The notes under the pieces are model-generated. The model did no database searches. It was not told the DNA's origin and saw only the letters and a list, made by a program, of their open reading frames with translations. Below are positions 1-64,000 of a DNA stretch of 64,000 bases, one piece after another. The DNA lies in contig JAMNXP010000004.1 in the NCBI GenBank assembly GCA_023653095.1, forward strand, positions 64,772 to 128,771. The letters run 5' to 3'. Within the stretch, counting starts at the first letter, position 1, and each line of letters starts with the position of its first letter. The position numbers were made by a program, and so were the translations under genes. Source of the DNA: Bacteroidia bacterium (GTDB taxonomy: Bacteria; Bacteroidota; Bacteroidia; NS11-12g; UBA955).

Positions 1-864
1 TCAAAAAGTCCAGATTGGCTTTCACTAAAAACCAAAACTCAAGAAAGATTCATCACTGAAACCTTGAACGGACTACAAGACAGTAACATCAGCAGAGTTT
101 GGCTGCCCTTATCAAATGACTTTGTTTTCAAGCCTGAAGAAACCGTTGAAGATAAAATGTTCATGGCAGATTTATTCCCTGCAAATGAAGAAACTCAGCA
201 AAAATTCATGGATTGGCTCAGAACTTATTACAACAATCCTTCGATCACTGCTAAATCAAAACTTCAATTTTACAACTTTGTTCCTACTGAGATGGAAAGC
301 AAAATGGATGTGGTTTTCCCTTATTACAGCAATCCCAAGAAAGGCATTGAAGACATTGAGAATGCCGCGAAAACGGGAAACTCGCATTTAACCGTTTTAT
401 ATGCGCGTATTTTTTACGATATAAACAAGGAGAAAGCCATGGCTAACAATGATCTGTTGTATCAATTCACCTTAAGCGCCATCAACAATCCAGAAATCAA
501 TGACAAAGTTCGTAGAGATTTAGCCTTGGTGCAGTTTTCAAGATTGACTAACCCACAGAAAAAATACGACTTGATGTTAGCTGTATTCAACAGCAATCTC
601 CACAAGGAATATCAATTTAAAGTATGCGACAGAGCCATTCCTTTTGCTGATGAAACTTCGGGCATGGAAAACACCCAGTTTTTACAAAAAATGTGGAACT
701 CAGAGGTGGTTAAAAATTCCATCCTTTTCAAACGCATGCTGAAGAAAGCTACTTCCAAAGAATGGGAGAGTTTGCAGAATGAATATCCAACAGAAAAAGA
801 CATCATCAAATCGAGCACCAAAGACCGTTACAAACTGATAAAAATCATACAAAATGTAGAGTGA
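1..864 (+). CDS. hypothetical protein, 5' end outside window
   Basis: Frame 1 is open from base 1. The listed 64..864 ORF starts on TTG, so it is probably internal. No motif recognised. Confidence 0.45.
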   Translation, partial: SKSPDWLSLKTKTQERFITETLNGLQDSNISRVWLPLSNDFVFKPEETVEDKMFMADLFPANEETQQKFMDWLRTYYNNPSITAKSKLQFYNFVPTEMESKMDVVFPYYSNPKKGIEDIENAAKTGNSHLTVLYARIFYDINKEKAMANNDLLYQFTLSAINNPEINDKVRRDLALVQFSRLTNPQKKYDLMLAVFNSNLHKEYQFKVCDRAIPFADETSGMENTQFLQKMWNSEVVKNSILFKRMLKKATSKEWESLQNEYPTEKDIIKSSTKDRYKLIKIIQNVE

Positions 865-925
865 TTTCAAGAACTTTGTGTTAATTCTTGGTTGTTATTT
901 AAAATCATTCTAAATTTGTGAGAGG

Positions 926-1156
926 ATGATCACAAACGCGGCAGAAATTGAACTGGAAAGCACTTATGAAATTGAGTCGCTCAGTGAAGGCAGTTTGCAT
1001 CAGAAACTTTCTGAAATGGGCTGTATCCCAGGAACAGAAATAGAGAAACTATTTACTGCGCCGGGTGGAGACCCAGTAGCTTACAGGATTGACTCATACA
1101 TACTAGGACTTCGCCTAGCTGAAGCTTCACAAATCATGGTAAAGCGCGTTAAATAA
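926..1156 (+). CDS. feoA: FeoA family ferrous iron transport protein
   Basis: 76 aa SH3-like FeoA pattern (GCIPGTEIEK...PVAYRIDSYILGLRLAEA). Sits 6 nt upstream of feoB. Confidence 0.85.
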   Translation: MITNAAEIELESTYEIESLSEGSLHQKLSEMGCIPGTEIEKLFTAPGGDPVAYRIDSYILGLRLAEASQIMVKRVK

Positions 1157-1162
1157 ATCCGC

Positions 1163-3115
1163 ATGAAGTGGAAACGCATAGCCCTGATTGGAAATCCAAA
1201 CTGTGGAAAGTCTACGCTCTTCAATAGATTAACTGGGCTATCTCAGAAAACCAGCAACCTACCCGGCACAACGGTTGATTCATTCGAAGGAAAACTTCAA
1301 AACAATGAAACTACCATTGTTGATTTACCCGGAATTTACAGTTTGTTCACCAACACAGACTACGAGAAAGTGGTGGCGAAAAATCTTCTTGGTTTCGACA
1401 CATCGGCCCCAGAAGCACTATTTTTCATTCTCGATGCCTCAAACTTGCGTCGCAATTTGTTGTTGTTGTCACAGGTAGCCGAATTAGGTATTCCCACTGC
1501 CGGAATCCTTACCATGCATGACACTGCACTCAGACGCAACATCGAAATAGATATTCAAGAGCTCTCTAAACAACTGGGCATTCCCATCATCACTTTCAAT
1601 CCTCGCAAAGACAGTGATTTAACCCCGGTATTAAATCTGAATCCAACTATCGGACAGAAATTACAAACCACTCCCCATTTTATTGATCGCTTAAATTCCT
1701 TCATCCAAGGCACACCTCCTGAAGGTATTTCTGCTGAAACTTTACTTCGATACAACCAAATAGACGGTGTTATTAAAAAAAGCGTCAAGCGAAAGACCAA
1801 ATTCAGTTCGGTCAACACCCTCAAAATAGACAAAGTACTTACTCACCCTATTACTGGAATTTTAGCCTTCGTTTTGGTGATGCTAGCCCTATTCCAAAGC
1901 GTATTTATGCTTGCAGAATTCCCCATGCAAGGAATTGAATGGGCCTTTTCCTCCGTGCGCTTACAAGTTGACCAATGGCTCCCTTCAACAACTACCCTTG
2001 GAAACTTCGTAAGCAATGGCATCATCAGCGGCTTGGAAGGAGTCATCATCTTTGTGCCGCAAATTTTCATCCTTTTTTTCCTGATTGGAATTTTAGAAGA
2101 TAGCGGATACATGGTTCGTGCCAGCTTTTTGACCGATAGAATCATGCGAAAACTAGGCCTGAACGGCCGTTCCATCATTCCCCTTGTTGGAGGATTTGCC
2201 TGTGCCATTCCCTCTATCATGGCCACCAGGAACATTCGCAACAAGACCGAGCGCTTAGTTACCATGCTGATTGTACCCCTGATGAGCTGCAGTGCCCGTT
2301 TACCGGTGTACATCTTACTCATTTCGTTGGTTGTGCCCGTGGGTGTTTTTTGGGGACCGTTTCACGCTCAAACGGTCTTAATGACATCAGCCTATTTCGC
2401 CGGCATTTTTGTGGCGATCATCATGGCCCTTGTTCTTAAAATCTTCCTAAAAAACAAAGAAACCTCAGAATTTGTATTAGAACTACCCACCTATCAAGCT
2501 CCCCGACTACAAACCGTTTTGAACAACGCTTGGATCAAGTGCAAGTCCTTCCTTGGAGAAGCGGGTAAAGTCATCATCATCATTTCCATGGTATTGTGGG
2601 CTCTTTCAAATTATGGTCCATCAAAAGCTATGCAAAAAGCAGAGCAATTGGCACAAACAGAAACATCGAACGGCAACCCTGACAGCCTACAAATTAAGAA
2701 TTCCCTGAAATTAGAAGCCAGCTATGCAGGACATCTAGGAAAATTCATTGAACCAGCCATCAGACCCTTAGGTTATGATTGGAAAACCGGAATAGCCCTG
2801 ATTTCATCATTTGCCGCTCGCGAAGTATTTGTTGGAACCATGAGCACCCTCTTTCAATCAAATGAAGAGGAAGATGTGGTGGGAATCAGACAAAAAATGC
2901 AAGCCCAAATCAATCCAACAACGGGCCAAGAACAATATACTCCCGCTTATGCTGTAAGCCTCATGTTGTTTTATGCTTTTGCTTTGCAGTGTGTGAGTAC
3001 GGTTGCCGTGCTCAAAAAAGAAACAAATTCTTGGAAATGGCCAATCATCTTGTTCGCTTTGTATGGATTCATCGCATATTTCTCAGCGTTCATCGCATAT
3101 CAATTACTATCTTAA
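1163..3115 (+). CDS. feoB: ferrous iron transporter FeoB
   Basis: N-terminal G-domain P-loop IALIGNPNCGKSTLFN and DLPGIYSL switch, followed by a polytopic membrane domain. Confidence 0.95.
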   Translation: MKWKRIALIGNPNCGKSTLFNRLTGLSQKTSNLPGTTVDSFEGKLQNNETTIVDLPGIYSLFTNTDYEKVVAKNLLGFDTSAPEALFFILDASNLRRNLLLLSQVAELGIPTAGILTMHDTALRRNIEIDIQELSKQLGIPIITFNPRKDSDLTPVLNLNPTIGQKLQTTPHFIDRLNSFIQGTPPEGISAETLLRYNQIDGVIKKSVKRKTKFSSVNTLKIDKVLTHPITGILAFVLVMLALFQSVFMLAEFPMQGIEWAFSSVRLQVDQWLPSTTTLGNFVSNGIISGLEGVIIFVPQIFILFFLIGILEDSGYMVRASFLTDRIMRKLGLNGRSIIPLVGGFACAIPSIMATRNIRNKTERLVTMLIVPLMSCSARLPVYILLISLVVPVGVFWGPFHAQTVLMTSAYFAGIFVAIIMALVLKIFLKNKETSEFVLELPTYQAPRLQTVLNNAWIKCKSFLGEAGKVIIIISMVLWALSNYGPSKAMQKAEQLAQTETSNGNPDSLQIKNSLKLEASYAGHLGKFIEPAIRPLGYDWKTGIALISSFAAREVFVGTMSTLFQSNEEEDVVGIRQKMQAQINPTTGQEQYTPAYAVSLMLFYAFALQCVSTVAVLKKETNSWKWPIILFALYGFIAYFSAFIAYQLLS

Positions 3116-3191
3116 AAGAAGTTATTAATTTATCGGTTTTTTAGTTGCAAAAATTGTAATTTTGCACGGCTAATATTATCGTATTTTATAC

Positions 3192-4055
3192 ATGAGGCAG
3201 TTAAAAATTTCAAAACAGTTTACCAACCGCGAAAACAAGTCCCTTGATAAGTACTTGAACGAAATCTCAAAAGTGCCAATGATTGATGCACAAGAAGAAG
3301 TTCTACTCGCTCAGCGAATCAGAGAAGGTGACCAAGCTGCGTTGGAAAAACTAGTTAACGCCAACTTAAGATTTGTGGTATCTGTATCAAAGCAATACCA
3401 AAACCAAGGGCTCACCTTGGGTGACCTCATTAACGAGGGGAACATGGGCCTAATCAAAGCCGCAAAACGTTTTGATGAAACCCGCGGATTCAAATTTATT
3501 TCTTACGCTGTTTGGTGGATCAGACAATCCATTCTTCAAGCTTTAGCAGATCAAAGTCGTATTGTTAGACTACCCTTGAATAAAGTTGGTAGTTTAGGCC
3601 GTATCACACAAGCCGCTGCCCGTTTGGAACAAGAACTTGAAAGAGAACCTACACCACAAGAAATTGCTGACTCTTTAGAGATTCCGCTAACTGAAGTCGA
3701 AAACGCCTTGCGTTCTTCAGGAAGACACCTTAGTATCGACGCTCCCTTGGCCGAAGGCGAAGACAACACACTGCTTGGTGTTCTTGACAACAACGATGAG
3801 CCCAATCCTGACATGCCCCTTTTGAACGAATCATTGCAAAATGAAATCAATAGGGTTATCTCTACTCTAAGCGACAAAGAACGCGATGTATTGAAGTATT
3901 ACTTTGGTCTTGACGGCAATGCCGCTCATACCTTAGAAGACATTTCAGACAAAGTAGGCCTTACTCGTGAAAGAGTGCGTCAAATCAAGGAGAAAGCATT
4001 ACGTCGATTGAGAAAATCAAGCAAAAGCAAAATTCTGAAAAGTTATTTGGGTTAA
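3192..4055 (+). CDS. rpoD: RNA polymerase primary sigma factor (sigma-70 family, short Bacteroidota SigA type)
   Basis: 287 aa. Region 2 ([40 protein letters not shown]), region 3 and region 4 ([28 protein letters not shown]). Confidence 0.9.
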
Positions 4056-4083
4056 TCATCTGATTATTTACATGCCCAACAAT

Positions 4084-4113
4084 AAAAAGGGCCGTCTCGC
4101 GACGGCCCTTTTT
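4084..4113. terminator. bidirectional rho-independent terminator hairpin
   Basis: AAAAAGGGCCGTC-TCGC-GACGGCCCTTTTT: an 8-bp GC stem flanked by an A-run and a T-run, between convergent rpoD and the adhesin gene. Confidence 0.8.
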
Positions 4114-4135
4114 ATTGTTAACCAAATCAATTATT

Positions 4136-7100
4136 CTAATTCAATAATGTTACTGTACCCTTATATGTGTAAAGCTGGTTATCTACATATCTAAAAACCA
4201 TAGAATATCCATAAACACCTTCAGGCACTTTAGTTCCATCATTATCATATCCTAACCACTTCTCTTCTGGGTTAGTTGTCTTCCACATGATATTCCCCCA
4301 TCGGTCAAAAATCATCAGCTCATACCTTTCTAAACCAAAAGTGGTATATGGACCAAATCCTTCGTTCAAACCGTCAATATTAGGACTAAAGGCCGTAGGC
4401 AACCACATCAACAATTCAGGCTTCAAGAAAATCATTGCAGACGCACTGTCTTTACAACCTGATGGCGTCGATGCCATTAATCTAACCTTGAAATCTCCAG
4501 TTGCACTGAATGTTTTATTTATAGGGCCCATTCCGTAGTCAACTTGTCCGTCTTGGAACACCCATTCTAAATCTGTTGCACCAGAACCCGTAAAATCAAA
4601 TCTCCAATCGGTTTCAAGCCCTTTGCTCAACAAATACTCCGAGGTAAAGCTTGCTTTAGGTTTTACATATATATTTACGGGATATGCAGATGCTTTTCCG
4701 GTACATCCATAAGAACTGACAACATTCAAATTGACTAAATAAGGCCCTGCAGTATTGTAGGTGTATTTTGGGCTGGATGAAGTTGATGTTGATCCGTTAC
4801 CAAAATCCCAAGAATAGGAAGCGGTTCCTTTATTCAGCAGCAATACGCTTCCAAATTGTATTTCTTCACTTGCACAAGCGTCTTTACCAGTAATTGAAAC
4901 CAAAGGAGTTTCTGCTACATATATATTCAATGATTGAGTAGATAAACAACCCTCTGCAGATGCAACTCCCAACGTAACCACTTTAATTCCGGTATCAGTC
5001 AAGGTTTGAGTTGGAATGTTCTTTTGTAAAACCTGTATTGGGGCACCACTGCTACCTGCAATTTGCCACCCATACATAACAGGAGTAGTTGCTCCATTTT
5101 CGTTAGAAGTATTGGTAAACACAAAACTATTCCCTTGAACACATTGTTCATCGTCGTTCACTGTAAATTTAGCTACAGGAACAGAGAAAACTTTTATGTC
5201 TTTTGTCATTGAATCTTTACAACCTTGACTGGAAGTTACTACCATCTTAACAGGATATTTTCCAGTAGAGGTAAATGTTTTATTCAAATACGTTGAACCA
5301 GTCGCAGTCGTTCCATCGTTAAAGTCCCAAAGAACCGTAAATGAACCCGAAAAATTAGTTCTATCTACAAAATCAAAATCTTGGGAGTAATAACAAGCGG
5401 TATCTTTATTCACTGTAAAATTAGCCGTAGGCGTATTCACAACCGTAACCGTAGTAACGGCAGAATCTTTACAACTTTGATTAGAAGTTACAACATGCTT
5501 CACGTTATAAGTACCAACTGCTGCATAAATCTTCACAAAAGAATCATTTGACGAACTAGAACCGTCTCCGAAGGTCCAATCATGGAACAACTTTCCTCCA
5601 GCAGTCCACTTATTGGCACTCTTGAAATTGAACCTATTACCTACCAAACACCCTACGGCATTGTCTGGACTGATGCTCGCATCAGGCACATTATAAACCG
5701 TAAGATTCTTTTGTACAGAGTCCATACATCCATGAACAGTTGTGGCAATTAATCGCACCCAATAAACTCCTTCAGTATTGAATTTCTTAGAAGTAATCAC
5801 TTTTGCATAGTTGCTTGTTCCGTCACTAAACTTCCAATCACTTCTGGCCGTTAATTGACTATTCAAAGCTACCGTACTCTTACACTCTAAATCGAAGAAA
5901 TGTCCATCAAAACAATTTGAACTATCTGTTACCGTTAAGATTGCTTTCGGTTCGGGAGCTACAAATACCGTAGAAAGTGCGCTATCTCTACATCCTTTAT
6001 CAGTCTCTGTAATCAACAATATCTTCTGGGTACCTGTGTCTGAAAACTTGATGTTGGTTAAAGTGCCTTGATTTGGGTACGACTTTCCAGCTATTTGCCA
6101 TTCGTCGGTAAACGAACCAATATCGATAGTTGTGTTATCATAAAACTCAAAGCTGTTGGTTTTCTTGCATTGATCAATGATTTTACTACCAATCTCAGTT
6201 TTTCCCACCGGATAAACAATAAACAATGAATCAATGGTATCATGACAGAAATAAGGAGTCTCTGTAATCAATCGAATATTAAAGGTATCAGCAAATTTAA
6301 AGACATGTCTTCCTTTTCTATCTGAGGTTGTATCTTTAGAAGAACCATCCCCAAAATCCCAGAAAGATCTTCCAACTCCTAGCGGACTACTGCTACTATC
6401 AATAACATTAGCAACGGCGTTTTGACAGAAATGAGTTACGGGAAAGTTGATCTTTGCGATTGGATAAGGGTGAACTATCAACGTTGTATCAAGGGTATCT
6501 CTGCACCCTTTTCTAGATTGAACAATGTATCTGAGATTGTTGGTACTCAGTGAATCAAAAGAAATTTTGAAGTCTTTCGCGCTATCTTTCTTGGTAATTG
6601 CCTTTGTATGTTCATATTGTGCAGACCACCAAGAAACCTTCCAGCCATCATCATTGTATTTGGAACCATCGGTCATATCAAATACGTTTTGCTTGTAACA
6701 TTGATTCAAGGTGTCGTATTTAATGCCCGCATAAATCACATTGGCTCTGCGCACGTAGGTAGTATCGGAAGCGGCACAATTTGTAGAGGTATCTAAGACT
6801 CTAACCCATGCAAATCCGTCTTTGGTTGCTGTAAAAGTATTGGCAGTGGAATTGTCATGCCATTTGTATGTGAACTTCGCAGAAGATGGTACCTTTAGTT
6901 GCACATTCAACGTATTTGCGCATTGAGTGGTGGTATCAGGAAAACTAAATACAGGCCCAGGTAACACGTTGATGATTTTACTTCTTATAATCGTATCATC
7001 TTTATTACAAGCATTGGGAACAACTACTTTCATTAAAACGTAATATGTTCCAATTTTTGAAAATTTATGCGTTACCGAATCACCCCACTCTTCTGGAGAT

Positions 7101-8668
7101 CCGTCACCGAAATTCCATTTAGTACCTTTAATTTTTGAATTTTTATTTTTGGAAACAAGCTTTACAGGTTCGCTCGGACATTTACCGTTTCGTTTAATGT
7201 CATAATCATATTCAACGTTTTCAAAAAGTGCACCTGCTGAATAAGTATAACTCTCATAAGGACCAGTACCATAAGCAACAACAATACAACCACTGTCACA
7301 CTCAATTATATTTGAACTTGGATTATTTACCTTAATTTGAGCGTAGGCATATTTACCATCATTGGTATTTTTAAAAGATGCTGTTGCAACCAGAGTTCCG
7401 TTTAATTTGACCGCTTTGGTTGCTGATTTGTCTACTAGGATATTTACCCAGTGATTTTTCATATTGGAAGTTGTTGCCGTTCCTACAATGGTTCTTAAAA
7501 GCCGTTGATTAACATCTGGGCTAATAAAAACAGCGGCATCTCCATCCTGACTACCAGACCAACCATTGCACACTCCGTTCTTCATGTACTGAGCACAATA
7601 TGCCGGTTTGTCGGTAACTATTCTTGTAGTATTGGTATTGGTAACATCCTGATAAATCCAATCGCCTTTTTTAGGAATAGTCGTAAAAAGAGTACCGTTA
7701 ATAAAAACTTTCGTAGAATCGTAAGCAGCTATAACCTTATATACGTACCCTCCATTTTGATTGGCGTAAGGCATTAAAACGTACTCCTTTCCCAACGCTA
7801 CTGTTGGAAGAACTTGAGTGTACAAATGATCCCTACCATTAATTCCACCAGCACAGTTACCTCTCGGCGTATGAGAACTTCTCGTACCAGAAAATACATT
7901 GATCTTACCACAACCCTCAACCACTCTAATTCTTGTTCCCGTTAAATCTCCGCTCTTCGCACCTGAACCTGTCCATGAATAAGTAGCCGGATTCGTATTG
8001 TTCGTGCCCACATTATTTGGGCTTTGGACTTGCAACATGGTACCTTTTTGACCTAAACTTACGGTGAATGGAGTACCAGCAGTTTTTCCTCCTTTGGTAG
8101 CAACAGATGGTGTAATTTCCACCTTTACGTTGTTATCCATCGACACAATAACGAATTCACTTTCAGCGTATTTACCCCCTGAAATAGGTGCATTTGGCGG
8201 AAAACTTACAACAAAATATTCGGGTGCAGCTGGTATTGATTCGTAGGGCATGACGAAAGTTCCGTCTGAACGATTTAACTCCAAGTTTATGCAATAAACA
8301 TTCACTGGTTTTTGAGCCACAATACGAAGAGACCTTTTTGCATTTTGATCATTCACTCCAAACTCAGAACCTATAGGGTAATAAAAGTTTGCGTCTACCG
8401 CAATTCTGTTTACCTTATTTTTTTGGATGTTATAAGTTTGACTAGAACCCGTTAACCTCGGATTATCCAAAGTAACTTTGGTATCCTCTTCTGAAGTTAC
8501 AAATATTAGCAACGTATCAGGATAACCCCCATTACGCGTCTCCATCTCCATGAAAGACATGTAAAACTCTTTACCCGTTGAACTGATTTGCGCCTTCGCA
8601 TTTGTCGAGAGAAATAGCATTAAAAATGCCATTAACGCCTTAAAAATACCTTTGTATTTATATTTCAT
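4136..8668 (-). CDS. giant cell-surface protein: IgGFc-binding-like N-domain, multiple PKD repeats, T9SS type B C-terminal sorting domain
   Basis: Signal peptide MKYKYKGIFKALMAFLMLFLSTNAKAQ; ATG at 8668 is preferred over the GTG at 8716. At least 7 repeats carry W.FGDG/W.F.DG motifs. The C-terminus (FSPNIDGLNEGF...YELMIFDRWGN...GVYGY) matches the gliding-motility-associated CTD pattern. Confidence 0.85.
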   Translation of the reverse strand: MKYKYKGIFKALMAFLMLFLSTNAKAQISSTGKEFYMSFMEMETRNGGYPDTLLIFVTSEEDTKVTLDNPRLTGSSQTYNIQKNKVNRIAVDANFYYPIGSEFGVNDQNAKRSLRIVAQKPVNVYCINLELNRSDGTFVMPYESIPAAPEYFVVSFPPNAPISGGKYAESEFVIVSMDNNVKVEITPSVATKGGKTAGTPFTVSLGQKGTMLQVQSPNNVGTNNTNPATYSWTGSGAKSGDLTGTRIRVVEGCGKINVFSGTRSSHTPRGNCAGGINGRDHLYTQVLPTVALGKEYVLMPYANQNGGYVYKVIAAYDSTKVFINGTLFTTIPKKGDWIYQDVTNTNTTRIVTDKPAYCAQYMKNGVCNGWSGSQDGDAAVFISPDVNQRLLRTIVGTATTSNMKNHWVNILVDKSATKAVKLNGTLVATASFKNTNDGKYAYAQIKVNNPSSNIIECDSGCIVVAYGTGPYESYTYSAGALFENVEYDYDIKRNGKCPSEPVKLVSKNKNSKIKGTKWNFGDGSPEEWGDSVTHKFSKIGTYYVLMKVVVPNACNKDDTIIRSKIINVLPGPVFSFPDTTTQCANTLNVQLKVPSSAKFTYKWHDNSTANTFTATKDGFAWVRVLDTSTNCAASDTTYVRRANVIYAGIKYDTLNQCYKQNVFDMTDGSKYNDDGWKVSWWSAQYEHTKAITKKDSAKDFKISFDSLSTNNLRYIVQSRKGCRDTLDTTLIVHPYPIAKINFPVTHFCQNAVANVIDSSSSPLGVGRSFWDFGDGSSKDTTSDRKGRHVFKFADTFNIRLITETPYFCHDTIDSLFIVYPVGKTEIGSKIIDQCKKTNSFEFYDNTTIDIGSFTDEWQIAGKSYPNQGTLTNIKFSDTGTQKILLITETDKGCRDSALSTVFVAPEPKAILTVTDSSNCFDGHFFDLECKSTVALNSQLTARSDWKFSDGTSNYAKVITSKKFNTEGVYWVRLIATTVHGCMDSVQKNLTVYNVPDASISPDNAVGCLVGNRFNFKSANKWTAGGKLFHDWTFGDGSSSSNDSFVKIYAAVGTYNVKHVVTSNQSCKDSAVTTVTVVNTPTANFTVNKDTACYYSQDFDFVDRTNFSGSFTVLWDFNDGTTATGSTYLNKTFTSTGKYPVKMVVTSSQGCKDSMTKDIKVFSVPVAKFTVNDDEQCVQGNSFVFTNTSNENGATTPVMYGWQIAGSSGAPIQVLQKNIPTQTLTDTGIKVVTLGVASAEGCLSTQSLNIYVAETPLVSITGKDACASEEIQFGSVLLLNKGTASYSWDFGNGSTSTSSSPKYTYNTAGPYLVNLNVVSSYGCTGKASAYPVNIYVKPKASFTSEYLLSKGLETDWRFDFTGSGATDLEWVFQDGQVDYGMGPINKTFSATGDFKVRLMASTPSGCKDSASAMIFLKPELLMWLPTAFSPNIDGLNEGFGPYTTFGLERYELMIFDRWGNIMWKTTNPEEKWLGYDNDGTKVPEGVYGYSMVFRYVDNQLYTYKGTVTLLN

Positions 8669-8836
8669 TTTAACTGTGTCCCTTTTATAACAATCAAACC
8701 CTGTTTGTCGTTTCACGACAACAACGAAAAAACCAAAGGTTTATTGTCAAGCCTTACAGGCTTAGGACACCAAATACCCTTAAAAAGATGCCTAGATTTT
8801 TAATAATTACAATTAACAGACAATAACACCAAAATA

Positions 8837-10075
8837 CTAGAGCGAAATAACCCCACTAAAGATCAATTCATCTTCTGAATAAACAGCAACGAACTGACCA
8901 GGGGTTACGTTTTTTTGTAATTCTTTAAACACCACAATGATTCCATCTTGGGAATCACTTAGCAAAGCACAATCAAAAGCCGCTTGCCTGTATCTAATCT
9001 GACTCTTCAAATTGAAAATAGGAGAACCCGAAGTGTATAGCTGTAAGAATTCAGTTTTCAAATCAGGCCTAATCCATTGAATTTCTGCTGCTTTAACATG
9101 CAAACCACGGTAATGCATCGCTCCATGCGATTCTCCTTGTCCTACGTAAATGATGTTTTCATCCACGTCAGTGGCCAAAACAAATAACGGCAAGGGTTTA
9201 CCGCCAATTTGCAAACCTTTTCGTTGCCCACGGGTGTAAAAATGTGCACCCTTATGTTCACCAACCGCTTTCGATAAACTCAAACGAGGATTGAACCTCA
9301 GAACAGCAGCATCGGCAGTTGCATTTTGATCAATAAAGTTGTGATAGCTTTCAACCTCTGGATCTGAAGCGTCTATTTCTAAAACTCGCCCATTTTTTAC
9401 AGATAATTTCTGCTGTAAAAATTCAGGCAAACTCACTTTACCAATAAAGCAAAGACCCTGAGAATCTTTCTTGGAAGCGGTTGACAAGTCAATTTCATGG
9501 GCAATTTCCCTAACTTTGGGTTTTAGCAATTCCCCTATGGGAAACAAAGCCTTAGAAAGCTGATATTGATTGAGTTGACACAAAAAATAACTTTGATCTT
9601 TATTGGGATCTATTCCCCTGAGTAGGCGAAAAACCTCTTCTCCTTCCTCATTGACAAACGAGTCTTTACGAACATAATGCCCTGTAGCCACAAAATCAGC
9701 TCCCAATCCCATAGCCGCTTTCAAGAAAACATCAAACTTTATTTCTCTGTTGCACAGCACATCTGGATTTGGTGTTCGCCCTTGTTCGTATTCATTGAAC
9801 ATATAATCAACGATGCGTTCTTTGTAAGTTTCGCTTAAATCAATGACTTGAAATGGAATGCCTAATTTCTCTGCAACCATCAATGCATCTCTCGAATCAT
9901 CAATCCACGGACATTCATCTTCCAAAGTTACAGAGGCATCGTTCCAGTTACGCATGAAAAGACCAATCACTTCATATCCTTGTTGCTGAAGCAGATACGC
10001 CGCAACTGAGCTATCAACCCCTCCCGAAAGTCCAACGACTACCTTTGGCTTAAAGTTTAAATCTTGCCTTCCCAT
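8837..10075 (-). CDS. mnmA: tRNA 2-thiouridine(34) synthase MnmA
   Basis: PP-loop VVVGLSGGVDSSVAAYLL, then CNREIKF and GHYVR motifs. Start taken at the ATG at 10075; the ORF extends to 10090. Confidence 0.9.
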   Translation of the reverse strand: MGRQDLNFKPKVVVGLSGGVDSSVAAYLLQQQGYEVIGLFMRNWNDASVTLEDECPWIDDSRDALMVAEKLGIPFQVIDLSETYKERIVDYMFNEYEQGRTPNPDVLCNREIKFDVFLKAAMGLGADFVATGHYVRKDSFVNEEGEEVFRLLRGIDPNKDQSYFLCQLNQYQLSKALFPIGELLKPKVREIAHEIDLSTASKKDSQGLCFIGKVSLPEFLQQKLSVKNGRVLEIDASDPEVESYHNFIDQNATADAAVLRFNPRLSLSKAVGEHKGAHFYTRGQRKGLQIGGKPLPLFVLATDVDENIIYVGQGESHGAMHYRGLHVKAAEIQWIRPDLKTEFLQLYTSGSPIFNLKSQIRYRQAAFDCALLSDSQDGIIVVFKELQKNVTPGQFVAVYSEDELIFSGVISL

Positions 10076-12039
10076 TTCCTTAAGAACCATTCTACACCAA
10101 AGAGTAAAACAATGATATACAAAAATAAGACTTCGTCTGTTGCAAAAACTCTGCTCTGGAGAATTTCTATACGCGGTTTGTCTAGATCTCTTTTTACAAA
10201 TTGCGATAAAATAGAATCAATACCGTTGTTCCTTGGTTCATAAAACCCACCCAACGATTGATTACTCACATCTTTGAGAACCTGATGATTCGCTTTCGAT
10301 GTTTGCAACTCTAAAGAAACCGTGTCTACATCTATCACCTGAGTAAACTCTTGTTGATTTACCCCTTGAATGGCTGTATTTAATCTAACTTTTATGATAT
10401 GTCTGCCGCCTTTGTTGGGTCTAATCACGCCAGTAAAAACCCCTAAATTCGTTGTCAATCCAATGGTTTGTGATTTACCTAAATCATCAATCAAAGTGCA
10501 AGTGATTTTAGCATTTTCAACCTTTTTTAAAGCCGCATCGAAAAGACTGAACTTGAATTTACGCTGCTCACCTAAAATCCAATCTCGTTTATTTATGCTC
10601 CATTCAATGTTCTTGGCTCCCAAATTTTGATTGCTTAACCAATCCACATTGCCCCTCACCCATTTATCAAACCATTTACTTTCATTCGTTTGTTTCAGCT
10701 CTTGAATGCGCCATTTCCAAATGCCATATCCCAAAAAATACAACTTCCTACCCTCCAAATCATCGGCAAAACAGAGCGGCAAATTGGTATTTACTCTATT
10801 CCACTGCTGAAAAAGCTGGATTTTTTCTCGGGGGACATTTAACTTGAGTAATGGACAATCAACGCTCTTGAACGAAAACGGAAGTGTTTCTAAAAAGAAT
10901 AGTTCAAAATCACTGTTCACCTCTGGAGTTACTGCTTGATTTTTACCAGTCGTCACTCTATTTGAAATAGAAGTTTCTCCTGTTAATTGACTGGGCACAT
11001 CCGAAAACAACCAAAAAGGCAATTTACTCTTTTTCAAATCATTATAAGAATCACTTTTGATGTTAAAAGCAATAATCATTTGCACATCATTTGGCAAATC
11101 TGAAAGATTTTTGCTTTCAACAGGTTCATATTGTTGCACCCCCAATAAAGCACTTCTTATGGCTCCAAGATCTGGATGAACAGCTTGATACAAAAGGGCA
11201 ATTTTCTTTTTTTGTGACACTACATCAATTACAGACTTTTGAATATTGTTGTATGTGTTCTTTTCGGAAGTATTTATGGTTCGAACTTTCACCTGTAGTT
11301 CGTTTAAACCATCTATCTCTCCTTTTCCCTTGAAAAGAACTCTTTGCAAATCTATGTCCCTCTGTGGCACAAGGGATATTGACTCTTGTAACCTGCCTTT
11401 CTGAAAGAAATCAACCAACACTTTTGAACCTTTTAACAATTCAGTTTGGATGCCGGCTTCAACTTCAAATTCATTTCCTTTAAAGACAGATTCATTCACA
11501 GATATAGATGAAACAGAAGCGTCTGGATATGTATTGGGATCGCCAATTCCTAGCGAAAAAATGGGGCTTTTCACTGAATTCAACAATGGACTCCCACCCC
11601 TATTTGCTATACCGTCAGATATCAAAATACTGGCTTCAGGCTGAATGGGTTCTTGCTTGATAAAATCTATTACCTTATCTAAGCGAGTTGAAAATCCAAT
11701 TGAATCATTGACCTTTTCTACAACCTCAGCCCCAAAGAAAAACTCTCTTAACTCAATATCATCACCAAATTTCTCTGTGATTTTTTGCTTGACATCTTTT
11801 GAAACTGAGATGCTTTGTTTCTTAGCTGATTGACTTGCATCTGAGAAGAGAAAGACCACGGGTTTCCGTTGTAAATTTTTTTCCGCGTTCCAAGACGGGT
11901 TAAACAACAAGAAAACGACCAAAAAAGTTGCTAAAAACCTCAGAAGTGCTTTAACTGACTTCCACTGGCTTCTATATACAATGAACGTAACTGCTACGGC
12001 CCCGCCAAGAGCCACAGGCCAGGCGTACCAGTTAACCAT
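10057..12039 (-). CDS. membrane-anchored hypothetical protein (weak vWA/BatA-like resemblance)
   Basis: 660-aa ORF with N- and C-terminal TM helices. The FLFSDASQS...ILISDGIANRGGSP stretch resembles a vWA MIDAS region. Product call is tentative. Confidence 0.55.
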   Translation of the reverse strand: MVNWYAWPVALGGAVAVTFIVYRSQWKSVKALLRFLATFLVVFLLFNPSWNAEKNLQRKPVVFLFSDASQSAKKQSISVSKDVKQKITEKFGDDIELREFFFGAEVVEKVNDSIGFSTRLDKVIDFIKQEPIQPEASILISDGIANRGGSPLLNSVKSPIFSLGIGDPNTYPDASVSSISVNESVFKGNEFEVEAGIQTELLKGSKVLVDFFQKGRLQESISLVPQRDIDLQRVLFKGKGEIDGLNELQVKVRTINTSEKNTYNNIQKSVIDVVSQKKKIALLYQAVHPDLGAIRSALLGVQQYEPVESKNLSDLPNDVQMIIAFNIKSDSYNDLKKSKLPFWLFSDVPSQLTGETSISNRVTTGKNQAVTPEVNSDFELFFLETLPFSFKSVDCPLLKLNVPREKIQLFQQWNRVNTNLPLCFADDLEGRKLYFLGYGIWKWRIQELKQTNESKWFDKWVRGNVDWLSNQNLGAKNIEWSINKRDWILGEQRKFKFSLFDAALKKVENAKITCTLIDDLGKSQTIGLTTNLGVFTGVIRPNKGGRHIIKVRLNTAIQGVNQQEFTQVIDVDTVSLELQTSKANHQVLKDVSNQSLGGFYEPRNNGIDSILSQFVKRDLDKPRIEILQSRVFATDEVLFLYIIVLLFGVEWFLRKWEGKI

Positions 12040-12686
12040 TAATGCTTAACAACCAATCTTTGATTGACCCAATCATTATTTTGTAAAAAGCGAACAAAAT
12101 AAATACCGTTGGGTACTTCAGAAACATTCAAACTTCCATCAAAGGTATTCATGACCACTCTACCTTGAATATCAAACAATTGAGCGGCCTCAACCGGCAA
12201 TTTAACATAATTATTGGCAGGATTTGGAGATAGCTTGGTAACTACTTCATAACTTTGAGTAGAAGCACCCCAACGCACCATGATGGTATATGTCAACCTG
12301 ATTTTATCTGCTGGAGCGTACTTGTTCCAAACTTCATAAATAACAACAGCAGTATCGGATTTACCGTTTGGATAGACGGTTAATTTTAGAGAGTTTTTGT
12401 CATCTGAAGGCATAATGGGACTCATAGTATCTTCGTCAACAAATCCTCCGAAACAATTTCTGTTATCGCAAAAGCTAATATCCCAAGTTGATGGAAAATC
12501 AACACTTACTTTTTTGTATTGTAAAACTACCGGAGATTGTGTCATATTTTTCAAGTGAATAGCACAATCCATGAACCCATTTGCATTGGGATAATATTGC
12601 ACATCAGTGCCTTCAACTGCTTGAAAAGACTGTGCTTTAAGACCTGTCGAAAAAAGGCCCAAGGCCAAGACAATAAAAATTCTCAT
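12039..12686 (-). CDS. T9SS type A sorting domain-containing secreted protein
   Basis: Signal peptide MRIFIVLALGLFSTGLKAQ. C-terminus LSPNPANNYVKLPV...GIYFVRF...QRLVVKH matches the Por secretion tail pattern. Confidence 0.8.
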   Translation of the reverse strand: MRIFIVLALGLFSTGLKAQSFQAVEGTDVQYYPNANGFMDCAIHLKNMTQSPVVLQYKKVSVDFPSTWDISFCDNRNCFGGFVDEDTMSPIMPSDDKNSLKLTVYPNGKSDTAVVIYEVWNKYAPADKIRLTYTIMVRWGASTQSYEVVTKLSPNPANNYVKLPVEAAQLFDIQGRVVMNTFDGSLNVSEVPNGIYFVRFLQNNDWVNQRLVVKH

Positions 12687-13414
12687 AGTACAAAAATACG
12701 GGCAAAATCATCCAAATGAGAAAACTTGCCTGCGAATAATTTGTTTGACACCAAATCAGTCGGCAAGACTTGGTCTTGAAACTTCTGATCTTTATCAAAA
12801 AATGCGGTTCTGATACCAGAGTGGATGCCACCCCAAACATCGGTTTCCAAATTATCTCCAATGTAAATGCACTCATCTGATGCAACTCCAAGACTGTCAA
12901 ATACATGGGTAAAAAATTGGGTGATGGGCTTTGCAAATCCAACACGTTCAGATGACTGCATAAAATCTACAAAAGCACCAATGCCTGAAGATTTCAACTT
13001 TATTTGTTGAGTCTCTTCAAATCCATTGGTCAGAATTCCTACTTTATATTTCTGACTAACATGTGACAAGCATTCCAAGGCACCTGGTATCAAAATGGTC
13101 ATGTAGGGACAGATATCTAAATATTCTTCCCAAACATTTGAGGGCTGCAAAGCTGGTTGAATTCCCATTAGGTCAAAAGTATCCGTAAACCTGCGCGTTC
13201 TGAGAATCTCTTTAGTAACCTCTCCTTTCTCGTACTTCTTCCAATAGGCTTTGTTCACATCTTCATATAGCGCTATGAACTGATCTACGTGATAATCTGA
13301 ATGCAAATGAAGTTGATGACGTTCAAAAAGAACTTTCAATGCCTCTCTAGCATTCGCATCAAAATCCCAAAGGGTATTGTCTAAATCAAAAAATACCCAC
13401 CTGAGACGGTTCAT
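12683..13414 (-). CDS. HAD family hydrolase (YjjG/nucleotidase-like)
   Basis: Motif I FFDLDNTLWDF, motif III/IV IYIGDNLETDVWGG. 4-nt overlap with the downstream gene. Confidence 0.8.
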   Translation of the reverse strand: MNRLRWVFFDLDNTLWDFDANAREALKVLFERHQLHLHSDYHVDQFIALYEDVNKAYWKKYEKGEVTKEILRTRRFTDTFDLMGIQPALQPSNVWEEYLDICPYMTILIPGALECLSHVSQKYKVGILTNGFEETQQIKLKSSGIGAFVDFMQSSERVGFAKPITQFFTHVFDSLGVASDECIYIGDNLETDVWGGIHSGIRTAFFDKDQKFQDQVLPTDLVSNKLFAGKFSHLDDFARIFVL

Positions 13415-13425
13415 TTGAAAAGAAT

Positions 13426-14001
13426 TTAGTTAACCGAGTCAATCCATTTGCAGAGCTCAGAATTGATTTCACCAATTTCACCCAAGCCATTAATGCCATG
13501 ATATTTGTTTTGATCTGAATAATATCCCTGAATGGGTAGGGTTTTATTCAAGTATTCATGGAAACGATTCCGAATAGTTTCTTCGCTTTGATCGTCTACT
13601 CTGCCACTTGTTTGTCCCCTAAGAAGCAATCTTTTCACCAATTCATCCTCGTTTACTTCTAGGCCTAGTACCATTGAAATTGAGGTATTGAATTCGTTCA
13701 ACATTTGATCTAGTGCTTCAGCTTGAGGAATGGTTCTCGGAAATCCATCAAAAATAAATCCAGCTGCTTCAGCATGCGATTGCATGTAGTTTCTAACCAT
13801 ACCAATAACAACTGCATCAGGTACTAATTCACCTTTGGCAATATATTCATTGGCTTGATTACCCAATTCGGTACCTGCTTGACGTTCTGCCCGCAGCAAA
13901 TCACCTGTAGAAATGTGTTTTAGATTATAGGTAGCAATTAACTTTTCGCTTTGTGTTCCTTTACCAGCACCTGGAGGTCCAAATAAGATGAGATTTAGCA
14001 T
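13426..14001 (-). CDS. adk: adenylate kinase
   Basis: P-loop LFGPPGAGKGTQ, HISTGDLLR, short LID (no zinc motif), FDGFPRT. Confidence 0.95.
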   Translation of the reverse strand: MLNLILFGPPGAGKGTQSEKLIATYNLKHISTGDLLRAERQAGTELGNQANEYIAKGELVPDAVVIGMVRNYMQSHAEAAGFIFDGFPRTIPQAEALDQMLNEFNTSISMVLGLEVNEDELVKRLLLRGQTSGRVDDQSEETIRNRFHEYLNKTLPIQGYYSDQNKYHGINGLGEIGEINSELCKWIDSVN

Positions 14002-14122
14002 AGCTTGTTTGACGCTGCAAAGTAAAAGATAATTCTATGGGAATTAAAATGAAAAATAGCATTGATTTTTTTTGAGATGAGAGGAATTATCCGTTATTTC
14101 GTAAAATAACAATTGTAACACA

Positions 14123-15088
14123 ATGAAAAAATTATTATTTATTGCTCTGATTTCAGTAGGTGCTGCAGGTTTCATGCAGAGCTGTAAAGACGAAACTCCT
14201 AGTGGTGGAGACCAACCATTGACTGTTGCTAATAAGCAACGCTCATTATTAATTTACAGTACAGCTACTTGGTGCGGACCTTGTGGTGCTTCAGGTGGAC
14301 CCGTTTTCAAAAACGCTATGGCTGCCATGGGTACTGACGATTTGATTTGCTTGGATTTGCACCCTGCATTGGGTAGCTTGTCTATGTTAACTCCTGTTGG
14401 ATTACGCGACGACAAACCCGCTGACTCCGTTTTCTTTGCTCCATTTTCTAGTCAATTGTACGGTGCATGTTTGCCTAACGGTTACATACCTCACTTCTAC
14501 TGCGATAACTCAGTATTGGGTAACAGCGGTGTGACAGTTGACCAAATCAAGAGCTTTGCTTCTAGCTACAACGCAAACATCGCTCCACAAATTGGTGTTG
14601 CTTTGAATGCTACTGCAAGCGGAAACGACATCAACATCAAATACAAAATGAAAGCTTTGAATGCCGACGGTGGTGACTACTACACTTCTTTGGTTGTTCT
14701 TGAGAAGAGCATCAACGCTTACCAAAACGTTTCTGGTGTAGGTAATACATCTGTTGAGCACAAGAACATTGTTCGTGGTTCTGCTAAATACGGAAGTGTA
14801 CCCACTGCCACTACTCCTTGGACCAACGCTCCTGTAGCATTTGGTGATGTTGAAATGAGCAACCCAACAAACGGTACTGAAATTGAGAAAACGGCTAAAT
14901 ATACTTTCAAAGCACCTTCTCAGGGTTTCAAAGACATGTTGGATGGTCAAATCAAGCCTCAAATTGGTGGATACGGTTTCGGTTGGTGGAACTTCAACAA
15001 GAGCAATACTGCTGTAGTTGCTATTGTTTGGAAAAAAGAAGGTAATTCTTGGTTCTATGTTAACTCTGCTTACGCTGACGTTAAATAA
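14123..15088 (+). CDS. lipoprotein with thioredoxin-like WCGPC motif (Omp28-related, tentative)
   Basis: Lipobox AGFMQSC and STATWCGPCG motif. Family assignment is from memory only. Confidence 0.55.
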   Translation: MKKLLFIALISVGAAGFMQSCKDETPSGGDQPLTVANKQRSLLIYSTATWCGPCGASGGPVFKNAMAAMGTDDLICLDLHPALGSLSMLTPVGLRDDKPADSVFFAPFSSQLYGACLPNGYIPHFYCDNSVLGNSGVTVDQIKSFASSYNANIAPQIGVALNATASGNDINIKYKMKALNADGGDYYTSLVVLEKSINAYQNVSGVGNTSVEHKNIVRGSAKYGSVPTATTPWTNAPVAFGDVEMSNPTNGTEIEKTAKYTFKAPSQGFKDMLDGQIKPQIGGYGFGWWNFNKSNTAVVAIVWKKEGNSWFYVNSAYADVK

Positions 15089-15106
15089 TAAATATAACAC
15101 TATCAT

Positions 15107-15138
15107 AAAAAAAGGCTGCCCAAGGGCAGCCTTTTTTT
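15107..15138. terminator. bidirectional rho-independent terminator
   Basis: AAAAAAAGGCTGCC-CAAG-GGCAGCCTTTTTTT between convergent genes. Confidence 0.8.
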
Positions 15139-15156
15139 ATGCAATTAACTTTCAGT

Positions 15157-15936
15157 TTATCTATTTTTAAACTCGGGCTTGCGCTTCTCCACAAATGCAT
15201 TCATACCCTCTTTCTGATCTTCGGTGGCGAACAACATATAAAAGTTCTTCCTTTCAAAGAATAGCCCTTCCTGCAAGCCACTATCAAATGCTTTCAATAC
15301 ACTCTCCTTTGCCAATTGAATGGCAATGGGTGATTTTTCAGCCACTTTGCGAGCCAATTTTATGGCCTCGTCTAAGTACAATTCAACAGGTACTACCTTA
15401 TTAATCAATCCTGCTTCACGAGCTTCTTCGGCAGATATGAAATTACCCGTTAATACCATTTCCATGGCACGGGCTTTTCCTACCGCTCTTGTCAAACGCT
15501 GAGTACCACCGGCACCAGGCATTACACCAATGTTGATTTCGGGCTGCCCAAATTGTGCGGTTTCGCTGGCCACAATCATATCGCACAGCATGGCCAATTC
15601 ACAGCCCCCACCCAAAGCAAATCCGCTTACGGCTGCAATTATGGGCTTCTTGGTACGTCTAATGCTATCCCAAGTAGAAAATTGATCAATTTTCAACATA
15701 TCTACGGCATTTCTGCCTGCCATCTGCTTGATATCAGCACCAGCTGCAAATGCACGCTCATTCCCAAAAATGACGATAGCTCTAATGGAGTCATCTGCGT
15801 CAAATTGCTCCAAAGCAACTTTAATTTCACCCATCAGCTGCAAATTCAGAGCATTCAATTCTCTGGGACGATTCAACTGAATACCCGCAACCTGTGGAGC
15901 AAGTTCAGCATGCGTTAAAATAAATTCATACGACAT
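15157..15936 (-). CDS. enoyl-CoA hydratase/isomerase (crotonase) family protein
   Basis: AFAAGADIKQM and GFALGGGCELAMLCD crotonase motifs. Start taken at MSYEF (ATG 15936). Confidence 0.9.
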   Translation of the reverse strand: MSYEFILTHAELAPQVAGIQLNRPRELNALNLQLMGEIKVALEQFDADDSIRAIVIFGNERAFAAGADIKQMAGRNAVDMLKIDQFSTWDSIRRTKKPIIAAVSGFALGGGCELAMLCDMIVASETAQFGQPEINIGVMPGAGGTQRLTRAVGKARAMEMVLTGNFISAEEAREAGLINKVVPVELYLDEAIKLARKVAEKSPIAIQLAKESVLKAFDSGLQEGLFFERKNFYMLFATEDQKEGMNAFVEKRKPEFKNR

Positions 15937-15953
15937 GCCACAAAAGTACAAGA

Positions 15954-16526
15954 TTATAACTTGGAGATAAAATACCGTTTATAAAAGGTCCAAATTCCCC
16001 ATCCAATCAATGCACCTAAAATTCCCCCACAAAAAACATCGCCCAAATAATGCCTGCCTAAGTAAACTCTAGAATAAGCAATAGCACTGGCGATGAAAAT
16101 CATCAGAAAAAACAAAGGCTTTCGCCATTTCGGATCATCCACCAAAATCAAAATAATTAGTGGATATAATGCGAAAGAATTAGCTGAATGACTGCTTACA
16201 AATCCAAAACTGTTGTGCCCCTGTCCGTCAGGAAATCGGGCATGTAAATGCTCTTCATAAGCGGGCCTAACTCGTTTAAAAGCAGGTTTAAACACTCTAG
16301 AACTGATAGAATCAGCCAATCCAAAACTCAGCAACATGGCTACAATAGGGATCAGAGCTTTTTTCCTGAATTTCCTCAATGCTGCAATGAGGGCCCATAT
16401 GTAGAGAAAAACAAAGGTCTTACTCGAACTCAATGCAATCATCAATGCATCGAGGGAGTTCGAGGCCCAATCTTGATTGATCTTTATAAAAAAATACTCA
16501 TCAATACTTTGCAGAATATCAAGCAT
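15954..16526 (-). CDS. PAP2 family phosphatase (membrane)
   Basis: KxxxxxxRP (KRVRPAY), SSHSANSF and SRVYLGRHYLGDV acid-phosphatase motifs. Multiple TM segments. Confidence 0.85.
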   Translation of the reverse strand: MLDILQSIDEYFFIKINQDWASNSLDALMIALSSSKTFVFLYIWALIAALRKFRKKALIPIVAMLLSFGLADSISSRVFKPAFKRVRPAYEEHLHARFPDGQGHNSFGFVSSHSANSFALYPLIILILVDDPKWRKPLFFLMIFIASAIAYSRVYLGRHYLGDVFCGGILGALIGWGIWTFYKRYFISKL

Positions 16527-16530
16527 ACAC

Positions 16531-17280
16531 TTACTTCTTTTGCGAAATTAAAATCAATCGTGGTGATGAAGGTGGATCAAAATCATCTAGCTTGTAATTT
16601 CCAAAGACTTGCTTAACATTAAACCCCGCCTGTTCGTGCAAGAATTTCAATTCTTCCAAAGTGTAGGCTTTCACCTTTTCCTGAAAATTGAGGGTGTTCT
16701 GTCCGTCCATTACTTCAATATCTTTGAGTATCTGCCCTTGATAAAAATGCTTAATCCATGAATAATTCACTCCATCTATTTCCGTTTTACCTTTGGATGG
16801 AAGTTCATTCATTACGGGTTCAGCATTCAAATAATCTTGCACAAAATAGCCACCATCTGACAATGAATGGTACACATTTCTGAGACTGATTAAATCGTGT
16901 TCGCTCCTATCAAAATATCCAAAACTGGTAAAAAGATTGAAGGCCGCATCAAATGAGCCTTCATTTAGGGGCTCTCGCATATCGTGAACCTTAAATTGCA
17001 GCTCGTCTGAGGAATATATACCGGCTTCGTTTATGCTATTCTCAGACAGGTCAAATCCTAGAACTTTTAGCCCATGTTCATGCAATACTCTACTGTGCCT
17101 ACCTTTGCCACAGGCCACATCTAACACCCGTTGATGCGGTTGCAACTTAAGATACATGACCATGGTAGCAATAAACAAACGGGCCTCTTCGTCGTTTCGG
17201 TGTTGATACAACGCATGATAATATGCGGTATCAAACCAAGATTCGAACCATTGTTTTTGTTCCGTGTTCATTTTCTTCAA
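16531..17280 (-). CDS. class I SAM-dependent methyltransferase
   Basis: Motif I VLDVACGKGRHS, with acidic residue FDLSE after beta-2. Confidence 0.8.
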   Translation of the reverse strand: MKKMNTEQKQWFESWFDTAYYHALYQHRNDEEARLFIATMVMYLKLQPHQRVLDVACGKGRHSRVLHEHGLKVLGFDLSENSINEAGIYSSDELQFKVHDMREPLNEGSFDAAFNLFTSFGYFDRSEHDLISLRNVYHSLSDGGYFVQDYLNAEPVMNELPSKGKTEIDGVNYSWIKHFYQGQILKDIEVMDGQNTLNFQEKVKAYTLEELKFLHEQAGFNVKQVFGNYKLDDFDPPSSPRLILISQKK

Positions 17281-17325
17281 AGTTATTGTAACTAATCGAC
17301 CTAGCCAATCGTTTTATAAAAGAGA

Positions 17326-17814
17326 ATGGATTATAGAGAGTTCAACCGTATTGTGGAAGCACATAGCGATGCTCTTTATCGATTTGCTCTCAAAAATATC
17401 AAAGTCGCTGAAGATGCCCAAGAAATTGTCCAAACTGCATTCGAAAGATTATGGATTAACAGGAATACCGTTGACCCAGAGAAGAGCAAAGCTTTTCTCT
17501 TCCGAGTGGCGTATAACTTCACCATCGATATGATTCGAAAACAGCGTAAAGAAGCAGATATGGAAACAACCAAATTCAAGGAACCATCATCGGAGGGGGC
17601 GGACTTTAAAGACTTAAAGCGCGTTCTTGAGCGTGCTCTTTCCAAACTCTCCGACATTCAGCGCAACGTGATATTGCTCCGTGATTATGAAGGATACAGT
17701 TACCAAGAAATTGGAGATATTCTAAGCATTACCGAGGCCCAAGTAAAAATCAATATTTTCAGAGGAAGAAAACAACTACAAGAATACCTAGGAAGAATGG
17801 AGGACTACCTATGA
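17326..17814 (+). CDS. ECF-type RNA polymerase sigma factor
   Basis: 162 aa. Region 2 (DAQEIVQTAFERLW...FLFRVAYNFTID) and region 4 (YSYQEIGDILSITEAQVKINIFRGRKQL). Confidence 0.9.
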   Translation: MDYREFNRIVEAHSDALYRFALKNIKVAEDAQEIVQTAFERLWINRNTVDPEKSKAFLFRVAYNFTIDMIRKQRKEADMETTKFKEPSSEGADFKDLKRVLERALSKLSDIQRNVILLRDYEGYSYQEIGDILSITEAQVKINIFRGRKQLQEYLGRMEDYL

Positions 17815-18647
17815 TGAACACGCAGAACAACATCCCCGAAGAAATTCAATGGCAAATTTTTGAACTTTTGGAAGGCAATCTTACTGCTGAAGAAAGTGAA
17901 AAAACTCTCCATTTGATTGAATCTAATTCAGATTATCAAACTTTTTACCATGAATTAAGCCTCACCTATCTAAAACCAGAACCGGCTGAATATCCAAATA
18001 AATCAGTGCTGCTGAAATCTTCTCCAAGCACCTTCAAAATTTGGAGAAATCTATCCATCCTGGTAAGCTCAGCCGCTGCTATTGCCATGTTGATGCTGTA
18101 CAAAACTGAAACACCCCTTAAAACAACCCATTCAATATCAACCTCACCACAGAAAACGGCTTCCGTTAATCACGCTCACTCTACTGAATCTACTGTCAAT
18201 ATTACGGCACCTGCTTTGATTAAACACCTGAAAAAAGCAAACCCAGAGACCCTCCAAAAAGACACTCAACCAGCAGCATCGTCCGAAGTTGCTACTCAAT
18301 TTGCGAAAGTGGATGTCCCCAATAATAAACCCTTTAGAGTCATTCGCATCATGGAAGACCCTTCGAACGAGTTCACGTCCCCCAGCGGGGAAATAAACCC
18401 TGATAATTCCACAAATACCATTGACCCCGAAGTGCAAATTGTATACACGGGCTTTGACCGTAACGCTTCAGACGCATCTGAAACCTCTCAAACAGAGTTT
18501 CTTCTAGACATTGCCGAAAACCTTCGATACGGAAGATTACCCAAAATGAAACTGGTACCCAGAAGAAGACAAAACCATTTAATTCCACAAGTAGACATGC
18601 TTGTAGGAACAGATACTCGATTCATTCAAACCACCTTAATTCAATAA
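17811..18647 (+). CDS. putative anti-sigma factor (single-pass membrane protein)
   Basis: ATGA overlap with the sigma gene. One central TM helix (ILVSSAAAIAMLMLY). No catalytic motif. Confidence 0.6.
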   Translation: MMNTQNNIPEEIQWQIFELLEGNLTAEESEKTLHLIESNSDYQTFYHELSLTYLKPEPAEYPNKSVLLKSSPSTFKIWRNLSILVSSAAAIAMLMLYKTETPLKTTHSISTSPQKTASVNHAHSTESTVNITAPALIKHLKKANPETLQKDTQPAASSEVATQFAKVDVPNNKPFRVIRIMEDPSNEFTSPSGEINPDNSTNTIDPEVQIVYTGFDRNASDASETSQTEFLLDIAENLRYGRLPKMKLVPRRRQNHLIPQVDMLVGTDTRFIQTTLIQ

Positions 18648-18649
18648 TC

Positions 18650-19756
18650 ATGAAAAACATACATCATATTATCATCTTGATTGGAGCTCTATTCTCATTG
18701 AAACCAGTTTTGGCTCAAAAACAATCTCACCGCATCATTATTTACACGGACACCACCTACAGCTCATCTCAATTTTGGAAGAAAAATGCTGATGCTTTAA
18801 AAGCTTGGGTAGACACCATTCAAAAATTAACAAAGTCAGACGATGCTAATATAGAAATTCCGCCGCCGGCCATTTCAGGATTAGAAGATCTTTTTAATTT
18901 GGACGTAAATGTTTTGAGAAATCAAGATTCTACTGTTGTGAAACTCAAGATCCGTAAAAAAGGAGACCGCTCCACCGCTCGAATCCTTGAACTTGAGCAA
19001 CTTACTGAAACAGCGGTGATTGACGAAGCTGCTGATTCTTCCTATACATTTGAACTCGAAGAATCTCCCAAAGTTTTTGAATTCACCATAGACGAAGATC
19101 ATCCCATAAATCAACGTCGTAAAAGAAAGCCCGAATTGGTCATTACCAATTTGAGAATTCACGGGGGACATTTAATGTTGCAACCCCTGAAGGGTTTTTC
19201 TACCACTGTTGTTAGACCTTACGAATTGACTGAACTTCAAAACGGTAAAACATTGAATTTCTGCATTGATCAAAACTGGGGGCTGAATTTATTCAAAGGG
19301 AAAATCAGATTTTGGTACGGACTATCATACTCAATCAACAATTACCGATTCAGCAATCCTCAAGTATATTTAACTCCAAACCTGCCTATTGCAAAATCCC
19401 AGTTTGCAGTTGAACCCCAGAAAAAATCGAAATTGGTATCTAACTACATTGGCATACCCATTTCAATCGGATTCCAAGACAAGGCAAACGACAATTATCG
19501 TTTCAAGTTAAATGTGGGCATTGAAGCCGGGTATCTTGTTAGAGCCCATACCAAAGTTGTCAATAATAACGACCAAAAAACTAAAGTATTCGATGATTTC
19601 AACTTAAACAACTTTGTGGTTCAACCTACGGTTCATTTTCAATACGAAGACGTGGCCATTTTCGCCAAATACGCTTTAACTCCATTGTTTAAACCAAATC
19701 AAGGTGCTGATTATCAGAAAAATATGGTAATTGGTGTAGCTTTAAATTTAGATTGA
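18650..19756 (+). CDS. outer-membrane beta-barrel protein (PorT-like), co-transcribed with the sigma/anti-sigma pair
   Basis: Signal peptide. The C-terminal half shows alternating-hydrophobic beta-strand patterning. Lies 2 nt after the anti-sigma stop. Confidence 0.6.
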   Translation: MKNIHHIIILIGALFSLKPVLAQKQSHRIIIYTDTTYSSSQFWKKNADALKAWVDTIQKLTKSDDANIEIPPPAISGLEDLFNLDVNVLRNQDSTVVKLKIRKKGDRSTARILELEQLTETAVIDEAADSSYTFELEESPKVFEFTIDEDHPINQRRKRKPELVITNLRIHGGHLMLQPLKGFSTTVVRPYELTELQNGKTLNFCIDQNWGLNLFKGKIRFWYGLSYSINNYRFSNPQVYLTPNLPIAKSQFAVEPQKKSKLVSNYIGIPISIGFQDKANDNYRFKLNVGIEAGYLVRAHTKVVNNNDQKTKVFDDFNLNNFVVQPTVHFQYEDVAIFAKYALTPLFKPNQGADYQKNMVIGVALNLD

Positions 19757-19800
19757 TAAATCTCCACAATTGGATGAACTTCTCGTTGTAAATTTGCAAC

Positions 19801-20622
19801 ATGAGCCAAAGAAATTGGGAAACCATCAAAGACTATTCTGACATACTTTTCCAATTCCACGAAGGAATTGCCAAAATAACCATCAACCGCCCCGAAGTAT
19901 ACAACGCATTCCGTCCACAAACCGTGACCGACATGCTTGATGCAATGGATCATTGCCGTGAAAACCCGAAAATCTCTGTGGTGATTCTTACTGGTATTGG
20001 AGACAAGGCATTCTGCTCAGGCGGAGACCAAAACGTTAAGGGAATTGGCGGTTACGTAGATGATTCTGGTATTCCGCGTCTAAACGTTCTTGATTTACAC
20101 AAGAAAATCAGATCACTCCCAAAACCCGTAATTGCCATGGTCAATGGTTATGCTATTGGCGGGGGACATGTGTTGCACGTAGTTTGTGACCTGACCATCG
20201 CTGCTGACCATGCCAAATTTGGTCAAACCGGCCCCAAGGTGGGAAGTTTTGACGGCGGATTTGGAAGCAGTTATTTAGCGCGCCATGTAGGCCAAAAGAA
20301 AGCCCGCGAAATTTGGTTCTTATGCAGACAATATACTGCTGACGAATGCGAAAAAATGGGACTTGTCAATAAAGTGGTTCCCCTCTCCCAACTCGAAGAT
20401 GAAACCGTTGATTGGTGCAACACCATCATGGAACGCAGTCCTATGGCCATCAGAATGCTCAAACGCGCATTCAACGCTGAATTAGACGGACAACACGGCC
20501 TCATGGAACTCGCTGGCGACGCCACTCTTCTTTATTACCTCACCGAAGAAGCTCAAGAAGGCAAACACGCATTCTTAGAAAAACGCAAACCCGACTTCCA
20601 GAAATATCCGAAGTTTCCTTAG
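19801..20622 (+). CDS. menB: 1,4-dihydroxy-2-naphthoyl-CoA synthase
   Basis: 273 aa. [55 protein letters not shown]. Confidence 0.9.
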
Positions 20623-20855
20623 ATCGGTGATCAGCCGTCAGCTCTCAGCTCTCACCTCTCAGCCGTCAGCCGTCAGCCGTCAGCTCTCAGCTCTCAGCTC
20701 TCAGCAACGCCAAAGGCGTAAAGCAACGCGAAGCGTTAGTCTCTAAGTCACAAAGTCTCCGGCGAAGCCGCTAGCCGTCATCCGTCAGCCAAAGACCAAT
20801 GACCAAAGACCAAGGACCAAAGACCAATGACCAAAGACCAAGGACCAAAGACCTA
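20623..20855. repeat. composite heptanucleotide tandem-repeat element, locus A
   Basis: 11 in-phase TCAGCNN units (20631-20707), then a core with three triloop hairpins (20707-20719, 20725-20737, 20760-20770), then 9 in-phase AARGACC units (20791-20853). Fills the whole gap between two convergent stop codons. Confidence 0.95.
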
Positions 20856-21641
20856 TCAAAACAAATAACTCACCGAAATTGAGCCTTGCAAAAGCTTGGC
20901 GTTTAGTTCTCGGCGAGCAATTGCGTAATCGTAAAAGTCTTGAGAATTGGTGGGCACATCTTCCGTTCCCATTTTAACATTTCCAGTTTGATATACCGTG
21001 AATCCAAAACCATAATGGGCGTTAATTCCAATTTCTTTGGTGATCATGCGTTTTACACCAAAATTTAAAGATGTAGCGATTGAAGTTAAACTGCCTGAGT
21101 ATTTGGGAAAATTCATGCCCGCTGTCCAAATAACGTCTTCGCTAGTGGGAGAACAGTTTGATGTACTTAACTCTAGCCCTACATAAGAACCAAATGGCGC
21201 CATCGCTCCTTTTCGTTCACTATAAAAACGTGCTTCTACGGCAACCTCGTTGACGTTGTAATTCAAGGTACCTGACTCCATGGAGATGCGTTGTATACCA
21301 CCGAATGGTTCAACATAATAAATGCCATCGTAATCATCGCTTTCCACCACGTCATTGCGATTACGGTAGCTGAAAAGCCATGAAAATCCTTGACCTTTGG
21401 CCAATTCGTAATCCACTCTAAATCCAGAATTTAATAGCTTCGTTGTTTCGTTGCCGTTTCCAACCATCGCGCGGAGCAATCCACCTGTATGTAAACTGTA
21501 ACCGACAGAAAATCCTTGGCGGGCGCCTAAAAATCCGGGGTTCGACTGCGAAAAAACATCCGCGGGAGCGAAAAACATCCCCGACAAAAAGCCCAATAAA
21601 AGGAAGCGTTTAACGGTTGCTTGGTAAATGTGAAATTTCAT
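20856..21641 (-). CDS. outer-membrane beta-barrel hypothetical protein
   Basis: Signal peptide ...FLLLGFLSGMFFAPADVFSQ and C-terminal aromatic residue (SYLF). Start uncertain (ATG 21641 or 21677); either overlaps the upstream gene's end. Confidence 0.6.
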   Translation of the reverse strand: MKFHIYQATVKRFLLLGFLSGMFFAPADVFSQSNPGFLGARQGFSVGYSLHTGGLLRAMVGNGNETTKLLNSGFRVDYELAKGQGFSWLFSYRNRNDVVESDDYDGIYYVEPFGGIQRISMESGTLNYNVNEVAVEARFYSERKGAMAPFGSYVGLELSTSNCSPTSEDVIWTAGMNFPKYSGSLTSIATSLNFGVKRMITKEIGINAHYGFGFTVYQTGNVKMGTEDVPTNSQDFYDYAIARRELNAKLLQGSISVSYLF

Positions 21642-23880
21642 AAAGTGTCTCATAAATTTGGGCCTTATTGTAATCATCCATCATGCGATAATTCTTGCGT
21701 TTCACGCGGTTCATGACTGCTCTTGAAGTACGCATATTATATACCACTGTGGTCTCTTCGGTGTAGTAATCAACTTTAAATTGGCTATACAGGTAAATAG
21801 GAGTATAAATGGGAAACATGATAGCGTACAAGAAATCATTGACTAAAAAGGGACGCTTCGTAGATTTATACTCATAACCTTCCCAACAAATGAGGGGTTC
21901 ATTTTGGGTTTCCGCGAACCCATCTACAAATTGCGAGTAGAATAAAATCATTTCTTGAGTGTCATTATTTAAACGCTCTGTAAGCCAATCGTTTAGTTGA
22001 CTATATTTAACCAATTGCTCTGTTTTGTAGCCCTCTCGGGCGATATTTTCAACGATTTCAGCTGATACTTGAGAATTTTTAATGACCCAATTCCAAGCTT
22101 TTAACAATTCAATTTTCTTGGTTTCTTCACCAAAATAATTGCGTTTATTTACTCCTCCAAAACTTGATGTATAGTAACTAAAGTTGGGCTGCAAAACAAA
22201 AATTTTCTGGGTTTCATTGAGGTTTTTTTGATACCTCTTCCGATTCACTTGATCTAACTCAGCCATTCTCTCGCGGAATCCTTTTCGCGGTGCTACTCCT
22301 TGAGTGCCCGAAGTGATTCTATTCACCTCCAGAAAATTGGCTATGTTTTTAAGTTTCAGTAAGTGATAAATAGACCCATAATGATAAGGTTTTACCCCAG
22401 GATTACTCGAAATTTGACCAGGTTTAACCAATCCACCATTTTTAGTGGGTTGGGCTTCACTTTTCACGGACGAATCAAGACTAAATTTCAGGTATTCATC
22501 AAGATTAATTACACCGATAGCTTGAGTGATATTCAATAGTTTCGCACCCAATTGATCTATAAAAAGATCAGAAGGATATCTATTTTTTTCTTCCAGCACG
22601 ACTTTCAATGCAAATGAATTCATTTCTTTTGCATCCAACTTGAGGAGCGCAGCGCTCAAAGGACGCCAGCCACCTCTATTGTCTAGAACCGAACAACCAT
22701 AGGCATTTAAATCTTTGAGCTTCCATCTATGTTCAGCTAAGGCATAGGCATTCATAGCTTTTACTCTAGAGATAAAGGGTGATGAACCATACAATAATTC
22801 AAAAACACGGGTCAAATACAGAGACCTACCATGGTCACCCCGGCGAACATACAGCAAGAGCAATTCGTACCTTGAAATTTTGCGGACCATTTCAAATTCC
22901 TCTTTAGAAAAGAGAAATTTCTTTTTTTCAGATAGATTTAGGCTTTTCACATCACCCTGCAATGCCATAATTCTTTTATCTAAGTTGGGATGAGAAGAAT
23001 AAGCATCATTCAATTCCTGTTCAATTCGCTTACGGTCCTTTTTTTCTGCTTCTTCCAATAGAGAAGTAACGCTTGACTTTAAATTTTCAGGAAAACGATA
23101 ATAACGAGTTTCAAAAGAATCAATACTCCATTGAGCCTCGAGAAATGGGTGATCTTGGTACTTTAAATTTTCAAATACATTAATGCCCTCAGAAAAGTCA
23201 TATTCCGTTTCACGCAACATTTCAAAACCCATTTTGTCAGCCTCTTCCTCTTGTCCTACATTGAATTTATAGAACGCTTTGATTCTCTCATCTAAATCTG
23301 AACCTCGGGAATAACCGCTAACATATTTGGCTTCTTTGTAGGCAATTAAAGAGTGTTTAAGAATGTAATGCTGCAATTCATGAGCAAGAATGACGGCCAA
23401 CTGAGCTTCGTTATCCAATCTAGCTAAAAGTCCCAAACTAACAAAAACCAATCCATGATGGGTTACATAAGCATTGGGAACATGAGAACGGAGCACAAAA
23501 AACTGCACTTGACTTTGCAATTCGGGTTTTGACGCCAAAACTTTAAGACCTACTTTCTCTAGGAAATTTGTCATGGGATCTCCGTACAAAATTTGACCAG
23601 AAGTCAAGATTTGATCTTCCAAAAAATTAGATTGTATGGCAAATTCCAATTCGCGTTTGCGGTCTCTACCTGAAGATTTTGAAGATCTAATTCTTCGAAC
23701 TTCCTCTTGAGCCTTAGCGCTAGATAATTTTTTGAGATTGTAAGGAACTTCCCCTGAACAATATAAGGGCTGGTAATTATTAAAATCAATAGGCCCCGTC
23801 ACCACTGCTTGCGCTGAAACGAAACTATTAGAGCCTGCCAATAATACAAATGAAGCAATAACCTTGCTGAAAGAATTCAT
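21610..23880 (-). CDS. M48 family metallopeptidase, large secreted form
   Basis: Signal peptide and zinc motif AHELQHYILKH (HExxH). 756 aa. Confidence 0.75.
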   Translation of the reverse strand: MNSFSKVIASFVLLAGSNSFVSAQAVVTGPIDFNNYQPLYCSGEVPYNLKKLSSAKAQEEVRRIRSSKSSGRDRKRELEFAIQSNFLEDQILTSGQILYGDPMTNFLEKVGLKVLASKPELQSQVQFFVLRSHVPNAYVTHHGLVFVSLGLLARLDNEAQLAVILAHELQHYILKHSLIAYKEAKYVSGYSRGSDLDERIKAFYKFNVGQEEEADKMGFEMLRETEYDFSEGINVFENLKYQDHPFLEAQWSIDSFETRYYRFPENLKSSVTSLLEEAEKKDRKRIEQELNDAYSSHPNLDKRIMALQGDVKSLNLSEKKKFLFSKEEFEMVRKISRYELLLLYVRRGDHGRSLYLTRVFELLYGSSPFISRVKAMNAYALAEHRWKLKDLNAYGCSVLDNRGGWRPLSAALLKLDAKEMNSFALKVVLEEKNRYPSDLFIDQLGAKLLNITQAIGVINLDEYLKFSLDSSVKSEAQPTKNGGLVKPGQISSNPGVKPYHYGSIYHLLKLKNIANFLEVNRITSGTQGVAPRKGFRERMAELDQVNRKRYQKNLNETQKIFVLQPNFSYYTSSFGGVNKRNYFGEETKKIELLKAWNWVIKNSQVSAEIVENIAREGYKTEQLVKYSQLNDWLTERLNNDTQEMILFYSQFVDGFAETQNEPLICWEGYEYKSTKRPFLVNDFLYAIMFPIYTPIYLYSQFKVDYYTEETTVVYNMRTSRAVMNRVKRKNYRMMDDYNKAQIYETLYEISHLPSNR

Positions 23881-23902
23881 CGCAACAAAAATGCGATAAA
23901 AT

Positions 23903-25018
23903 TTAGAAAAAGTCTCTCATTCTATCAAAGAATGACTTTTCCTTTTGATCAGGTCTGAAATTCTTACTTTCTTGAAGTTGATTTAACAACTCTTTTTCTT
24001 CAGAAGACAACTTTGTTGGAACATAAATATTTACGATGACCAATTGGTCTCCGGTTCCATAACCATTGATTTCTGGAAATCCTTTGCCCTTTAATCGAAG
24101 AACTTTTCCAGGCTGAGTACCCGCATCTATTTTGATTTTCGCTTTGCCATCTAAGGTTGGAACTTCAACATTCGAACCCATTGCAGCTTCGGGAAAGCTC
24201 AACCATAAATTATAATGTACATTATTACCTTCTCTAGACAATTCTTCGTGAGCAACCTCTTCAATCAGTACAATCAAATCTCCTGGTGACCCGCCGCCTG
24301 GCCCGTCATTTCCTTTACCATTGACGTTGAGCTGCATACCTTCTGCTACTCCACCCGGTATTTTGATGCTGGTTTCAAATTCTTTAGCGATAAGTCCGTG
24401 TTCATTTGCATCAGCAGGTTTACTTTCAATCACCTTACCCATACCTTGACACACGGGACAAGCACTTTGGGTAGCCATTTGTCCTAAAAAAGTATTGGTA
24501 ACTTGTTTAACTACACCGCTACCGTTACAATGTCTACATGTGCCAAATTTAACCCCTTCAGCCGCAACCATCCTGCGGTATTTCACCTTTTTCTCAACCC
24601 CATTCTTCATTTCAGAAAGGGTGAGTTTCATTTTAATTCTGATGTTAGAACCAATCGTTCTTCTAGATCCACCTCTACCGCGACCACCGCCGCCAAAGAA
24701 CGACCCGAAGATACTGTCATCGCCAAAAACATCTCCAAACTGACTAAAGATGTCATCCATGCTAAATCCGCCTCCGCCATATCCACCAGCGCCACCCATT
24801 CCAGCATGTCCAAACTGATCGTATCGACTCTTCTTATCAGGATTGCTCAACACGTCGTAGGCTTCAGCTGCTTCCTTGAATTTTTCTTCTGCCTCTTTGT
24901 CTCCTGGATTTTTATCCGGGTGAAATTTGATGGCTAGTTTTCTATATGCTTTCTTTAGCTCATCGGCAGAGGCCGATTTGGGAACGCCCAGTATATCGTA
25001 ATAATCTCTTTTACTCAT
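23903..25018 (-). CDS. dnaJ: molecular chaperone DnaJ
   Basis: J-domain with HPDKNP, G/F-rich linker, four CxxCxGxG zinc motifs. Confidence 0.95.
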
Positions 25019-25024
25019 AAATGT

Positions 25025-25642
25025 TTAGTTACCAACTACTACTTTGGCAAATCTCAGTACTTTATCGTTTAAAAAATAGCCTTTTTCTACTTCATCAATT
25101 ACTTTTCCAACCAATTCAGGTGAAGGAGCTGCAAATTGGGTAACGGCTTCGTGCAAATCGGGATTAAAATCTTCGCCTTTTGCGTTCATGGGCTTCAACC
25201 CTTTACGCTCTAAAATTCCGTAGAGTTTTTTGAAGATCAATTCCATTCCTTCTGAGGCCGTTGAATCTCCAGCATTTTTCAGAGCACTTAATGCCCTTTC
25301 CATGTCATCCACAACCGGCAAAACAGCTTCTATCATGTCTTTGCTGGCATTTTGCATCCATTCCAAACGTTCTTTGGTAGTTCTCCTACGGAAATTCTCA
25401 AATTCACTGTATAACCTTAGGTACTTTTCTTTTTCTGATTGTGTACTTTCAGCATCATTACTCTCAACTAGTGCAGCATCTTCGGTCTGATTTGATTCTA
25501 ATTCAGATTCATTGCCTTTTACTTGCTCTTGATTAACTGTATTTTCAGCCATATTTTCAGGTTGTTGAAATTGCTCTTTTTCTTTTTCGGTGGATTTTTT
25601 GCTTGCCATAACGATGTTCTTATACATCAAATTGCTTGCCAT
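25025..25642 (-). CDS. grpE: nucleotide exchange factor GrpE
   Basis: YLRLYSEFENFRRRT and C-terminal GY.LNDKVLR.A.V pattern. Immediately upstream of dnaJ. Exact start ambiguous (three in-frame ATGs). Confidence 0.9.
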   Translation of the reverse strand: MASNLMYKNIVMASKKSTEKEKEQFQQPENMAENTVNQEQVKGNESELESNQTEDAALVESNDAESTQSEKEKYLRLYSEFENFRRRTTKERLEWMQNASKDMIEAVLPVVDDMERALSALKNAGDSTASEGMELIFKKLYGILERKGLKPMNAKGEDFNPDLHEAVTQFAAPSPELVGKVIDEVEKGYFLNDKVLRFAKVVVGN

Positions 25643-25719
25643 TACACATTATTGTCAATTTGTCAGTTAATAGACTAAAAAATTTTTTGATTGTCCGAAT
25701 TTAATCCTACTTTTATGAC

Positions 25720-26316
25720 ATGTTCACGGGTATTATAGAAGACATGTCTGAAATCCTTGATGTAGAAGAGGAGCAGACCAATTTACATATCACATTTAGA
25801 TCTGATTTCACTTCTGAATTAAAAGTGGATCAAAGCGTATCTCACAACGGTATTTGCCTCACAGTGACGAACATCAATTTTGAAAATTCAACCTATAAAG
25901 TTACAGCCATCGCTGAAACACGGAGTGTAACAAGCATAAATAATTGGCGTAAGGGAAACTTCATCAATACTGAACGTTGCATGCCGGCCCACGGCAGATT
26001 TGACGGTCACATTGTTCAAGGACATGTTGATTGTGTGGGTATATTGGATGAAATTCATGACGTAGATGGTTCGTATATGCTCTTTTTCTCTCATCCGCCC
26101 GAAGCGGGGATTACGGTTACAAAAGGCAGTATTTGCATCAATGGAATTAGCTTAACTGTGGTAGACAGTTTTCCCGATGCCTTTAGCGTGGCCATCATTC
26201 CCTACACTTGGGAACACACCAATCTAAAATTCCTCAAGGCAGGAGACCCTGTCAACTTAGAATTTGACGTCATTGGGAAGTACCTTCAGCGCCTCGATAA
26301 ATTACGCAATGATTAA
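25720..26316 (+). CDS. ribE: riboflavin synthase alpha subunit
   Basis: MFTGIIE start and duplicated lumazine-binding halves (SVSHNGICLTV / SICINGISLTV). Confidence 0.9.
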   Translation: MFTGIIEDMSEILDVEEEQTNLHITFRSDFTSELKVDQSVSHNGICLTVTNINFENSTYKVTAIAETRSVTSINNWRKGNFINTERCMPAHGRFDGHIVQGHVDCVGILDEIHDVDGSYMLFFSHPPEAGITVTKGSICINGISLTVVDSFPDAFSVAIIPYTWEHTNLKFLKAGDPVNLEFDVIGKYLQRLDKLRND

Positions 26317-26422
26317 CTTTTGTTCAATAGATAGATTCTAAATAGTACTCAAAAACAAAGCGCATGTGCAGTGAGTACCTATATTTTGTAAATTTGCCAA
26401 ATACAAATATTTAATATCATTT

Positions 26423-27121
26423 ATGGGAGTATTGTCATTCTTGTTTTCATCCAGCCTTGGTAGAAAACTCGTTATGGCCGTGACAGGGATTGCTTTAATC
26501 GCATTTTTATTAGTTCACTGCCTAATTAATGCCATGGTTTTGCTAAACGACGGAGGTCAAACCTTCAACGAAGCTGCACGATTCATGGCCGAGAATCCGT
26601 TCATCAGAATTTCAGAAATTCTGTTGTTTGTTGGTTTTCTACTTCACATCGCTCAAGGTCTTTACCTTACATTTGATAACCGCAAACGCCGTGCGGCCAA
26701 ATACACCGGTAACCCAGGAAATGCTAACTCAAAATGGTACTCTCGCTCTATGGGCTTTTTGGGAACCATCATTTTGATTTTCTTGGTACTTCACCTTAAG
26801 CACTTTTGGGTAGTAAGCCGCTTCCATGCTCCACATGCTTTAGGTGAAATAACCTACGCAAACGGTGACACCATGGAAAACTTATTCTTGGAAATGGCTA
26901 GTGTATTCACCAATCCCATTGCTGTAGTTATATATGTTTTGGGTTGTTTTTCTTTGGCTTATCACCTTTTGCATGGATTTTCTAGCGCCTTTCAAACTTT
27001 TGGCGTGAACCATAAATCTTACACCCCCATTATTGCATCGGTTGGTGCGGCTTTCTCAATCATCGTTCCTCTAATTTTTGCCATTATTCCTGTAGTAATG
27101 CACTTTGGTATCATTAAATAA
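26423..27121 (+). CDS. sdhC: succinate dehydrogenase/fumarate reductase cytochrome b subunit (b558 type)
   Basis: 232 aa with five TM helices and conserved His residues. Directly precedes the flavoprotein and Fe-S subunits. Confidence 0.85.
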
Positions 27122-27135
27122 TTAATCGAAATCGT

Positions 27136-29115
27136 ATGAAATTAGAATCAAAAATCCCTCAAGGTTCAGTAGATACTAAATGGACCCAATATAAAAGCAG
27201 TGTTTCATTGGTGAATCCTGCGAACAAAAGAAGTTTGCACGTTATTGTTGTAGGAACTGGACTAGCTGGTGCTAGCGCAGCAGCAACTTTGGCTGAAATG
27301 GGCTACAAAGTTTCTGCATTTTGTTTTCAAGATTCTCCCCGAAGAGCTCACTCTATTGCCGCTCAAGGGGGTATCAATGCTGCCAAAAACTACCAAAACG
27401 ACGGTGACAGTGTATACCGTTTATTCTATGATACGATTAAGGGTGGTGATTACCGAGCTCGTGAAGCAAATGTGCACCGCCTAGCAGAAGTATCAACCAA
27501 TATCATTGACCAATGCGTAGCGCAAGGTGTTCCTTTTGCCCGTGAATACGGCGGAACATTAAGCAACCGCTCTTTTGGTGGAACACAAGTACAACGTACA
27601 TTTTATGCCGCCGGACAAACGGGCCAACAGCTCCTATTAGGTGCGTATTCAGCTCTTGAACGTCAAGTGGGTCTAGGAAACGTGACTATGTACAGCCGAC
27701 ATGAAATGGTTGAAGTTGTAAAGATTGACGGAAAAGCACGCGGAATCATTGCTCGTGACTTGGTTTCTGGAAAATTGGAGCGTCACTTCGGACACGCGGT
27801 ATTGCTTTGTACAGGTGGCTACGGCAACGTGTTCTATTTGTCAACCAACGCCATGGGTTCTAACGTTACCGCTGCTTGGAAAGCACACAGAGCCGGGGCA
27901 TTTTTCGGCAACCCTTGCTTTACTCAAATTCACCCTACTTGTATTCCCGTTTCTGGACATTACCAATCAAAATTAACTTTGATGAGCGAGTCTTTGAGAA
28001 ACGACGGACGTATCTGGGTCCCCAAGAAAAAAGACGAAACCCGTCAACCTAACGATATTCCCGAAGATGAGCGCGATTACTACTTGGAACGCAGATACCC
28101 TGCCTTCGGTAATTTAGTTCCTCGTGATATTGCAAGCCGCGCTGCAAAAGAGCGTTGCGACGCGGGTTACGGCGTTGGAACAACAAAAATGGCGGTTTAT
28201 TTGGACTTCAAGTACAACATGATCAATAAATACGGTCGTACAGAAGCAAGCAAACGCGGCATTCAAAACCCCAGTGAAGACGTTTTGTTAGAATTGGGTA
28301 AAGAAATTGCTAAGGAGAAATACGGCAACTTGTTTGATATGTACAAACAAATCACTGCCGAAGATCCATACGAAGTTCCAATGAAAATCTACCCAGCGGT
28401 TCACTATACTATGGGTGGACTTTGGGTTGATTATGAATTACAAACTACGGTTCCTGGCTTGTATGCTTTGGGTGAAGCGAATTTCTCAGATCACGGAGCA
28501 AACCGTTTGGGGGCATCTGCTTTGATGCAAGGTCTTGCTGATGGATATTTCATCATTCCATACACTTTGGGAAGCTATTTGAGCAAGGAAATCCACACCA
28601 AGCCAATTTCTACTGATCACGAAGCCTTTGTTGAAGCTGAGAAAAAGGTTTCAGACCGCATCAATCAGTTGATGGGAATTCAAGGTAAGCGTACCGTTGA
28701 AAGTTATCACCGCGAATTGGGTCTAATCATGTGGGACAAATGCGGAATGGCAAGAAACGAAAAAGGCTTAAAAGAGGCCATTGATCAAATTCGCGCCCTT
28801 CGTGATGATTTCTACAAAAACGTTAGAATACCAGGTAGCGTAGATGAGTTCAATCCTGAACTTGACAAAGCCGGTCGAGTGGCTGACTTCTTAGAACTAG
28901 GTGAATTGATGTGCTGGGATGCATTGAACAGAAACGAAAGTTGTGGTGGACACTTCCGTGAAGAGTATCAGACCGAAGAAGGCGAAGCATTGCGCGACGA
29001 CGAGAATTTCAAAAACGTATTTGCTTGGGAATACAAAGAGAACAATCAATGGGAACTTCACAAAGAAGAACTCAACTACGAAAACATTAAAATTCAACAA
29101 AGAAGTTACAAATAA
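27136..29115 (+). CDS. sdhA: succinate dehydrogenase/fumarate reductase flavoprotein subunit
   Basis: FAD fold [12 protein letters not shown], covalent-FAD His region [17 protein letters not shown] and HYTMGG motifs. Confidence 0.95.
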
Positions 29116-29117
29116 TC

Positions 29118-29870
29118 ATGGCAACAATGAATATTAATCTGAAGGTTTGGCGTCAAAGAAATCAAAACTCTGAAGGTCGTTTCGAAGAATACAAAGTTCA
29201 AGCGAGCCCCGATATGAGTTTCTTGGAAATGTTTGACGTTTTAAATGAACAACTCATTGAAGACGGTAAAGACCCAGTAGCTTTTGACCATGATTGCCGT
29301 GAAGGTATTTGTGGTATGTGCAGCATGGTGATCAACGGTCGTCCACACGGTCCTAAACAAGGTGTTACTACTTGCCAACTTCACATGAGAAGCTTCAGCG
29401 AGGGAGATACTATTGTGGTTGAACCTTGGAGAGCCAATGCGTTTCCTGTAATCAAAGATTTGAGTGTTAACCGCGGTGCATTTGACCGTATCATTGCCTC
29501 GGGCGGATATGTTTCTGTAAATACGGGTAACGCAGTTGATGCTAATAGTATCTTGATTCCTAAAGAAGTGGCTGATGAAGCTTTTGAAGCGGCAACTTGT
29601 ATTGGATGTGGAGCTTGTGTGAGCGCGTGTAAAAACGCTTCTGCAATGCTATTTGTGGGCGCCAAGGTAACTCAGTTATCGATGTTGCCACAAGGACAAC
29701 CTGAGCGTCAAGCTCGTGTTGTTGCCATGGTAAACCAAATGGATGCTGAAGGATTTGGAGCATGTACCAACACAGGTGCTTGTGCAGCAGAATGCCCCAA
29801 GCAAATTCCTCTATCGGTTATCGCGAACCTAAATCGCGAATATTACAAAGCAAAACTCAACGGAAAATAA
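29118..29870 (+). CDS. sdhB: succinate dehydrogenase/fumarate reductase iron-sulfur subunit
   Basis: 2Fe-2[10 protein letters not shown], then [11 protein letters not shown] and [12 protein letters not shown] clusters. Confidence 0.95.
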
Positions 29871-30717
29871 ATCCGAGCTCAACGCTGGCGTTCACTCCCG
29901 AAGCGGTTTGAACGCCGGTGTGGTTGGGCAACAAAGCTGTTTGAAATCGGGGTTGCAGTAAAACAGTCATTCCTTCGGCCATGATATATTCGGCCCTTAA
30001 ACCCACCCCTACAAACGCATTTATACGGGGATTCACCACTCTATTCACAACGGGTCTATCATCTGGTCCTGGCGTTATGTAATAATCATACACTTTCACG
30101 TTTTTGCCTTCTGCGAGAGCAAAACCCGCAGATTTCAATACCAAAGCATCTGAGATCAATAACGATGGGCTAAATGACCCTAAAAAGTACAATTTAACGT
30201 TTTCTAACTGAAGCTTTAAACCATCTAAACGTTGCATATATTGAAAATCGAAAGTTAAATACCTCTGCTGAAAATTATAGGTCAATTCTTGAGCAGGACC
30301 TTGAACCAGATGTCGGTAAATTTCTAAATCAGGATGCGGCTGATAGGCGAACATTCCTCCTGTTTTTACACGGTCAAATCCCCATTCACTATAAGACACA
30401 CCTACACCAAATAACTTTTTGTCTGACTGTGAGAAATTAACTGAAACTCCATAACTCATGAGATTGGTCCATTGATCATGAGTTCGAAAAGAGTCAGAAA
30501 GGCCCTCAGATGTATAGGTTGTGCGAATGGCCGGAGTGGTAGACCATAGCAATCTTGAGCCCTGACCTAAACCCACTTTTATGTCGTAACTCTTTTTCCA
30601 AACTCCTTTAGATTGTGCATTCACAACAGAAATTGCGGTAACCAACAGAATGAAACAAAACCCTTTGCTTACAACTCCGCCCCAACTGATTCTGGTGAAA
30701 ATTTGATTCTTTTCCAT
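29857..30717 (-). CDS. outer-membrane beta-barrel hypothetical protein
   Basis: Signal peptide ...AISVVNAQ, beta-strand patterning, C-terminal GFIFR. 14-nt convergent overlap with sdhB. Confidence 0.55.
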
Positions 30718-32051
30718 TGATAATAAAATCTATATACTCCTAAAATTGCTGCCAAAAATAAGCCCGCAGAGAATCCCATCCAAACTCCATAAACACCCTT
30801 CTGTAATATTTCACCAAATAAATACGAAAGAGGCAATGAAACTACCCAATAAGCTATGATTGAAATGATAGACGCCCAAACCACATCCTTGATTCCTCGT
30901 AAAACAGACATAGCTGCTGCTTGCAGTCCATCGCTGATTTGAAAAAAGGCAGCCAAAAAGAACAAAGGCAAAATGTATGGCATTACATCATTTTCAACAC
31001 CATAAAGGCCCGCAATCTGTTTGCTGAAAACGATAAAAACCAAGGCATTGAAAATTTCAAATACTACAACCATAAAAAAGGTCATGTTTGCAATTCTTCT
31101 GATGCTACTCAGAGATTGTTCCCCATAGGCATTACCCACTCTAATACTCCCCGCCATTGAAAGTCCCGAAGCCACCATATACGTCAAAGAAGCCGCGTTC
31201 AAAGCCACTGCATGTGCCGCCAACTGAACAGAGCCATACCAACCAATCATGATGCCCGAAATAGCAAAGCAAGCCCATTCGGCGAAAGTTTGAAGCGCAA
31301 TAGGAGTACCAATTTTCCAGATCTCGAAGGTTTCCCTCCAAATGGCCTTGAAATCAGGCATCTTAACCGGTAAATATTGCTTCATCAAAGACGAATACCT
31401 CACATACCAAAGGGCCGCAACTGCCATTAATATACGGGTGATCAAAGTGGCCCATGCAGCACCATTGGCCCCTAAAGCAGGAAATCCCCACCAACCATAA
31501 ATCATGATGGCATTCAACAACACATTCAAACCTAATCCGCCCAAGTTTAATACCATCGAAATCTTGGTGTGCCCCAAACCATCGGTAAACTGCCTGCAGT
31601 TTGTAAATATGAGCATCGGCAACACCGACCATGCGATGATTTTCAGAAATTCAGGAGCAATAGCTTCAATTTCTGGCGACTGTTTGAGCCAATGAAAATT
31701 CTCAATCAACACCCATAGAATTAAATATTGAAACACAAACAACAAAACTGAAACTAGAAGTCCTGCTCTGTAGGTAATAAAACCCAAATCGGGACGCTTC
31801 TCACCCACTTTAATACTTACTAAAGTACTCACCGCAAACAACACACCGAAGGTGAGTCCACTAAATAAAAAGAAAATATTGTTGGCCTGATTGACCCCCG
31901 CAAGCGCTACCTTACCCAATTTACCTACCATTACGGTATCGGCAACTCCCATTAAAACAATACCTAAATGACCCAAAACAATGGGATAAGCCAACTTTGC
32001 AATTAACTTAACTTCCGCCTTAGAGATGCGACTCAATAACTTACCTAACAT
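30669..32051 (-). CDS. MATE family efflux transporter
   Basis: 12-TM protein with N-terminal KLAYPIVLGHLG...VDTVMVGKLG pattern. Start taken at ATG 32051; the longer ORF would collide with the divergent rluA-like gene. Confidence 0.85.
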   Translation of the reverse strand: MLGKLLSRISKAEVKLIAKLAYPIVLGHLGIVLMGVADTVMVGKLGKVALAGVNQANNIFFLFSGLTFGVLFAVSTLVSIKVGEKRPDLGFITYRAGLLVSVLLFVFQYLILWVLIENFHWLKQSPEIEAIAPEFLKIIAWSVLPMLIFTNCRQFTDGLGHTKISMVLNLGGLGLNVLLNAIMIYGWWGFPALGANGAAWATLITRILMAVAALWYVRYSSLMKQYLPVKMPDFKAIWRETFEIWKIGTPIALQTFAEWACFAISGIMIGWYGSVQLAAHAVALNAASLTYMVASGLSMAGSIRVGNAYGEQSLSSIRRIANMTFFMVVVFEIFNALVFIVFSKQIAGLYGVENDVMPYILPLFFLAAFFQISDGLQAAAMSVLRGIKDVVWASIISIIAYWVVSLPLSYLFGEILQKGVYGVWMGFSAGLFLAAILGVYRFYYQWKRIKFSPESVGAEL

Positions 32052-32096
32052 GAAAATGGGAGCAAAAATAGGCGAAGTTCGTCGTACCTTTGCATT

Positions 32097-32807
32097 ATGA
32101 TTGATGTACTCTATGAAGATAATCACCTGTTAATAGTAAATAAACCTGCGGGACTGCCCGTACAAGGCGATACCACTGGAGATACTCACCTTTTGGAACT
32201 TGCCGAAGAATACATCAGAACCAAATACAAAAAACCCGGAGCGGCTTATGTTGGCCTTGCACACCGAATTGATAGACCCGTGAGCGGTACCGTGATTTTG
32301 GCTAAAACGTCAAAAGCGCTTACCCGCCTCAATGAGATTTTCAAAAACAAACTCAACAAAAAAATCTACCATTGCTTAACCGAAACCCAGCTCCCTGAAG
32401 AGTTCGGAACCTTAGAACATTACCTATCAAAAGACAGTGTTACCCACAAGGCTCACGCCTACAATAAAGCCCGCGGAGATGCCAAACGTTCGGTATTGCA
32501 CTACAAACTCTTGGGGAATTTGGCAGGAAAATACCTTTATGAAATCACCCTTGAAACCGGTCGTTTTCATCAAATCAGAGCTCAATTGTCAAAGATGGGC
32601 TCGCCCATTTTGGGTGACCTAAAATACGGGGCATCCAACGCACTCCCTGACCGAAGTATTGGACTTCACTCGCGCCAGCTCATTACCCCGCACCCTGTAA
32701 AAACCAATCCCGATGTTAGTGTCATTGCCCCCTACCCTAAAACTCAGTGGTGGCAACTGTTCAATAACCCAGAGAGACGGGGTCCCAAAAAACCTCATCG
32801 AAATTAA
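32097..32807 (+). CDS. RluA family pseudouridine synthase
   Basis: LIVNKPAGLPV and catalytic HRIDRPVSGTVILAKT motifs. No S4 domain. Confidence 0.85.
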   Translation: MIDVLYEDNHLLIVNKPAGLPVQGDTTGDTHLLELAEEYIRTKYKKPGAAYVGLAHRIDRPVSGTVILAKTSKALTRLNEIFKNKLNKKIYHCLTETQLPEEFGTLEHYLSKDSVTHKAHAYNKARGDAKRSVLHYKLLGNLAGKYLYEITLETGRFHQIRAQLSKMGSPILGDLKYGASNALPDRSIGLHSRQLITPHPVKTNPDVSVIAPYPKTQWWQLFNNPERRGPKKPHRN

Positions 32808-33096
32808 TCACACGGTCGTTTACCACCTGAACACCTTCGTTTTCTAGCAACTCTTTCATTCTTTCGGGGGACGAAAAATGCGCTTTGCCGCTCAAATCTC
32901 CATTCCTATTAACCACCCGGTGTGCTGGTACCGGCGGAAGCTCGCCATGACTCGCATTCATGGCCCAACCAACCAATCGTGAACTGCTGCGAGCACCCAA
33001 ATACGCCGCAATGGCACCATAAGATGTTACACGTCCGTGGGGAATCAAACGTACTACATCGAAAACTCTTAAATAAAATGAATTCTTTTGCGTCAT
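32761..33096 (-). CDS. MGMT-fold alkyltransferase-like (ATL) protein lacking the acceptor cysteine
   Basis: DNA-binding domain pattern GRVTSYGAIA...SSRLVGWAM, with PAHRVVN in place of the canonical PCHRV. Start at ATG 33096. Confidence 0.75.
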   Translation of the reverse strand: MTQKNSFYLRVFDVVRLIPHGRVTSYGAIAAYLGARSSSRLVGWAMNASHGELPPVPAHRVVNRNGDLSGKAHFSSPERMKELLENEGVQVVNDRVINFDEVFWDPVSLGY

Positions 33097-33144
33097 AAGG
33101 CAACCCTTTGGCTTAATTTTTGTCTTAAATTTACGCAAACTTTA

Positions 33145-34728
33145 ATGAAGATGAAGAAAATCGCATTATTTAGCTTTATTGCCTCATTTATTTTTAATCA
33201 GACATACGCACAAATCATCCCGTATTCGGCTCCTGCTGAGCGACTTGAATACAAAGCAAAACGAACCAAAGAGAATGGCGTTTTTCCCAGACACCGCAAC
33301 TCGACTTGGGACGGCAGATTACCAGGAACTTACAACATTCGATTTAAAGTTAAAGGACTTAAACCCGGTGAAACAGTCTATTTAGCTGACCACCACATTG
33401 GCGGCAAATATCTTCGCGACACTGCCATTATTGATAAAAAAGGCATAGCTACCTTTGACGGAACCAAATTTCTGCAACGCGGAATGTATCTCTTCGTATT
33501 CCCAGAGAAGAAAGATTATTTTGAATTCCTCATCGATGATGATCAAGATTTCACCATCACTACAGATACCTCTTACTATGAGCACCTCTACTACAAAAAA
33601 ATGAAGGTGGAAGGGTCAGAAGAAAACCAGAGATTTGTGGAATATCAATTGGGTAAATCAGGCATCGTAGAAAAAATCATAGAAATTGACCAACAACTTA
33701 AGGCTGATTCTAGCGATGAAAATTACGCGAAACTCAATCCCCTAAGAAATCAATATCTTGATGATAAAAACAAGTTTGACAGCATATACATTGCTAAAAA
33801 TCCAAGTGGTATGTTGGCTCGATTCTTAAATTCCATGATTCCCGTTAGAATTCCTGAAGCACCCACTTTGGAAAACGGCAGTAAAGACAGCACATTTGCT
33901 TATAGATACTACCGCGCACACTATTGGGACAATGTTGACTTCAACGAAGATGCCTTGGTTCGCATGCCTGTAAACTCATTAAAACAAAAACTGGATGCAT
34001 TTTTTGATAAAGTCATAGTTCCTGACGCTGATACATGTATTCAAGCTTGTAATTTTTTATTGGAAAAAACCCGCAATTCCATTGAAAATGAGAAATACGT
34101 CATCTGGTACTTAACAAACCGTTTTGAATCAAGCAATATCATGGGACTAGACAAAGTATTTGTGCAAATGGCCATTTCTCAATATTGCCAGGGCAGAGCT
34201 TGGTGGGTTGACAGCGCATTGGTAAAAAGTATGTGCGATAATGCATACCGAAGATCTACTTCACTTATTGGTGAAAAAGGAGCTGACATGCAGTTGAAAA
34301 ATCAGGATTCGGTTTGGATTAACACCAACAGCATCAAAGGTCCTTATACCATTTTGATGTTCTGGGACCCTACCTGTGGACATTGTAAAGAAGTCATGCC
34401 AAAAGTGGCTAAGCTTTACGAAAACAATAAATCAAAAGGCTGGAAAGTCATTACTCTTGCATCGGGCGATAAAAAGAAAGAATGGTATGATTATTTAGCC
34501 AAGCACCCTGAAATCAGCGAATTCACTAACCTGATTCGCGGGGAGGTACTGTCACAGAAATACGCAGATGCCCTTTCTTCGTATTACGTAATTGCGAGTC
34601 CCACTTTATACATCCTTGATGAAAACAAAAAGATTGTGGCCAACCGCATTGACGTTGACAAAATTGAAGAATTTATTGCTCACTTAGACGAGGTAAAATC
34701 TTCATCAGCTCGTCAGCGTAAAAAGTAA
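33145..34728 (+). CDS. secreted protein with C-terminal TlpA/thioredoxin-like domain
   Basis: Signal peptide MKMKKIALFSFIASFIFNQTYAQ. The C-terminal FWDPTCGHCK redox motif sits in a thioredoxin-fold context. Confidence 0.75.
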   Translation: MKMKKIALFSFIASFIFNQTYAQIIPYSAPAERLEYKAKRTKENGVFPRHRNSTWDGRLPGTYNIRFKVKGLKPGETVYLADHHIGGKYLRDTAIIDKKGIATFDGTKFLQRGMYLFVFPEKKDYFEFLIDDDQDFTITTDTSYYEHLYYKKMKVEGSEENQRFVEYQLGKSGIVEKIIEIDQQLKADSSDENYAKLNPLRNQYLDDKNKFDSIYIAKNPSGMLARFLNSMIPVRIPEAPTLENGSKDSTFAYRYYRAHYWDNVDFNEDALVRMPVNSLKQKLDAFFDKVIVPDADTCIQACNFLLEKTRNSIENEKYVIWYLTNRFESSNIMGLDKVFVQMAISQYCQGRAWWVDSALVKSMCDNAYRRSTSLIGEKGADMQLKNQDSVWINTNSIKGPYTILMFWDPTCGHCKEVMPKVAKLYENNKSKGWKVITLASGDKKKEWYDYLAKHPEISEFTNLIRGEVLSQKYADALSSYYVIASPTLYILDENKKIVANRIDVDKIEEFIAHLDEVKSSSARQRKK

Positions 34729-35275
34729 GTCCACCAGACCAATAAGAACCCGAAAAATAGGCCCCGGGAGTAGCCGAAATACGAATTCCTACTCCCGCTG
34801 CCACTCCTATAAACTTCCATACACGGTAAGAAGCGTATACTCCGGTCTCTACGGGAACAATCATCTTAGAATAATACTGTTCTTCGCCGTCAACGGTGCG
34901 CTTAATATCGGCGCTTCCTATTCCCAATTGAACCGTTTGATTCACCTGCCAACGGTAAGTATGATACCACCTATATTCACCGGTGGCACTCAAATAAAAG
35001 TACTTGTATGAATTCTGGGCCAACGCATCTGTAAAAGCTGTTGCATAAATTCCGCCGTAAAGTGCCGTTTTCTTGTAATCCATCCCAGCCCTGATTCCAA
35101 AAATATTCACGGGTTGCGCAAGAACATATGATTGTCGACCGTCTAAGCTGCCCGAAAACTCAGGTTTATTCTTCAAACTTAACAAAATACTGTCTTTCAT
35201 AGACCACTTTTGCCCATACAAACCATTCAATATCAAACAACTAATACCAAAAACCAATGCAATCTTTTGCTTCAT
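34673..35275 (-). CDS. small outer-membrane beta-barrel hypothetical protein
   Basis: Signal peptide and Gly/aromatic-rich alternating strands. 56-nt convergent overlap with the preceding gene. Confidence 0.5.
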   Translation of the reverse strand: MKQKIALVFGISCLILNGLYGQKWSMKDSILLSLKNKPEFSGSLDGRQSYVLAQPVNIFGIRAGMDYKKTALYGGIYATAFTDALAQNSYKYFYLSATGEYRWYHTYRWQVNQTVQLGIGSADIKRTVDGEEQYYSKMIVPVETGVYASYRVWKFIGVAAGVGIRISATPGAYFSGSYWSGGLTFYADELMKILPRLSEQ

Positions 35276-35329
35276 ATTACGGCAAAATTAGTTTAATTTC
35301 GATTGCTTAACTTTGCGCATTCTAAGATT

Positions 35330-36199
35330 ATGAATAATTTGAGGTTTCTTATCGGGGGATGTTTCCTCTTCTTCGCCATCCAAGTACAAGCTCAAATTGG
35401 GCGCAAACCCATCACTCCTGATTTAAACGGACAACCAGTTACTCCAAATTTTCAAAAAACAACTACTACAGGAACTAACCCAACGGCTCCCGCTGAAAAT
35501 AACGCCAACAGCGCAGCACAGCCTGCGCCTCAACCCATCATCATTCAACAAAACTCCGAAAAAAAAGAAATCATCATCAACAAGCCCAAAAAAGGTGACT
35601 TTTTGATAGAAGGACTTGCGCAAATCAGTTTCGGGAATGCCCCCCTGATGATTCGATTTGATGACGTGAAACTTCGCTTATTCAACGAAGACAACCGTGT
35701 TTATCGTGTGCGCGGAATCATCAATACCACTACTGAAAATCGGACATTTGAAGAATCTCGCGGACAACAAGTAGAAGTTAAAATTACAGACCAAGACATT
35801 CACGGGGCCCTAGGAGTTGAGTTTCACCTAAAATCAAAAAATAAACATTTATCACCCTATTATGGTGCCGAAGTCATGCTCATCATGCGTACTCAAGGCA
35901 TCAAAGGAACCAACACCGATGACGGACGCACCTATAAATTTCAATATTCATACAACGAAACCATCAGCCGCACGGGTATCTACGCCGGCGGATTTGCTGG
36001 ACTTGACTATTACCTAAATTCAGACTTCTACATCGGCACCGAAATTCAAGCTGGCTTCTCTGCCTTAAACATCCGAAATTCTGGCCAATCAGTCTCCGTG
36101 GGCAATAGTCTCATCTCTCAAACAGGCTTTTATTCCGGAAATGAAATGAGCTTAGGCTTCAGTTATTCTCCTGGAATTCGTATAGGTTATAAATTTTAA
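35330..36199 (+). CDS. outer-membrane beta-barrel hypothetical protein with low-complexity N-terminal linker
   Basis: Signal peptide MNNLRFLIGGCFLFFAIQVQAQ, a Pro/Thr/Asn/Ala-rich linker, and C-terminal GIRIGYKF. ATG 35330 preferred over TTG 35303. Confidence 0.6.
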   Translation: MNNLRFLIGGCFLFFAIQVQAQIGRKPITPDLNGQPVTPNFQKTTTTGTNPTAPAENNANSAAQPAPQPIIIQQNSEKKEIIINKPKKGDFLIEGLAQISFGNAPLMIRFDDVKLRLFNEDNRVYRVRGIINTTTENRTFEESRGQQVEVKITDQDIHGALGVEFHLKSKNKHLSPYYGAEVMLIMRTQGIKGTNTDDGRTYKFQYSYNETISRTGIYAGGFAGLDYYLNSDFYIGTEIQAGFSALNIRNSGQSVSVGNSLISQTGFYSGNEMSLGFSYSPGIRIGYKF

Positions 36200-36255
36200 T
36201 TCATATTTAACACAGCAATAATAGCACCCTCAAAATTCCAGCGTTGATTTGAAGG

Positions 36256-36930
36256 ATGCAACCTAAACTCGCTGTGTTTGACATGGCTGGAACGACTATC
36301 AATGATAACGGACTTGTTCAGCAAGCCGCTGTAAACTCCATGTTCAATATTCTTTCAGTTTCTGTATCAAAAAGAGATGCTGATTTAGTTATGGGTATTC
36401 CAAAAAATATTGCTTTTGAAACTCTTTGTAATAAAGCAGGAATTTCAGCAGACGAACATACCATCAACCAACTGGTTAAATACTTCAACGACGAATTAAA
36501 CTCGCTCTACAGTCATTCTGAAAATTTATCTTTAATGCCTTTTGCCATGGAGTTATTTCAAGCCATGCACAACGCAAATACTTTAATTTACTTAAATACT
36601 GGATTCGAAAGATCAGTAGCAACAACCATTATTAAAACACTGAATCTGGAAACAGTGATTGACGGATATATTGGTTCTGATGAAGTTGAGAAAGGAAGAC
36701 CTAACCCAGATATGATTTTCAAAGCAATGGAGAAAACCAATATTACGAATGCCTTTGACGTCATGAAAGTAGGTGACACTGTAAGCGATCTTTATGAAGG
36801 ATATTCCGCGGGCTGTAGATATAACATTGCTGTTTTATCGGGAGCTCAAAACTTTGATGAATTATCATCATGTCCGCATACACATATCTTTGAAAATCTG
36901 GAACCTATCATTGATTTCTTTAAAAATTAG
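36256..36930 (+). CDS. phosphonatase-like HAD hydrolase (PhnX-like clade)
   Basis: Motif I AVFDMAGTTINDNG resembles the PhnX DWAGT motif; VGDTVSDLYEG is motif IV. Genomic context with the FAD oxidoreductase and HD protein supports the call. Confidence 0.7.
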   Translation: MQPKLAVFDMAGTTINDNGLVQQAAVNSMFNILSVSVSKRDADLVMGIPKNIAFETLCNKAGISADEHTINQLVKYFNDELNSLYSHSENLSLMPFAMELFQAMHNANTLIYLNTGFERSVATTIIKTLNLETVIDGYIGSDEVEKGRPNPDMIFKAMEKTNITNAFDVMKVGDTVSDLYEGYSAGCRYNIAVLSGAQNFDELSSCPHTHIFENLEPIIDFFKN

Positions 36931-36954
36931 GTGATTGACGAATACTGACAATCA

Positions 36955-38208
36955 GTGAAATCAACGCTTAAATCTAAAATTATCACAGCCGTAATTCTCG
37001 GCTTGGTTTCGTTAGTTACATATTCTTGTATGTATGCAATCAGAAAACCATTTTCTGGATTTATTTACACTGAATCGCTTTGGGGATGGAACATTAAAAA
37101 TTGGATGGTCATTGCCCAATTAATTGGTTACACACTGAGTAAATTTTTTGGCATCAGATGGGTGGGACAACTCAAACACCAAAATAGAAGACGTCAACTC
37201 ATTATTCTTTTGATTTTAGCCTCCATACCCCTTTGGGTGATGCCGTTATTGCCCATTTTTTCATGGCCCATATTGATGCTCTTAAATGGTTTCCCTTTAG
37301 GCATAGTTTGGGGAATAGTTTTTAGTTACATCGAAGGTAGAGACTTAACTGAATTCATAGGTGCAATTCTAGCTTGTACATTCGTTTTTTCATCAGGCTT
37401 TGTAAAATACTTGACTCTTTTAATACAACAAGAACTAAGTGTTTCTAACATAATCGCAACGGCCATAACATCTGCATTGGCATGCTTTTTAGCCATAATT
37501 TTCTCTTTGTTTCTTGATAAAACACCGCCTCCAAATGAGTCTGAAGCCAAGCACCATGCAAAAAGAAAAGAGCTCAGTAAAATCCAACAAAAACAATTCT
37601 TCAAGGAAAACTTGAATTTCCTAATTCCCGCTATTCTAATCTATTCTATTCTCACATTCTCCAGAGATTTTAGAGACAATTTCACCGCTGAACTATTAGC
37701 AGCAAACCACGATTATAACGGACTGAATATTGCGAAATACGAAACGCTAATCACCCTCGTACTGTTGAGTTGCATTCCCTTTCTATCACTGATTAGAAAC
37801 CATCTTAAAGCTATCCAAATCACTTTCATAGTTTCTGCATTTGGAAGCTTATTAAATCTAATTGCCCTACAATTATTTGAATTTGAAATTATCACTAGTA
37901 CCGCCTTTTTTCTCGTGACAGGTTTCGGATTATATGGGGGATATATTCTAATTAACATCAGCATCATGAACAGAATTGTTGGCTTTAGAAAATCACCTGG
38001 CAATTGTGGTTTTCTCATGTACTCAGCAGATGCTTCTGGTTATTTAACCTCAATCATAGTGATGTCTATTGCCCTTTTTCAAAATAAAATCAATGTTGAC
38101 TGGTTTGGAAATTTTAAACTATTAATTGGAATAGGCAGTATTTTAATTACCATAATTTCAGTAATTCCTATGTTCTATTCCTATAAATTAAAACACATCA
38201 ATGAATAA
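36955..38208 (+). CDS. polytopic membrane protein, putative (amino)phosphonate transporter
   Basis: About 12 predicted TM helices and a GTG start. Sandwiched between, and overlapping, phosphonate-catabolic genes. Substrate is inferred from context only. Confidence 0.55.
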   Translation: MKSTLKSKIITAVILGLVSLVTYSCMYAIRKPFSGFIYTESLWGWNIKNWMVIAQLIGYTLSKFFGIRWVGQLKHQNRRRQLIILLILASIPLWVMPLLPIFSWPILMLLNGFPLGIVWGIVFSYIEGRDLTEFIGAILACTFVFSSGFVKYLTLLIQQELSVSNIIATAITSALACFLAIIFSLFLDKTPPPNESEAKHHAKRKELSKIQQKQFFKENLNFLIPAILIYSILTFSRDFRDNFTAELLAANHDYNGLNIAKYETLITLVLLSCIPFLSLIRNHLKAIQITFIVSAFGSLLNLIALQLFEFEIITSTAFFLVTGFGLYGGYILINISIMNRIVGFRKSPGNCGFLMYSADASGYLTSIIVMSIALFQNKINVDWFGNFKLLIGIGSILITIISVIPMFYSYKLKHINE

Positions 38209-39325
38209 ATCTGTAAACATCGTAGGTGCAGGCATCATTGGATTAGCCTTTGCACGAGCATTTTCACTAAAAGGATATCAGGTAAATGTATTTGAAAGAA
38301 ATGAAAAAGTTATTGGCTCTTCTATCCGAAATTTCGGAATGGTTTGGCCCATTGGCCAGCATAAAAATGGCATGCTCAACCGAGCAAACCGAACTGCAGA
38401 AATCTGGCAAGAAATATGCGAGGAAGCTCACATCTGGTATAAAAAAACAGGCTCGCTGCAACTTTTATGCAGCCCAATTGAAATTACTATGGGACAAGAA
38501 TTCTATGACGCTGAAAAAGATGCCCGTCCTGAATTAGAATTCTACACGCTTTCTCAGGTTCAATCTTTAGTACCGTTTGTAAATAAACAACACGTTAGAG
38601 GTGCGTTATTTAGCCCTACTGAATTGATTGTAGAATCTAGGGAGGCCTTGCGATTATTACCTGAATTTTTAACTTCCAAATATCAGATAAATTTCCATTT
38701 TAATACCACGATCATTGACTGCTACAATAATACACTAACTACAAGCGCCGGCCAGAAACATCAAGCCGATCTAACCATTATTGCCAGCGGTTATGAAACC
38801 CAATTACTATTCCCTAATGTATTTGAATTGGCTCCTATTACCATTTCAAGTCTCAATATGTTAAGAAGCTACCCCATCAGCGACCAAATTCCAGCGCTTT
38901 GCGCAGGATTGAGTTTCTTGCATTATCCTTCTTATGAAGTTTGTAACTCTTGGCAAGAATATCAATCGTATTGCGAAAATGAGTTTCACTTACAAGTTCA
39001 AAACGGGGTACATCTATTGATTTCCCAAAATGCTCACGGACAATTAACTATTGGAGATTCTCACCATTACGGAAAACACCATGATCCCTTTCAATCCAAC
39101 GATATTGACCAAATCATATTAGACTATATGAATCGCCTATTAAACCCAATAAATTTCAACGTTGCAGAAAGATGGACCGGTCAATATTTAAAGTTAACCA
39201 ATGGAAAAAGTGAGTGGTTTGAAGAAATTCAACCCAATACCTACATTGCAAATGGAACTGGAGGTGCAGGAATGACTTTAGGATGGGGAATGGCCGAAGA
39301 ATGCGTTGAAAAAATCATCCATTAA
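38201..39325 (+). CDS. FAD-dependent oxidoreductase of the phosphonate-operon-associated (DAO-like) type
   Basis: Rossmann motif IVGAGIIGLAFARAFSLKGYQVNVFER. 8-nt overlap with the upstream transporter gene. Confidence 0.75.
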   Translation: MNKSVNIVGAGIIGLAFARAFSLKGYQVNVFERNEKVIGSSIRNFGMVWPIGQHKNGMLNRANRTAEIWQEICEEAHIWYKKTGSLQLLCSPIEITMGQEFYDAEKDARPELEFYTLSQVQSLVPFVNKQHVRGALFSPTELIVESREALRLLPEFLTSKYQINFHFNTTIIDCYNNTLTTSAGQKHQADLTIIASGYETQLLFPNVFELAPITISSLNMLRSYPISDQIPALCAGLSFLHYPSYEVCNSWQEYQSYCENEFHLQVQNGVHLLISQNAHGQLTIGDSHHYGKHHDPFQSNDIDQIILDYMNRLLNPINFNVAERWTGQYLKLTNGKSEWFEEIQPNTYIANGTGGAGMTLGWGMAEECVEKIIH

Positions 39326-39869
39326 GGCATTTTTCAATATCTTTCCAAACATTGATAGGTATTTCAGAATCTAAATCCAGTCGCTTACCTTCATCGTCCC
39401 AACGTCGGAGCTGTAAACATTCTTCGAAATAAGGTTGTTCTCTATATTTCTCACTCTCAGCATCGCTCAAGTGGCCACCTTGCAGATGAAAACTATTTAA
39501 ACTGGCCTGTGACAACTTATCAGAATAACCTGCTTCATTGCTCACCAAATACCTTTTAGCCCAAACGTGGGAATTTATTAACGTTGCCACTTTCTCTGGA
39601 AATCCCCATTCCAGTAACATCGTCGCGGCTAATTCCTCGTGCTTAAAGTCTGTTTCAAACTCATTCGAGGGTTCATAGGATAAATGACCAAGATCATGAA
39701 GAAAAGCAGCCACCCGAAGTTCCAAACTCGCATTTAACTCAACAGCTAATGTCCAACATTGTATGGCGTGTTCTAATTGGGTTATGTTCTCACCGTAATT
39801 CATTTTCCCTTTCTCTTGAAATAGATTTTTAATGGTGTCAATTATTTCATTTTTCATTGGTACAATCAT
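39315..39869 (-). CDS. HD-domain protein, PhnZ-like phosphonate-degradation-associated
   Basis: ITQLEHAIQCWTLA...AAFLHDLGH matches the phosphonate-associated HD family pattern. Start moved to ATG 39869 because the longer ORF runs through a terminator hairpin. Confidence 0.7.
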   Translation of the reverse strand: MIVPMKNEIIDTIKNLFQEKGKMNYGENITQLEHAIQCWTLAVELNASLELRVAAFLHDLGHLSYEPSNEFETDFKHEELAATMLLEWGFPEKVATLINSHVWAKRYLVSNEAGYSDKLSQASLNSFHLQGGHLSDAESEKYREQPYFEECLQLRRWDDEGKRLDLDSEIPINVWKDIEKCLNG

Positions 39870-39874
39870 TTTAA

Positions 39875-39908
39875 TTAAAAAAAGGAGGTGAAACAAGTTC
39901 ACCTCCTT
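39875..39908 (-). terminator. rho-independent terminator after susD-like gene
   Basis: The minus strand reads AAGGAGGTGAA-loop-TTCACCTCCTT followed by a T-run, about 30 nt after the SusD stop. Confidence 0.75.
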
Positions 39909-39936
39909 AACCAAACTTAACTATTCTAGAAAAACA

Positions 39937-41526
39937 TCATTTTAGAATCCACATTTCAGCGTTGATGTCGTCTTGACCACCAAACTGAGCGTCTACAGCC
40001 GCTTTCCAACTAGCTTGGTTGTTGGTTCTTTCACTAGCAGGATATTGATATCTCAAAGGAATTTTACCACTGTTACCAGTTCCAGGACCGTTTGTAGAAA
40101 AAGCAGGGAAGCCAGTTCTCCGATAGTTGAAATATCCTTCCAAGCCGCTGTTCTGGAAGAAAGATAAATACTTCTGAGTAATAATTTGTTGAAGGCCTAA
40201 ATTACCAGCACCTGCATACTTTACACTCATTTGATTGAAGTAAGCAGCTTCATCAAAATTATAAGTATTCTTGATATAGTCTGAAGAATTGGTTGGGGTT
40301 CCACCATTCCTGAAAGCGTAAACATCTAAAGGCCCATTTTTAATTCCATAGAACTCCATACTTGCTTTGATACCCTTAATGTACCAATCAGAAGCACTTT
40401 CGCTAATCCAACCTCTGTGTGCTGCTTCAGCGATATTAAAACACATTTCAGAATATCCTACTTGAATACAAGGTTCAGCTACAAAAGTGCGGTACCAACG
40501 GTAACGATTATACAATGAGTACTCACCATTCAAAAAGTCACCACCATTGCTCACCTGCATGCGGGTTGACATATCAGCCAAATCCTGATTAGCATCAGCA
40601 CCAACAAATGACTCAAAATCAGTATAACCTGAACCGGCTTTTAATTTAGCTCCCGAAGGCTCAGCTATGATGAAAGCTCTTGGATCTTTCAAATAAGCCA
40701 ATGCAGATAAATTAGTTGAAGACATGTTGTAACGCAATGCATCAAAACCATAATTATCCGGGCTCACTGGGTACTTGTTCAATGTGCTGTTATATAGAAA
40801 CTGCATATTATCAGCATTCGAAGTAAACACAGGGTACTTAGAAGGATTAGAAACAATAGCAGCAAATTTACCTTTAACATTCAAATCGGCATCAGACTCC
40901 TTGTTGCTCAACGACATCAAAACCCTTAAGGCAAATGTGTTATTCAACTTCTGCCAAGCCATCAAATTATTGTTGAAATAAATATCCCCATTAAAGGCCA
41001 TTTTCCCTTGGTTTGCTAATTCAGTCATGTCAGCGTTAGCTTCTTCCAACCAAACCAAAACTTGCTTGAATACCTCTTTCTGAGAATCGTATTTTGGCAA
41101 GAAGTTATCTGTTTTCAAAGCTTCAGACATTGGAACGTCTCCAGTCAACATGGTCATTTGATAGTATAAATAGGCTCTAAAAAACTTTCCCAAAGCAGAA
41201 TAAGGATTGACATCTGGATTTCCCACACGTTTAGCTTCCTCTTCCATTTTGATGACATTTTTTAAAGTAGTAAATGACCAACTTGCACCACCCCAATTGT
41301 ACTCATTATTTCCGTAGTAATTGTAGTTGCAAAGATTGTATTGACATATTCTAGCATCACCACCCCATGGGCGCTGATTGATAGAAAAGCATATTCCGTT
41401 CAACACCAAGTCAGGTGTTACTTGCGTTGGGCGATTAGGATCTTTATCCAATCCATCCACTGAACAACTGTTCATTGATACAACCAATGTAACTGCTGCT
41501 GCTATTGCAAAAATTATTTTTTTCAT
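39937..41526 (-). CDS. SusD/RagB family nutrient-binding outer-membrane lipoprotein
   Basis: Lipobox VVSMNSC. 529 aa, immediately downstream of a SusC-type gene, with TPR-like helical composition. Confidence 0.85.
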   Translation of the reverse strand: MKKIIFAIAAAVTLVVSMNSCSVDGLDKDPNRPTQVTPDLVLNGICFSINQRPWGGDARICQYNLCNYNYYGNNEYNWGGASWSFTTLKNVIKMEEEAKRVGNPDVNPYSALGKFFRAYLYYQMTMLTGDVPMSEALKTDNFLPKYDSQKEVFKQVLVWLEEANADMTELANQGKMAFNGDIYFNNNLMAWQKLNNTFALRVLMSLSNKESDADLNVKGKFAAIVSNPSKYPVFTSNADNMQFLYNSTLNKYPVSPDNYGFDALRYNMSSTNLSALAYLKDPRAFIIAEPSGAKLKAGSGYTDFESFVGADANQDLADMSTRMQVSNGGDFLNGEYSLYNRYRWYRTFVAEPCIQVGYSEMCFNIAEAAHRGWISESASDWYIKGIKASMEFYGIKNGPLDVYAFRNGGTPTNSSDYIKNTYNFDEAAYFNQMSVKYAGAGNLGLQQIITQKYLSFFQNSGLEGYFNYRRTGFPAFSTNGPGTGNSGKIPLRYQYPASERTNNQASWKAAVDAQFGGQDDINAEMWILK

Positions 41527-41544
41527 GATTAATTATAATATGAA

Positions 41545-44500
41545 TTAGAAGGTCAAATTGATGTTCACACCATATCTTCTCATAGTTGGACTCTGAAGAG
41601 CTGAATAACCTGTCATTCCAGGGAACTGATCTAAGTCAAGATCATGCAAACCTTTAGCGAAGTAAATTAAATTTCTTCCCACCAAAGAAACAGATGCTCC
41701 TTTGAAAGTCTTACCCATCATACTTGAAGGAATGTTATAAGTGATGGTCAACTCACGCAACTTCATGTAATCTTTCTTCATGATATTCGCTTCAAACTGA
41801 CCATAATAACGACTGATATAATCTTGTAAATAGGTTTGAGTTTCATTATTCTTGAACGCCAATTCTTCGTAATTGGTAATTTCACCCGTAATTGGGTCAT
41901 ACTTGATGCTACCAGAAGCAACTTGTACACCTTCACCCAACCAAGTTTTTTCTCCACGAGTATCTGCTTCACGAGCGTTTGCCATTGAATTGCCATTGGC
42001 ATCGGTTAAATTATCTTGAACAGTCTCAATGTGACGACCACCACGGAAAGTTTGACGTTGAATTTGGTTTACAACCAATCCGCCAATTCTACCGTCAAAT
42101 TGCAATCCCACCGTAAAATTCTTGTAGGTAAACTGGTTGTAAAAACCAATCACTAAGTCAGGCAATGTATAACCTTGGAACTGACCTTTAGGCAATACAA
42201 TTGGTCTTCCACCCGCATCATTTATCAAATTACCATCTTTATCGCGAGCAAAACCATTTGTGTATAAAGCATCAATACGGTCACCAACCTTCAAGAAACG
42301 GTTACTTGAGTTATCACTTACAAAGTAGTTCGCTGAAATTTGATTTACATCACCATATACGGCTGTTAAGAATTCTCTGTAACGAGACAAATTCAACATA
42401 CTGTTCCAAGCTAAAGAACCCTGTTTACGAGCCTTGATTACATCTCCTTTGAAACTTACTTCCCAACCTTTACGTTGAGTTTCAATTCCGTTAACCACTT
42501 GGTTGGTGTAACCAGTTGCTTCAGAAATTGTACGAGAGAAAATACCTGGACCGTCATTGTAAACATAATAAGTTGCTTCAACGCTCAATCTATTGTTGAA
42601 CATACGAGCCTCAGTTCCAAATTCAAAGTCTACACGCTCAAATGGAGCCAAACTTGCGTTAGGCAACACGTTGGTGTAGTTGGCAGAAGGCTTTCCATTG
42701 TATAATAAAGGCGTATTGTAGATACCAGAATTCACATACGCAGGACCGTCGTAGGGCGTAGAGTAATTTGACCCATAACCCAAAGTACTACCCGCTTGAG
42801 AAACCAATGGAGTAGTCAAACCACCTTTTACTTGTGCAAAAGAAGCACGGAACTTCAAGAAATTCAATGTCTTTGACTTTAAATTGGTGAATAATTCGGT
42901 TGGTAAGAATGATAAAGAAGCAGATGGATAAATAAATGAATTGTTGTCAGCAGGCATGGTAGAAAGTTGGTCCATACGGGCACCTAAGTTTACAAAGATG
43001 TACTTATAACCTACGTCAGCTAAAGCATATAATGAGTTAACAGCCATGCTCGAATTGAAGTTGAAAGATCTAACAGGGTTAGCGCTATTAGCAAAGTTGT
43101 AAACTTCAGGAACGTTCAAATAGTCTGTAGTTGTCCAGCTACTGGTGTAATTAAAATCACGACGGTTACCTCCAAAAGAAGCGTGAATGTCTAAATCACG
43201 ACGTTTTTTAGTGTAATTAAATAAAAACTCGTTGTTCATTTCGAACATTGCTCTTCTGTCTTCGCGGTAATCACCTCTGTTCTCTTCTCTACCATATGGG
43301 TGAGCACTGAAAGGCATTTTTTCTGTGCGCAATACATCATAAGTAGTTGCAGATGATCTAACCATCAAGTTCAAATCTTTGGTAATATCATAGTCAAAAC
43401 TAGTATACCCATAAAGATCGTTCTTATAATGTCCGCGTAACCACTTGTATGCTACGAACCAGGGGTTCTGATAACGCTTGTACTCAGAGTGAACAGATTG
43501 AACACCTTCTTTACCAGGCTGCCAAATTCCGCGAATGTCATCTGACATCACATCCCAATCAGCTCCTTGCCAAATTACAATGTTATAAATTAGAGAGTTT
43601 GGACCGTAAACTACATCATTGATGTTATCTGTTGCTTGACGGTTGTAGTTAACCGTTGCATTCATTCTGAATCTATCAGAAAAACGAACGGTATTTGATA
43701 TATTGAAGGTATTGCTTGATAAACCAGTATTTGGAACAATACCTTGTTGATTCAAATTACTGAAAGAGAAACGAATATCAACCTTATCTGTAGATGAAGC
43801 AATGCTAAAGTTATTGGTATTTAAAATTCCAGGTTGTAGAAATCTCTGTAAGTTATTCTTTCCGCGAGCTACAAAAGGAGTCGGGGTACGCTGACCAGTA
43901 ACAGGATCAATAGGACTATCGTATTGAGCCAATAATTGACCGTTTAACTTTGGACCCCAAACATCATAGTCGCCGTCATTAGTTCCACCGCCTAATCCGT
44001 CAACAAATGAATAGTTACCGTGGTCACCAGGTCCGTATTCATCCTGAACCTTTGGAATGGTTAAAAATCCATTTTCAATCATAGTAGATGAGTTAAAATC
44101 TACTGAAATACCGCCCTTGGTTCCTTTTTTAGTAGTGATAACAATAGCGCCATTTTGTCCTCTGTAACCGTAAAGTGCAGCAGCAGCCGGACCCATCAAA
44201 ACAGAAACTTTCTCGATGTCATCAGGTGATAAGTTGTAAGCATCAGAGTTGATCGGAATACCATCTACTACATAAAGAACTGATTGACCTCTTCTGATAT
44301 CACTTCCACGAAGTACCACTTGAGAAGTACCTAACAATTCGGCGCTTTGCCCTATGGTCAAACCTGCCACTTTACCCACCATGTTATCTAACACGTTGGT
44401 CTCTCTTGCTTTGACTAAGGATGCACCTTTAATTTCAGAAACGGCAAAACCTAGTTTCTTTTTGTCTTTCTTGATTCCTAGCGCTGTAACTACTACCTCT

Positions 44501-44619
44501 CCAACATTTGCCGTGTCAGAATCTGTAGCTGTTACTTGAGCATAGACACTGTTCGATGCAACTGCCATGGCTACACACGAAATCAGTGTTTTGGTTTGTA
44601 ACAAATAATTTGGTTTCAT
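41545..44619 (-). CDS. SusC/RagA family TonB-linked outer-membrane protein
   Basis: VVVTALGIKKDKKKLGFAVSEI signature, plug domain, large barrel, and C-terminal YGVNINLTF. Start at ATG 44619. Confidence 0.9.
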   Translation of the reverse strand: MKPNYLLQTKTLISCVAMAVASNSVYAQVTATDSDTANVGEVVVTALGIKKDKKKLGFAVSEIKGASLVKARETNVLDNMVGKVAGLTIGQSAELLGTSQVVLRGSDIRRGQSVLYVVDGIPINSDAYNLSPDDIEKVSVLMGPAAAALYGYRGQNGAIVITTKKGTKGGISVDFNSSTMIENGFLTIPKVQDEYGPGDHGNYSFVDGLGGGTNDGDYDVWGPKLNGQLLAQYDSPIDPVTGQRTPTPFVARGKNNLQRFLQPGILNTNNFSIASSTDKVDIRFSFSNLNQQGIVPNTGLSSNTFNISNTVRFSDRFRMNATVNYNRQATDNINDVVYGPNSLIYNIVIWQGADWDVMSDDIRGIWQPGKEGVQSVHSEYKRYQNPWFVAYKWLRGHYKNDLYGYTSFDYDITKDLNLMVRSSATTYDVLRTEKMPFSAHPYGREENRGDYREDRRAMFEMNNEFLFNYTKKRRDLDIHASFGGNRRDFNYTSSWTTTDYLNVPEVYNFANSANPVRSFNFNSSMAVNSLYALADVGYKYIFVNLGARMDQLSTMPADNNSFIYPSASLSFLPTELFTNLKSKTLNFLKFRASFAQVKGGLTTPLVSQAGSTLGYGSNYSTPYDGPAYVNSGIYNTPLLYNGKPSANYTNVLPNASLAPFERVDFEFGTEARMFNNRLSVEATYYVYNDGPGIFSRTISEATGYTNQVVNGIETQRKGWEVSFKGDVIKARKQGSLAWNSMLNLSRYREFLTAVYGDVNQISANYFVSDNSSNRFLKVGDRIDALYTNGFARDKDGNLINDAGGRPIVLPKGQFQGYTLPDLVIGFYNQFTYKNFTVGLQFDGRIGGLVVNQIQRQTFRGGRHIETVQDNLTDANGNSMANAREADTRGEKTWLGEGVQVASGSIKYDPITGEITNYEELAFKNNETQTYLQDYISRYYGQFEANIMKKDYMKLRELTITYNIPSSMMGKTFKGASVSLVGRNLIYFAKGLHDLDLDQFPGMTGYSALQSPTMRRYGVNINLTF

Positions 44620-44799
44620 TTGGTTGAGTTTGTTTTTCAAATCAACCACCCCAATGTTACGATAAGCGACCTTAAATATTATCCAATAATAAACAACAAA
44701 AAATTAATATCGAACCCTATAATTTGAATTTATTAAATATAATTAATCATATATTTAATTATATATCAATATTTTAAGAATTTATATATAAAATTAAAA

Positions 44800-46869
44800 T
44801 TAAAATTGAATCATCAAATTAATACTCCTACCAGGCATCAAAACACCACTTCCATGTACCTTAACAATTTCATTACTTATATTTTGTACACCAGTAGCAA
44901 TTCGGACATTGTTAAGTAAAAATTCTAACCCAAAATCTAACTGAATAAAACCAGCCGTACCGTGTGTACCAATTCTATTGTCAGAGATATCTCCAGCTGC
45001 CAATCTTCTTTGAAAACTCGAAGCTAAATACCGAATAAAAATCCGGTTTTGTTGTTTTTTCCCGTAAAGGTAATTCATTTGAATCAACCCATTAATAGGT
45101 GGAATTCTTCGCATAGGCTCAACCTTTGTCAAATTGTCTCCTATGGCTTGCGAATAACCTGCTTTTATGTGCAAATTAGAACTAATGCTAATTTCCGTAT
45201 AACACTCAGCCCCTTGAATGATAGCCCTCTCAACGTTCTCTTTTTTATACACTTGATAGCCCTGAATTGAATCGGTTCCCACCTTTACCCGTGCAATTAC
45301 ATTGTATAGATAATTCTGATAAACTGAAAAATTGAACTTAATAAAATCAGAACTCCATTTTAATCCAATCTCGTGGTTGTTTGAATACTCAGGTTTCAAA
45401 TCAAATTGCGGAATTTCATACCTAAAATCAACAATGCCTAAGGTTCCCAAATCGTCAATATTAGGTGCCCTAAAACTTCCAGAGTAATTACCAAACAACC
45501 TCAATTTACTCAGCAAATTCGAGGAATTCCTTGAAATTGCCGATGATATACCTATTGTATGAACAAGAGCCCAATTACGATCTCTTATCAATCCAAGATC
45601 TTTTTCAGAAACTTCAGTTTGTGTTGATTGAAAGCGACTACCCAAAGTTATATCAACCCATTTAAAATCTCCTTTTGCCATCAAATAAACCCCTTGTTGC
45701 AACATCATTGAATTATCTGGGTATAAACCACGCTTCAATTCTTGAGCACCGGAAGAAACATTGGTTAAAATTCTTGACGAGCCCACCTTATCGTAGTATG
45801 CCTCATATCCTGAATTAATTAACCAGAATTTTCTAAATCGATGATTCAACTCCGTTAGAAAAAATCCGGTATTAACCTCGTCTTTTTCATTAGATGTTGT
45901 CAACGAAAGGTTTTTCCTTGCAGATCTTTCTTCCAAAGTATGTATAACACCCGTTGTGAACTTCAAATTAGTTCTATTACCCAATTCAAGGAACCTGCGA
46001 GCATAGGCCAAATTCCGAGCTTGAAGATCCATTTGGTTTACTTCGAAATTCTCTAAGGCCACTTTGTGATAAACAGGAACATTAAATTGTTGATTGCTTT
46101 GATAAGCAAACTCCCATTCTCCATTGGTGGCCTTTAAACGCAATTTTAAATCCCCGTTAAATTCCTCATACCCTGTGGGATTCTGACGACCCACATTTCC
46201 CCCACCAACAAGATCTCCAAAGTGCCTAAAAGTAATACCAGCGGTAACAGCAACTTTATTGCTTGCTGCGTCTAGGTATAGTCTTTGGGACCCTTCTATT
46301 GTTGGGGACATGAATCGTGTAATGCCGCCTACCTTAGTTACTTTAAATTTGCCAGGTTCAGAATTAGAGACCGAACTAGAGAATTCTGGCCTTCGATAAT
46401 AAACAACCAAAGCTCCACCTATAGCATCGCTCCCATATTGTACACTGCCTGTTCCCAGAGCAAGATCCACCTGTGAAATTGCAAAACCATCTAAGGTATT
46501 TAAATATTGATTAGGACCATATCTGAATGTACTGTTGTTCATTCGGATGCCATCCACAAGAGTAAGAATCTGATTTCCCGTTACACCTCTCAAATAAGGC
46601 GACCCACCTCCATGATTGGTTTTCTGAACTTGTATTCCCGGTATCTCGGCCAAAGATTCTGGCAAGGTCCTATGAAAAGTCCCTGTTACTGGTTTTTTTA
46701 AAGCATAACATGTAAATGACGACTTTTGCGCGCCTTCACCTGCTCTGAAAGCAACATGAACCGTATCAATTAACGAAGTCAGATCTTCAACATTATTAGC
46801 CGATTGCTGAGTTTGGGCCACCAATATCGAAGGCAGAAAAATAAATCCCAAGAAAAACCTAATGAACAT
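44800..46869 (-). CDS. TonB-dependent receptor
   Basis: Signal peptide, plug motifs (RGVTGNQILTLVDGIRMNN, GSDAIGGALVV) and C-terminal barrel ending in F. Confidence 0.85.
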   Translation of the reverse strand: MFIRFFLGFIFLPSILVAQTQQSANNVEDLTSLIDTVHVAFRAGEGAQKSSFTCYALKKPVTGTFHRTLPESLAEIPGIQVQKTNHGGGSPYLRGVTGNQILTLVDGIRMNNSTFRYGPNQYLNTLDGFAISQVDLALGTGSVQYGSDAIGGALVVYYRRPEFSSSVSNSEPGKFKVTKVGGITRFMSPTIEGSQRLYLDAASNKVAVTAGITFRHFGDLVGGGNVGRQNPTGYEEFNGDLKLRLKATNGEWEFAYQSNQQFNVPVYHKVALENFEVNQMDLQARNLAYARRFLELGNRTNLKFTTGVIHTLEERSARKNLSLTTSNEKDEVNTGFFLTELNHRFRKFWLINSGYEAYYDKVGSSRILTNVSSGAQELKRGLYPDNSMMLQQGVYLMAKGDFKWVDITLGSRFQSTQTEVSEKDLGLIRDRNWALVHTIGISSAISRNSSNLLSKLRLFGNYSGSFRAPNIDDLGTLGIVDFRYEIPQFDLKPEYSNNHEIGLKWSSDFIKFNFSVYQNYLYNVIARVKVGTDSIQGYQVYKKENVERAIIQGAECYTEISISSNLHIKAGYSQAIGDNLTKVEPMRRIPPINGLIQMNYLYGKKQQNRIFIRYLASSFQRRLAAGDISDNRIGTHGTAGFIQLDFGLEFLLNNVRIATGVQNISNEIVKVHGSGVLMPGRSINLMIQF

Positions 46870-46878
46870 CCGTTTAAA

Positions 46879-49329
46879 TTATTCTATAAATGCAGCTCTG
46901 CGTACCGCTGGAACTTCGCTTTTCTCTCCGCGAACGTATTTCCATAGTACCTCATTCATAATGAACTCATCTGCCTCATCTTCTCGGTCTAACTTCAAGA
47001 GATTGCTTCTATCCATCAGGTATGAAGTTGACTTTGGGTTGGTTTCTGAATTGAGTTCATTTAAGTTGATTCTAGCGGGTTCGGATTGAAATCCCCCGGA
47101 AATAAGAGTGTCAGAAAAACAACGCCACATAGAAACAGCTCCGGCATCGTATTGACTCATAGGCGGCATCCCCAAAATCAACTCCATCGTTCTTAACATA
47201 GACGAAGTAGTGTAATGTGTGTGATCTATGAACTTGCGTTTCACAAATCCTCCTGCGACATAAGCAGTAGAACGGTGGGCATCTACGTGATCAGGTCCAT
47301 TTTGAGCATCGTCTTCTAAAATAAATACCGCTGATTCATTCCAAATGGGTGATTTTGATAAATATTCAACGAATAGACCCACAGCTAAATCATTATCAGC
47401 CACATGCGCAAAAGGTGTAGGCCTACCCTTTCTTACACCTTCGGTATGATCATTGATGAATCGCAAAGTACTTAACTGAGGAACAGCATTAATGGCCAAC
47501 AAAGAATCAAAATCACGTTTCCACTGCCAAAATCTCAGACTGTCTTTGATCGATTCATCCCAAGAAGTAAAATACTTGCAAAAATGTCCTTCCAAAACGG
47601 GTATGTTTGGTTTGTAATCATCTGCAAATTCGCCATAAGTTCTATAGGAGATATTCGCTCTTTTAGCGTGATCCCAGATAAACCCTTTATGAGGGTGTGC
47701 AATTTTCCACTGTCCTTCGTAAACATATTCTCCGCCCTTACCACCATAACTCGTGGGCCAGGTTTTTTCGGTGTAGTCATTTGCAATGGCGCCAGTACTC
47801 CAATTGTGACCATCGGCACTTACCTCAGCATCTACATAAAAATTATCCAAAAGCACGAACTCGCGAGCAAGTTTATGTTGATTTGGAGTGATATCGTCCC
47901 CAAAAAGCAACAAACTTGTATCGCCATTTCCTCCTTCAATATCACTCAAAACTTGATCGTAGGTTCTATTCTCTTTTATGATATAAAATACATATTTGAT
48001 GGGTGATTGCTGCCCCAACACCGCTGGAATTGGATTTCCTTTAGGAATCAAGGAATCTGCATTTTCACGAGATTTCCGGTAAGGAATGTTCTCTATACAA
48101 AGGGTGGTACTTGAACGTAAATCTTCCGCCTCATCAATTTCATTTAAGGGTATAATTTGTAAACTGCCCCTGAAGAGTGAACCTATATACTGGACTGGCA
48201 AGGCCTTGATACCTCCTTGATAGGTTACCTGATTTCTTTTTGCTGTTGGATTTGGACCCTTGGGATTTGCAGCAGATGAAACCCCTTTTCCATTGGCAAC
48301 AAACAAACCAGCACCGGCTATATTCACTTGAGTTGGATACCAACCCGTTGGCAAAAAGCCTAAAATCTTAGTCTCAGACCGTTCCCTTACATCAAATACA
48401 GCCAGATTGTTGTTGTCTGCATTTGCTACATATAATCTCCCGTTATTCATACACAAACCATTGGGTGTTGAACCCGTAGGTGCATCGCGTTCAATGGCGG
48501 TATTCAAAATCTCAGAAACTCGACCTTCCTGACCATCATAAATATGCACACTATTATCATTACCACAAGCCACAAAAATCCGATCGGTCAATTGATCATA
48601 TATTAATTCATTGGGATTTGACCCAACTTTCACTCTTTTTGATATCTTCAATGTGGAGGGATTCACTAAAACCAAATTTTCAGATCCCCATTCTGTAAGT
48701 ACCAATTCAGAATTCTTGACAGAAATCGGTTTTCTTGAATCTCGAGGCTTCAACAAAATAGCATAACCCGCAGATTTTAATTTCGCACTAAGGAGTATTT
48801 TCTTAGATTTCAAATCAACGGCATAGATGGATGAATCTTCTTTGGTCACTGTGTACAAAACCTTTTCATCGGCACTTAAAACCATTCCAACAGGAGAAAT
48901 TCTTGTGGGCCAAGGTTTACCCAAAAAAAGAGTATCTATTCTTTCGAGTTTGCCGTTCGAAAATTCAAACTTTTCTATCCAATTATTATTACCGCCACTT
49001 ACAAACAAATGATTGCCCGCGTTATTAAAACACATTCCATAAAAGGTTTTATTTACAGGCATACTATCAACAACTTGGTGCGAAAGCGCATCTATAACCA
49101 TGATTGAATGATCACTTTGTCCGGCATTTTGCACTAAGATCCATTTCTGTGATGGATGCACCAACATCTTGAGCGGTAAATCTCCCACCCTCACTTGCTT
49201 TCCTATGGGCGACAAACTCCAACCGTTGGGTAGTTCTACTTTGGTTGGACGTAAATTCGTTTGACCCAAGAGCGATGACAACAACGACATCACAAACGTT
49301 AGGGCAAGGACTATTTTTGGATTTCTCAT
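46879..49329 (-). CDS. beta-propeller (YncE/YVTN-like) + phosphoesterase (PLC/AcpA family) fusion protein, paralog 1
   Basis: Signal peptide. N-terminal half has repeated propeller blades. C-terminal half begins YVFYIIKENRTYDQVL (phosphoesterase family signature) and carries DAHRS. Confidence 0.75.
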   Translation of the reverse strand: MRNPKIVLALTFVMSLLSSLLGQTNLRPTKVELPNGWSLSPIGKQVRVGDLPLKMLVHPSQKWILVQNAGQSDHSIMVIDALSHQVVDSMPVNKTFYGMCFNNAGNHLFVSGGNNNWIEKFEFSNGKLERIDTLFLGKPWPTRISPVGMVLSADEKVLYTVTKEDSSIYAVDLKSKKILLSAKLKSAGYAILLKPRDSRKPISVKNSELVLTEWGSENLVLVNPSTLKISKRVKVGSNPNELIYDQLTDRIFVACGNDNSVHIYDGQEGRVSEILNTAIERDAPTGSTPNGLCMNNGRLYVANADNNNLAVFDVRERSETKILGFLPTGWYPTQVNIAGAGLFVANGKGVSSAANPKGPNPTAKRNQVTYQGGIKALPVQYIGSLFRGSLQIIPLNEIDEAEDLRSSTTLCIENIPYRKSRENADSLIPKGNPIPAVLGQQSPIKYVFYIIKENRTYDQVLSDIEGGNGDTSLLLFGDDITPNQHKLAREFVLLDNFYVDAEVSADGHNWSTGAIANDYTEKTWPTSYGGKGGEYVYEGQWKIAHPHKGFIWDHAKRANISYRTYGEFADDYKPNIPVLEGHFCKYFTSWDESIKDSLRFWQWKRDFDSLLAINAVPQLSTLRFINDHTEGVRKGRPTPFAHVADNDLAVGLFVEYLSKSPIWNESAVFILEDDAQNGPDHVDAHRSTAYVAGGFVKRKFIDHTHYTTSSMLRTMELILGMPPMSQYDAGAVSMWRCFSDTLISGGFQSEPARINLNELNSETNPKSTSYLMDRSNLLKLDREDEADEFIMNEVLWKYVRGEKSEVPAVRRAAFIE

Positions 49330-49330
49330 T

Positions 49331-52141
49331 TTATTTTTGTATATTAATAAATCTTTCATCATCCATGGGTTCACTCATTTGAATTTCCCTCCAAGGTATG
49401 TTTCGGTTGTATTTTTTGATGGCTACATTTGGATCAAATATGCGGGTATCGCTCTTCTCCAAATGATAAGATGTAAAATCAGGTTTATCTGTAAAAAAGT
49501 CCCCCAATAAAGTAGAAGTTAGGTCAAACTGATTGACCGGATTGATACCCAAAAGGGTATACATGGTTTTCAATATAGACCCAAAGTTTGCATGAGTTTT
49601 TGATACATATCCTCTCTTTACATAAGGTCCTGCCATCATCAATATACTTCGATGTGCATCTATATGATCTACACCGCCCTGTGGGTCATCTTCAGTCACA
49701 ATGACCAACATATTTTTCCAATATGGAGTATTTGATAAAAACTGCAGCATCCTACCCAATGCCAAGTCATTGTCAGCAACATATGAATGCACAAATGGAT
49801 ATCCGTCTTGGGGCCTAGGACCTGTGGTATGATCATTGGGCAATTGAATGGTAATCACCTGCGGCATGGTGTCTTTTCCCGACAACCATTTCTCAGTAAA
49901 TTCCTCTTCAAATTGCTCTACCCTGAACTGATCAGGAATGTTCATATTGTAACCTGCATATTTTCTCGAAGTAGAAGGATAAATAGCCGAAGGCATGGGG
50001 TATGCAACAGGCATAGCCGTTCCATTCGCTGTGTCATACCACTCCTCTTGTACGTCAGTATACTCATTGGCTTCCCCGAAATTATATACCGATACATTAT
50101 GGCGCTTCAAAGCTTCCCAAAATCCACCTATCTCATTGTAATCTTCTGGATCCTGTGCACCAGTTGTTCTAGGGAAGATTCTTCCAGGTGCCGGAGAAAA
50201 TATCCTGTAAGAACCTGAATTCGCTGAATTGGTCTCAACATACTCATTGGGAATGGTGCCCATCATCCAATGGTGCCCATGAATTGAAGCGTCGCTGTCG
50301 CAATAAAAATTATCTGACAATGAAAAGGTAGTCGCAATTTTCTTGTGATTGGGAGTTATTCTCACTTTCTCAGCATTTAGTAAAGCCTTCAGCATCAAGG
50401 TATCTAAACCGTACTTCTTCAAAAGCAAATTGAATTCTTCCGCTTTGAGAGGATTATCACTCAATAAAGACAATTTTTCTAACACGTCTTTTCGAATTAC
50501 CTGCTCACAATCCACACCAAATCTGGCCAACGTAGAATCACCCTTAACTTGAGATAACTGACCAAAAACCTCATCAAAAGTTCTATTTTCCTTGGTTATG
50601 TAAACTACATGTGCAATGGGTGAATTTCCCTTTTTTAACCAATTAGCTGATTTAAGTTGATTACTATCTAATTCACTGGTTTTTTTAAACGTATTTCGGA
50701 GGCAAATCTCACTGCCTTCTTCCCATTGTGCTTGACTTGTTAGAGAAATTCTTTGCAACAAACCCAATTGTATGTCACCCACATAGGTTCCTTGTGCCGG
50801 AGCTTTGAATCCCATGCCACCATTAGGCCCTGCTCCATATCCCCTAGCAGAGGTCACCAATATTTGATTCTTAACTCCTAAATATTTCACTCTCGTAGCA
50901 CCCCAACCTGAAGGTAAAAAACCCAATACCTTTCTTGTATCAAGATTAATACAAGCCACTGCGTTGTATCCCAATAAAGCCACGAATAATTGTTTGTTTT
51001 TGCGATCTACATCTAATCCGTAGGGGAAGTATCCTCTAACACCATCCAAAACTGAACCCGTTTGGATCGATATATGTTCTATCACCTTACGCTTCTTGAG
51101 ATCAATCACGGCAATTTTATCGTTTTGAGTTAATGACACGTAAGCATAACCACCATAACATACCAAGGAACTAGGGTGAGACCCACCCACAATTTCAGCA
51201 TCTTCAACCATCTCCCCAATTCTATGACCGGTTTTGATTGTTTCAATCAAACTGTTTTTCTTGATATCTATCATAGAAACCGTCATCGATTCCATATTAT
51301 CTGCTGCACCGAGCCCCGGAATTTTACGGCCATTCACCCATACGCCAGTATCAGATTCTGAAGTATGAGCACCATAGGGCGGAAAATGCAAATAGGCACT
51401 ATCCTTGTTGGTTGGAGTCACCCCAGGAACAAGCGAATATTGATAGACCCCTACATTGGAAAACAACACGTATTTGCCATCTTCTGATATGGTCAACCCG
51501 AAAGGAATTCGGCCAGTTGGAAAGGACTTCAATAACTTTTTACTTTTCAATTTGATTCGATACACCGATTTCCAAGCTCTATCCAACACCCACAATTCAT
51601 TTCTTTTTGCATCAAGTGCTATATCGGTTATAAAAGCTTCTTTTGGTGTATCGGGATGAAAACTGCCAACATCAATAGAGTCAACTACTTTTTTCAATTC
51701 GCAATCAAAGAACCAAAGCATCCCTTTATCACCGCCTCCAATCACCGCCGTTTTATTGTCTGGTAAGAACTGAATTCCAATAAAGGTTGCATTTCTTACC
51801 ACATCCAAACCTGAACCATCAAACTCAGGGAAACGCTGAATATTCAAAGAATCTTTTGATAAATCTACTAAACTGATAGCGTTACTGTGAGCTATAATTG
51901 CCCAATGTTCATCTGCCGAAACGGCTAAACCGTAGGGAGCTCTTGTAATACTTTTACACTCTCCAGACGGAGAAACCCATCTACCTGATGGGAGTACTGA
52001 AATACCATTGGGATTTATCTCGCAATATTGATTCTTTCCGGGGACTTCAATACCATTTTGAGCCTCAATACCCTCATTGACCATAAAACAAGCCACCAAA
52101 AAACTAAAATTCCAAATCTTAAGAATCAGTCTAATTACCAT
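49331..52141 (-). CDS. beta-propeller + phosphoesterase fusion protein, paralog 2
   Basis: Same architecture as paralog 1 (VVYITKENRTFDEVF, VDHIDAHRS). Its stop lies 1 nt from the start of paralog 1. Confidence 0.75.
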   Translation of the reverse strand: MVIRLILKIWNFSFLVACFMVNEGIEAQNGIEVPGKNQYCEINPNGISVLPSGRWVSPSGECKSITRAPYGLAVSADEHWAIIAHSNAISLVDLSKDSLNIQRFPEFDGSGLDVVRNATFIGIQFLPDNKTAVIGGGDKGMLWFFDCELKKVVDSIDVGSFHPDTPKEAFITDIALDAKRNELWVLDRAWKSVYRIKLKSKKLLKSFPTGRIPFGLTISEDGKYVLFSNVGVYQYSLVPGVTPTNKDSAYLHFPPYGAHTSESDTGVWVNGRKIPGLGAADNMESMTVSMIDIKKNSLIETIKTGHRIGEMVEDAEIVGGSHPSSLVCYGGYAYVSLTQNDKIAVIDLKKRKVIEHISIQTGSVLDGVRGYFPYGLDVDRKNKQLFVALLGYNAVACINLDTRKVLGFLPSGWGATRVKYLGVKNQILVTSARGYGAGPNGGMGFKAPAQGTYVGDIQLGLLQRISLTSQAQWEEGSEICLRNTFKKTSELDSNQLKSANWLKKGNSPIAHVVYITKENRTFDEVFGQLSQVKGDSTLARFGVDCEQVIRKDVLEKLSLLSDNPLKAEEFNLLLKKYGLDTLMLKALLNAEKVRITPNHKKIATTFSLSDNFYCDSDASIHGHHWMMGTIPNEYVETNSANSGSYRIFSPAPGRIFPRTTGAQDPEDYNEIGGFWEALKRHNVSVYNFGEANEYTDVQEEWYDTANGTAMPVAYPMPSAIYPSTSRKYAGYNMNIPDQFRVEQFEEEFTEKWLSGKDTMPQVITIQLPNDHTTGPRPQDGYPFVHSYVADNDLALGRMLQFLSNTPYWKNMLVIVTEDDPQGGVDHIDAHRSILMMAGPYVKRGYVSKTHANFGSILKTMYTLLGINPVNQFDLTSTLLGDFFTDKPDFTSYHLEKSDTRIFDPNVAIKKYNRNIPWREIQMSEPMDDERFINIQK

Positions 52142-52287
52142 CTCTCAATAATCCGAATTGAATTAAAACTAGTTGTTTCGCTGATTATAAGTAATTGTTA
52201 GGTTAAATACCTGTAGTTAACATTCCACTAATAGAAAAAAGGTAAAATAACATATAGATTAAAGAAATAGTCCTATTTTCGCTCACT

Positions 52288-52962
52288 ATGAGAAAAATTC
52301 TATTTGGTTTGGCTCTGGCCATTGCGGGAACGACTGCGGCGCAGAATTACAATCCCAACTCAAAAAACACCCTTGAGGTCAATATCAACCTTCAAACAGG
52401 CACCAGCCCTATAAGCTTCGATGCTCCTAGCCTTCGCCTAAGAAGATTCATCAAAGACGATCTCGCTCTTAGAGCTTTGGTGGCCGTTTCCACATTCTCT
52501 AACACAGACCGTATTTATGATGCAGGCAATCGCGCCAATTTTGGCATCACCACACAGAACAACTGGAATTTCAACATTGGTGTGGGCGTAGAAAAACACA
52601 TAAAATCTACCGAAAAACTAAGCGCCTATATTGGTGGTCAAGTTATGTTCGCTACGGGTGGAGGATCATTTAAAGGAACCAACACCACCAACGGTTTCAA
52701 CTATGTCTCAGGAGGTGAATTTAAAAACTCTATTTCTGGGGGATTTGGATTCGGACTTATGGGCGTTTTTGGAGCAGACTACTATTTCACCAAAAACATC
52801 TACGTAGGAAGCGAAATCTCTTTCGGCTACACCTACCAATTCAACGGATATCAACTCAACTGGAATAATCAAACAAACACCGCCACCGAATCAAAACTCA
52901 CCACTTCCATGGGCCTCGGCATTGCCGTTAATCCAGGCGTGAGATTGGGTGTGAGGTTTTAG
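52288..52962 (+). CDS. outer-membrane beta-barrel (porin family) protein
   Basis: Signal peptide MRKILFGLALAIAGTTAAQ, Gly/aromatic strands, C-terminal RLGVRF. Confidence 0.7.
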   Translation: MRKILFGLALAIAGTTAAQNYNPNSKNTLEVNINLQTGTSPISFDAPSLRLRRFIKDDLALRALVAVSTFSNTDRIYDAGNRANFGITTQNNWNFNIGVGVEKHIKSTEKLSAYIGGQVMFATGGGSFKGTNTTNGFNYVSGGEFKNSISGGFGFGLMGVFGADYYFTKNIYVGSEISFGYTYQFNGYQLNWNNQTNTATESKLTTSMGLGIAVNPGVRLGVRF

Positions 52963-53207
52963 TCCTTGGTCCTTGGTCCTTGGTCCTTGGTCTTTGGTCG
53001 TTGGCTAACAGCTTTCAGCTGTCAGCGGGCAGCTATCAGCCGACAGCCGACAGCCGACAGCCGACAGCCGACAGCCGACAGCCGACAGCCGACAGCCGAC
53101 AGCCGACAGCCGACAGCCGACAGCCGACCACCGACCACCGACCACCGACCACCGACCACCGACCACCGACCACCGACCACCGAACACCGAACACCGATCA
53201 CCGGCTA
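52963..53207. repeat. composite heptanucleotide tandem-repeat element, locus B
   Basis: In order: TCCTTGG x4, then 2 variants, then CAGCNNN x4, then 12 perfect CCGACAG (53040-53123), 8 perfect CCGACCA (53124-53179), CCGAACA x2, CCGATCA and CCGGCTA. Phase is unbroken over 53009-53207. Spans stop to stop between convergent genes. Confidence 0.95.
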
Positions 53208-54212
53208 CCTCACAACTATTCCCCACTCCACAAAATCGGGTTCGTCAAAGATGAATTTGCGGCGAAAATGGGTTTTAAAACGGGTGCGCAACTCTACATG
53301 TTGTGACAATCGGTAATCTAAACCTAAGCCTTGATAAAACATGGGTTTGGTAGAGGTTATTGGGCGTAAAACGTAAAAGCCAATATCTGTTCGAAGAGCT
53401 ATTCGGCCCATCAATATGAGGTTTCCTGCTCGAAGGGTGACTTCTGAGTTTTGAGGATATTTGAGCTCTGTGGGTTGACCGTTTGATTTGTAAAAGTAGG
53501 TTGGATCCGTGATCCATTCCAAACCTACATCCCAAGCCCGACGATTGGTTTTTTGGAACCGATAGGCAGCGTCAAGATTCCAAATTAAGTGAGTGCGATT
53601 GTAAAGCAGGCTGTGTTGTCTAAGGCCGAGTTTTAGCCCCACGCTGAAGGGATAGGCAAAAAACTTCCGCTTCACTCTATATATAGGTTGGATTTTTCGT
53701 GATTTGGGCGAGAACACCAAACCAGCGAAGCCCATTCCTTGATTGAAATTGAGGCTTGGGAACCTACTATTGGCCGAATTAATGTTGAACAAACGGTAGC
53801 CCGCTTGAATGGCCAACGAAGACGAAATTCCGAGTTTGAAACCGGCTTCGGCTTCCGTTCTGATAGACGATTTTGTAGCAAATCCGTAGCTCAATTGTCC
53901 ATAAACGCCAAAAAGATCTGCGAATGCATAGGTGACACCAAAACGGGGAGAGATGTGTGCCACGGGAATCGGAGTTAATAAGTTCATATAGGTTCCGTAA
54001 CCCAATTCTACACCGAGGTAGGGTGTTAGAAATCGTTTTTTCTTCTTGGAAAATCCTTGTTGTCTTTCGAGGAAAGCTTCCCAATCGGCTCCCAATTTTA
54101 TAGCTGCAGAATTACCAGATGCAGCAGCTAGATTGATAAATAGGTCACGTTGTGAATCTAGGCGTAAAAACGTCCCCAGAATGAAAAAAAGTAGAGCAAA
54201 AAAAGGCTTCAT
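53205..54212 (-). CDS. outer-membrane beta-barrel-like hypothetical protein, last gene of XrtF operon
   Basis: Signal peptide. ATGA overlap with the upstream gene. Beta-strand patterning. No catalytic motif recognised. Confidence 0.55.
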   Translation of the reverse strand: MKPFFALLFFILGTFLRLDSQRDLFINLAAASGNSAAIKLGADWEAFLERQQGFSKKKKRFLTPYLGVELGYGTYMNLLTPIPVAHISPRFGVTYAFADLFGVYGQLSYGFATKSSIRTEAEAGFKLGISSSLAIQAGYRLFNINSANSRFPSLNFNQGMGFAGLVFSPKSRKIQPIYRVKRKFFAYPFSVGLKLGLRQHSLLYNRTHLIWNLDAAYRFQKTNRRAWDVGLEWITDPTYFYKSNGQPTELKYPQNSEVTLRAGNLILMGRIALRTDIGFYVLRPITSTKPMFYQGLGLDYRLSQHVELRTRFKTHFRRKFIFDEPDFVEWGIVVR

Positions 54213-54652
54213 GACTGACCTTCTTTAGCGGCAAAATAATTGGCGTAAAGAAAGAAGAAAACCGAATATAACGGCGAGGCAATTAGCCCGATAATATTGT
54301 TATAAATGGCTTGAAGGGATGATATTTCAAAGGCAAATTGCCTAAAAAAACCAATCAATAGACAAACTATGTCTAGGGCAGCTAGGAAAACCCAAAACTG
54401 CATAGGATAGGTGCCCTTGAGGGACTTTTTAAGGTGCAAATAATTTATAATTGCAATAGAATAGACCGCTATCTCTCTGACTAAAAATCGAATAGGACCA
54501 GATTTAAACAAGCCTCCATCCCAAATAGATTGAAGAATGAATTTTTGATTGACATAGTAATAGGCAATATAAATGACCCAAGACGCCGCGAACCAAGGAA
54601 AGTACCGGAGAAACTTCTGGGTTAGGCTCTTCTCTTGAGGTAAATCAACCAT
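54209..54652 (-). CDS. exosortase F system-associated membrane protein (tentative)
   Basis: About 147 aa with 4 TM helices, immediately after and overlapping the xrtF-like gene. Start taken at ATG 54652; the long 221-aa ORF is an upstream in-frame extension. Confidence 0.55.
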   Translation of the reverse strand: MVDLPQEKSLTQKFLRYFPWFAASWVIYIAYYYVNQKFILQSIWDGGLFKSGPIRFLVREIAVYSIAIINYLHLKKSLKGTYPMQFWVFLAALDIVCLLIGFFRQFAFEISSLQAIYNNIIGLIASPLYSVFFFLYANYFAAKEGQS

Positions 54653-55161
54653 AGGGCAAACATAATGAGATAAACTACGATTTGGAAGACTGTTTTGTGA
54701 AAGAATTCGAAACTCTTGGGGTCCCAAGTGATGATTTGGAGCAACAAAGAAACCCTTAATACGTTGGTTCCGAATAAAATGATGACACCAATGATAGAGT
54801 AAAGTGCTTTTCTTTTCCAGGGGATATCTGGGAAGATTAAGATAAAAGCCACGTAAAGATAAAAAATATCCCATCCGTTACAGGGCCACCCAATGAATAT
54901 TCTACCCACCGAATCTTTGACGTTGTAACAAACGTAGTTGGTTGCGCCATAATGTTCACCGTAAATCTTGGAAGGTTCACCCGAAATAAATGCAGATACC
55001 CTTCCGCTGGCAGAAGCCAATATTCGGGTGAAGAAATTCTGCACTTCATAGTGATCTGCAATGAAGATCCAGCCAAAAATAGCAATGATGGCATTGCGAA
55101 GAAACAGTTTTTGTTCTCTCGAAAGCTGAGGAAGATTATTCAGAAGAGCCATTTCAGGCAA
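54622..55161 (-). CDS. xrtF: exosortase family protein, XrtF-like
   Basis: 179-aa polytopic protein with ordered Cys (GWPCNGWD), Arg (NVLRV) and His (FFHK) motifs, as in exosortase/archaeosortase active sites. Size and taxon fit XrtF. Confidence 0.65.
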   Translation of the reverse strand: MPEMALLNNLPQLSREQKLFLRNAIIAIFGWIFIADHYEVQNFFTRILASASGRVSAFISGEPSKIYGEHYGATNYVCYNVKDSVGRIFIGWPCNGWDIFYLYVAFILIFPDIPWKRKALYSIIGVIILFGTNVLRVSLLLQIITWDPKSFEFFHKTVFQIVVYLIMFALWLIYLKRRA

Positions 55162-55167
55162 AGTTAC

Positions 55168-55620
55168 CTAACCGGGAAATAACTCTTGCAATTTTTTGTA
55201 TCGGTAATCAAAAATATTCTTAACCTTGGCATGCACAAACAAAGCTCCAGCAATGTCACCCAAGATACTTTTTCCGATATCGTAGTGCAGAATATCAGTC
55301 ATTTTTACCCCGCCCTCAACTTCCTCGAAGTGGTGTTCGTGGTGCCATATATTGTAGGGACCTTTGCGCTGCTCATCTACAAAAAACTGCCTATCTTTAA
55401 TGTGTGTGATCTCGGTACACCAATCCATCTGAATGCCCAAAAGCGGACTAATCTTGTAGGTAATAAACAAACCCTCATACATCTTCTCTGGCACTTTCGA
55501 AGTGATTTTGAAGGTCATATCTTCAGGGGTAATTTCGTTCAAGTTCTTAGGCGACGAAAAAAAGTCCCATGCCAAATCGAGGCTGATGGGCAGAATTTGT
55601 TCGGTATATATTCTTCTCAC
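55168..55620 (-). CDS. SRPBCC (START/polyketide-cyclase-like) ligand-binding family protein
   Basis: 150 aa. Typical N-terminal pattern (...PISLDLAWDFFSSPKNLNEITP). Lies 6 nt upstream of xrtF. Confidence 0.6.
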   Translation of the reverse strand: MRRIYTEQILPISLDLAWDFFSSPKNLNEITPEDMTFKITSKVPEKMYEGLFITYKISPLLGIQMDWCTEITHIKDRQFFVDEQRKGPYNIWHHEHHFEEVEGGVKMTDILHYDIGKSILGDIAGALFVHAKVKNIFDYRYKKLQELFPG

Positions 55621-55657
55621 GTTAAACTAACAAATGTTAGTGGGTTTGGTTTTTATT

Positions 55658-55950
55658 TCAGCCATCAGTAGTCAGCTGTCAGCACTCAGCACTCAGCGGT
55701 CGGCGGTCAGCTTTCAGCGATCAGCGGGCAGCGGTCAGCGGTCTGCGGTCAGCGATCAGCACTCAGCACTCAGCACTCAGCCGTCAGCCGTCAGCGGTCT
55801 GCGGTCAGCTTTCAGCGGTGGCTATGCCGAAAAGCTGCACCGAAGGTGCCAAGCAACGCAAAGGGCAAGTCCTAGCGAAGCGTGAGTCCCATAGTCACAG
55901 ACAAAGCCATCAGCCAAGGACCAAGGACCAAAGACTAAAAACTAAGGTCT
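55658..55950. repeat. composite heptanucleotide tandem-repeat element, locus C
   Basis: 23 in-phase TCAGCNN units (55658-55818), a core with GCACC-GAA-GGTGC (55837-55849) and GCGAAGC (55875-55881) hairpins, then AAGGACC-type units (55916-55950) running into the stop codon of the next gene. Confidence 0.95.
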
Positions 55951-56613
55951 CATGACCGACATCAGTTTCAACTGCTCTCTAGCGATGTCGTTCCAGCGGT
56001 GCTCATCTGGGGTGGCGTGCCACCATAAATCGATCATATGTCCCTCGTAAAAAACGATGTATCTGCGCCCTGTGATGACGGTTTTCTTGACGAGTTTGAG
56101 CATTTCATTGTTGTAGATTTCACATTTGACGGTGTAACTCAACGCGGGCCGACCCCAAAGACTGTCGCATTCCAAAAAGCCAAGTTCTACATTTTTATAG
56201 GCATTCTGGAGGGCCGCCATGTGCTTGGCTTGACTGTCAGCGCCAAACTTGAAAACAATATTGGAAATAGTGTCGTTCTTGATATCTTTCAGGAACTGCG
56301 CATGAGTGGCATCACTCCAGGTGCGAGGAACGGGAAAGTAAATGCGCATTTCGAAGTGTGTTGCTTGCGCATCAAAATCATTGACGCCTTTGCTTTTGTG
56401 CTTGAAGAAAAACCCACGCGGATTCACCTGATTGACTGTTTGGATGTGCGGATGCACCGATTTCATCTGCAACAGGGGAGCTGGAGTTTCAACTTGCGCT
56501 TTACTCTTGCTTGGGGATTCTTCTGCAGGTGGCAATTTCCCGTACTGTGCCCATGCTAAATTAGTCAACATAAAAAAAGCCGCCAAGAATCTCAGAGATT
56601 TCATTGGCGGCAA
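55942..56613 (-). CDS. secreted hypothetical protein
   Basis: Signal peptide MKSLRFLAAFFMLTNLAWAQ. No recognised domain. Confidence 0.55.
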   Translation of the reverse strand: MPPMKSLRFLAAFFMLTNLAWAQYGKLPPAEESPSKSKAQVETPAPLLQMKSVHPHIQTVNQVNPRGFFFKHKSKGVNDFDAQATHFEMRIYFPVPRTWSDATHAQFLKDIKNDTISNIVFKFGADSQAKHMAALQNAYKNVELGFLECDSLWGRPALSYTVKCEIYNNEMLKLVKKTVITGRRYIVFYEGHMIDLWWHATPDEHRWNDIAREQLKLMSVMRP

Positions 56614-56629
56614 AGATAATGTACTACTA

Positions 56630-56783
56630 TCAGCTTTCAGCGGACAGCCGTCAGCGGTCAGCCTTCAGCGGTCAGCTTTCAGCGGTCAGTCGTCAGCGAT
56701 CAGCCGTCAGCCGTCAGCCATCAGCTGAAAGCTGATAGCCCTCTAAACTCTTAACTCTAAACTCTTAACTCTCCCCTCTACTC
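56630..56783. repeat. composite heptanucleotide tandem-repeat element, locus D
   Basis: 14 in-phase TCAGCNN units (56630-56727), a 7-bp-stem hairpin ATCAGCT-GAA-AGCTGAT (56720-56736), then six TCTNNNC units (56742-56783: TCTAAAC TCTTAAC TCTAAAC TCTTAAC TCTCCCC TCTACTC). Confidence 0.95.
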
Positions 56784-57137
56784 CCCCCTGGTCAGACTCA
56801 CATATCCATGCCTCGTCCACTGACTCATGATCTCGCACTCTGCCGGCGTGAGGCTCAGCGTTTCAGTTAGTTCACCAGTAATTCCGTTAGCGAAGATGGT
56901 GCCAATGGTATCAATCTCCCATCGAAGCATGAGCCGGTCCCAATGAAGACTTCCTTCGCACACCAACACCCCCGATGGGCGATAAAAATGTGCAATGATA
57001 ACCTCCTCACCTCCGCCCTCTCCGCCATTATTTCGGTCCTTTGGCGGACGCGTCCCTCCACCACCTCTGTCTTTTTCGGGGGATGTTTTTTCGGGGGATG
57101 TTTTGACGGCGATTGTTTCTAAGGTGGACATTGGCAT
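56778..57137 (-). CDS. orphan hypothetical protein, GC-rich relative to surroundings
   Basis: 119-aa ORF with a low-complexity Gly/charged N-terminus, including a 15-nt perfect tandem duplication (57075-57104, KTSPE x2). Coding status unproven. Confidence 0.4.
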   Translation of the reverse strand: MPMSTLETIAVKTSPEKTSPEKDRGGGGTRPPKDRNNGGEGGGEEVIIAHFYRPSGVLVCEGSLHWDRLMLRWEIDTIGTIFANGITGELTETLSLTPAECEIMSQWTRHGYVSLTRGE

Positions 57138-57198
57138 CCAAAATTACAATGGAAAACTTCAAATCATATAATGTTTATTTTCAATTATTTAAACTTCG

Positions 57199-57254
57199 AT
57201 TTTACATGTTTAGAATATTTCACTTTACATATTTGGAGTTTTCTACTTTACAAT
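57199..57254. repeat. three phased copies of a CTTTACA-type motif (23-nt period)
   Basis: TTTACA cores at 57201, 57224 and 57247 (ATTTTACATG, CACTTTACAT, TACTTTACAA), in the AT-rich spacer between the orphan ORF start and the endonuclease stop. Confidence 0.6.
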
Positions 57255-57294
57255 TTTTTAGAGAGTCTTATTGGTACATTTTGATTGATGATAA

Positions 57295-58371
57295 TTACAT
57301 AAATCTTATTTGAAGATTCAATTTGAAATAAAAATTCCCGTTTTCCTGATAGATTTTTCCAAAGTTGTATCTTGAAGTACTGGGTGTTTCAAGACGGGAA
57401 TTATTAAATAGGTAATTTTCAAACTCATTTTTGTGGTAAATATGATAACAAAGAACGTCACCTGTTTCTTTTACAACTAAATAACCGCCGTTTGCCTGAT
57501 AGTTGCCGTCCCACACCTTACTTGGGGTCATTCCCAACGCGACATCAGTTAAAAACTTCTTCATTTTATACGCATAGAATGAATGAGAATACCTGTTGTC
57601 GTATCCCAATGGATTACTAATGGCTATTTTCTCACAGATCTCTACAAGGTTCTTGTTATTGTATTTATATCCAAATATCAATAATTCCGCAATGATGTCG
57701 GGCAACCTACTATCAATCAAAATTAAATTATTTTCAAAAATTGGCTCTTCAATTCTGACAAATTCTAGGTAACCACCAACTTGATAAATTTGATTAACTC
57801 GATCAACAACTTTTGATTTCGTTTCGATAAAATTTATATCAAATAAATTATTCAGATCTTGAATATTATGACAAACTTTAAAAATAAAATTAGTTCCATT
57901 TCCTGCATTCAACAATGTAGATTCACTACCTAATTTTGATTTTATACTAAATCCAAGATCAACATTTGACGATACATGTTGATCATAGACAACAATTCGT
58001 ATATCAGTCTTTGAGGTAGATTTTGCTTTCAGCGAATTACAATAAATTGAATCTAAAAATGATTGGATTTCGGGCAATATAAAGGCCCCATTTTCCTTCT
58101 TTATTGCGGCAAGCAATTTTCCAGCTTGTTCTGAAAATACGGCTACATTTATTTTTAATGGTGCTTTTTCATTTCCAGAAATCAAAACAATCTCTCCATC
58201 TATTTCATACTCAAAATTTCCACCACTCTCCTCCCTAATAATCTTAATAATTGGATAAAAAATTTCTTCTACTCTATTTAAATTACCATCACCCAATAAC
58301 AATTCACCATCACCCAATAACTTTAAAAGTGTATAAATTTCACTCCATTCACCTTTGTTTCCCTTTAGCAT
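57295..58371 (-). CDS. HpaII family type II restriction endonuclease
   Basis: 358 aa. The N-terminus MLKGNKGEWSEIYTLLKLLGDGEL matches the characteristic start of the HpaII REase family. ATG overlaps the methyltransferase stop (ATGCTAA). Confidence 0.75.
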   Translation of the reverse strand: MLKGNKGEWSEIYTLLKLLGDGELLLGDGNLNRVEEIFYPIIKIIREESGGNFEYEIDGEIVLISGNEKAPLKINVAVFSEQAGKLLAAIKKENGAFILPEIQSFLDSIYCNSLKAKSTSKTDIRIVVYDQHVSSNVDLGFSIKSKLGSESTLLNAGNGTNFIFKVCHNIQDLNNLFDINFIETKSKVVDRVNQIYQVGGYLEFVRIEEPIFENNLILIDSRLPDIIAELLIFGYKYNNKNLVEICEKIAISNPLGYDNRYSHSFYAYKMKKFLTDVALGMTPSKVWDGNYQANGGYLVVKETGDVLCYHIYHKNEFENYLFNNSRLETPSTSRYNFGKIYQENGNFYFKLNLQIRFM

Positions 58372-59672
58372 AATTCTAACTTTCTTAAAATTTCAAAAGC
58401 CGTTGCTCGAATTGCTGGAACTGCGACAGAATTACCAAATTGTTTATACGCACTTGCATCAGAAACAGGTATAATAAAATTATCAGGAAAACCTTGAAGT
58501 CTAGCCCATTCACGAGGAGTCATTTTTCTGATACCTAATTTATTTACTTCTCCTTTGATTTTTGTTGTTGGAGTAAAGTCAGTAATTCGATCATCTACAA
58601 CCAAATTCCTTTCTCTTCCCATTCCGCCGCATACAACAGCATTCGCCACCTCCAGATCACCTATAATCTGATATCCAAATCCATTTCCTTTCTCCTCATG
58701 CCGCTTCTTATGATTTTCTAATGTCCATAAATATTGCGTTGACAAGTAATACCTAGTATCAACTGGCTTCGATTCCCTTATATCTATAAAGCTCAACCGA
58801 TCTGAATATGGTTCTGGGTAACGAAAAAATTCATCCTTAATATAATTCTTGTGAAAAGCAACGATATAAATTCTTTCTCTGTTTTGAGGAACTCCATAAT
58901 CCCTAGCATTTATTATTTGAGGATCGGGAACATAATAATTCAAATCCTCTCTGAGTACATTCAAAATAGTCGCCAAGGTCTTACCCTTATCATGATTTCT
59001 TAATCCCTTGACATTTTCCAGAAAAACTGCTTTGGGTCTTTTTCTTCTAATGATTTCAGCAACATCAAAAAATAAAGTCCCTCTAGTATCTTCGAACCCT
59101 CCTCTTCGCCCAGCAATAGAAAATGCTTGACAGGGAAAACCTGCACATAAAACATCAAAATCATCAGGAATTTCTGATTTATTTGCTTCATCGGTTATAT
59201 CACCAAATGGAATATCTCCGAAATTATTGAAATAGGTTTTTTGAGCGTCAGTATCCCATTCACTTGAATATACACAATCTCCGCCCAATGATTGAAGTGC
59301 CAACCTAAAACCACCAATTCCGGCAAATAAATCAATAAATCTGAATTTAGGTTGTAAATCTTTTTGAAAAGGTAAATTTCGCAAAACGCATTGTAATTCA
59401 AAATAAAAATCCACTATGTTTAACTGAGGTTTAATTTGAGATAAAAGAATAATATCATTTTGAATGTCTCTACTTAGTTGTTCAAAAGATAAATTAATTT
59501 TCCTTCCGATAACATGAGTTATCCTCGCCAATTTCTGATTGATTACTTCTTTATCATTTGCAAATATTTTATTAGTCTTATTCGAAAACAAATCGTTTGC
59601 AGTCAACAGAATATTGCAACCATTTTCATATTCCACTAATTTGTCCCGAACAACATGCTTCTTTTGACCCAT
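58365..59672 (-). CDS. DNA (cytosine-5)-methyltransferase with roughly 100-aa N-terminal extension
   Basis: Motif I FRFIDLFAGIGGF, IV GFPCQAFS, VI ENVKGL, VIII QNRERIYIV, X QFGNSVAVP. ATG at 59672; an alternative TTG at 59705. Confidence 0.95.
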   Translation of the reverse strand: MGQKKHVVRDKLVEYENGCNILLTANDLFSNKTNKIFANDKEVINQKLARITHVIGRKINLSFEQLSRDIQNDIILLSQIKPQLNIVDFYFELQCVLRNLPFQKDLQPKFRFIDLFAGIGGFRLALQSLGGDCVYSSEWDTDAQKTYFNNFGDIPFGDITDEANKSEIPDDFDVLCAGFPCQAFSIAGRRGGFEDTRGTLFFDVAEIIRRKRPKAVFLENVKGLRNHDKGKTLATILNVLREDLNYYVPDPQIINARDYGVPQNRERIYIVAFHKNYIKDEFFRYPEPYSDRLSFIDIRESKPVDTRYYLSTQYLWTLENHKKRHEEKGNGFGYQIIGDLEVANAVVCGGMGRERNLVVDDRITDFTPTTKIKGEVNKLGIRKMTPREWARLQGFPDNFIIPVSDASAYKQFGNSVAVPAIRATAFEILRKLELC

Positions 59673-59795
59673 ATAATTTTCTATTACAAATACTTGATTG
59701 TTCAAAAATAAGAGGTCATTTCTTTAAAACTATGGTAAACAAACATAAATAAATCCATTTGTTTTGCACTTTATACAACTACATCACCAACTAGC

Positions 59796-60794
59796 ATGTC
59801 ACTCTCTTACCTGCAGCTCAGAGAATACCTCGAAAGGCAAATGAAGATGAGCCACATCTATCAGCCAGTAATGATAAGAAGGTTGCTGTTAGATGGGGGT
59901 GTTTCGGAGGACAAATCTATTGCCGCTGACCTCTCTGCAAAAGATCCTAGCCAAATTGACTATTACACAGAGCGCGTCAATAACATGGTGGGGAAAGTTC
60001 TACGAAAAAATGGAGTTGTAACTAAAGAGAAAAATCTATACCTACTTGAAAAAGTTACCGAATTATCATCCCAAGAAATCAATGAATTGGTAGAACTTTG
60101 CGATAACAAGATCAATCAATACCTAGAAAAGCGAAACCTCGACATTTGGGAGCATCGCAACCGCACCCGCAGACCCATTTCTGGAGATGTTATTCATCAG
60201 GTATTGGAACGCGCAAAAGGCCGATGCGAACTTTGTGGCATCAAAAAGGAAATTAAACACTTGGAAGTTGATCATATTGTTCCCAAAAGTTTGGGTGGCG
60301 TTGACTCCATCCACAATTACCAAGCACTTTGTTACAGCTGCAACTCCCGAAAAGGCAACCGCTACTCCACTGACTACCGCACACTTGGTCAAATCTTCGA
60401 AGAACGACAACATTATTGTTTATTCTGTGGGACATCAAACGCCGAATTTTCCTCCCGCATTATACATTCTAACCATCTTGCTGTTTGTATTGAAGATGCT
60501 TTTCCGGTTACCGACGGACATAGCCTTATTATCCCTAAAAGGCATTTTGCCAACTACTACAATATAGAATCGGCCGAACTCAGCGCCACACATGAACTAA
60601 TAAAGTTGAGACAAAAAGAACTCATTAAAAAAGACTCAAGCATCACAGGTTTCAACATGGGTATAAACCAAGGAATTGACGCAGGACAAACCATTTTTCA
60701 TTGTCACATTCACCTCATTCCACGCCGCCAAAACGACGTTCCAGCACCCCGCGGAGGCGTCAGAAATATCATTCCAAATAAAGGAAACTATTGA
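59796..60794 (+). CDS. three-part fusion: helical (winged-helix-like) N-domain + HNH nuclease + HIT-family hydrolase
   Basis: HNH/zinc motif CELCG...EVDHIVPKSLGG...NYQALCYSCNSRKGN. HIT domain LIIPKRH...GFNMGINQGIDAGQTIFHCHIHLIPR. N-terminal 125 aa unassigned (SHIYQPVMIRRLLLDGG). Confidence 0.85.
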   Translation: MSLSYLQLREYLERQMKMSHIYQPVMIRRLLLDGGVSEDKSIAADLSAKDPSQIDYYTERVNNMVGKVLRKNGVVTKEKNLYLLEKVTELSSQEINELVELCDNKINQYLEKRNLDIWEHRNRTRRPISGDVIHQVLERAKGRCELCGIKKEIKHLEVDHIVPKSLGGVDSIHNYQALCYSCNSRKGNRYSTDYRTLGQIFEERQHYCLFCGTSNAEFSSRIIHSNHLAVCIEDAFPVTDGHSLIIPKRHFANYYNIESAELSATHELIKLRQKELIKKDSSITGFNMGINQGIDAGQTIFHCHIHLIPRRQNDVPAPRGGVRNIIPNKGNY

Positions 60795-60835
60795 AAATAC
60801 ACATCTATTTAATATACAATCATTTAACTAGGTCG

Positions 60836-60893
60836 TTTGTAACAAAGCGAACCCAATTTCTTCCATTTTTTGTAACAAAGCGAACCCAATTTC
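60836..60893. repeat. 25-bp perfect direct repeat, two copies, 33-bp period
   Basis: TTTGTAACAAAGCGAACCCAATTTC at 60836-60860 and 60869-60893, separated by 8 nt. Each copy contains the palindrome TTGTAACAA. Confidence 0.9.
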
Positions 60894-60996
60894 GGTGATC
60901 GGTGATCATTCGTCAGTGGTCAGCTCTAAACTCTGAATTCTAAACTCGCTGCTCTCCCCTCCCATCCAAAGACCAAGGACTAAAACCCTAAAACCT
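60894..60996. repeat. composite heptanucleotide tandem-repeat element, locus E (short)
   Basis: CGGTGAT x2, then CGTCAGTGGTCAGC, six TCTNNNC units (60925-60966: TCTAAAC TCTGAAT TCTAAAC TCGCTGC TCTCCCC TCCCATC), then AAAGACC AAGGACT AAAACCC TAAAACC running into the stop and C-terminus of the next gene. Confidence 0.9.
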
Positions 60997-61570
60997 CATA
61001 AGCCACTTCGTTGCGCCTATTGACCACATCCCAAGGCGCATTGTAACCCATGTAAAGAAGGGAACCCTTGGTGAAAATGTTGTTTTCTTGGAGCACACGT
61101 TTGAGTTCTTGGGCGTATTTGGAGATTTTTTCTTCGGAAGTGAATCCCCCGAAACGCAAAACTGCCAAGGTCATGGGGTTTTGAGCCACCAACGATACCG
61201 CGCTAGAATTGGGCGCTGGAAGATCTGACATTTGATATTGACTGGGCATGACGAACGACATTGACGCGTCAGAGTCAGAGATATTCATAATAACGGGAGA
61301 GGTCATGGCAATCTTTTGTTGCTGTTGGTTTCCGCCGAAAATGTAGCCCGCTACCGTGCTAAATCCGTTGTTACCATTCGAATCATAACGCTTTCCACCG
61401 AGTTTGGTTTGGGCCAAAATCAAGTTGGGATACTGCCTAATTTCTACCTCCCCTAGGGTTTTAACAATTTGATATTTAGGCGTTTCGATGTCTTTAAATT
61501 TAAAAGAGTAAAACAACAAAACGGCTCCCACAATCACGATGGGCACGGCAATCCAAACGACGATTTTCAT
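60980..61570 (-). CDS. SOUL heme-binding family protein with N-terminal membrane anchor
   Basis: After the TM helix: ETPKYQIVKTLGEVEIRQYP...FSTVAGYIFGGN...MTSPV...GYNAPW, the SOUL/HBP pattern. Start at ATG 61570; the longer ORF overlaps the tRNA. Confidence 0.75.
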   Translation of the reverse strand: MKIVVWIAVPIVIVGAVLLFYSFKFKDIETPKYQIVKTLGEVEIRQYPNLILAQTKLGGKRYDSNGNNGFSTVAGYIFGGNQQQQKIAMTSPVIMNISDSDASMSFVMPSQYQMSDLPAPNSSAVSLVAQNPMTLAVLRFGGFTSEEKISKYAQELKRVLQENNIFTKGSLLYMGYNAPWDVVNRRNEVAYEVLGF

Positions 61571-61607
61571 TGATAATGAAACAATTAAAGTCGAGAAAGG
61601 TTCAAAT

Positions 61608-61630
61608 AAAGCCTCGCAATGCGAGGCTTT
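61608..61630 (-). terminator. terminator hairpin after tRNA-Phe
   Basis: AAAGCCTCGCA-loop-GCGAGGCTTT, followed on the minus strand by ATTTG.. T-rich sequence. Begins 5 nt after the tRNA 3' end. Confidence 0.65.
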
Positions 61631-61634
61631 ATAG

Positions 61635-61707
61635 TGGTATCGGGCGGAATCGAACCGTCGACACAAGGATTTTCAGTCCTTTGCTCTACCAACTGAGCTA
61701 CGATACC
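61635..61707 (-). tRNA. tRNA-Phe (anticodon GAA)
   Basis: Reverse complement: GGTATCGTAGCTCAGTTGGTAGAGCAAAGGACTGAAAATCCTTGTGTCGACGGTTCGATTCCGCCCGATACCA. Perfect 7-bp acceptor stem, D-loop AGTTGGTA, anticodon loop CTGAAAA, T-loop TTCGATT. One A-C mismatch in the T stem. CCA not encoded. Confidence 0.95.
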
Positions 61708-61718
61708 GAACGGGACTG

Positions 61719-61749
61719 CAAAAATAGACTTTTTTCAGACAATTGCAAA
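61719..61749 (-). promoter_or_regulatory. Bacteroidota sigma-A promoter for tRNA-Phe (-33 TTG / -7 TATTTTTG)
   Basis: The minus strand reads TTTTG-N19-TATTTTTG, ending 11 nt upstream of tRNA base 1. Matches the TTG-N19-TAnnTTTG consensus. Confidence 0.65.
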
Positions 61750-61929
61750 AACTTTTAAAAAAAATAATTCCAAAAAACTTGAACTCGAGGTCATAATTGT
61801 ATTCTTTACAAAAATTATGTTCATTGTTATGCTATGTTATGTAAAATTAAAAAAATGAGTGATTGATCTGTTTGAGTTTTCAAATTTGGTATTACTTTTG
61901 CTTCATCAAAAATTGTATCAAAAACAAAC

Positions 61930-64000
61930 ATGATAAAATCTTTAAAAACTTTATTCGCGATGTGCTCTTCAAAATCTCTTCTGACAATAGCAATCGCACT
62001 AATAACCAATACACTAACTGCTCAGTCCCCACAAATTACTGGAATATCAGCAACTGGAGCAATTGTTGTTAGTACTGGCAGCACTTATGCCATTACCTGG
62101 ACAGCAATAGCTGGTTCAAATGCGGGAAACAAAGAAATCACCCTTACGCTTTCCAACATGGGTACAAATGACCAGATTTGGTTTGCGGATACTAGTTCAC
62201 AATCAACTTGGGAGTTGCAGTACGGTAGTGTACAGTCAAATGCTTGGAAAGAATTCTGTCCAGGAAATTCTGGCCCAGGTCAACCACAAGCTTTCAAGCC
62301 CGGAAACGGTGCAACAACGGCTAAAGTTTTCATCAGAAACTCATTAAATTCCACAGGTACATATAATAACTTGATAACATTCGGTTTTGGCACAGGATGT
62401 GGAAGTTTTACAACGTCTATTACCATACAAGCCACAGTAAATATTGTTAATGCTAATTCTGGAATTTACACCTGGAGTGAACCACCAACAGGTGTTGATA
62501 GTTCCTACAAAATAGCAGCTAACTGGACTCCTACAAGAACAACACCAAAGTCTTCTGACGTTTTGGTGGTAGATTTAGCACAAGGTTCAAACCGTAACAC
62601 CACCATTTATATGGACGGTGTAAATGATTCTATTTCACAATTCATTATCTATCCGTATAATAATGTAACCTTTAAATGTTCCACATCTACTAACTCGGGT
62701 AATTGGTATGTTGGTCCTAAAACAAATCAACTAAGTGATAATGAGTTTCGATTAGACTCACTGGCAGGCATGATTTACAACGGAGGTACCTTGAACTTGA
62801 ACCTCTTGAATAACAATCAAGCTCTGTTTAAAAGCAATTTGACCGTTTACTCCGGAACCTTGAATTTCAACGGACAAGGAACCCATACTTTCCATAAAGA
62901 CATTGCAATTCCAGGTGGAACACTCAAATTCCATCCTGTTACAGGGACAAACACACTGTACTTAAAAGGCACAAATACCAAACTTACAGGCTCAGGCGGT
63001 ACGTTATATATTGATTCATTGATGAATGTAGTCATCGGAAATGGCGCTACTTCCACCTATACCTTGGAAAGAACATTACCCATCATTTCGAATCTAACTT
63101 TAAGAGCGAATACCACCGTTGCATCCAACTCGCCTGCTAACTACACTACATCTTCAACAGTTAATGCCTTTAATCCACATTTACAACTTAAAGCAACTCC
63201 TAAGGCAAATTCAACCGCACACGGTCAAGTGACTGAAATACCTTCGACTTCCTCAATTACTGGAGGAGTGTTATTTGAAATATTCAACAATAAGCAACGT
63301 GCTTATCGTGCATTAGGTTTGCCGTTATCGAATGGTGTAATTATTCCTCAATTTACCGACGATATAGATGTAACAGGCAGCTATTCAGGCAATAATGCCG
63401 ATGAATTTACAACTTCTTGTAGTTGGTGTACACATTCTATTTTTTCATGGAATGAAACTACATCTGGTTGGACACCATATGCTTCTGCGAACAGTGTTAC
63501 AAATATTCCACACGGGTCAGGTACATTGATATTCTTCAGAGGTGCTAAGGGCAATGGCTTGGGCGACACTACCGTTGTTGCAAACGAACAAATTTTAGAC
63601 TTCAAAGGAAATCTCGCACAAGGTAGCTACAATTTCTCATTGGTTAATAACGGCACAGGTTCTCTTAAAGGCTACAATTTAATTGGAAACCCTTATCCAT
63701 GTACTATAGATCTTAGAAACGTTTACGAGAGCAATAAAAATACTTTATTGCCAAGATTTTATCTATATGATGCGGTTTCTCGTAAATACAATACATGGGA
63801 TAGTGTGGGCAACAATGGAAACGCACCCACAAGACAAGGGACTAGTAAATTTGAAAACGGGGCTAGCAGAAATACTTCAAAATTGCTAGCTGCTGGTGGA
63901 GCGGCTTTCTTTATATTAGACCCAAATGGCAGTTCTGCGACATTAACATTTAATGAAAATCATAAGTTTGTAGGGGCTCATTCATCTACAAAACACTTTT
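61930..64000 (+). CDS. large secreted Asn/Thr/Ser/Gly-rich surface protein, 3' end outside window
   Basis: ATG at 61930 followed by signal peptide MIKSLKTLFAMCSSKSLLTIAIALITNTLTAQ. I translated frame 1 by hand to base 64000 and found no stop. Absent from the ORF track, presumably because it is unterminated. Confidence 0.7.
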   Translation, partial: MIKSLKTLFAMCSSKSLLTIAIALITNTLTAQSPQITGISATGAIVVSTGSTYAITWTAIAGSNAGNKEITLTLSNMGTNDQIWFADTSSQSTWELQYGSVQSNAWKEFCPGNSGPGQPQAFKPGNGATTAKVFIRNSLNSTGTYNNLITFGFGTGCGSFTTSITIQATVNIVNANSGIYTWSEPPTGVDSSYKIAANWTPTRTTPKSSDVLVVDLAQGSNRNTTIYMDGVNDSISQFIIYPYNNVTFKCSTSTNSGNWYVGPKTNQLSDNEFRLDSLAGMIYNGGTLNLNLLNNNQALFKSNLTVYSGTLNFNGQGTHTFHKDIAIPGGTLKFHPVTGTNTLYLKGTNTKLTGSGGTLYIDSLMNVVIGNGATSTYTLERTLPIISNLTLRANTTVASNSPANYTTSSTVNAFNPHLQLKATPKANSTAHGQVTEIPSTSSITGGVLFEIFNNKQRAYRALGLPLSNGVIIPQFTDDIDVTGSYSGNNADEFTTSCSWCTHSIFSWNETTSGWTPYASANSVTNIPHGSGTLIFFRGAKGNGLGDTTVVANEQILDFKGNLAQGSYNFSLVNNGTGSLKGYNLIGNPYPCTIDLRNVYESNKNTLLPRFYLYDAVSRKYNTWDSVGNNGNAPTRQGTSKFENGASRNTSKLLAAGGAAFFILDPNGSSATLTFNENHKFVGAHSSTKHF

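Follow-up and report, generated by a model that had tools for sequence, protein, structure and literature searches.

In many bacteria, long simple repeats are most commonly tandem arrays of 7-nt units. The heptanucleotide repeats of Calothrix and Nostoc, the STRRs, were reportedly described by Mazel and co-workers in 1990, and prokaryotic long simple sequence repeats (LSSRs) with 7-nt units are said to have been treated by Mrazek and co-workers in 2007. The named units STRR1-3, from heterocystous cyanobacteria, are CCCCAGT, TTGGTCA and CAACAGT. To our knowledge, the purpose of heptanucleotide arrays has stayed unexplained since the STRR reports of 1990. The REP of enterobacteria is an imperfect palindrome of about 35 nt with a conserved GTAG head, found in alternating orientation, and its partner RAYT is a Y1 transposase; BIMEs do not consist of tandem 7-nt units and lack the kind of hypervariability seen in the elements described here.

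Assemblages of TAACTGA and accompanying heptamers occur in Beggiatoaceae, cyanobacteria and five Bacteroidetes, with intergenic multi-heptamer assemblages in Gramella, Aequorivita, Elizabethkingia and Flexibacter; the TAACTGA assemblages are absent from close relatives, contigs end in the repeats, and a role in gene rearrangement has been suggested (MacGregor 2015, PMC4679880). Arrays of GGGAATC in Xanthomonas and GGGGA(T/C)T in Nostoc usually lie at most 50 bp from a stop codon or overlap it, and the Xanthomonas repeats are transcribed, with an excess of transcript starts and stops over control repeats (Rehm et al. 2015, PMC4692102). The mini-hairpins d(GCGAAGC) and d(GCGNAGC), studied by Hirao and co-workers, are extraordinarily stable as DNA, resist nucleases and exclude SSB; DNA mini-hairpins of the C-GAA-G type greatly exceed their RNA counterparts in stability, and the known natural examples are found in phage and plasmid single-strand origins and N4 promoters (review, PMC13037366). 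A Porphyromonas gingivalis MITE with an internal minisatellite is described in a further report (PMC4596501).

Five composite elements in the window

The DNA analysed, a 64-kb stretch called here the window, comes from a member of the Bacteroidia, with SusC/SusD and T9SS domains among its proteins. The host organism is uncultured and carries many fast-changing non-coding blocks right after stop codons. Arrays were called with Tandem Repeats Finder (TRF), with 100 dinucleotide-preserving shuffles as the null. At the five related places that an earlier note on this DNA had picked out, loci A to E, TRF returned period-7 arrays of up to 21 copies, a density of five loci in 64 kb (Table 1). The pattern TCAGCNN x3 matched 20 times in the window and CCAARGA x2 matched 11 times, while the 100 shuffles gave no match to either. 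These are head-to-tail 7-nt repeats far beyond chance length.

All five loci are intergenic and are flanked by ORFs with Pfam-supported or conserved products. Coding overlap is limited to the last one or two units, at a stop codon or C-terminus, which upholds the earlier description of the arrays as something other than coding repeats. The arrays also generate spurious ORFs, such as the PTADSRQ-type repeats at 52966-53316. In 5/5 window loci the CCAARGA/CTAAAAC end overlaps a stop codon or lies no more than about 4 nt from one; contact with a stop codon had been claimed for four of the five, and the contact is real but the count too low.

Table 1. Positions and composition of the five elements in the window
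Feature	Position	Strand	Length or composition	TRF rows
Locus A, whole element	20623-20855	+	233 nt	20631-20705; 20789-20853 (period 7)
Locus A left arrays	20623-20707	+	one ATCGGTG unit directly after menB TAG, then 11 in-phase TCAGCNN	
Locus A core	20707-20788	+	three mini-hairpins, AGTC-type units between them	
Locus A mini-hairpin 1	20707-20719		ACGCC-AAA-GGCGT	
Locus A mini-hairpin 2	20725-20737		AACGC-GAA-GCGTT	
Locus A mini-hairpin 3	20760-20770		CGGC-GAA-GCCG	
Locus A right array	20789-20855	+	nine CCAARGA/AARGACC units, last 2 nt short of stop codon 20856-20858	
Convergent gene beyond locus A	20856-21677		stop codon 20856-20858	
Locus B, whole element	52963-53204	- (reversed relative to other loci)	242 nt	52962-53004; 53037-53128 (13 perfect CAGCCGA units); 53124-53203
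Locus B right-end module	52963-53004	-	six GGTCCTT-type units (CCAAGGA on - strand)	
Locus B junction	53005-53036	-	inverted-heptamer hairpin ACAGCT-TTC-AGCTGT at 53008-53022	
Locus B array	53037-53204	-	13 perfect CAGCCGA, then ~11 CCGACCA/CCGAACA/CCGATCA units	
Locus C, whole element	~55658-55941	+		55671-55819 (21 units); 55914-55935
Locus C left array	55658-55819	+	~21 TCAGCNN-type units	
Locus C core	55820-55913	+	GCACC-GAA-GGTGC (55837-55849), GCGAAGC (55875-55881), GAGTCC/AGTCAC units	
Locus C right end	55914-55941	+	CCAAGGA CCAAGGA CCAAAGA CTAAAAA CTAAGGT, in phase with left array	
Locus D, whole element	56630-56777	+		56637-56725; 56741-56772
Locus D left array	56630-56725	+	~13 TCAGCNN units	
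Locus D hairpin	56720-56736	+	ATCAGCT-GAA-AGCTGAT	
Locus D right module	56741-56772	+	(CTCTAAA/CTCTTAA) x4.6	
Locus E, whole element	60892-60995	+		60892-60907; 60924-60947; 8-nt repeat x2 at 60980-60995

At locus A, menB ends at 20622 and the stop codon of the convergent gene begins at 20856, so the element occupies the entire gap between them, as the earlier note had it and as the ORF ends confirm. The 11 left-hand units reported there are present, except that one of them is TCACCTC and that a TCGGTGA-type unit precedes the series. DNA folding predicts all three of the mini-hairpins noticed earlier, and the core ends in three degenerate TCAGCC-type units (CTAGCC, GTCATCC and GTCAGCC), holding the 7-nt register of both flanking arrays. 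The right array, rightly read before as nine heptamers grouped into 28-nt super-units, is also scored by TRF as a 28-nt super-unit x2.3 at 100% identity, which points to a probable recent block duplication.

A further correction to the earlier note is that locus B runs opposite to the others. Its GGTCCTT-type units begin directly after the TAG of an OmpA-like gene (52288-52962), and its long array, which on the minus strand reads as TCGGCTG and TCGGTGN units, adjoins the stop codon of the gene at 53205-54212. The left array of locus C begins 38 nt upstream of the start of a minus-strand gene (55168-55620), and the TAG of the minus-strand gene at 55942-56613 is the last heptamer-like unit of the element. 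In locus D the tail, CTCTCCCCTC, runs into the stop of the ORF at 56778-57137, and an array end lies 17 nt upstream of a start codon. Locus E reads TCGGTGA x2.3, degenerate TCAGC, CTCTAAA-type x3.4 (60924-60947), CTCTCCCCTC, CCAAAGA CCAAGGA and CTAAAACC x2; the final CTAAAACC pair encodes the last residues and TAG of a SOUL-family gene on the minus strand.

A fixed module order around a hairpin core

One module order, a feature missing from the earlier note, runs through the window loci: (TCGGTGN)n, (TCAGCNN)n, a core, (CCAARGA)n and CTAAAAC-type units, where the core consists of C-GAA-G mini-hairpins or inverted heptamers. All five window loci follow this order, as do about 30 elements of CAZGQS01, a MAG of a sister species, a set that includes elements not picked by the search pattern. 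The hairpins measure 11-17 nt, with stems of 4-7 bp, and have the GC stem closed by C-G around a GNA triloop that marks mini-hairpin DNA of the GCGNAGC type; triloops in those with stems of at least 4 bp are GAA (20), AAA (6) and GAG (4). At least 11 different GC-rich stem sequences are represented among GAA/AAA hairpins outside arrays. We also considered whether REP-like GAA hairpins form a family of their own outside the elements and rejected this, the GC-rich GAA/AAA hairpins from a scan of the window falling only inside A-D.

The locus A core had been described as unique. It has close copies at other loci of the sister genome and a relative in the core of locus C, itself 95% conserved in the sister MAG, so the core does extend beyond the window copies, as the earlier note would require. 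Four stem pairs carry compensatory changes, a score that 0/500 shuffles reach, and all are Watson-Crick, with no G-U intermediates. The core is 95% conserved and third codon positions are 86% conserved (p=4e-4), but other intergenic DNA stands at 97.6%, so this conservation is not special to the core, and special constraint was rejected. Together, the compensatory changes and the conservation point to some selection probably acting on the core. Rfam covariance models matched nothing in the elements, with only tRNA-Phe in the window reaching the gathering score, and weak C/D-box matches inside arrays are chance matches to CUGA.

Placement at gene ends

Copies lie almost only at gene ends, in the place where the genome otherwise has a hairpin-plus-T-run terminator. 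In a gap survey using ORF-based gene calls, at loci sampled for containing elements, elements occupied 11 convergent, 7 tandem and no divergent gaps, whereas the gaps free of them numbered 18, 87 and 27 respectively (odds ratio about 10, p=3e-5). Array ends facing a stop codon lie within 10 nt of it in 28/41 cases, at a median of 3 nt. The non-random placement against stop codons, at gene 3' ends, that had been suspected from the sequence is therefore borne out. The convergent-gap enrichment far exceeds the gap-length prediction, an excess that could mean targeting and not selection alone. Array ends at C and D lie 38 and 17 nt upstream of start codons, where copy number may affect the gene; most elements sit between convergent genes, and none is coding. 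The claim that the 3' UTR begins with (GGTCYTT)n suits most elements but not all: tandem gene pairs gave 5 antisense and 2 sense after manual check, and an orientation rule there is weak. Orientation set by replication was rejected as well (17 versus 9 by local GC skew, a non-significant difference), and an SD/anti-SD idea, based on complementarity of GGTGATC to the 16S 3' end, was dropped as post hoc and not applicable to other heptamer families.

No terminator-like site (a GC-rich hairpin followed by a U/T run) was found inside the five window elements, and 1/17 element-bearing gaps has one. Since no hairpin is followed by a U-run, the elements are not canonical intrinsic terminators, and the terminator reading offered earlier fails in that form. 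Canonical bidirectional terminators do occur elsewhere in the window, within the gaps 4056-4135 and 15089-15156, and both element-free convergent gaps with room carry textbook bidirectional terminators. No other terminator is present in 10/11 element-filled convergent gaps, where ending or insulating transcription may therefore depend on the element. Across the host genome, most convergent genes touch or overlap one another and lack a terminator altogether.

Variation and history among relatives

Genomic positions and cores are stable across genomes 89-96% identical, while the arrays gain and lose units very fast, in multiples of 7 and in multi-unit blocks. Locus A has five alleles of 180, 208, 233, 297 and 325 nt in genomes 93-96% identical; all length differences are multiples of 7, and one is a 91-nt (13x7) core duplication. 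This is the VNTR-like behaviour anticipated earlier. At least 24 loci of CAZGQS01 match the pattern, and further elements lie within them. Loci A-D are all occupied there (4/4 orthologous loci, 89-93% identical), with very different copy numbers; locus B shrinks from 242 nt here to about 60 nt between the same flanking genes, and the right half of locus D is replaced. A synteny break inside D adjoins an HpaII restriction-modification island, and this break and the duplicated and inverted cores are signs of the rearrangement that had been proposed. Exact-protein look-ups found no more alleles for loci C and D.

Members of the 90% menB protein cluster showed which state is ancestral at locus A. 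The site is filled in all relatives at 93-96% identity and empty only at about 77% menB nucleotide identity. One such relative has, in place of the element, a canonical bidirectional terminator behind the orthologous downstream gene, and two other relatives carry a lone GC-rich GAA-triloop hairpin right after menB. Because relatives at about 77% lack it, the locus A element is a later gain. No filled-versus-empty polymorphism was seen among close relatives. The 80 menB loci of other Bacteroidota offered no synteny bearing on this ancestral state, and 3/80 (407 kb) had any period-7 array.

Composites of TCAGCNN...CCAARGA occur more widely, in Acidobacteriota, Desulfobacca, Phycisphaerae, another Bacteroidota MAG and cyanobacteria; a Microcoleus and a Moorena locus (L191 and L172) have TCAG-type arrays next to CCAA(T/G)GA-type ones. 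Viral contigs carry TCAGCNN arrays at no fewer than 120 loci, and arrays of scrambled control units at 63 and 116. Since scrambled-unit arrays are also common, co-occurrence of TCAGCNN and CCAARGA is possibly generic, and we do not claim cross-phylum conservation of the pair. Annotated plasmids and phages gave no match to similar DNA with the low-complexity filter on, and no printed occurrences of these arrays were found in the literature.

Origin and possible roles

We favour, at roughly even odds, the reading that the elements are copies of lineage-specific, dispersed, non-coding mosaic heptanucleotide satellites, of the same class as STRRs and LSSRs, which grow by slippage and are kept in the terminator niche. 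Evolution at the DNA level by slippage, in that niche, is most likely; a putative RNA 3'-end role is plausible. Each copy would be essentially one long array in 7-nt register whose unit changes along the array in fixed order, from TCGGTGN and TCAGCNN through a core (GC-rich stems with GAA/AAA triloops) or inverted heptamer blocks to CCAARGA and CTAAAAC. The family probably spread by copying or recombination of a founder carrying the hairpin core, and replication slippage and unequal recombination would then have extended the arrays up to coding sequence. Stable C-GNA-G mini-hairpins and inverted arrays may fold on single-stranded DNA, promoting slippage and local rearrangement, and survival only in the terminator niche would follow if insertions in promoters and operons are selected against. 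Effects on transcripts, as of a structured spacer between convergent genes, would be a by-product or secondary co-option rather than the reason the elements exist. The satellite reading draws on the period-7 arrays far beyond chance, the shared module order, fast turnover at stable positions, placement at gene ends, a 7-nt register that runs across cores and the later gain at locus A. Two further points count for it: scrambled control-unit arrays are common too, as for a generic class, and equal folding of the strands, stems lacking G-U pairs and DNA-favoured mini-hairpins give no sign of RNA-specific structure. Covariation and conservation of the core stand against it, as do the 10/11 convergent gaps. 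No copying mechanism was identified, there being no terminal inverted repeats, no transposase among the roughly 30 window proteins and no filled-versus-empty difference between close relatives.

By analogy with REP/BIME, the elements might instead be selected RNA elements, a 3' UTR acting as a non-canonical terminator, a 3'-exonuclease barrier or an insulator of convergent genes; we regard this as a possible but tentative alternative. It would account for the placement against stop codons, for filled convergent gaps that do without the bidirectional terminators of the two roomy empty ones, and for the terminator after the orthologous gene in one relative and the lone hairpin after menB in two others. 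Covarying stems and folding well below shuffles (mean z -3.4 and -3.6 on the two strands) fit it as well, as does the excess of transcript starts and stops at Xanthomonas heptamers (PMC4692102). The folding, however, is without strand asymmetry and the stems are without G-U pairs, on which grounds RNA-specific structure was rejected; GAA triloops are weak in RNA (PMC13037366), and a U-run never follows the hairpin. Loci and alleles also vary widely in length and in the modules they contain, locus B has all but collapsed beside unchanged genes in the sister species, and most convergent pairs of the host have no terminator.

It is unlikely, in our estimate, that the elements are non-autonomous mobile DNA of the REP/RAYT or IS200/IS605 type, with a single-strand-specific Y1/HUH enzyme encoded elsewhere copying the C-GNA-G core to gene ends and the arrays as secondary growth. 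Nearly identical cores do lie at unrelated loci (that of locus A matches L189 and L163 of the sister MAG), and inverted core copies exist (L163b, L167 and L192). The hairpins are of the type stable on single-stranded DNA, with the purine loop always on the same element strand. Terminal inverted repeats and target duplication are both absent, as in that class, and another Bacteroidota MAG (L160) has related GCGAAGCG-YRAGTCC units. Set against this, no conserved cleavage or target motif was seen at element ends, no RAYT or other transposase gene was found among the roughly 30 window proteins scanned, and a hairpin core is missing altogether from many elements (L159, L170 and L182); the occupation of 4/4 orthologous sites in the sister species argues against recent movement.

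A bolder proposal, which we think decidedly improbable, would make the heptamer mosaics the footprint of an undescribed single-stranded DNA system. An enzyme or filament protein with a 7-nt step (primase-, HUH- or SSB-like) would recognise C-GNA-G mini-hairpins and write, copy or maintain in-register arrays at gene ends; the elements would have functionally replaced intrinsic terminators in this clade, and the same machinery would stand behind TCAG-type and CCAA(R)GA-type arrays of cyanobacteria, Acidobacteriota, Planctomycetota and phages.

Very unlikely, too, is a binding array for a protein covering 7 nt per subunit (a single-strand binder of cold-shock, S1 or RRM type), or a contingency locus whose copy number tunes a neighbouring gene. 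A single 7-nt register does continue through the cores of A, B, C and E and holds in 6/16 independent elements overall (p=0.02), more often than chance, and CspB binds heptamer repeats with one protein per unit, as cited in PMC4679880; the register is nonetheless lost in 10/16 elements, and units vary along and between them. The array ends 17-38 nt upstream of start codons at C and D would suit a contingency locus, but most copies lie between convergent genes, where there is no promoter to tune. An assembly or sequencing artefact deserves next to no credence: short-read contigs do break inside or beside arrays, so that copy numbers of any single assembly may be wrong, but the same core and module order recur in six or more assemblies made independently from different samples, and again in a second species, which settles the doubt about artefacts raised with the earlier note.

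Comparison with known systems

The elements share with STRRs and 7-nt LSSRs their tandem 7-nt units, their intergenic, non-coding position, their dispersal over many loci and their variable copy number, so the first description of them as an STRR-like family of intergenic heptamer arrays was sound. They do not belong to the named STRR1-3. STRRs are cyanobacterial whereas the present host belongs to the Bacteroidia, and the main units here, TCGGTGN, TCAGCNN, CCAARGA and CTCTAAA, differ from the named ones; the STRR2 unit TTGGTCA is present as its complement, as was noticed before, in the form of a minor variant (CCAATGA/AATGACC) amounting to two units only, both inside locus A. A fixed module order and a GNA mini-hairpin core are not known as part of the STRR description, which is also mentioned in PMC4679880 and PMC4692102.

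The statement that such a family is undescribed in Bacteroidota was overstated, since heptamer assemblages in Bacteroidetes (MacGregor 2015, PMC4679880) and arrays at stop codons (Rehm et al. 2015, PMC4692102) were already published. TCAGTTA, the reverse complement of TAACTGA, is a TCAG-type unit like those seen here. The arrays of PMC4679880, however, lie mostly just upstream of start codons, in forward orientation, at few loci per Bacteroidetes genome, whereas the present elements are dense, set against stop codons, and are ordered mosaics with a hairpin core. Those of Xanthomonas and Nostoc likewise have 7-nt units, are rare between divergent genes and in coding sequence, lie near stops, vary, and frequently form inverted pairs; their units are G-rich and quadruplex-forming, with one unit type per array (PMC4692102), whereas ours have no G-runs and several unit types in fixed order around mini-hairpins.

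Like REP/BIME, the elements are mosaics of short motifs with hairpins, present in many copies at extragenic 3' ends and in convergent gaps (p=3e-5), at positions conserved between strains, and by analogy they may work like those of enterobacteria; they contain no REP-like palindrome or inverted pair of such units. Core stems such as CGGC-GAA-GCCG and GCGAAGC share with mini-hairpin DNA the C-G pair closing GAA (or AAA/GAG), and the predicted mini-hairpins sit inside chromosomal tandem-repeat elements, unlike known natural examples. The P. gingivalis element (PMC4596501) is a similar dispersed non-coding element of Bacteroidota with an internal variable tandem repeat, but it is transposon-derived. 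Terminal inverted repeats define MITEs; the present elements have none, bear different heptamer modules at their two ends and show no presence/absence polymorphism between close relatives, and the 7-nt repeat makes up most of the element.

The clade offers an unusually clean case, with a dense family, one fixed module order, a covarying mini-hairpin core and a terminator position. Several natural alleles and a terminator-bearing relative make two questions concrete, whether the elements end or insulate transcription and why the unit is 7 nt. In practice, the arrays break short-read assemblies, create spurious ORFs and can serve as strain markers. What is new is a well-ordered mosaic example; the general heptamer-array phenomenon is already in the literature, and the elements are best classed as STRR-type heptanucleotide satellites, in a variant that is lineage-specific and forms an ordered mosaic, rather than as a new kind of system.

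Composite heptamer elements in the window

Tandem Repeats Finder, run on the whole window, and direct reading of the sequence both recover period-7 arrays at five loci, A to E. The layout that the earlier note had read for locus A, which fills the gap between menB and a convergent gene, is borne out almost base for base, and the four further loci that it listed are real. Three consecutive TCAGCNN units match 20 times in the window and two consecutive CCAARGA units 11 times, versus no match to either in 100 dinucleotide-preserving shuffles. The window has 40% G+C, and its encoded proteins include SusC/SusD-like proteins and T9SS sorting domains.

Heptamer elements and adjoining features, in window positions, with the make-up of each element in the sister MAG, CAZGQS01
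Feature	Position	Description	In the sister MAG
menB stop codon	20620-20622	TAG	
Locus A, left array		3' of the menB stop; one ATCGGTG unit, then 11 in-phase TCAGCNN units (one of them TCACCTC)	
Locus A, core	20707-20719; 20725-20737; 20760-20770	80-odd nt; ACGCC-AAA-GGCGT; AACGC-GAA-GCGTT; CGGC-GAA-GCCG	two cores
Locus A, right array		nine CCAARGA units, a 28-nt super-unit x2.3 at 100% identity; ends 2 nt short of the stop codon 20856-20858	
Convergent gene	20856-21677	stop codon 20856-20858	
Locus B	52963-53204	orientation opposite	242 nt reduced to about 60 nt
Locus C	about 55658-55941		additional inverted core fragment and TCGGCTG block
Locus D	about 56630-56777		right half a CCAARGA array in place of the CTCTAAA module
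HpaII-type restriction-modification island	57295-60794	between D and E; restriction endonuclease (PF09561, E=9e-132), C5 cytosine methyltransferase, HNH-HIT fusion protein	
Locus E	about 60892-60995		

The arrays are open in several frames, giving spurious ORFs (52966-53316, 52980-53306 and 55634-55885) with 7-residue repeats such as PTADSRQ and SAVSGQR, which gene callers could annotate as hypothetical proteins. The (TCGGTGA)n arrays, for example 53124-53203 and 60892-60907, carry a GATC site every 7 nt, and their GGTGATC is the exact complement of the 16S rRNA 3'-end segment GATCACC; AAGGA within CCAAGGA resembles a Shine-Dalgarno core. Chance could account for these resemblances (rough post hoc p about 0.03). 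Directly left of element E, a 25-nt direct repeat, TTTGTAACAAAGCGAACCCAATTTC, occurs twice with 9 nt between copies (60836-60894), the second copy continuing into the first TCGGTGA unit of the element; tRNA-Phe (61634-61707) lies just past E. The ORF at 56778-57137 contains a 15-nt tandem repeat, TTTTTCGGGGGATGT (57072-57104, 2.2 copies, 100% identity), coding for SPEKT repeats, and an AT-rich region upstream of it holds 2.5 copies of a 23-nt repeat (57201-57256).

A shared module order and a single register

With the elements oriented so that TCAGC is on top, one module order is common to the five loci of the window and to about 30 elements of the sister MAG. It runs from (TCGGTGA/TCGGTGG/TCGGTTA)n through (TCAGCNN)n, with TCGGCTG in some copies, to a middle part, a conserved junction of (T/C)(C/T)AGCC then AARGACC, (CCAARGA)n, and finally one or two copies of CTAAAAC/CTAAGNN, often including the TAG stop of the adjoining gene. 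The middle part is a set of GC-rich mini-hairpins in loci A and C; an inverted heptamer hairpin, then (CTCTAAA)n and CTCTCCCCTC, in D and E; or absent altogether. Locus B has the inverted heptamer hairpin alone, without (CTCTAAA)n and CTCTCCCCTC.

When locus A is cut into 7-mers from the stop codon, the register is unbroken through the core in every allele, and a single register is held across the middle part in A, B, C and E. Overall, 6 of 16 independent elements keep register, against an expectation of 1 in 7 (p=0.02). Because the register runs through the middle part, the element acts like a single long run of heptamers, with the unit changing from one end to the other.

Turnover among strains and in a sister species

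Locus A was recovered from other samples by exact-protein look-ups, and its presence in their assemblies excludes an assembly artefact for practical purposes. Copy number varies between strains, as the earlier note had envisaged: the gap measures 180, 208, 233, 297 or 325 nt in genomes that share 93-96% identity with the window, and all the differences are multiples of 7. The alleles reflect changes in each array together with in-register duplication of the core and some of the adjoining units (91 nt in L157, a retrieved comparison locus). In another, L472, a longer array separates two core copies, and mutations in the second copy break two stems. Many short-read contigs stop within or beside arrays, one of them covering precisely the stretch that separates array B from array C. 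Since independent assemblies agree and contigs break at arrays, the arrays are real and the copy number in any single assembly is uncertain.

In a collection with a single genome for each species, TCAGCNNTCAGC followed after 70-100 nt by CCAARGACCAA was matched at 62 loci, of which the sister MAG accounts for about 24. This MAG carries the deposited name 'uncultured Rhizobium sp. SRP318679_co1_28', a label that is almost certainly wrong given its 41% G+C and its 89-93% nucleotide identity to the Bacteroidia window. Its loci A to D are all filled, but with very different make-up. Synteny stops inside element D; in the window, the HNH-HIT fusion gene of the island beyond D is divergently oriented. 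Elsewhere, the MAG locus L192 (1-99) joins a match to window 36110-36208 directly to a match of 52271 onwards. The intervening 16 kb (36209-52270), with a SusC/SusD pair, TonB-dependent receptors and phosphoesterase-like proteins, is missing or elsewhere in the MAG, and no heptamer array lies at its junctions.

Placement at gene ends

In a survey of the window and 18 independent MAG loci, with ORF-based gene calls, the element-bearing gaps comprise 11 convergent, 7 tandem and 0 divergent, against 18, 87 and 27 among element-free gaps (odds ratio for convergent gaps about 10, Fisher p=3e-5). The non-random association with stop codons described in the earlier note holds: of 41 array ends facing a stop codon, 28 are no more than 10 nt away (median 3 nt), versus a median of 25 nt for ends facing a start codon. 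Most convergent pairs have a gap of about zero, so an element between them meets both stop codons, and contact with stops is explained without stop-codon recognition. The strong preference for very short convergent targets over much longer divergent gaps needs targeting or strong selection. The suggestion that (GGTCYTT)n begins the 3' UTR stands only in part: in roughly 18 of 20 cases the CCAARGA end points toward a stop codon that belongs to a gene on the opposite strand, but convergent gaps are uninformative here and tandem gaps divide just 5 versus 2, the exceptions being L161b, upstream of pdxH, and L206a. Set against local GC skew, element orientation divides 17 versus 9.

No hairpin followed by a T-run occurs inside any of the five window elements, and such a terminator is found in one of 17 element-bearing gaps of the survey. 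The sole two element-free convergent gaps of the window with room for one (4056-4135 and 15089-15156) hold textbook bidirectional terminators of A-run, GC hairpin and T-run; the remaining element-free convergent pairs abut or overlap. The organism therefore uses canonical terminators where the heptamer element is absent, and the elements occupy the terminator niche. Relatives at 76-77% menB nucleotide identity are array-free, which places the origin of the element at locus A within this clade. One of them (L470, 77%) has the ortholog of the convergent gene and then a bidirectional A-run/hairpin/T-run terminator; two others (L476, 2530-2560; L478, 1380-1405) have a lone GC-rich GAA-triloop hairpin just 3' of menB, CAATCCC-GAA-GGGATTG and GACCCC-GAA-GGGGTC, with GCATA(A/G) next. 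The hairpin core may have developed from such a lone hairpin, or the lone hairpin may be what genes of the clade usually have at their 3' ends.

The hairpin core

Outside the arrays, triloop hairpins with stems of at least 4 bp have GAA (20), AAA (6) or GAG loops, nearly all closed by C-G, on at least 11 different stem sequences; GC-rich GAA/AAA hairpins with stems of at least 5 bp occur in the window inside elements A-D only. In ten aligned core copies, pairing is kept in 81% of cells, and both sides have changed at four pairs, with no one-sided (G-U) intermediates; none of 500 shuffles reached the covariation score, for a sample that is small and made of related copies. The core hairpins are the d(GCGNAGC) mini-hairpin motif, which is extraordinarily stable as DNA and much weaker as RNA, resists nucleases, is poorly bound by SSB, and is known at single-strand replication origins and N4 promoters (PMC13037366). 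On either strand, complete elements fold more stably than dinucleotide shuffles by a wide margin (mean z -3.4 and -3.6); at locus A alone the G/U-rich strand folds much better (z -3.3 vs -0.8), an asymmetry not general to the elements.

The core is kept beyond the window copies. Between window and MAG, cores are 95.3% identical, against 86.4% at third codon positions (p=4e-4), but other intergenic DNA is 97.6% identical, so this conservation is not special to cores. Profile searches with two core types matched in this clade only, plus a GCGAAGCG-YRAGTCC tandem run in L160, from a Bacteroidota MAG labelled Chitinophaga pinensis. There (2240-2345), tandem units of ~17 nt combine a GCGAAGC-type mini-hairpin with AGTCC. 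This run and the locus C core are related, and L160 also has a TCAGCNN...CCAAAGA composite 4.5 kb away from the run.

Distribution

Period-7 arrays of any kind occur in three of 80 menB loci of other Bacteroidota (407 kb), against five loci and about 1.1 kb of array element in the 64 kb of the window; the density here is thus lineage-specific. One of the three, L282 (3818-4050; 71% MenB identity), has (GTGTTCC)n, a 9-nt (GAGTTTGAG)n and (GATCTTT/GTCTTTT)n directly 3' of the menB stop, an independent composite, of 7- and 9-nt units, behind the same gene. Four consecutive TCAGCNN units matched at least 120 viral contigs, the matches in many cases forming intergenic (TCAGCNN)n-loop-(NNGCTGA)n hairpins, and scrambled control units matched 116 and 63, so heptamer arrays as such are generic. 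One phage-like contig (IMG/VR 3300045936_000120) carries such a hairpin, a dense symmetric version of the heptamer, between stop codon and next start in many intergene gaps (e.g. 3296-3395 and 5885-5975). Same-strand TCAGCNN and CCAARGA composites occur in Acidobacteriota, Desulfobacca, Phycisphaerae, a Bacteroidota MAG labelled Chitinophaga, and cyanobacteria; we claim no cross-phylum conservation.

Interpretation and relation to known repeats

We favour, at roughly even odds (about 0.5), a reading at the DNA level: a mosaic satellite, probably neutral toward its host. Copying of a founder element would have seeded the family across the genome, slippage and unequal recombination would lengthen and shorten the arrays in 7-nt steps, and copies would be retained in the terminator niche only. 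Hairpins stable in single-stranded DNA, together with inverted arrays, may promote instability and local rearrangement.

The main rival, possible but less probable, is that selection maintains the element as RNA at the 3' end, where it would serve as a non-canonical terminator, an insulator or a barrier to exonucleases. Occupation of the terminator niche, the missing canonical terminators in element-bearing gaps and the lone GAA hairpins 3' of menB in relatives would all suit it; the missing U-runs after hairpins, folding symmetric between strands, Watson-Crick-only covariation and the collapse of locus B in the sister MAG argue against it. A REP/RAYT-like mobile element is improbable, and a protein-binding or contingency array slightly more so.

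The repeat class and its positional habit are already known. Intergenic regions of several Bacteroidetes contain TAACTGA repeats (TCAGTTA on the other strand) along with 'larger assemblages of heptamer repeats', according to MacGregor (2015, PMC4679880), who also noted that close relatives lack them, that contigs stop in them and that they may have a part in rearrangement. In Xanthomonas and Nostoc, as Rehm (2015, PMC4692102) showed, divergent gaps seldom contain heptamer arrays; the arrays overlap stop codons or stand no more than 50 bp away, and inverted pairs are frequent. Those of Xanthomonas are mostly transcribed and somewhat enriched at transcript starts and ends. The present unit strings are not printed in the searchable literature. 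What is new here is a dense family in Bacteroidia with fixed module order, a single register and a covarying GNA mini-hairpin core; it shares with the Bacteroidetes repeats the intergenic assembly of heptamers and the breaking of contigs, and with the Xanthomonas and Nostoc arrays the position near or over stop codons and rarity in divergent gaps.

Follow-up and report, generated by a model that had tools for sequence, protein, structure and literature searches.

Heptamer arrays on either side of a restriction-modification islet are probably members of an intergenic repeat family in a defence hotspot downstream of tRNA-Phe

Two similar heptamer arrays, here called D and E, lie on either side of an islet of restriction-modification (R-M) genes in the 64-kb stretch of DNA analysed here (the window). 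We consider it probable that D and E are neighbours in a composite family of intergenic spacers of the STRR/LSSR type, and not the ends of an R-M cassette, and that the islet occupies a slot in a hotspot of variable gene content. An earlier note on this DNA had described the arrays as direct repeats bracketing a cassette that consisted of an orphan gene, the R-M genes and an HNH-HIT gene, an interpretation that was partly supported by our analysis.

The repeat blocks of D (TCTAAACTCTTAACTCTAAACTCTTAACTCTCCCCTCTACTC, 56742-56783) and E (TCTAAACTCTGAATTCTAAACTCGCTGCTCTCCCCTCCCATC, 60925-60966) lie in phase on one strand and have 33 of their 42 positions in common, as the earlier note had counted, and the coordinates given there were exact. 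The identities by heptamer were 7, 5, 7, 3, 7 and 4. When either block was slid over both strands of the window, the other copy was the unique top match with 33 identities, and the next best value was 25 of 42, phase-shifted self and cross matches set aside. The sequence TCTAAACTCT occurred 3 times in the window, each time within D or E, compared to an expectation of 0.17. The TCAGC-type units reported on the 5' side of both blocks were also found, with about 14 TCAGCNN units ahead of the D block (56630-56727), and 2 TCGGTGA units followed by TCATTCG, TCAGTGG and TCAGC ahead of the E block (60892-60924). The likeness ended at the block edges, with no alignment of the flanks. D and E are true paralogues, directly oriented copies of a single composite element, and in the relative L220 their orthologues have a non-periodic signature in common.

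The similarity was not exclusive to this pair. Although no other match in the window reached the D-E value, local alignments of D to three further arrays gave higher scores (98 to C, 84 to B and 68 to A) than the alignment to E (46), and 34 of 120 unrelated metagenome contigs with TCTAAAC arrays matched D at 33 or more of the 42 positions, with a maximum of 37. Composite arrays were identified in at least 5 intergenic spacers of the window, with the block order TCGGTGA/TCAGCNN, then TCTAAAC-type, then CAAAGAC-type:

20620-20860, forward strand: composite array A, with TCGGTGA/TCAGCNN units, a central module and CAAAGAC/CAATGAC units, spanning the gap between the stop codons of 2 convergent genes
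52944-53214, no strand assigned: composite array B, with GTCCTTG, CAGCCGA and CCACCGA units, in the spacer of 2 convergent genes
55656-55956, forward strand: composite array C, with a TCAGCNN block, a GCGAAGC-rich non-periodic central module and a CAAGGAC block, between the left223 and SRPBCC genes
56627-56785, forward strand: composite heptamer array D, with a TCAGCNN block (56630-56727), the transition TGAAAGCTGATAGCCC and a TCTAAAC-type block (56742-56783), filling the spacer from the orphan stop codon to the left223 start; orthologous arrays in the relatives L218, L217 and L220
60892-60996, forward strand: composite heptamer array E, with a TCGGTGA/TCAG block (60892-60924), a TCTAAAC-type block (60925-60966) and a CAAAGAC/CTAAAACC block (60967-60996), the last of which overlaps the final codons of the SOUL gene; orthologues in L217, L218, L220 and L096

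Arrays with periods of 7, 14 or 21 nt and up to 21 copies were detected by TRF at five window loci, in agreement with a period-7 autocorrelation scan. All of the arrays A to E were located between ORFs, and the TCAGCNN and CAAAGAC blocks recurred among them. A TCAGC-to-TCTAAAC composite similar to D and E was also present at an unlinked locus in L096. D and E are thus members of a heptanucleotide family with many arrays and not a special pair. At orthologous spacers, the unit types differed between species, while one genome repeated its own types at many loci, and relatives at the family level contained no arrays at these spacers.

Heptanucleotide tandem arrays have been known from cyanobacteria since 1990 and later from a few Bacteroidetes, and to our knowledge they have no accepted function. 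The cyanobacterial STRR arrays were reportedly described by Mazel et al. in 1990. STRR in this sense was our first guess and was rejected, since both the genes around the arrays and the source record point to Bacteroidia; the units of D and E are TCAGCNN and TCTAAAC, and not the CCCCAGT, TTGGTCA and CAACAGT of the cyanobacterial arrays. Long simple sequence repeats (LSSR) with 7-nt units have also been described (Mrazek et al. 2007, as given in PMC4679880). The arrays studied here resemble LSSR and STRR-like repeats in that heptamers are arranged head to tail in tandems longer than expected by chance, are composites of several unit types, are strictly intergenic with common unit types at many loci per genome, turn over quickly in length and sequence, and lack a known function. 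They differ in their host, a freshwater Bacteroidia MAG, in their units (TCAGCNN, TCGGTGA, TCTAAAC and CAAAGAC), in their recurrent block order and, in some arrays, in a non-periodic central module.

Direct repeats of TAACTGA with accompanying heptamers occur in Beggiatoaceae, cyanobacteria and five Bacteroidetes (MacGregor 2015; PMC4679880). In the Bacteroidetes they are intergenic, missing from close relatives and adjoin a possibly transferred ORF (PMC4679880). The present arrays are similar in being intergenic Bacteroidetes heptamers beside other heptamers, with relatives that have the same gene neighbourhood without them, and we also count as a likeness that one of the published cases adjoins an ORF for which horizontal acquisition has been suggested. 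The TAACTGA repeats lie directly before start codons, in contrast to the present arrays, which come after stop codons, and no tandem TAACTGA within 2 mismatches was found in excess of chance. Similar heptamer arrays are already on record from Bacteroidetes and cyanobacteria.

It is quite improbable that the arrays have a function in cis, for instance as 3'-UTR-like or terminator-like spacers, as insulators or as platforms for protein or RNA binding, in which case D and E would be alike by function and their position would be incidental. The arrays span exactly from stop to stop or from stop to the next start, they are kept with a different sequence at orthologous spacers of sister species, and the TAACTGA heptamers have been suggested to act in translation or regulation (PMC4679880). 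Against such a function, a given spacer has different unit sequences in different species, and the family-level relatives lack arrays there entirely. Scans for promoters and terminators predicted no site inside the arrays, and an Rfam scan of the window gave tRNA-Phe as its sole match.

The genes between the two arrays were examined together with the DNA that is absent from L096:

57233-60871, no strand assigned: defence islet of 3,639 nt with 34.8% GC, absent from L096, with genes for an R.HpaII-like endonuclease (R), a C5 methyltransferase (M) and HNH-HIT
57295-58371, reverse strand: HpaII-family type II restriction endonuclease gene (Pfam RE_HpaII, PADLOC REase_II)
58365-59705, reverse strand: C5 cytosine DNA methyltransferase gene (PF00145 DNA_methylase, 1.6e-98; PADLOC MTase_II)
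59796-60794, forward strand: gene for an HNH endonuclease and HIT fusion (Pfam HNH 3.2e-13, HIT 4.9e-18), divergent from M
60837-60893, forward strand: 2 copies of the 24-nt motif TTGTAACAAAGCGAACCCAATTTC (60837-60860 and 60870-60893) at the right islet edge

The R protein matched PF09561 RE_HpaII over residues 1-359 of 359 (9e-132), and the R and M genes overlap by 7 nt. A full-length RE_HpaII endonuclease, an adjacent C5 methyltransferase and overlapping genes are as in HpaII-type (CCGG) systems, although the specificity is a prediction, and CCGG had the lowest observed-to-expected ratio (0.59) of the 16 palindromic tetramers in the window, which is indirect evidence for CCGG as the target. 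The linkage to a divergently transcribed HNH-HIT gene, whose product had weak ThsC/PtuB-like matches in PADLOC, is unlike that type. As for the reported odd composition of the genes between the arrays, it was found for the orphan (53% GC), R (31%) and M (34%), whereas HNH-HIT (42%) is ordinary for the window (40%). An exact-protein look-up of the window genes gave a single Logan contig of 5.8 kb, and the intact cassette therefore has no second copy there.

The islet ends were located by comparison with related metagenome contigs, which are mostly short-read assemblies and prone to break at heptamer arrays. Contig L096 contains the SOUL gene, an array (E'), 39 nt and a homologue of the orphan, without R-M genes. 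In local alignments its flanks matched 57007-57232 and 60872-60924 and abutted in a seamless join between 57232 and 60872, so the inserted block corresponds to 57233-60871, with the orphan and D outside. The left end is located in non-repeat DNA and the right end in the duplicated 24-nt motif beside E, of which L096 has 1 copy and L217 and L220 have 3 each. Neither end was inside D or inside a TCTAAAC block; the six TCTAAAC-type units of E start 53 nt past the right end. No target-site duplication or terminal inverted repeats were found at 57233 and 60871, only local tandem duplications (2.5 copies of a 23-nt unit at 57201-57256, and the 24-nt motif), and in the closest inverted pair one of the arms belongs to the resident DNA, so that terminal repeats or target duplications of a transposon, MITE or site-specific island were not seen at the true ends. 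The statement in the earlier note that no integrase or transposase is present agrees with our scan of 19 ORFs between 36.2 and 61.7 kb, in which no integrase, transposase or recombinase domain was detected.

These results bear on the reading in which the orphan, R-M and HNH-HIT genes form one cassette, inserted or captured, with D and E as attL/attR-like ends. Its strengths are the direct, in-phase match of D and E, the absence of any other TCTAAAC block from the window, a 25-nt non-periodic signature (CTGAAAGCCGTCAGCCCTCTAAAC) common to the orthologous D and E arrays in L220 (43/51), and the mixed composition across the interval. The relatives already contradict it, and we regard it as extremely improbable. 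D and E are not the boundaries of the cassette, given that the indel ends of L096 fall outside D and the TCTAAAC block; the orphan is not part of the cassette, but belongs to a conserved small protein family with homologues and adjoins SOUL and E' in L096; and the true ends lack inverted or direct terminal repeats, as the scanned ORFs lack a recombinase.

Other contigs carried unrelated genes in the same slot. L218 contained genes for AAA_23/zeta, a PLD-DEAD-helicase-DUF3427 protein and NUDIX, and L220 and L221 contained helicase, NUDIX and AAA genes unrelated to R-M, plus NERD and AAA_14. The boundaries of this cargo were non-array sequences, about 75 to 85 nt nearer to the orphan start on the left than in L096 and at the 24-nt motif on the right, which argues against insertion of a cassette into a repeat copy or its capture between copies. 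From the 5' end of HNH-HIT, a remnant of 81 nt is still present in these contigs. In L217, the sequence corresponding to window positions 57556-60029 is missing, an internal deletion, and not recombination between D and E, that removed R-M, with BLAST segments overlapping by 5 nt at the junction, and the HNH-HIT remnant contains a stop codon. No relative showed the product of recombination between D and E, and an empty site with a single repeat (SOUL, one array, left223) was seen in none of the relatives compared. The window, L217 and L096 were about equidistant (88% to 90% in SOUL), and for that reason insertion and deletion of the islet cannot be polarised.

One correlation tells against the interpretation that we favour: the TCTAAAC block in E was well formed where the slot has cargo (window, L217, L218 and L220), while in L096, the one empty-slot contig, it was only degenerate and differently placed. 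The block of E had been considered a precise 42-nt insertion relative to L096, between TCAGC and CAAAGAC units, but it is not a clean indel, since in L096 a degenerate block of TCT-type units follows a different order, across the CAAAGAC units from the expected position.

The slot is part of a larger variable region, described by the following features:

55942-56613, reverse strand: the lineage-specific gene left223, whose homologues form only two clusters, at the left border of the variable interval
56623-61604, no strand assigned: replaced interval, represented in sister species by 51 nt (L085, L094, L095) or by katG and a heptamer array (L089-L091)
56778-57137, reverse strand: the "orphan", a small and conserved resident gene encoding 119 aa, beside SOUL in all close relatives and outside the islet
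60980-61570, reverse strand: SOUL haem-binding protein gene, an ancestral neighbour of tRNA-Phe, with array sequence as its last codons
61634-61707, reverse strand: tRNA-Phe(GAA), 29 nt upstream of the start of the hypervariable interval

The SOUL protein is NCBI MCL9980837.1, of a MAG designated Bacteroidia bacterium, and the closest relatives were freshwater Bacteroidota MAGs. In sister species, the order was tRNA-Phe, 51 nt and left222, or tRNA-Phe, katG, a 223-nt array and left222, and the truncated contigs L083 and L084 had the same junction as the 51-nt state. The breakpoints (61604/5 and 56619-22) were common to the empty, katG and window states, so that beside this tRNA gene the same breakpoints enclose different gene content, and family-level relatives retained the backbone from tRNA-Phe to SOUL-SRPBCC. 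No direct repeat of the tRNA 3' end was found among the direct-repeat families at 56600-61020, a region that excludes the tRNA gene itself, and the combination of an integrase with such a repeat was thus not seen. In all, this one interval had at least seven allelic states among related lake populations, with arrays at most junctions, and hypervariability extends over the entire interval downstream of tRNA-Phe, with a hotspot that spans from tRNA-Phe to the SRPBCC gene.

Hotspots of defence and accessory genes have conserved flanking genes and are often located beside tRNA genes. The present locus is similar in its alternate cargo in one slot (R-M, helicase/PLD, NUDIX, NERD, AAA and toxin-antitoxin genes), its conserved flanks, the adjacent tRNA-Phe and an islet without integrase. 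It is unlike them in spacers full of heptamer arrays and in the genes found between duplicated arrays at locus D, where L217 contains hicAB between two TCTAAAC modules and L220 contains a DsrE gene between two array copies identical at 60 of 65 positions, each state being represented by one contig; the window and L218 have a single array.

The duplicated arrays are reminiscent of integrons, in which small unrelated genes, including a toxin-antitoxin pair, are separated by repeat copies in one orientation, with polymorphism between a single copy and flanking copies. Unlike in integrons, no IntI was found beside the arrays in the 19 ORFs, the repeats are tandem direct heptamers and not imperfect palindromes of the attC type (the sole inverted pairing, in the TCAGC/GCTGA block of D, was weak at 75%), their orientation relative to genes is inconsistent, and they also surround core genes. 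We therefore find it very doubtful that the arrays are dedicated attC-like junction sites for a recombinase acting in trans, each gene or group bringing its own array. The hicAB and DsrE states are as such sites would predict, as are the katG gene that comes together with an array, the arrays that border on or replace the 3' ends of the SOUL and orphan genes, the single chromosomal orientation of A, C, D and E, and the location of 4 of the 5 window arrays within the 8-kb hotspot. They are opposed, besides the missing recombinase and palindromes, by the DsrE gene, opposite in sense to the other genes, by the arrays B and C, which occupy syntenic spacers that do not vary, and by the largest indels (a 16-kb island and the R-M islet), which lack heptamer-block borders. 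Moreover, the housekeeping genes leuA and leuC are bracketed by near-identical arrays on an unrelated contig, a counter-control showing that bracketing of genes is expected anyway where arrays fill intergenic spacers. For the suggestion that the repeats act as a recombination scaffold, the hicAB and DsrE states offer indirect support.

Under the interpretation that we favour, D and E are neighbouring spacers of one probably genome-wide family in an uncultured freshwater Bacteroidia lineage, and the islet is hotspot cargo. Comparison with relatives places the islet in a slot that has the 24-nt motif at E on one side and the orphan's promoter region on the other. Both the slot and the whole interval form a hotspot, which in related populations is empty or is occupied by a decayed copy or by defence genes of unrelated kinds. 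The arrays may grow and change by replication slippage at the 7-nt period and may be homogenised between loci by gene conversion, which would explain the genome-specific unit types and the TCTAAAC/TCTCCCC block common to D and E. As near-identical direct repeats of 25 to 70 nt, they could occasionally serve as substrates of unequal homologous recombination, which would account for hicAB and DsrE between duplicated arrays. The islet most likely entered by illegitimate recombination, might later have spread or given way to other cargo through homologous recombination within SOUL and the orphan as conserved flanks, and may decay by microhomology-mediated deletion, with R and M lost together. Slippage, gene conversion and RecA-dependent exchange are thus the processes that we infer from the sequence comparisons.

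A further view, which we regard as unlikely, is that the arrays are working recombination substrates of a cassette platform without integrase downstream of tRNA-Phe, kept uniform by active conversion or "array-writing", with single genes and small defence or toxin-antitoxin modules inserted, duplicated and deleted at array junctions. In the literature searched, heptamer arrays were not connected with the exchange of cassettes in any paper.

For the present, the main result is that the repeat pair is no marker of an R-M cassette, and that the cassette is located in an ordinary defence hotspot. Since short-read assemblies fragment exactly at the arrays, such loci are hidden from MAG-based surveys. 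With its genome-specific unit types and two small cassettes between duplicated arrays, the locus is a compact natural experiment. An association of arrays with gene flux, if genome-wide, would tie simple-sequence arrays to the turnover of defence hotspots, and a cassette platform, if true, would be the first function for the STRR-like heptamer repeats of Bacteroidota and cyanobacteria.

Five composite heptamer arrays, here called A to E, were detected in the 64-kb window with Tandem Repeats Finder and an autocorrelation scan at period 7:

20620-20860: array A, from stop codon to stop codon between convergent genes
52944-53214: array B, from stop codon to stop codon between convergent genes
55656-55956: array C
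56627-56785: array D, overlapping the last codons of a small orphan gene
60892-60996: array E, overlapping the last codons of the SOUL gene

The arrays filled whole intergenic spacers and their units recurred in the same order, with TCGGTGA followed by TCAGCNN, then by a TCTAAAC-type block or a non-periodic central module, and finally by CAAAGAC or CAAGGAC. Local alignment scores with array D were 98 for C, 84 for B, 68 for A, and 46 for E, and, in the 64 kb of the source genome covered, no array other than D and E contained a TCTAAAC block. The central modules of A (20706-20788) and C (55822-55902) were rich in GCGAAGC-type mini-hairpin motifs. A segment of array C, AAGTCCTAGCGAAGCGTGAGTC, was inverted relative to the window in metagenome contigs L218 (16500-16600) and L087 (1-60), where the flanking heptamer blocks were unturned, and the orthologous C array in contig L217 contained no central module. 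The ends of the SOUL protein (VLGF-stop; 60980-60996) and the orphan protein (LTRGE-stop; 56778-56795) were encoded by array sequence, and the endings in relatives differed (QPLAE-stop and KTLS-stop, respectively); the 3' ends of both genes appear to have been overwritten by the arrays.

The unit types were genome-specific. The window group contained TCAGCNN, TCGGTGA, TCTAAAC, and CAAAGAC, and the spacers orthologous to B and C in a sister species contained GGTACCN, CCCGATA, GGGGTTC, and CCGAAAC (contigs L083 to L095; e.g. L089 at 9762-9984 and 13213-13363). Family-level relatives had no arrays at the orthologous spacers. Together, these differences imply that units turn over quickly and are homogenised inside each genome.

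The earlier note had paired two 42-nt blocks of six heptamers, one in array D (56742-56783) and one in array E (60925-60966). These coordinates were exact. The blocks lie on one strand and in phase, with 33 of 42 positions identical (7, 5, 7, 3, 7, and 4 identities per heptamer). Both were preceded by TCAGC-type heptamers, as had been noted, and the similarity stopped at the block edges. When either block was slid over both window strands, the other was the sole top match, and elsewhere outside the arrays the maximum was 25 of 42. The 10-mer TCTAAACTCT occurred 3 times in the window, always within D or E, against 0.17 expected. Within the window sequence, the match is real and not due to chance. 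It largely fails to exceed the similarity among other members of the family, because an exact scan of public metagenomes with TCTAAACTCTNAAYTCTAAAC recovered at least 120 contigs from very diverse samples, and among those listed at least 34 matched D at 33 or more of 42 positions (best 37) and at least 1 matched E that well. The orthologues of the D and E arrays in contig L220 had a non-periodic string in common (CTGAAAGCCGTCAGCCCTCTAAAC, 43 of 51 positions); D and E are true paralogues and not merely convergent simple sequence. That a cis-regulatory role of the arrays is the main reason for the D-E resemblance is rather unlikely.

The region between D and tRNA-Phe contained the following genes:

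57295-58371: HpaII-family endonuclease (R), 9e-132
58365-59705: C5 methyltransferase (M), 1.6e-98
59796-60794: HNH + HIT fusion, from domain matches, divergent from the methyltransferase
60980-61570: SOUL gene, from a domain match; protein NCBI MCL9980837.1
61634-61707: tRNA-Phe

A Pfam search gave no match for the orphan gene (56778-57137) or for left223 (55942-56613), the left border of the variable interval; homologues of the orphan were found at 77%, 41%, and 37% identity. The GC content was 31% to 34% in R and M, 53% in the orphan and 42% in the HNH-HIT gene, with a window mean of 40%. The STRR-like heptamers would fit a cyanobacterial host, but the SOUL protein is recorded from a Bacteroidia MAG, and its relatives were from freshwater Bacteroidota MAGs. 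The N-terminal approximately 130 amino acids of the HNH-HIT protein had no domain match, and PADLOC yielded only weak similarities to ThsC (HIT) and PtuB (HNH). Among the 16 palindromic tetramers, CCGG showed the strongest depletion in the window (77 observed versus 131 expected, O/E 0.59; 0.65 for GATC), a pattern that would fit a lineage long exposed to HpaII-type restriction.

It had been proposed that D and E bracket a cassette of the orphan, the R-M pair, and the HNH-HIT gene. The R-M + HNH-HIT islet was found to span 3,639 nt (57233-60871). On the left it ended upstream of the orphan, in DNA that is AT-rich and unique, and on the right within a 24-nt motif, TTGTAACAAAGCGAACCCAATTTC, which directly precedes the first E heptamer and lies 53 nt ahead of the TCTAAAC block; there was 1 copy of this motif in contig L096, 2 in the window, and 3 each in L217 and L220. 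Local tandem duplications were seen at both islet edges, a 23-nt unit repeated 2.5 times (57201-57256) and the 24-nt motif (60837-60893). In L096 (about 89% identity), tRNA-Phe was followed by SOUL, the counterpart of array E, 39 nt, and an orphan homologue, and window positions 57007-57232 and 60872-60924 aligned to the adjoining L096 positions 8241-8013 and 8011-7959. Judged from these alignments, the orphan and array D are resident and outside the insert.

In L217 (88% to 94% identity), array E, with a five-heptamer TCTAAAC block, was followed by a decayed islet, the orphan, hicAB, left223, and an SRPBCC gene. This islet was missing window positions 57556-60029; the two sides of the gap overlap by 5 nt where they join, and the remnant of the HNH-HIT gene contains a stop codon. 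The sole R-M loss observed was thus an internal deletion in which M had been lost entirely, together with most of R, and such joint removal would be the only safe loss route for an addictive R-M pair. Islet gain and loss are indistinguishable, since the three sequences (window, L217, L096) lie at roughly equal distances from one another. No relative examined had an empty site with SOUL, a single array, and left223, and no D × E allele was present among the relatives. Because of this missing allele, the position of the islet ends, the resident orphan and array D, the internal deletion, the lack of terminal inverted or direct repeats at the real islet ends, and the lack of a recombinase gene among the ORFs scanned nearby (the earlier note had likewise seen no integrase or transposase), the bracketing claim is unsupported, and it is very improbable that D and E are the ends of a cassette.

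The relatives compared were all metagenome contigs, a type of assembly that breaks at heptamer arrays. The interval 3' of tRNA-Phe was a hotspot with at least 7 allelic states. The family-level relatives (L030, L023) had kept the backbone from tRNA-Phe to SOUL, the SRPBCC gene, and an OMP gene, with short, repeat-free spacers. The sister species (about 80% nucleotide identity) had 2 states with identical breakpoints (window 61604/5 and 56619-22): tRNA-Phe, 51 nt, and left222, its counterpart of left223 (L085, L094, L095, with the same junction in L083 and L084, which end early), or tRNA-Phe, katG, a 223-nt composite array, and left222 (L089 to L091). The R-M slot in L218 (about 93%) was occupied by an AAA_23/zeta-like gene, a 97-aa ORF, a 943-aa PLD-DEAD-helicase-DUF3427 gene, and a NUDIX gene, after which came the orphan and one D array (TCTAAAC × 4). 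In L220 and L221 (SOUL 94% to 96%), the order was SOUL, NERD, E, AAA_14/DUF4143, helicase, NUDIX, and orphan. A stretch of 81 nt across the HNH-HIT promoter and first codons (window 59772-59854) was kept at 86% to 92% identity in otherwise unrelated islands in L218 (11885-11965), L220 (6046-6125), and L221, and its persistence suggests that cargo in the slot has been replaced in mosaic fashion.

Locus D was found in 3 states: a single array (window, L218), an array followed by hicAB and a TCTAAAC module (L217), and an array on each side of a DsrE-family gene (L220). In L217, hicA (PF07927, 6e-17) and an HTH antitoxin-like gene were located between two TCTAAAC modules; in L220, the D-type composite copies around the DsrE-family gene, after the orphan, were identical at 60 of 65 positions and had non-periodic sequence in common. 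The hicAB and DsrE states were seen in one contig each, and a de Bruijn mis-join is probably not their source, because no stretch of 31 or more identical bases is common to the flanking copies. The pattern of single and flanking copies sought in the earlier note was thus present, but for hicAB and DsrE and not for R-M, and the suggested recombination scaffold gains indirect support as a general role of arrays in gene exchange but not for the R-M cassette.

The sister-species katG is likewise accompanied by an array at an identical junction, and 4 of the 5 window arrays are inside the 8-kb hotspot. These features, like the three states of locus D, would also fit arrays that serve as dedicated attC-like sites. 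We nevertheless consider such a role quite unlikely, given that B and C occupy syntenic, non-variable spacers, that the arrays have no consistent orientation with respect to the gene before them, and that neither the R-M islet nor a 16-kb accessory block (36209-52287) has arrays at its edges. Moreover, in the unrelated contig L160, leuA and a leuC-like gene of the aconitase family sit between arrays at 3572-3634 and 6768-6830 that have 89% identity across 63 nt; arrays that populate spacers will bracket whatever lies in between. In another unrelated contig, L159, near-identical arrays (1822-2257 and 5614-5983) bracket Fic/Bro-N, NTP_transf_5, and LPD3 genes, and in both contigs the paired arrays are in direct orientation, 3 to 4 kb apart. 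The 16-kb block was absent from L083, L089, L094, and L218, where window position 36208 joins approximately 52271-52288 almost directly. With genes for HAD_2, DUF5690, an FAD oxidoreductase, an HD protein, a SusD-like protein, two TonB/Plug receptors, and two large phosphoesterase-family proteins, it looks like a PUL-like accessory island for phosphorus/phosphonate scavenging.

The classical example of heptamer arrays is the cyanobacterial STRRs, from which the window arrays differ in sequence definition, as they do from the TAACTGA family. By the membership tests run, the locus does not qualify as an integron, MITE, or site-specific island. Among the long simple sequence repeats of prokaryotes, heptamer arrays form the most frequent class, and they are known from a few Bacteroidetes, in which relatives with the same gene neighbourhood are without arrays and one array adjoins a probably transferred ORF (PMC4679880). 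The window locus belongs to this already described kind, here in an uncultured lineage.

The data establish a multi-locus array family with genome-specific units and rapid turnover at orthologous spacers. Arrays would grow and shrink by slippage at the 7-nt period and be homogenised through inter-array gene conversion, and near-identical direct arrays may occasionally undergo unequal homologous recombination, yielding small insertions, duplications, and deletions. Defence islets would enter by illegitimate recombination and later be replaced via homologous recombination within the SOUL and orphan genes. We consider this overall picture, in which the array family and the tRNA-Phe hotspot are combined with these steps, to be probable.

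Follow-up and report, generated by a model that had tools for sequence, protein, structure and literature searches.

An HpaII-family restriction-modification pair, probably one allele of a swappable defense slot, beside a separate HNH-HIT gene in a Bacteroidota genome

Three genes encoding putative DNA-modifying or DNA-cleaving proteins lie side by side in the genome of a Bacteroidia bacterium (GTDB lineage NS11-12g; UBA955; assembly GCA_023653095.1), and their arrangement raises the question of whether they constitute a single restriction-modification (R-M) system. The locus is located in a stretch of 64,000 nucleotides of contig JAMNXP010000004.1, which was analyzed as a whole (hereafter, the window). 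A sequence-only reading had described an AT-rich cassette with a C5 methylase followed by an HpaII-family endonuclease, and had proposed that the neighboring HNH-HIT gene might replace a missing Vsr. Taken together, our results make it likely that the R-M pair is functional, that it produces C5mCGG and that it represents one allele of a defense slot, with the HNH-HIT gene as a separate element.

The R-M pair consists of the following features:

57295..58371, minus strand: HpaII-family type IIP restriction endonuclease, 358 aa (PF09561; PADLOC REase_II)
58365..59672, minus strand: C5 cytosine DNA methyltransferase, 435 aa (PF00145 and TIGR00675)
58365..58371, minus strand: ATGCTAA, shared by the end of the methylase gene and the beginning of the endonuclease gene, as read from the sequence

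The methylase ORF (58365-59705, minus strand) matches PF00145 (1.6e-98; 330 bits) as well as TIGR00675, its best solved relative is M.HhaI (3e-75) and its translation contains the motifs I (FAGIGGF), IV (GFPCQAFS), VI (FLENVKG), VIII (PQNRERIY) and X (FGNSVAVP). The longest version of this ORF encodes 446 aa from a TTG at 59705, but translation probably begins at the ATG at 59672, which gives 435 aa, because the same start is found in the 89%-identical homologue P0121 and in L233, a colinear contig with 88.8% identity. The stop codon of the methylase (TAA, 58365-58367) and the start codon of the endonuclease (ATG, 58369-58371) form an overlap of 7 nt, from which we infer translational coupling of the two genes: the methyltransferase would be translated first and the endonuclease would follow through the overlap. 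Related loci are organized in the same way: in 74 of 75, both genes share a strand and the methylase comes first, and stop and start as a rule overlap, by 4, 7 or 17 nt (74 loci). The gene order, the overlap and the assignment to the HpaII family of type II systems were as first described.

One might suspect that such a cassette is in decay or orphaned, its endonuclease having lost activity and only the methylase being maintained. A fragment of an HpaII-family endonuclease with an internal stop is indeed found, without any C5 methylase, in another genome of the genus (G004). In the window, however, the endonuclease is not truncated relative to its family members: residues 5-357 cover positions 1-359 of the PF09561 RE_HpaII model (9e-132; 440 bits relative to a cut-off of 25), and PADLOC recognizes the protein as REase_II (9.6e-106). 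Its length of 358 aa is typical of the family (6716 homologues; nearly all of the 120 listed are 357-358 aa long), and it retains the 131 columns that are invariant across 24 homologues. Relative to L233, dN/dS is 0.086 for the endonuclease and 0.085 for the methylase, and both genes are under strong purifying selection (dN/dS of about 0.09). These results render a remnant very improbable and favor an intact R-M pair.

We further analyzed the target of the methylase. Its Pfam domain begins at residue 121 of the 446-aa ORF, which leaves about 110 aa ahead of motif I when counted from the ATG at 59672, in agreement with the extension of roughly 100 aa that had been noticed earlier. M.MspI has a long N-terminal extension, and this likeness had been pointed out. 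The methylase could thus be of the M.MspI/M.BsuFI type, with an M.MspI-type extension and modification of the outer cytosine (5mCCGG), which would block an HpaII-type endonuclease too. We found that the extension is in fact common among the methylases that accompany HpaII-type endonucleases: across the 74 HpaII-type loci, it typically adds 85-90 aa ahead of the aligned core, only two loci encode methylases of about 353-365 aa without it, and it is weakly homologous among these proteins (33% over 89 aa; E = 8e-8). It also occurs between the Vsr and methylase domains of fused homologues. Moreover, the HpaII-type methylase of Algibacter modifies the second C of CCGG and not the first (PMC8099122). 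Outer-C methylation is therefore unlikely, and the analogy with M.MspI is not supported. By analogy with the Algibacter relative, and because it is paired with an HpaII-family endonuclease, the methylase most likely modifies the inner C (C5mCGG).

The proposal of CCGG as the likely target can be upheld by analogy with HpaII-type relatives in Bacteroidota, among which FpsJI of Flavobacterium psychrophilum acts on CCGG by experiment (PMC11837570). The HpaII system of Haemophilus parainfluenzae, FpsJI and the Algibacter system share with the window the same endonuclease Pfam family from end to end, at 358 aa, and a C5 methylase directly upstream on the same strand. In contrast to these systems, the methylase of the window carries the extension of about 110 aa and has no adjacent or fused Vsr, and its CCGG target is a prediction. 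By the same analogy, the endonuclease would most likely cut unmethylated CCGG in incoming DNA. CCGG is also the most depleted tetranucleotide of the genome (O/E of 0.68), but G013, the closest species, lacks the cassette and is equally depleted; the depletion can therefore not be credited to the cassette and was rejected as evidence for it.

The absence of Vsr was confirmed, with no PF03852 match in the 2.04-Mb assembly, whereas control genomes did match. This assembly is a metagenome-assembled genome (MAG) of about 75% completeness, so that both this absence and the count of a single C5 methylase are provisional. The lack of Vsr had been considered unusual, but 65 of the 74 related HpaII-type loci also have none within 6 kb. 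In close homologues of the methylase, a Vsr domain is often fused to the N-terminus: these Vsr-C5 fusions (e.g., P0122 of Chryseobacterium indologenes, 559 aa) are 76-78% identical to the methylase of the window over the methylase core and present the same extension, placed between Vsr and core. The methylase of the window differs from them in having no Vsr domain, and none is found nearby or elsewhere in the assembly.

The gene that had been put forward as a substitute for Vsr lies on the opposite side of a short intergenic region:

59673..59795: divergent intergenic region between methylase and HNH-HIT, of which the last 21-22 nt alone are common to L019, a metagenome contig on which the HNH-HIT gene is 98% identical
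59796..60794, plus strand: winged-helix-like N-domain, HNH nuclease and HIT hydrolase, 332 aa (PF01844; PF01230)

The HNH domain spans residues 144-189 (PF01844; 3e-13) and the HIT domain residues 217-312 (PF01230; 5e-18). The HNH site (C144, C147, D159, H160, N174/N183, C179 and C182; CxxC..DH..N..CxxC) is invariant in 49 homologues, and within the HIT triad HCHIHLIP (HxHxH) H302 and H306 are invariant and H304 is present in at least 90% of them. When the whole model was searched with Foldseek, mostly HIT proteins were matched, including Hint and Fhit (E of about 1e-7). The 130 aa ahead of the HNH domain have no Pfam match, and a profile search of this N-domain against PDB and Pfam returned nothing significant. 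Modeled alone with AF2 (pLDDT of 86), the N-domain gave only weak best matches to generic winged-helix proteins (E of 0.14-1). The protein resembles the wH-HNH 6mA-dependent type IV endonucleases, in which a winged-helix-like N-domain precedes an HNH domain and which mostly stand alone in defense contexts, but it differs from them by its additional C-terminal HIT domain, and neither a DpnI-type winged-helix domain nor any solved structure matches its N-domain significantly in sequence or fold. We identified 5506 database entries homologous to HNH-HIT, in Bacteroidota and several classes of Proteobacteria, and its dN/dS is 0.06-0.08. Our search for a tested function of such a protein found none.

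Several observations would fit a role of HNH-HIT within the R-M system, either through Vsr-like nicking of T:G mismatches that offsets the deamination of 5mC or by serving as an additional subunit for restriction or repair. The HNH-HIT and methylase genes are adjacent and divergent, 123 nt apart, and this arrangement is kept in L233 despite a dS of about 0.6; the assembly lacks Vsr, and the Vsr fusions of close methylase homologues indicate that the family can use such repair. We compared gene neighborhoods across loci; scans with one sequence as query retrieved, for HNH-HIT and HpaII loci, little beyond proteins with a HIT domain alone or a single locus, and alignment queries were used instead. 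None of the 74 other HpaII-type loci contains an HNH-HIT gene within 6 kb, and 65 of these loci do without an adjacent Vsr in any case. Conversely, a C5 methylase was found within 10 kb of only 6 of 79 HNH-HIT loci (adjacent in two of them). The most common neighbors of HNH-HIT are SauUSI-like 5mC-dependent nucleases (19 of the 79 loci, the top category), NUDIX and MazG-like genes. One locus, in Robiginitalea, has a true Vsr adjoining HNH-HIT, and the L019 copy shares its operon with a SauUSI-like gene. Finally, the protein matches HNH and HIT models only and has no similarity to Vsr. A partnership of HNH-HIT with the R-M pair, including its service as a Vsr substitute, is thus highly unlikely. 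Judging from its sequence and neighborhoods, HNH-HIT is a separate, stand-alone and widespread defense-island gene that neither belongs to the R-M system nor replaces Vsr, and it may function in defense.

We then evaluated the accessory status of the R-M pair. The computed GC-content of 57138-59773 is 31.6%, relative to a mean of 39.7% (sd 3.0%) for windows of the same size across the genome (z = -2.65; lowest 1%), and GC3 within the block is 0.23-0.27 versus 0.42-0.52 in the neighboring genes. The AT-richness that had been estimated by eye is thereby confirmed, and the cassette is compositionally foreign. Of the 25 species of the genus, only three have an HpaII-family endonuclease, and in the closest relatives the locus is either empty (G005, where tRNA-Phe directly adjoins the left-flank gene) or contains different cargo (G013 and G010). 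The cassette is accessory, as had been proposed, although it is not the only such island of the window, since a 16-kb block (36209-52270) is likewise absent from relatives.

The comparison with L019 allowed us to delimit the exchanged segment:

57155..59773, minus strand: swappable AT-rich cassette, comprising the R-M pair and intergenic DNA (junction alignments with L019; GC 0.316)

The junctions between L019 and the window are sharp (left breakpoint at about 57150-57165; right breakpoint at 59774-59775). At the position of the R-M pair, L019 carries a NUDIX gene and a SauUSI-like gene (PLD-helicase-DUF3427), and the cassette is therefore one allele of a swappable defense slot. SauUSI is a type IV enzyme of PLD-helicase-DUF3427 architecture that cuts 5mC/5hmC DNA, and a protein of this architecture fills the same slot beside HNH-HIT in L019, G005 and G024. 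The characterized SauUSI destroys 5mC-containing DNA, including DNA modified by M.HpaII (PMC3141236), and a SauUSI-like enzyme is therefore expected to clash with the methylase of the window. By this analogy, the two alleles (methylating R-M pair versus SauUSI-like nuclease) would be incompatible in one cell. No SauUSI-like gene was detected in the genome of the window, a MAG of about 75% completeness. Across the 25 genomes of the genus, DUF3427 enzymes are present in 11 and C5 methylases in five, and both occur together in three relative to about 2.2 expected by chance; the anticorrelation that might be expected of the two was not seen.

The surroundings of the slot were as follows:

56630..56778: left interspersed repeat copy, an array of TCAGCNN heptamers followed by CTCTAAACTCT..CTCTCCCCTC (repeat families D1 and D2)
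56778..57137, minus strand: ORF119, an orphan ORF rich in GC (53%) that both island alleles retain
60836..60893: a perfect direct repeat of 25 nt (TTTGTAACAAAGCGAACCCAATTTC), present twice after the HNH-HIT gene (family D3)
60894..60961: right interspersed repeat copy, in direct orientation relative to the left copy (family D2)
60980..61570, minus strand: gene of the SOUL heme-binding family (PF04832; 4e-48), a flank outside the system
61634..61707, minus strand: tRNA-Phe(GAA), with its 3' end toward the variable region (ARAGORN)

ORF119 has no Pfam, NCBIfam or PADLOC match; it is 88% identical in L233 (dN/dS of 0.31), and its 5' end is also found at the left end of L019. The homology with G013 ends at 56697, inside the left repeat copy, and TCAGCNN heptamers are found on many contigs of the genome. 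Positions 60924-60961 of the right copy are 84% identical to 56741-56778 of the left one, and both L233 and L019 end in these repeats. Copies similar to TTTGTAACAAAGCGAACCCAATTTC follow HNH-HIT in L019 (three by reading). The SOUL gene is at the same locus in G010 and elsewhere in G005. The tRNA-Phe gene, reported earlier at about 0.85 kb to the right, lies 840 nt from the stop of HNH-HIT. A genomic island integrated at this tRNA was considered and rejected: there is no integrase among the ORFs of the island and no tRNA-derived direct repeat at its borders, which are copies of the heptamer element of the host. A scan for sigma-70 promoters and terminators, ill-suited to Bacteroidota, returned fewer matches than shuffled sequence and was uninformative.

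The cassette is thus part of an island of roughly 4.2 kb (ORF119, endonuclease, methylase and HNH-HIT), which is bracketed by direct copies of the interspersed repeat of the host and belongs to the variable region that follows tRNA-Phe. In a closely related lineage, the slot between ORF119 and HNH-HIT holds the NUDIX gene and the SauUSI-like 5mC-dependent nuclease instead, and the conserved flanks would presumably allow the exchange to occur by homologous recombination.

It is possible, though rather doubtful, that HNH-HIT represents both the fixed anchor of a two-part defense locus and a stand-alone restriction enzyme of a new kind. If so, the slot beside it would alternate between opposing ways of dealing with cytosine methylation, a 5mC-writing HpaII-type R-M system here and a 5mC-reading SauUSI-like nuclease with a NUDIX hydrolase in a nearly identical lineage, and the HNH nuclease would be directed by a DNA-reading domain of a new kind. 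The contribution of the HIT domain would be a nucleotide-linked step (such as acting on adenylated DNA ends, ligase-AMP or pools of modified nucleotides), which would explain why NUDIX and MazG-like genes recur beside HNH-HIT.

By itself, the R-M pair contributes no novelty other than one more probable barrier to gene transfer at CCGG, in an uncultured lineage of freshwater Bacteroidota. At this locus, the replacement of one cassette by another in a single defense slot can be followed at base-pair resolution, and the three-domain HNH-HIT protein beside it is very widespread, strongly conserved and found in the company of defense genes.

The source assembly is a 2.04-Mb MAG of 14 contigs, about 75% complete, in which the window corresponds to C6:64772-128771. 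The genes considered here are the following:

56778-57137, minus strand: ORF119, GC-rich orphan ORF
57295-58371, minus strand: endonuclease R, 358 aa (PF09561 RE_HpaII, end-to-end match, 9e-132)
58365-59705 (longest ORF), minus strand: C5 cytosine methyltransferase M (PF00145, 1.6e-98; TIGR00675)
59796-60794, plus strand: HNH-HIT nuclease gene, 332 aa (HNH 144-189, HIT 217-312, 130-aa N-terminal domain without Pfam match)
61634-61707, minus strand: tRNA-Phe

These domain matches bear out the sequence-only reading of an M-R cassette of the HpaII type, and the overlap that it described (M stop and R start sharing ATGCTAA) is present in the sequence. The motifs FxGxG, PCQ, ENV, QNRER and GNSV were all found in M. 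Because both its closest relative (P0121, 89% identity) and the gene predicted on the metagenomic contig L233 begin at the ATG equivalent to 59672, M is most likely a protein of 435 aa starting there, with about 110 aa ahead of motif I. M is the only C5 methylase of the ~75%-complete assembly, in which we detected no Vsr, no Dam-type methylase and no DUF3427 protein. The R-M pair represents a further member of an already known system type.

We compared the pair with 80 HpaII-family endonuclease loci from species-representative genomes, mostly Bacteroidota, 75 of which present an intact endonuclease and enough upstream DNA for judging. A C5 methylase lies directly upstream on the same strand in 74 of these 75 loci, usually with a stop/start overlap of 4 or 17 nt. 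Since the family methylases are typically 420-430 aa long with 85-90 aa ahead of the aligned core, the N-terminal extension, weakly homologous among members (33% over 89 aa, E = 8e-8), is a family trait, common to methylases beside HpaII-family endonucleases; the analogy with M.MspI drawn previously is not supported. The missing Vsr had also been considered unusual, yet 65 of the 74 loci lack Vsr within 6 kb, and Vsr-less loci are therefore the norm in this family. Vsr has nevertheless been recruited repeatedly, as a separate gene (six loci) or fused at the methylase N-terminus (three loci). In the protein database, too, many of the nearest homologues of M are 550-565-aa fusions with ~76% core identity to it (P0122, P0126, P0127, P0136, P0145, P0164 and others; loci L260, L274 and L280), in which a single polypeptide carries an N-terminal Vsr, the same ~95-aa extension and then the C5 methylase.

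The comparison with relatives supports the accessory status proposed for this block. The endonuclease was found in only 3 of the 25 species of the genus, one copy being a fragment with a stop codon. In the related genome G005, the left-flank gene (window 55942-56613) abuts tRNA-Phe and 56623-61603 is wholly absent. In G013, the closest species (~93% DNA identity), homology ends at 56697, within a heptamer repeat, and the island is replaced by katG (797 aa) and a hicA/hicB-like pair, which follow the same left-flank gene and repeat (L041 10435-13517, G013:C10). In G010, only ~760 nt separate the 55168-55620 gene from a SOUL gene. Because these genomes fill the locus differently, the DNA downstream of the 3′ end of tRNA-Phe forms a variable region. 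We found no integrase and no tRNA-derived repeat in the island. Its borders are direct copies of a host interspersed element (56630-56778 and 60894-60961), composed of a TCAGCNN heptamer array followed by CTCTAAACTCT...CTCTCCCCTC. Such elements, TCAGCNN-type arrays with AAGGACC- or CTCTAAACTC-type units, lie between genes on many contigs of the genome and at 52963-53207 and 55634-55950 in the window; the metagenome assemblies L019 and L233, as well as the G013 homology, break at them. Past the HNH-HIT stop, 60836-60893 contains two perfect 25-nt direct repeats with the palindrome TTGTAACAA, and similar copies, three by reading of the sequence, occur at ~4412-4510 of L019. Elsewhere in the window, a 16-kb block (36209-52270) is missing in both nearest species, G013 and G005, whose DNA runs from 36208 straight into 52271. 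It encodes a HAD hydrolase, DUF5690, an FAD oxidoreductase, an HD protein, a SusC/SusD pair, a TonB receptor and two large phosphoesterase-family proteins, and looks like a phosphorus-scavenging utilisation locus.

The AT-richness previously seen by eye was confirmed by a GC profile: 57138-59773 presents 31.6% GC relative to a mean of 39.7% (sd 3.0%) for same-size windows (z = -2.65; lowest 1% genome-wide), and the GC3 of the R-M block is 0.23-0.27. HNH-HIT (42%) and ORF119 (53%) differ in GC from this block and from one another, indicating that the island is a mosaic. Two metagenomic Logan contigs represent alleles of the same slot. L233 (4265 bp) is colinear with 56691-60904 at 88.8% identity and comprises the same four genes (ORF119, R, M and HNH-HIT), with the repeats at both of its ends. 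In L019 (4564 bp), the HNH-HIT gene shares 98% protein and 96.6% DNA identity with that of the window and is preceded, with overlapping stop and start, by a NUDIX gene and the gene of a 943-aa protein whose PLD-helicase-DUF3427 architecture is that of SauUSI. Junction alignments between the window and L019 place the right breakpoint at 59774-59775, 21-22 nt ahead of the HNH-HIT ATG, and the left one at ~57150-57165, just beyond the ORF119 start; the exchanged segment is therefore exactly the AT-rich R-M block. Between 57295-60794 of the window and L233, dS is 0.31 for R and 0.62 for M and HNH-HIT, and the dS of HNH-HIT relative to L019 is only 0.12, far closer than to L233. This unevenness among island genes suggests recurrent recombination within the island. 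R, M and HNH-HIT are under strong purifying selection (dN/dS of 0.086, 0.085 and 0.06-0.08, respectively); the ratio for ORF119 is 0.31.

SauUSI cleaves M.HpaII-modified DNA (PMC3141236), and a single cell would therefore not be expected to tolerate the R-M and SauUSI-like alleles together. Across the genus, however, DUF3427 proteins and C5 methylases (11/25 and 5/25 genomes, both in three) showed no anticorrelation, so that this incompatibility stays hypothetical. The related genome G004 contains a fragment of an HpaII-family endonuclease, interrupted by a TAA (L003, G004:C44:16-870), which looks like a decayed R-M system; its whole genome has no C5 methylase and encodes a 964-aa DUF3427 (SauUSI-like) protein (G004:C132).

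The target of the pair is probably CCGG by analogy with characterised relatives. FpsJI, an HpaII-like system of Flavobacterium psychrophilum, has CCGG as its listed target; its methylase shields DNA from HpaII, and deletion of its endonuclease removes a transfer barrier (PMC11837570). An HpaII-type methylase from Algibacter modifies the second cytosine of CCGG (PMC8099122). Of the 256 tetranucleotides, none is more depleted than CCGG in the window's genome (O/E 0.68; 0.84 in G005). This depletion is not a mark of the cassette and reflects lineage history, because G013, which lacks the cassette, presents the same value.

The HNH-HIT gene belongs to a large and homogeneous family, with 5506 proteins in the database at E <= 1e-10 and related loci in Bacteroidota, Beta- and Gammaproteobacteria and other phyla. 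Among the 120 matches listed, proteins are ~311-340 aa long and 50-68% identical, except P0001 (98%). Across 49 aligned members, the zinc-binding cysteines, HNH residues and histidine triad show little or no variation. The N-terminal domain is modelled as a winged-helix-like fold with a long C-terminal helix (pLDDT 86); a fold search matched only generic winged-helix proteins (E 0.14-1), and its sequence gave nothing significant against PDB and Pfam. The predicted winged-helix-like domain and the HNH recall winged-helix-HNH fusions, which are known modification-dependent type IV enzymes (PMC11037411); HNH-HIT is at most a candidate member of that group. A tRNA or tmRNA gene lies within 10 kb in ~24 of 60 loci, only mildly above a rough chance estimate, and within 0.1-1.3 kb in several (tRNA-Leu, Met, Ser, Arg/Pro, Phe).

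We counted neighbours at 79 HNH-HIT loci: SauUSI-like proteins (19 loci, 11 directly downstream), GIY-YIG/Schlafen-helicase/S24 proteins (10), NUDIX (9-10), MazG-like proteins (8), HTH regulators, HNH_2 nucleases and C5 methylases (6 each, two of the methylases adjacent) and Vsr (1). The proposal that HNH-HIT substitutes for Vsr is not supported: these statistics, with C5 methylases near only six loci, argue against it, as does a Robiginitalea locus where HNH-HIT lies beside a C5 methylase that is accompanied by an MvaI/BcnI-type endonuclease and a true Vsr; moreover, none of the 74 HpaII-type loci has an HNH-HIT or SauUSI-like gene nearby. Two other HNH-HIT loci, from within the genus and the order (L013 4082-7529, G024; L015 6300-8071, G036) adjoin two large proteins, DUF262/GmrSD-like by motifs only, and, by reading, a putative E1-like (ThiF-type) and small zinc-protein module, which are more defence-island company. 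The observations fit a stand-alone defence nuclease accompanied by modification-dependent and nucleotide-hydrolysing genes. This uncharacterised HNH-HIT family and the precisely mapped cassette swap constitute the two points of interest of the locus.
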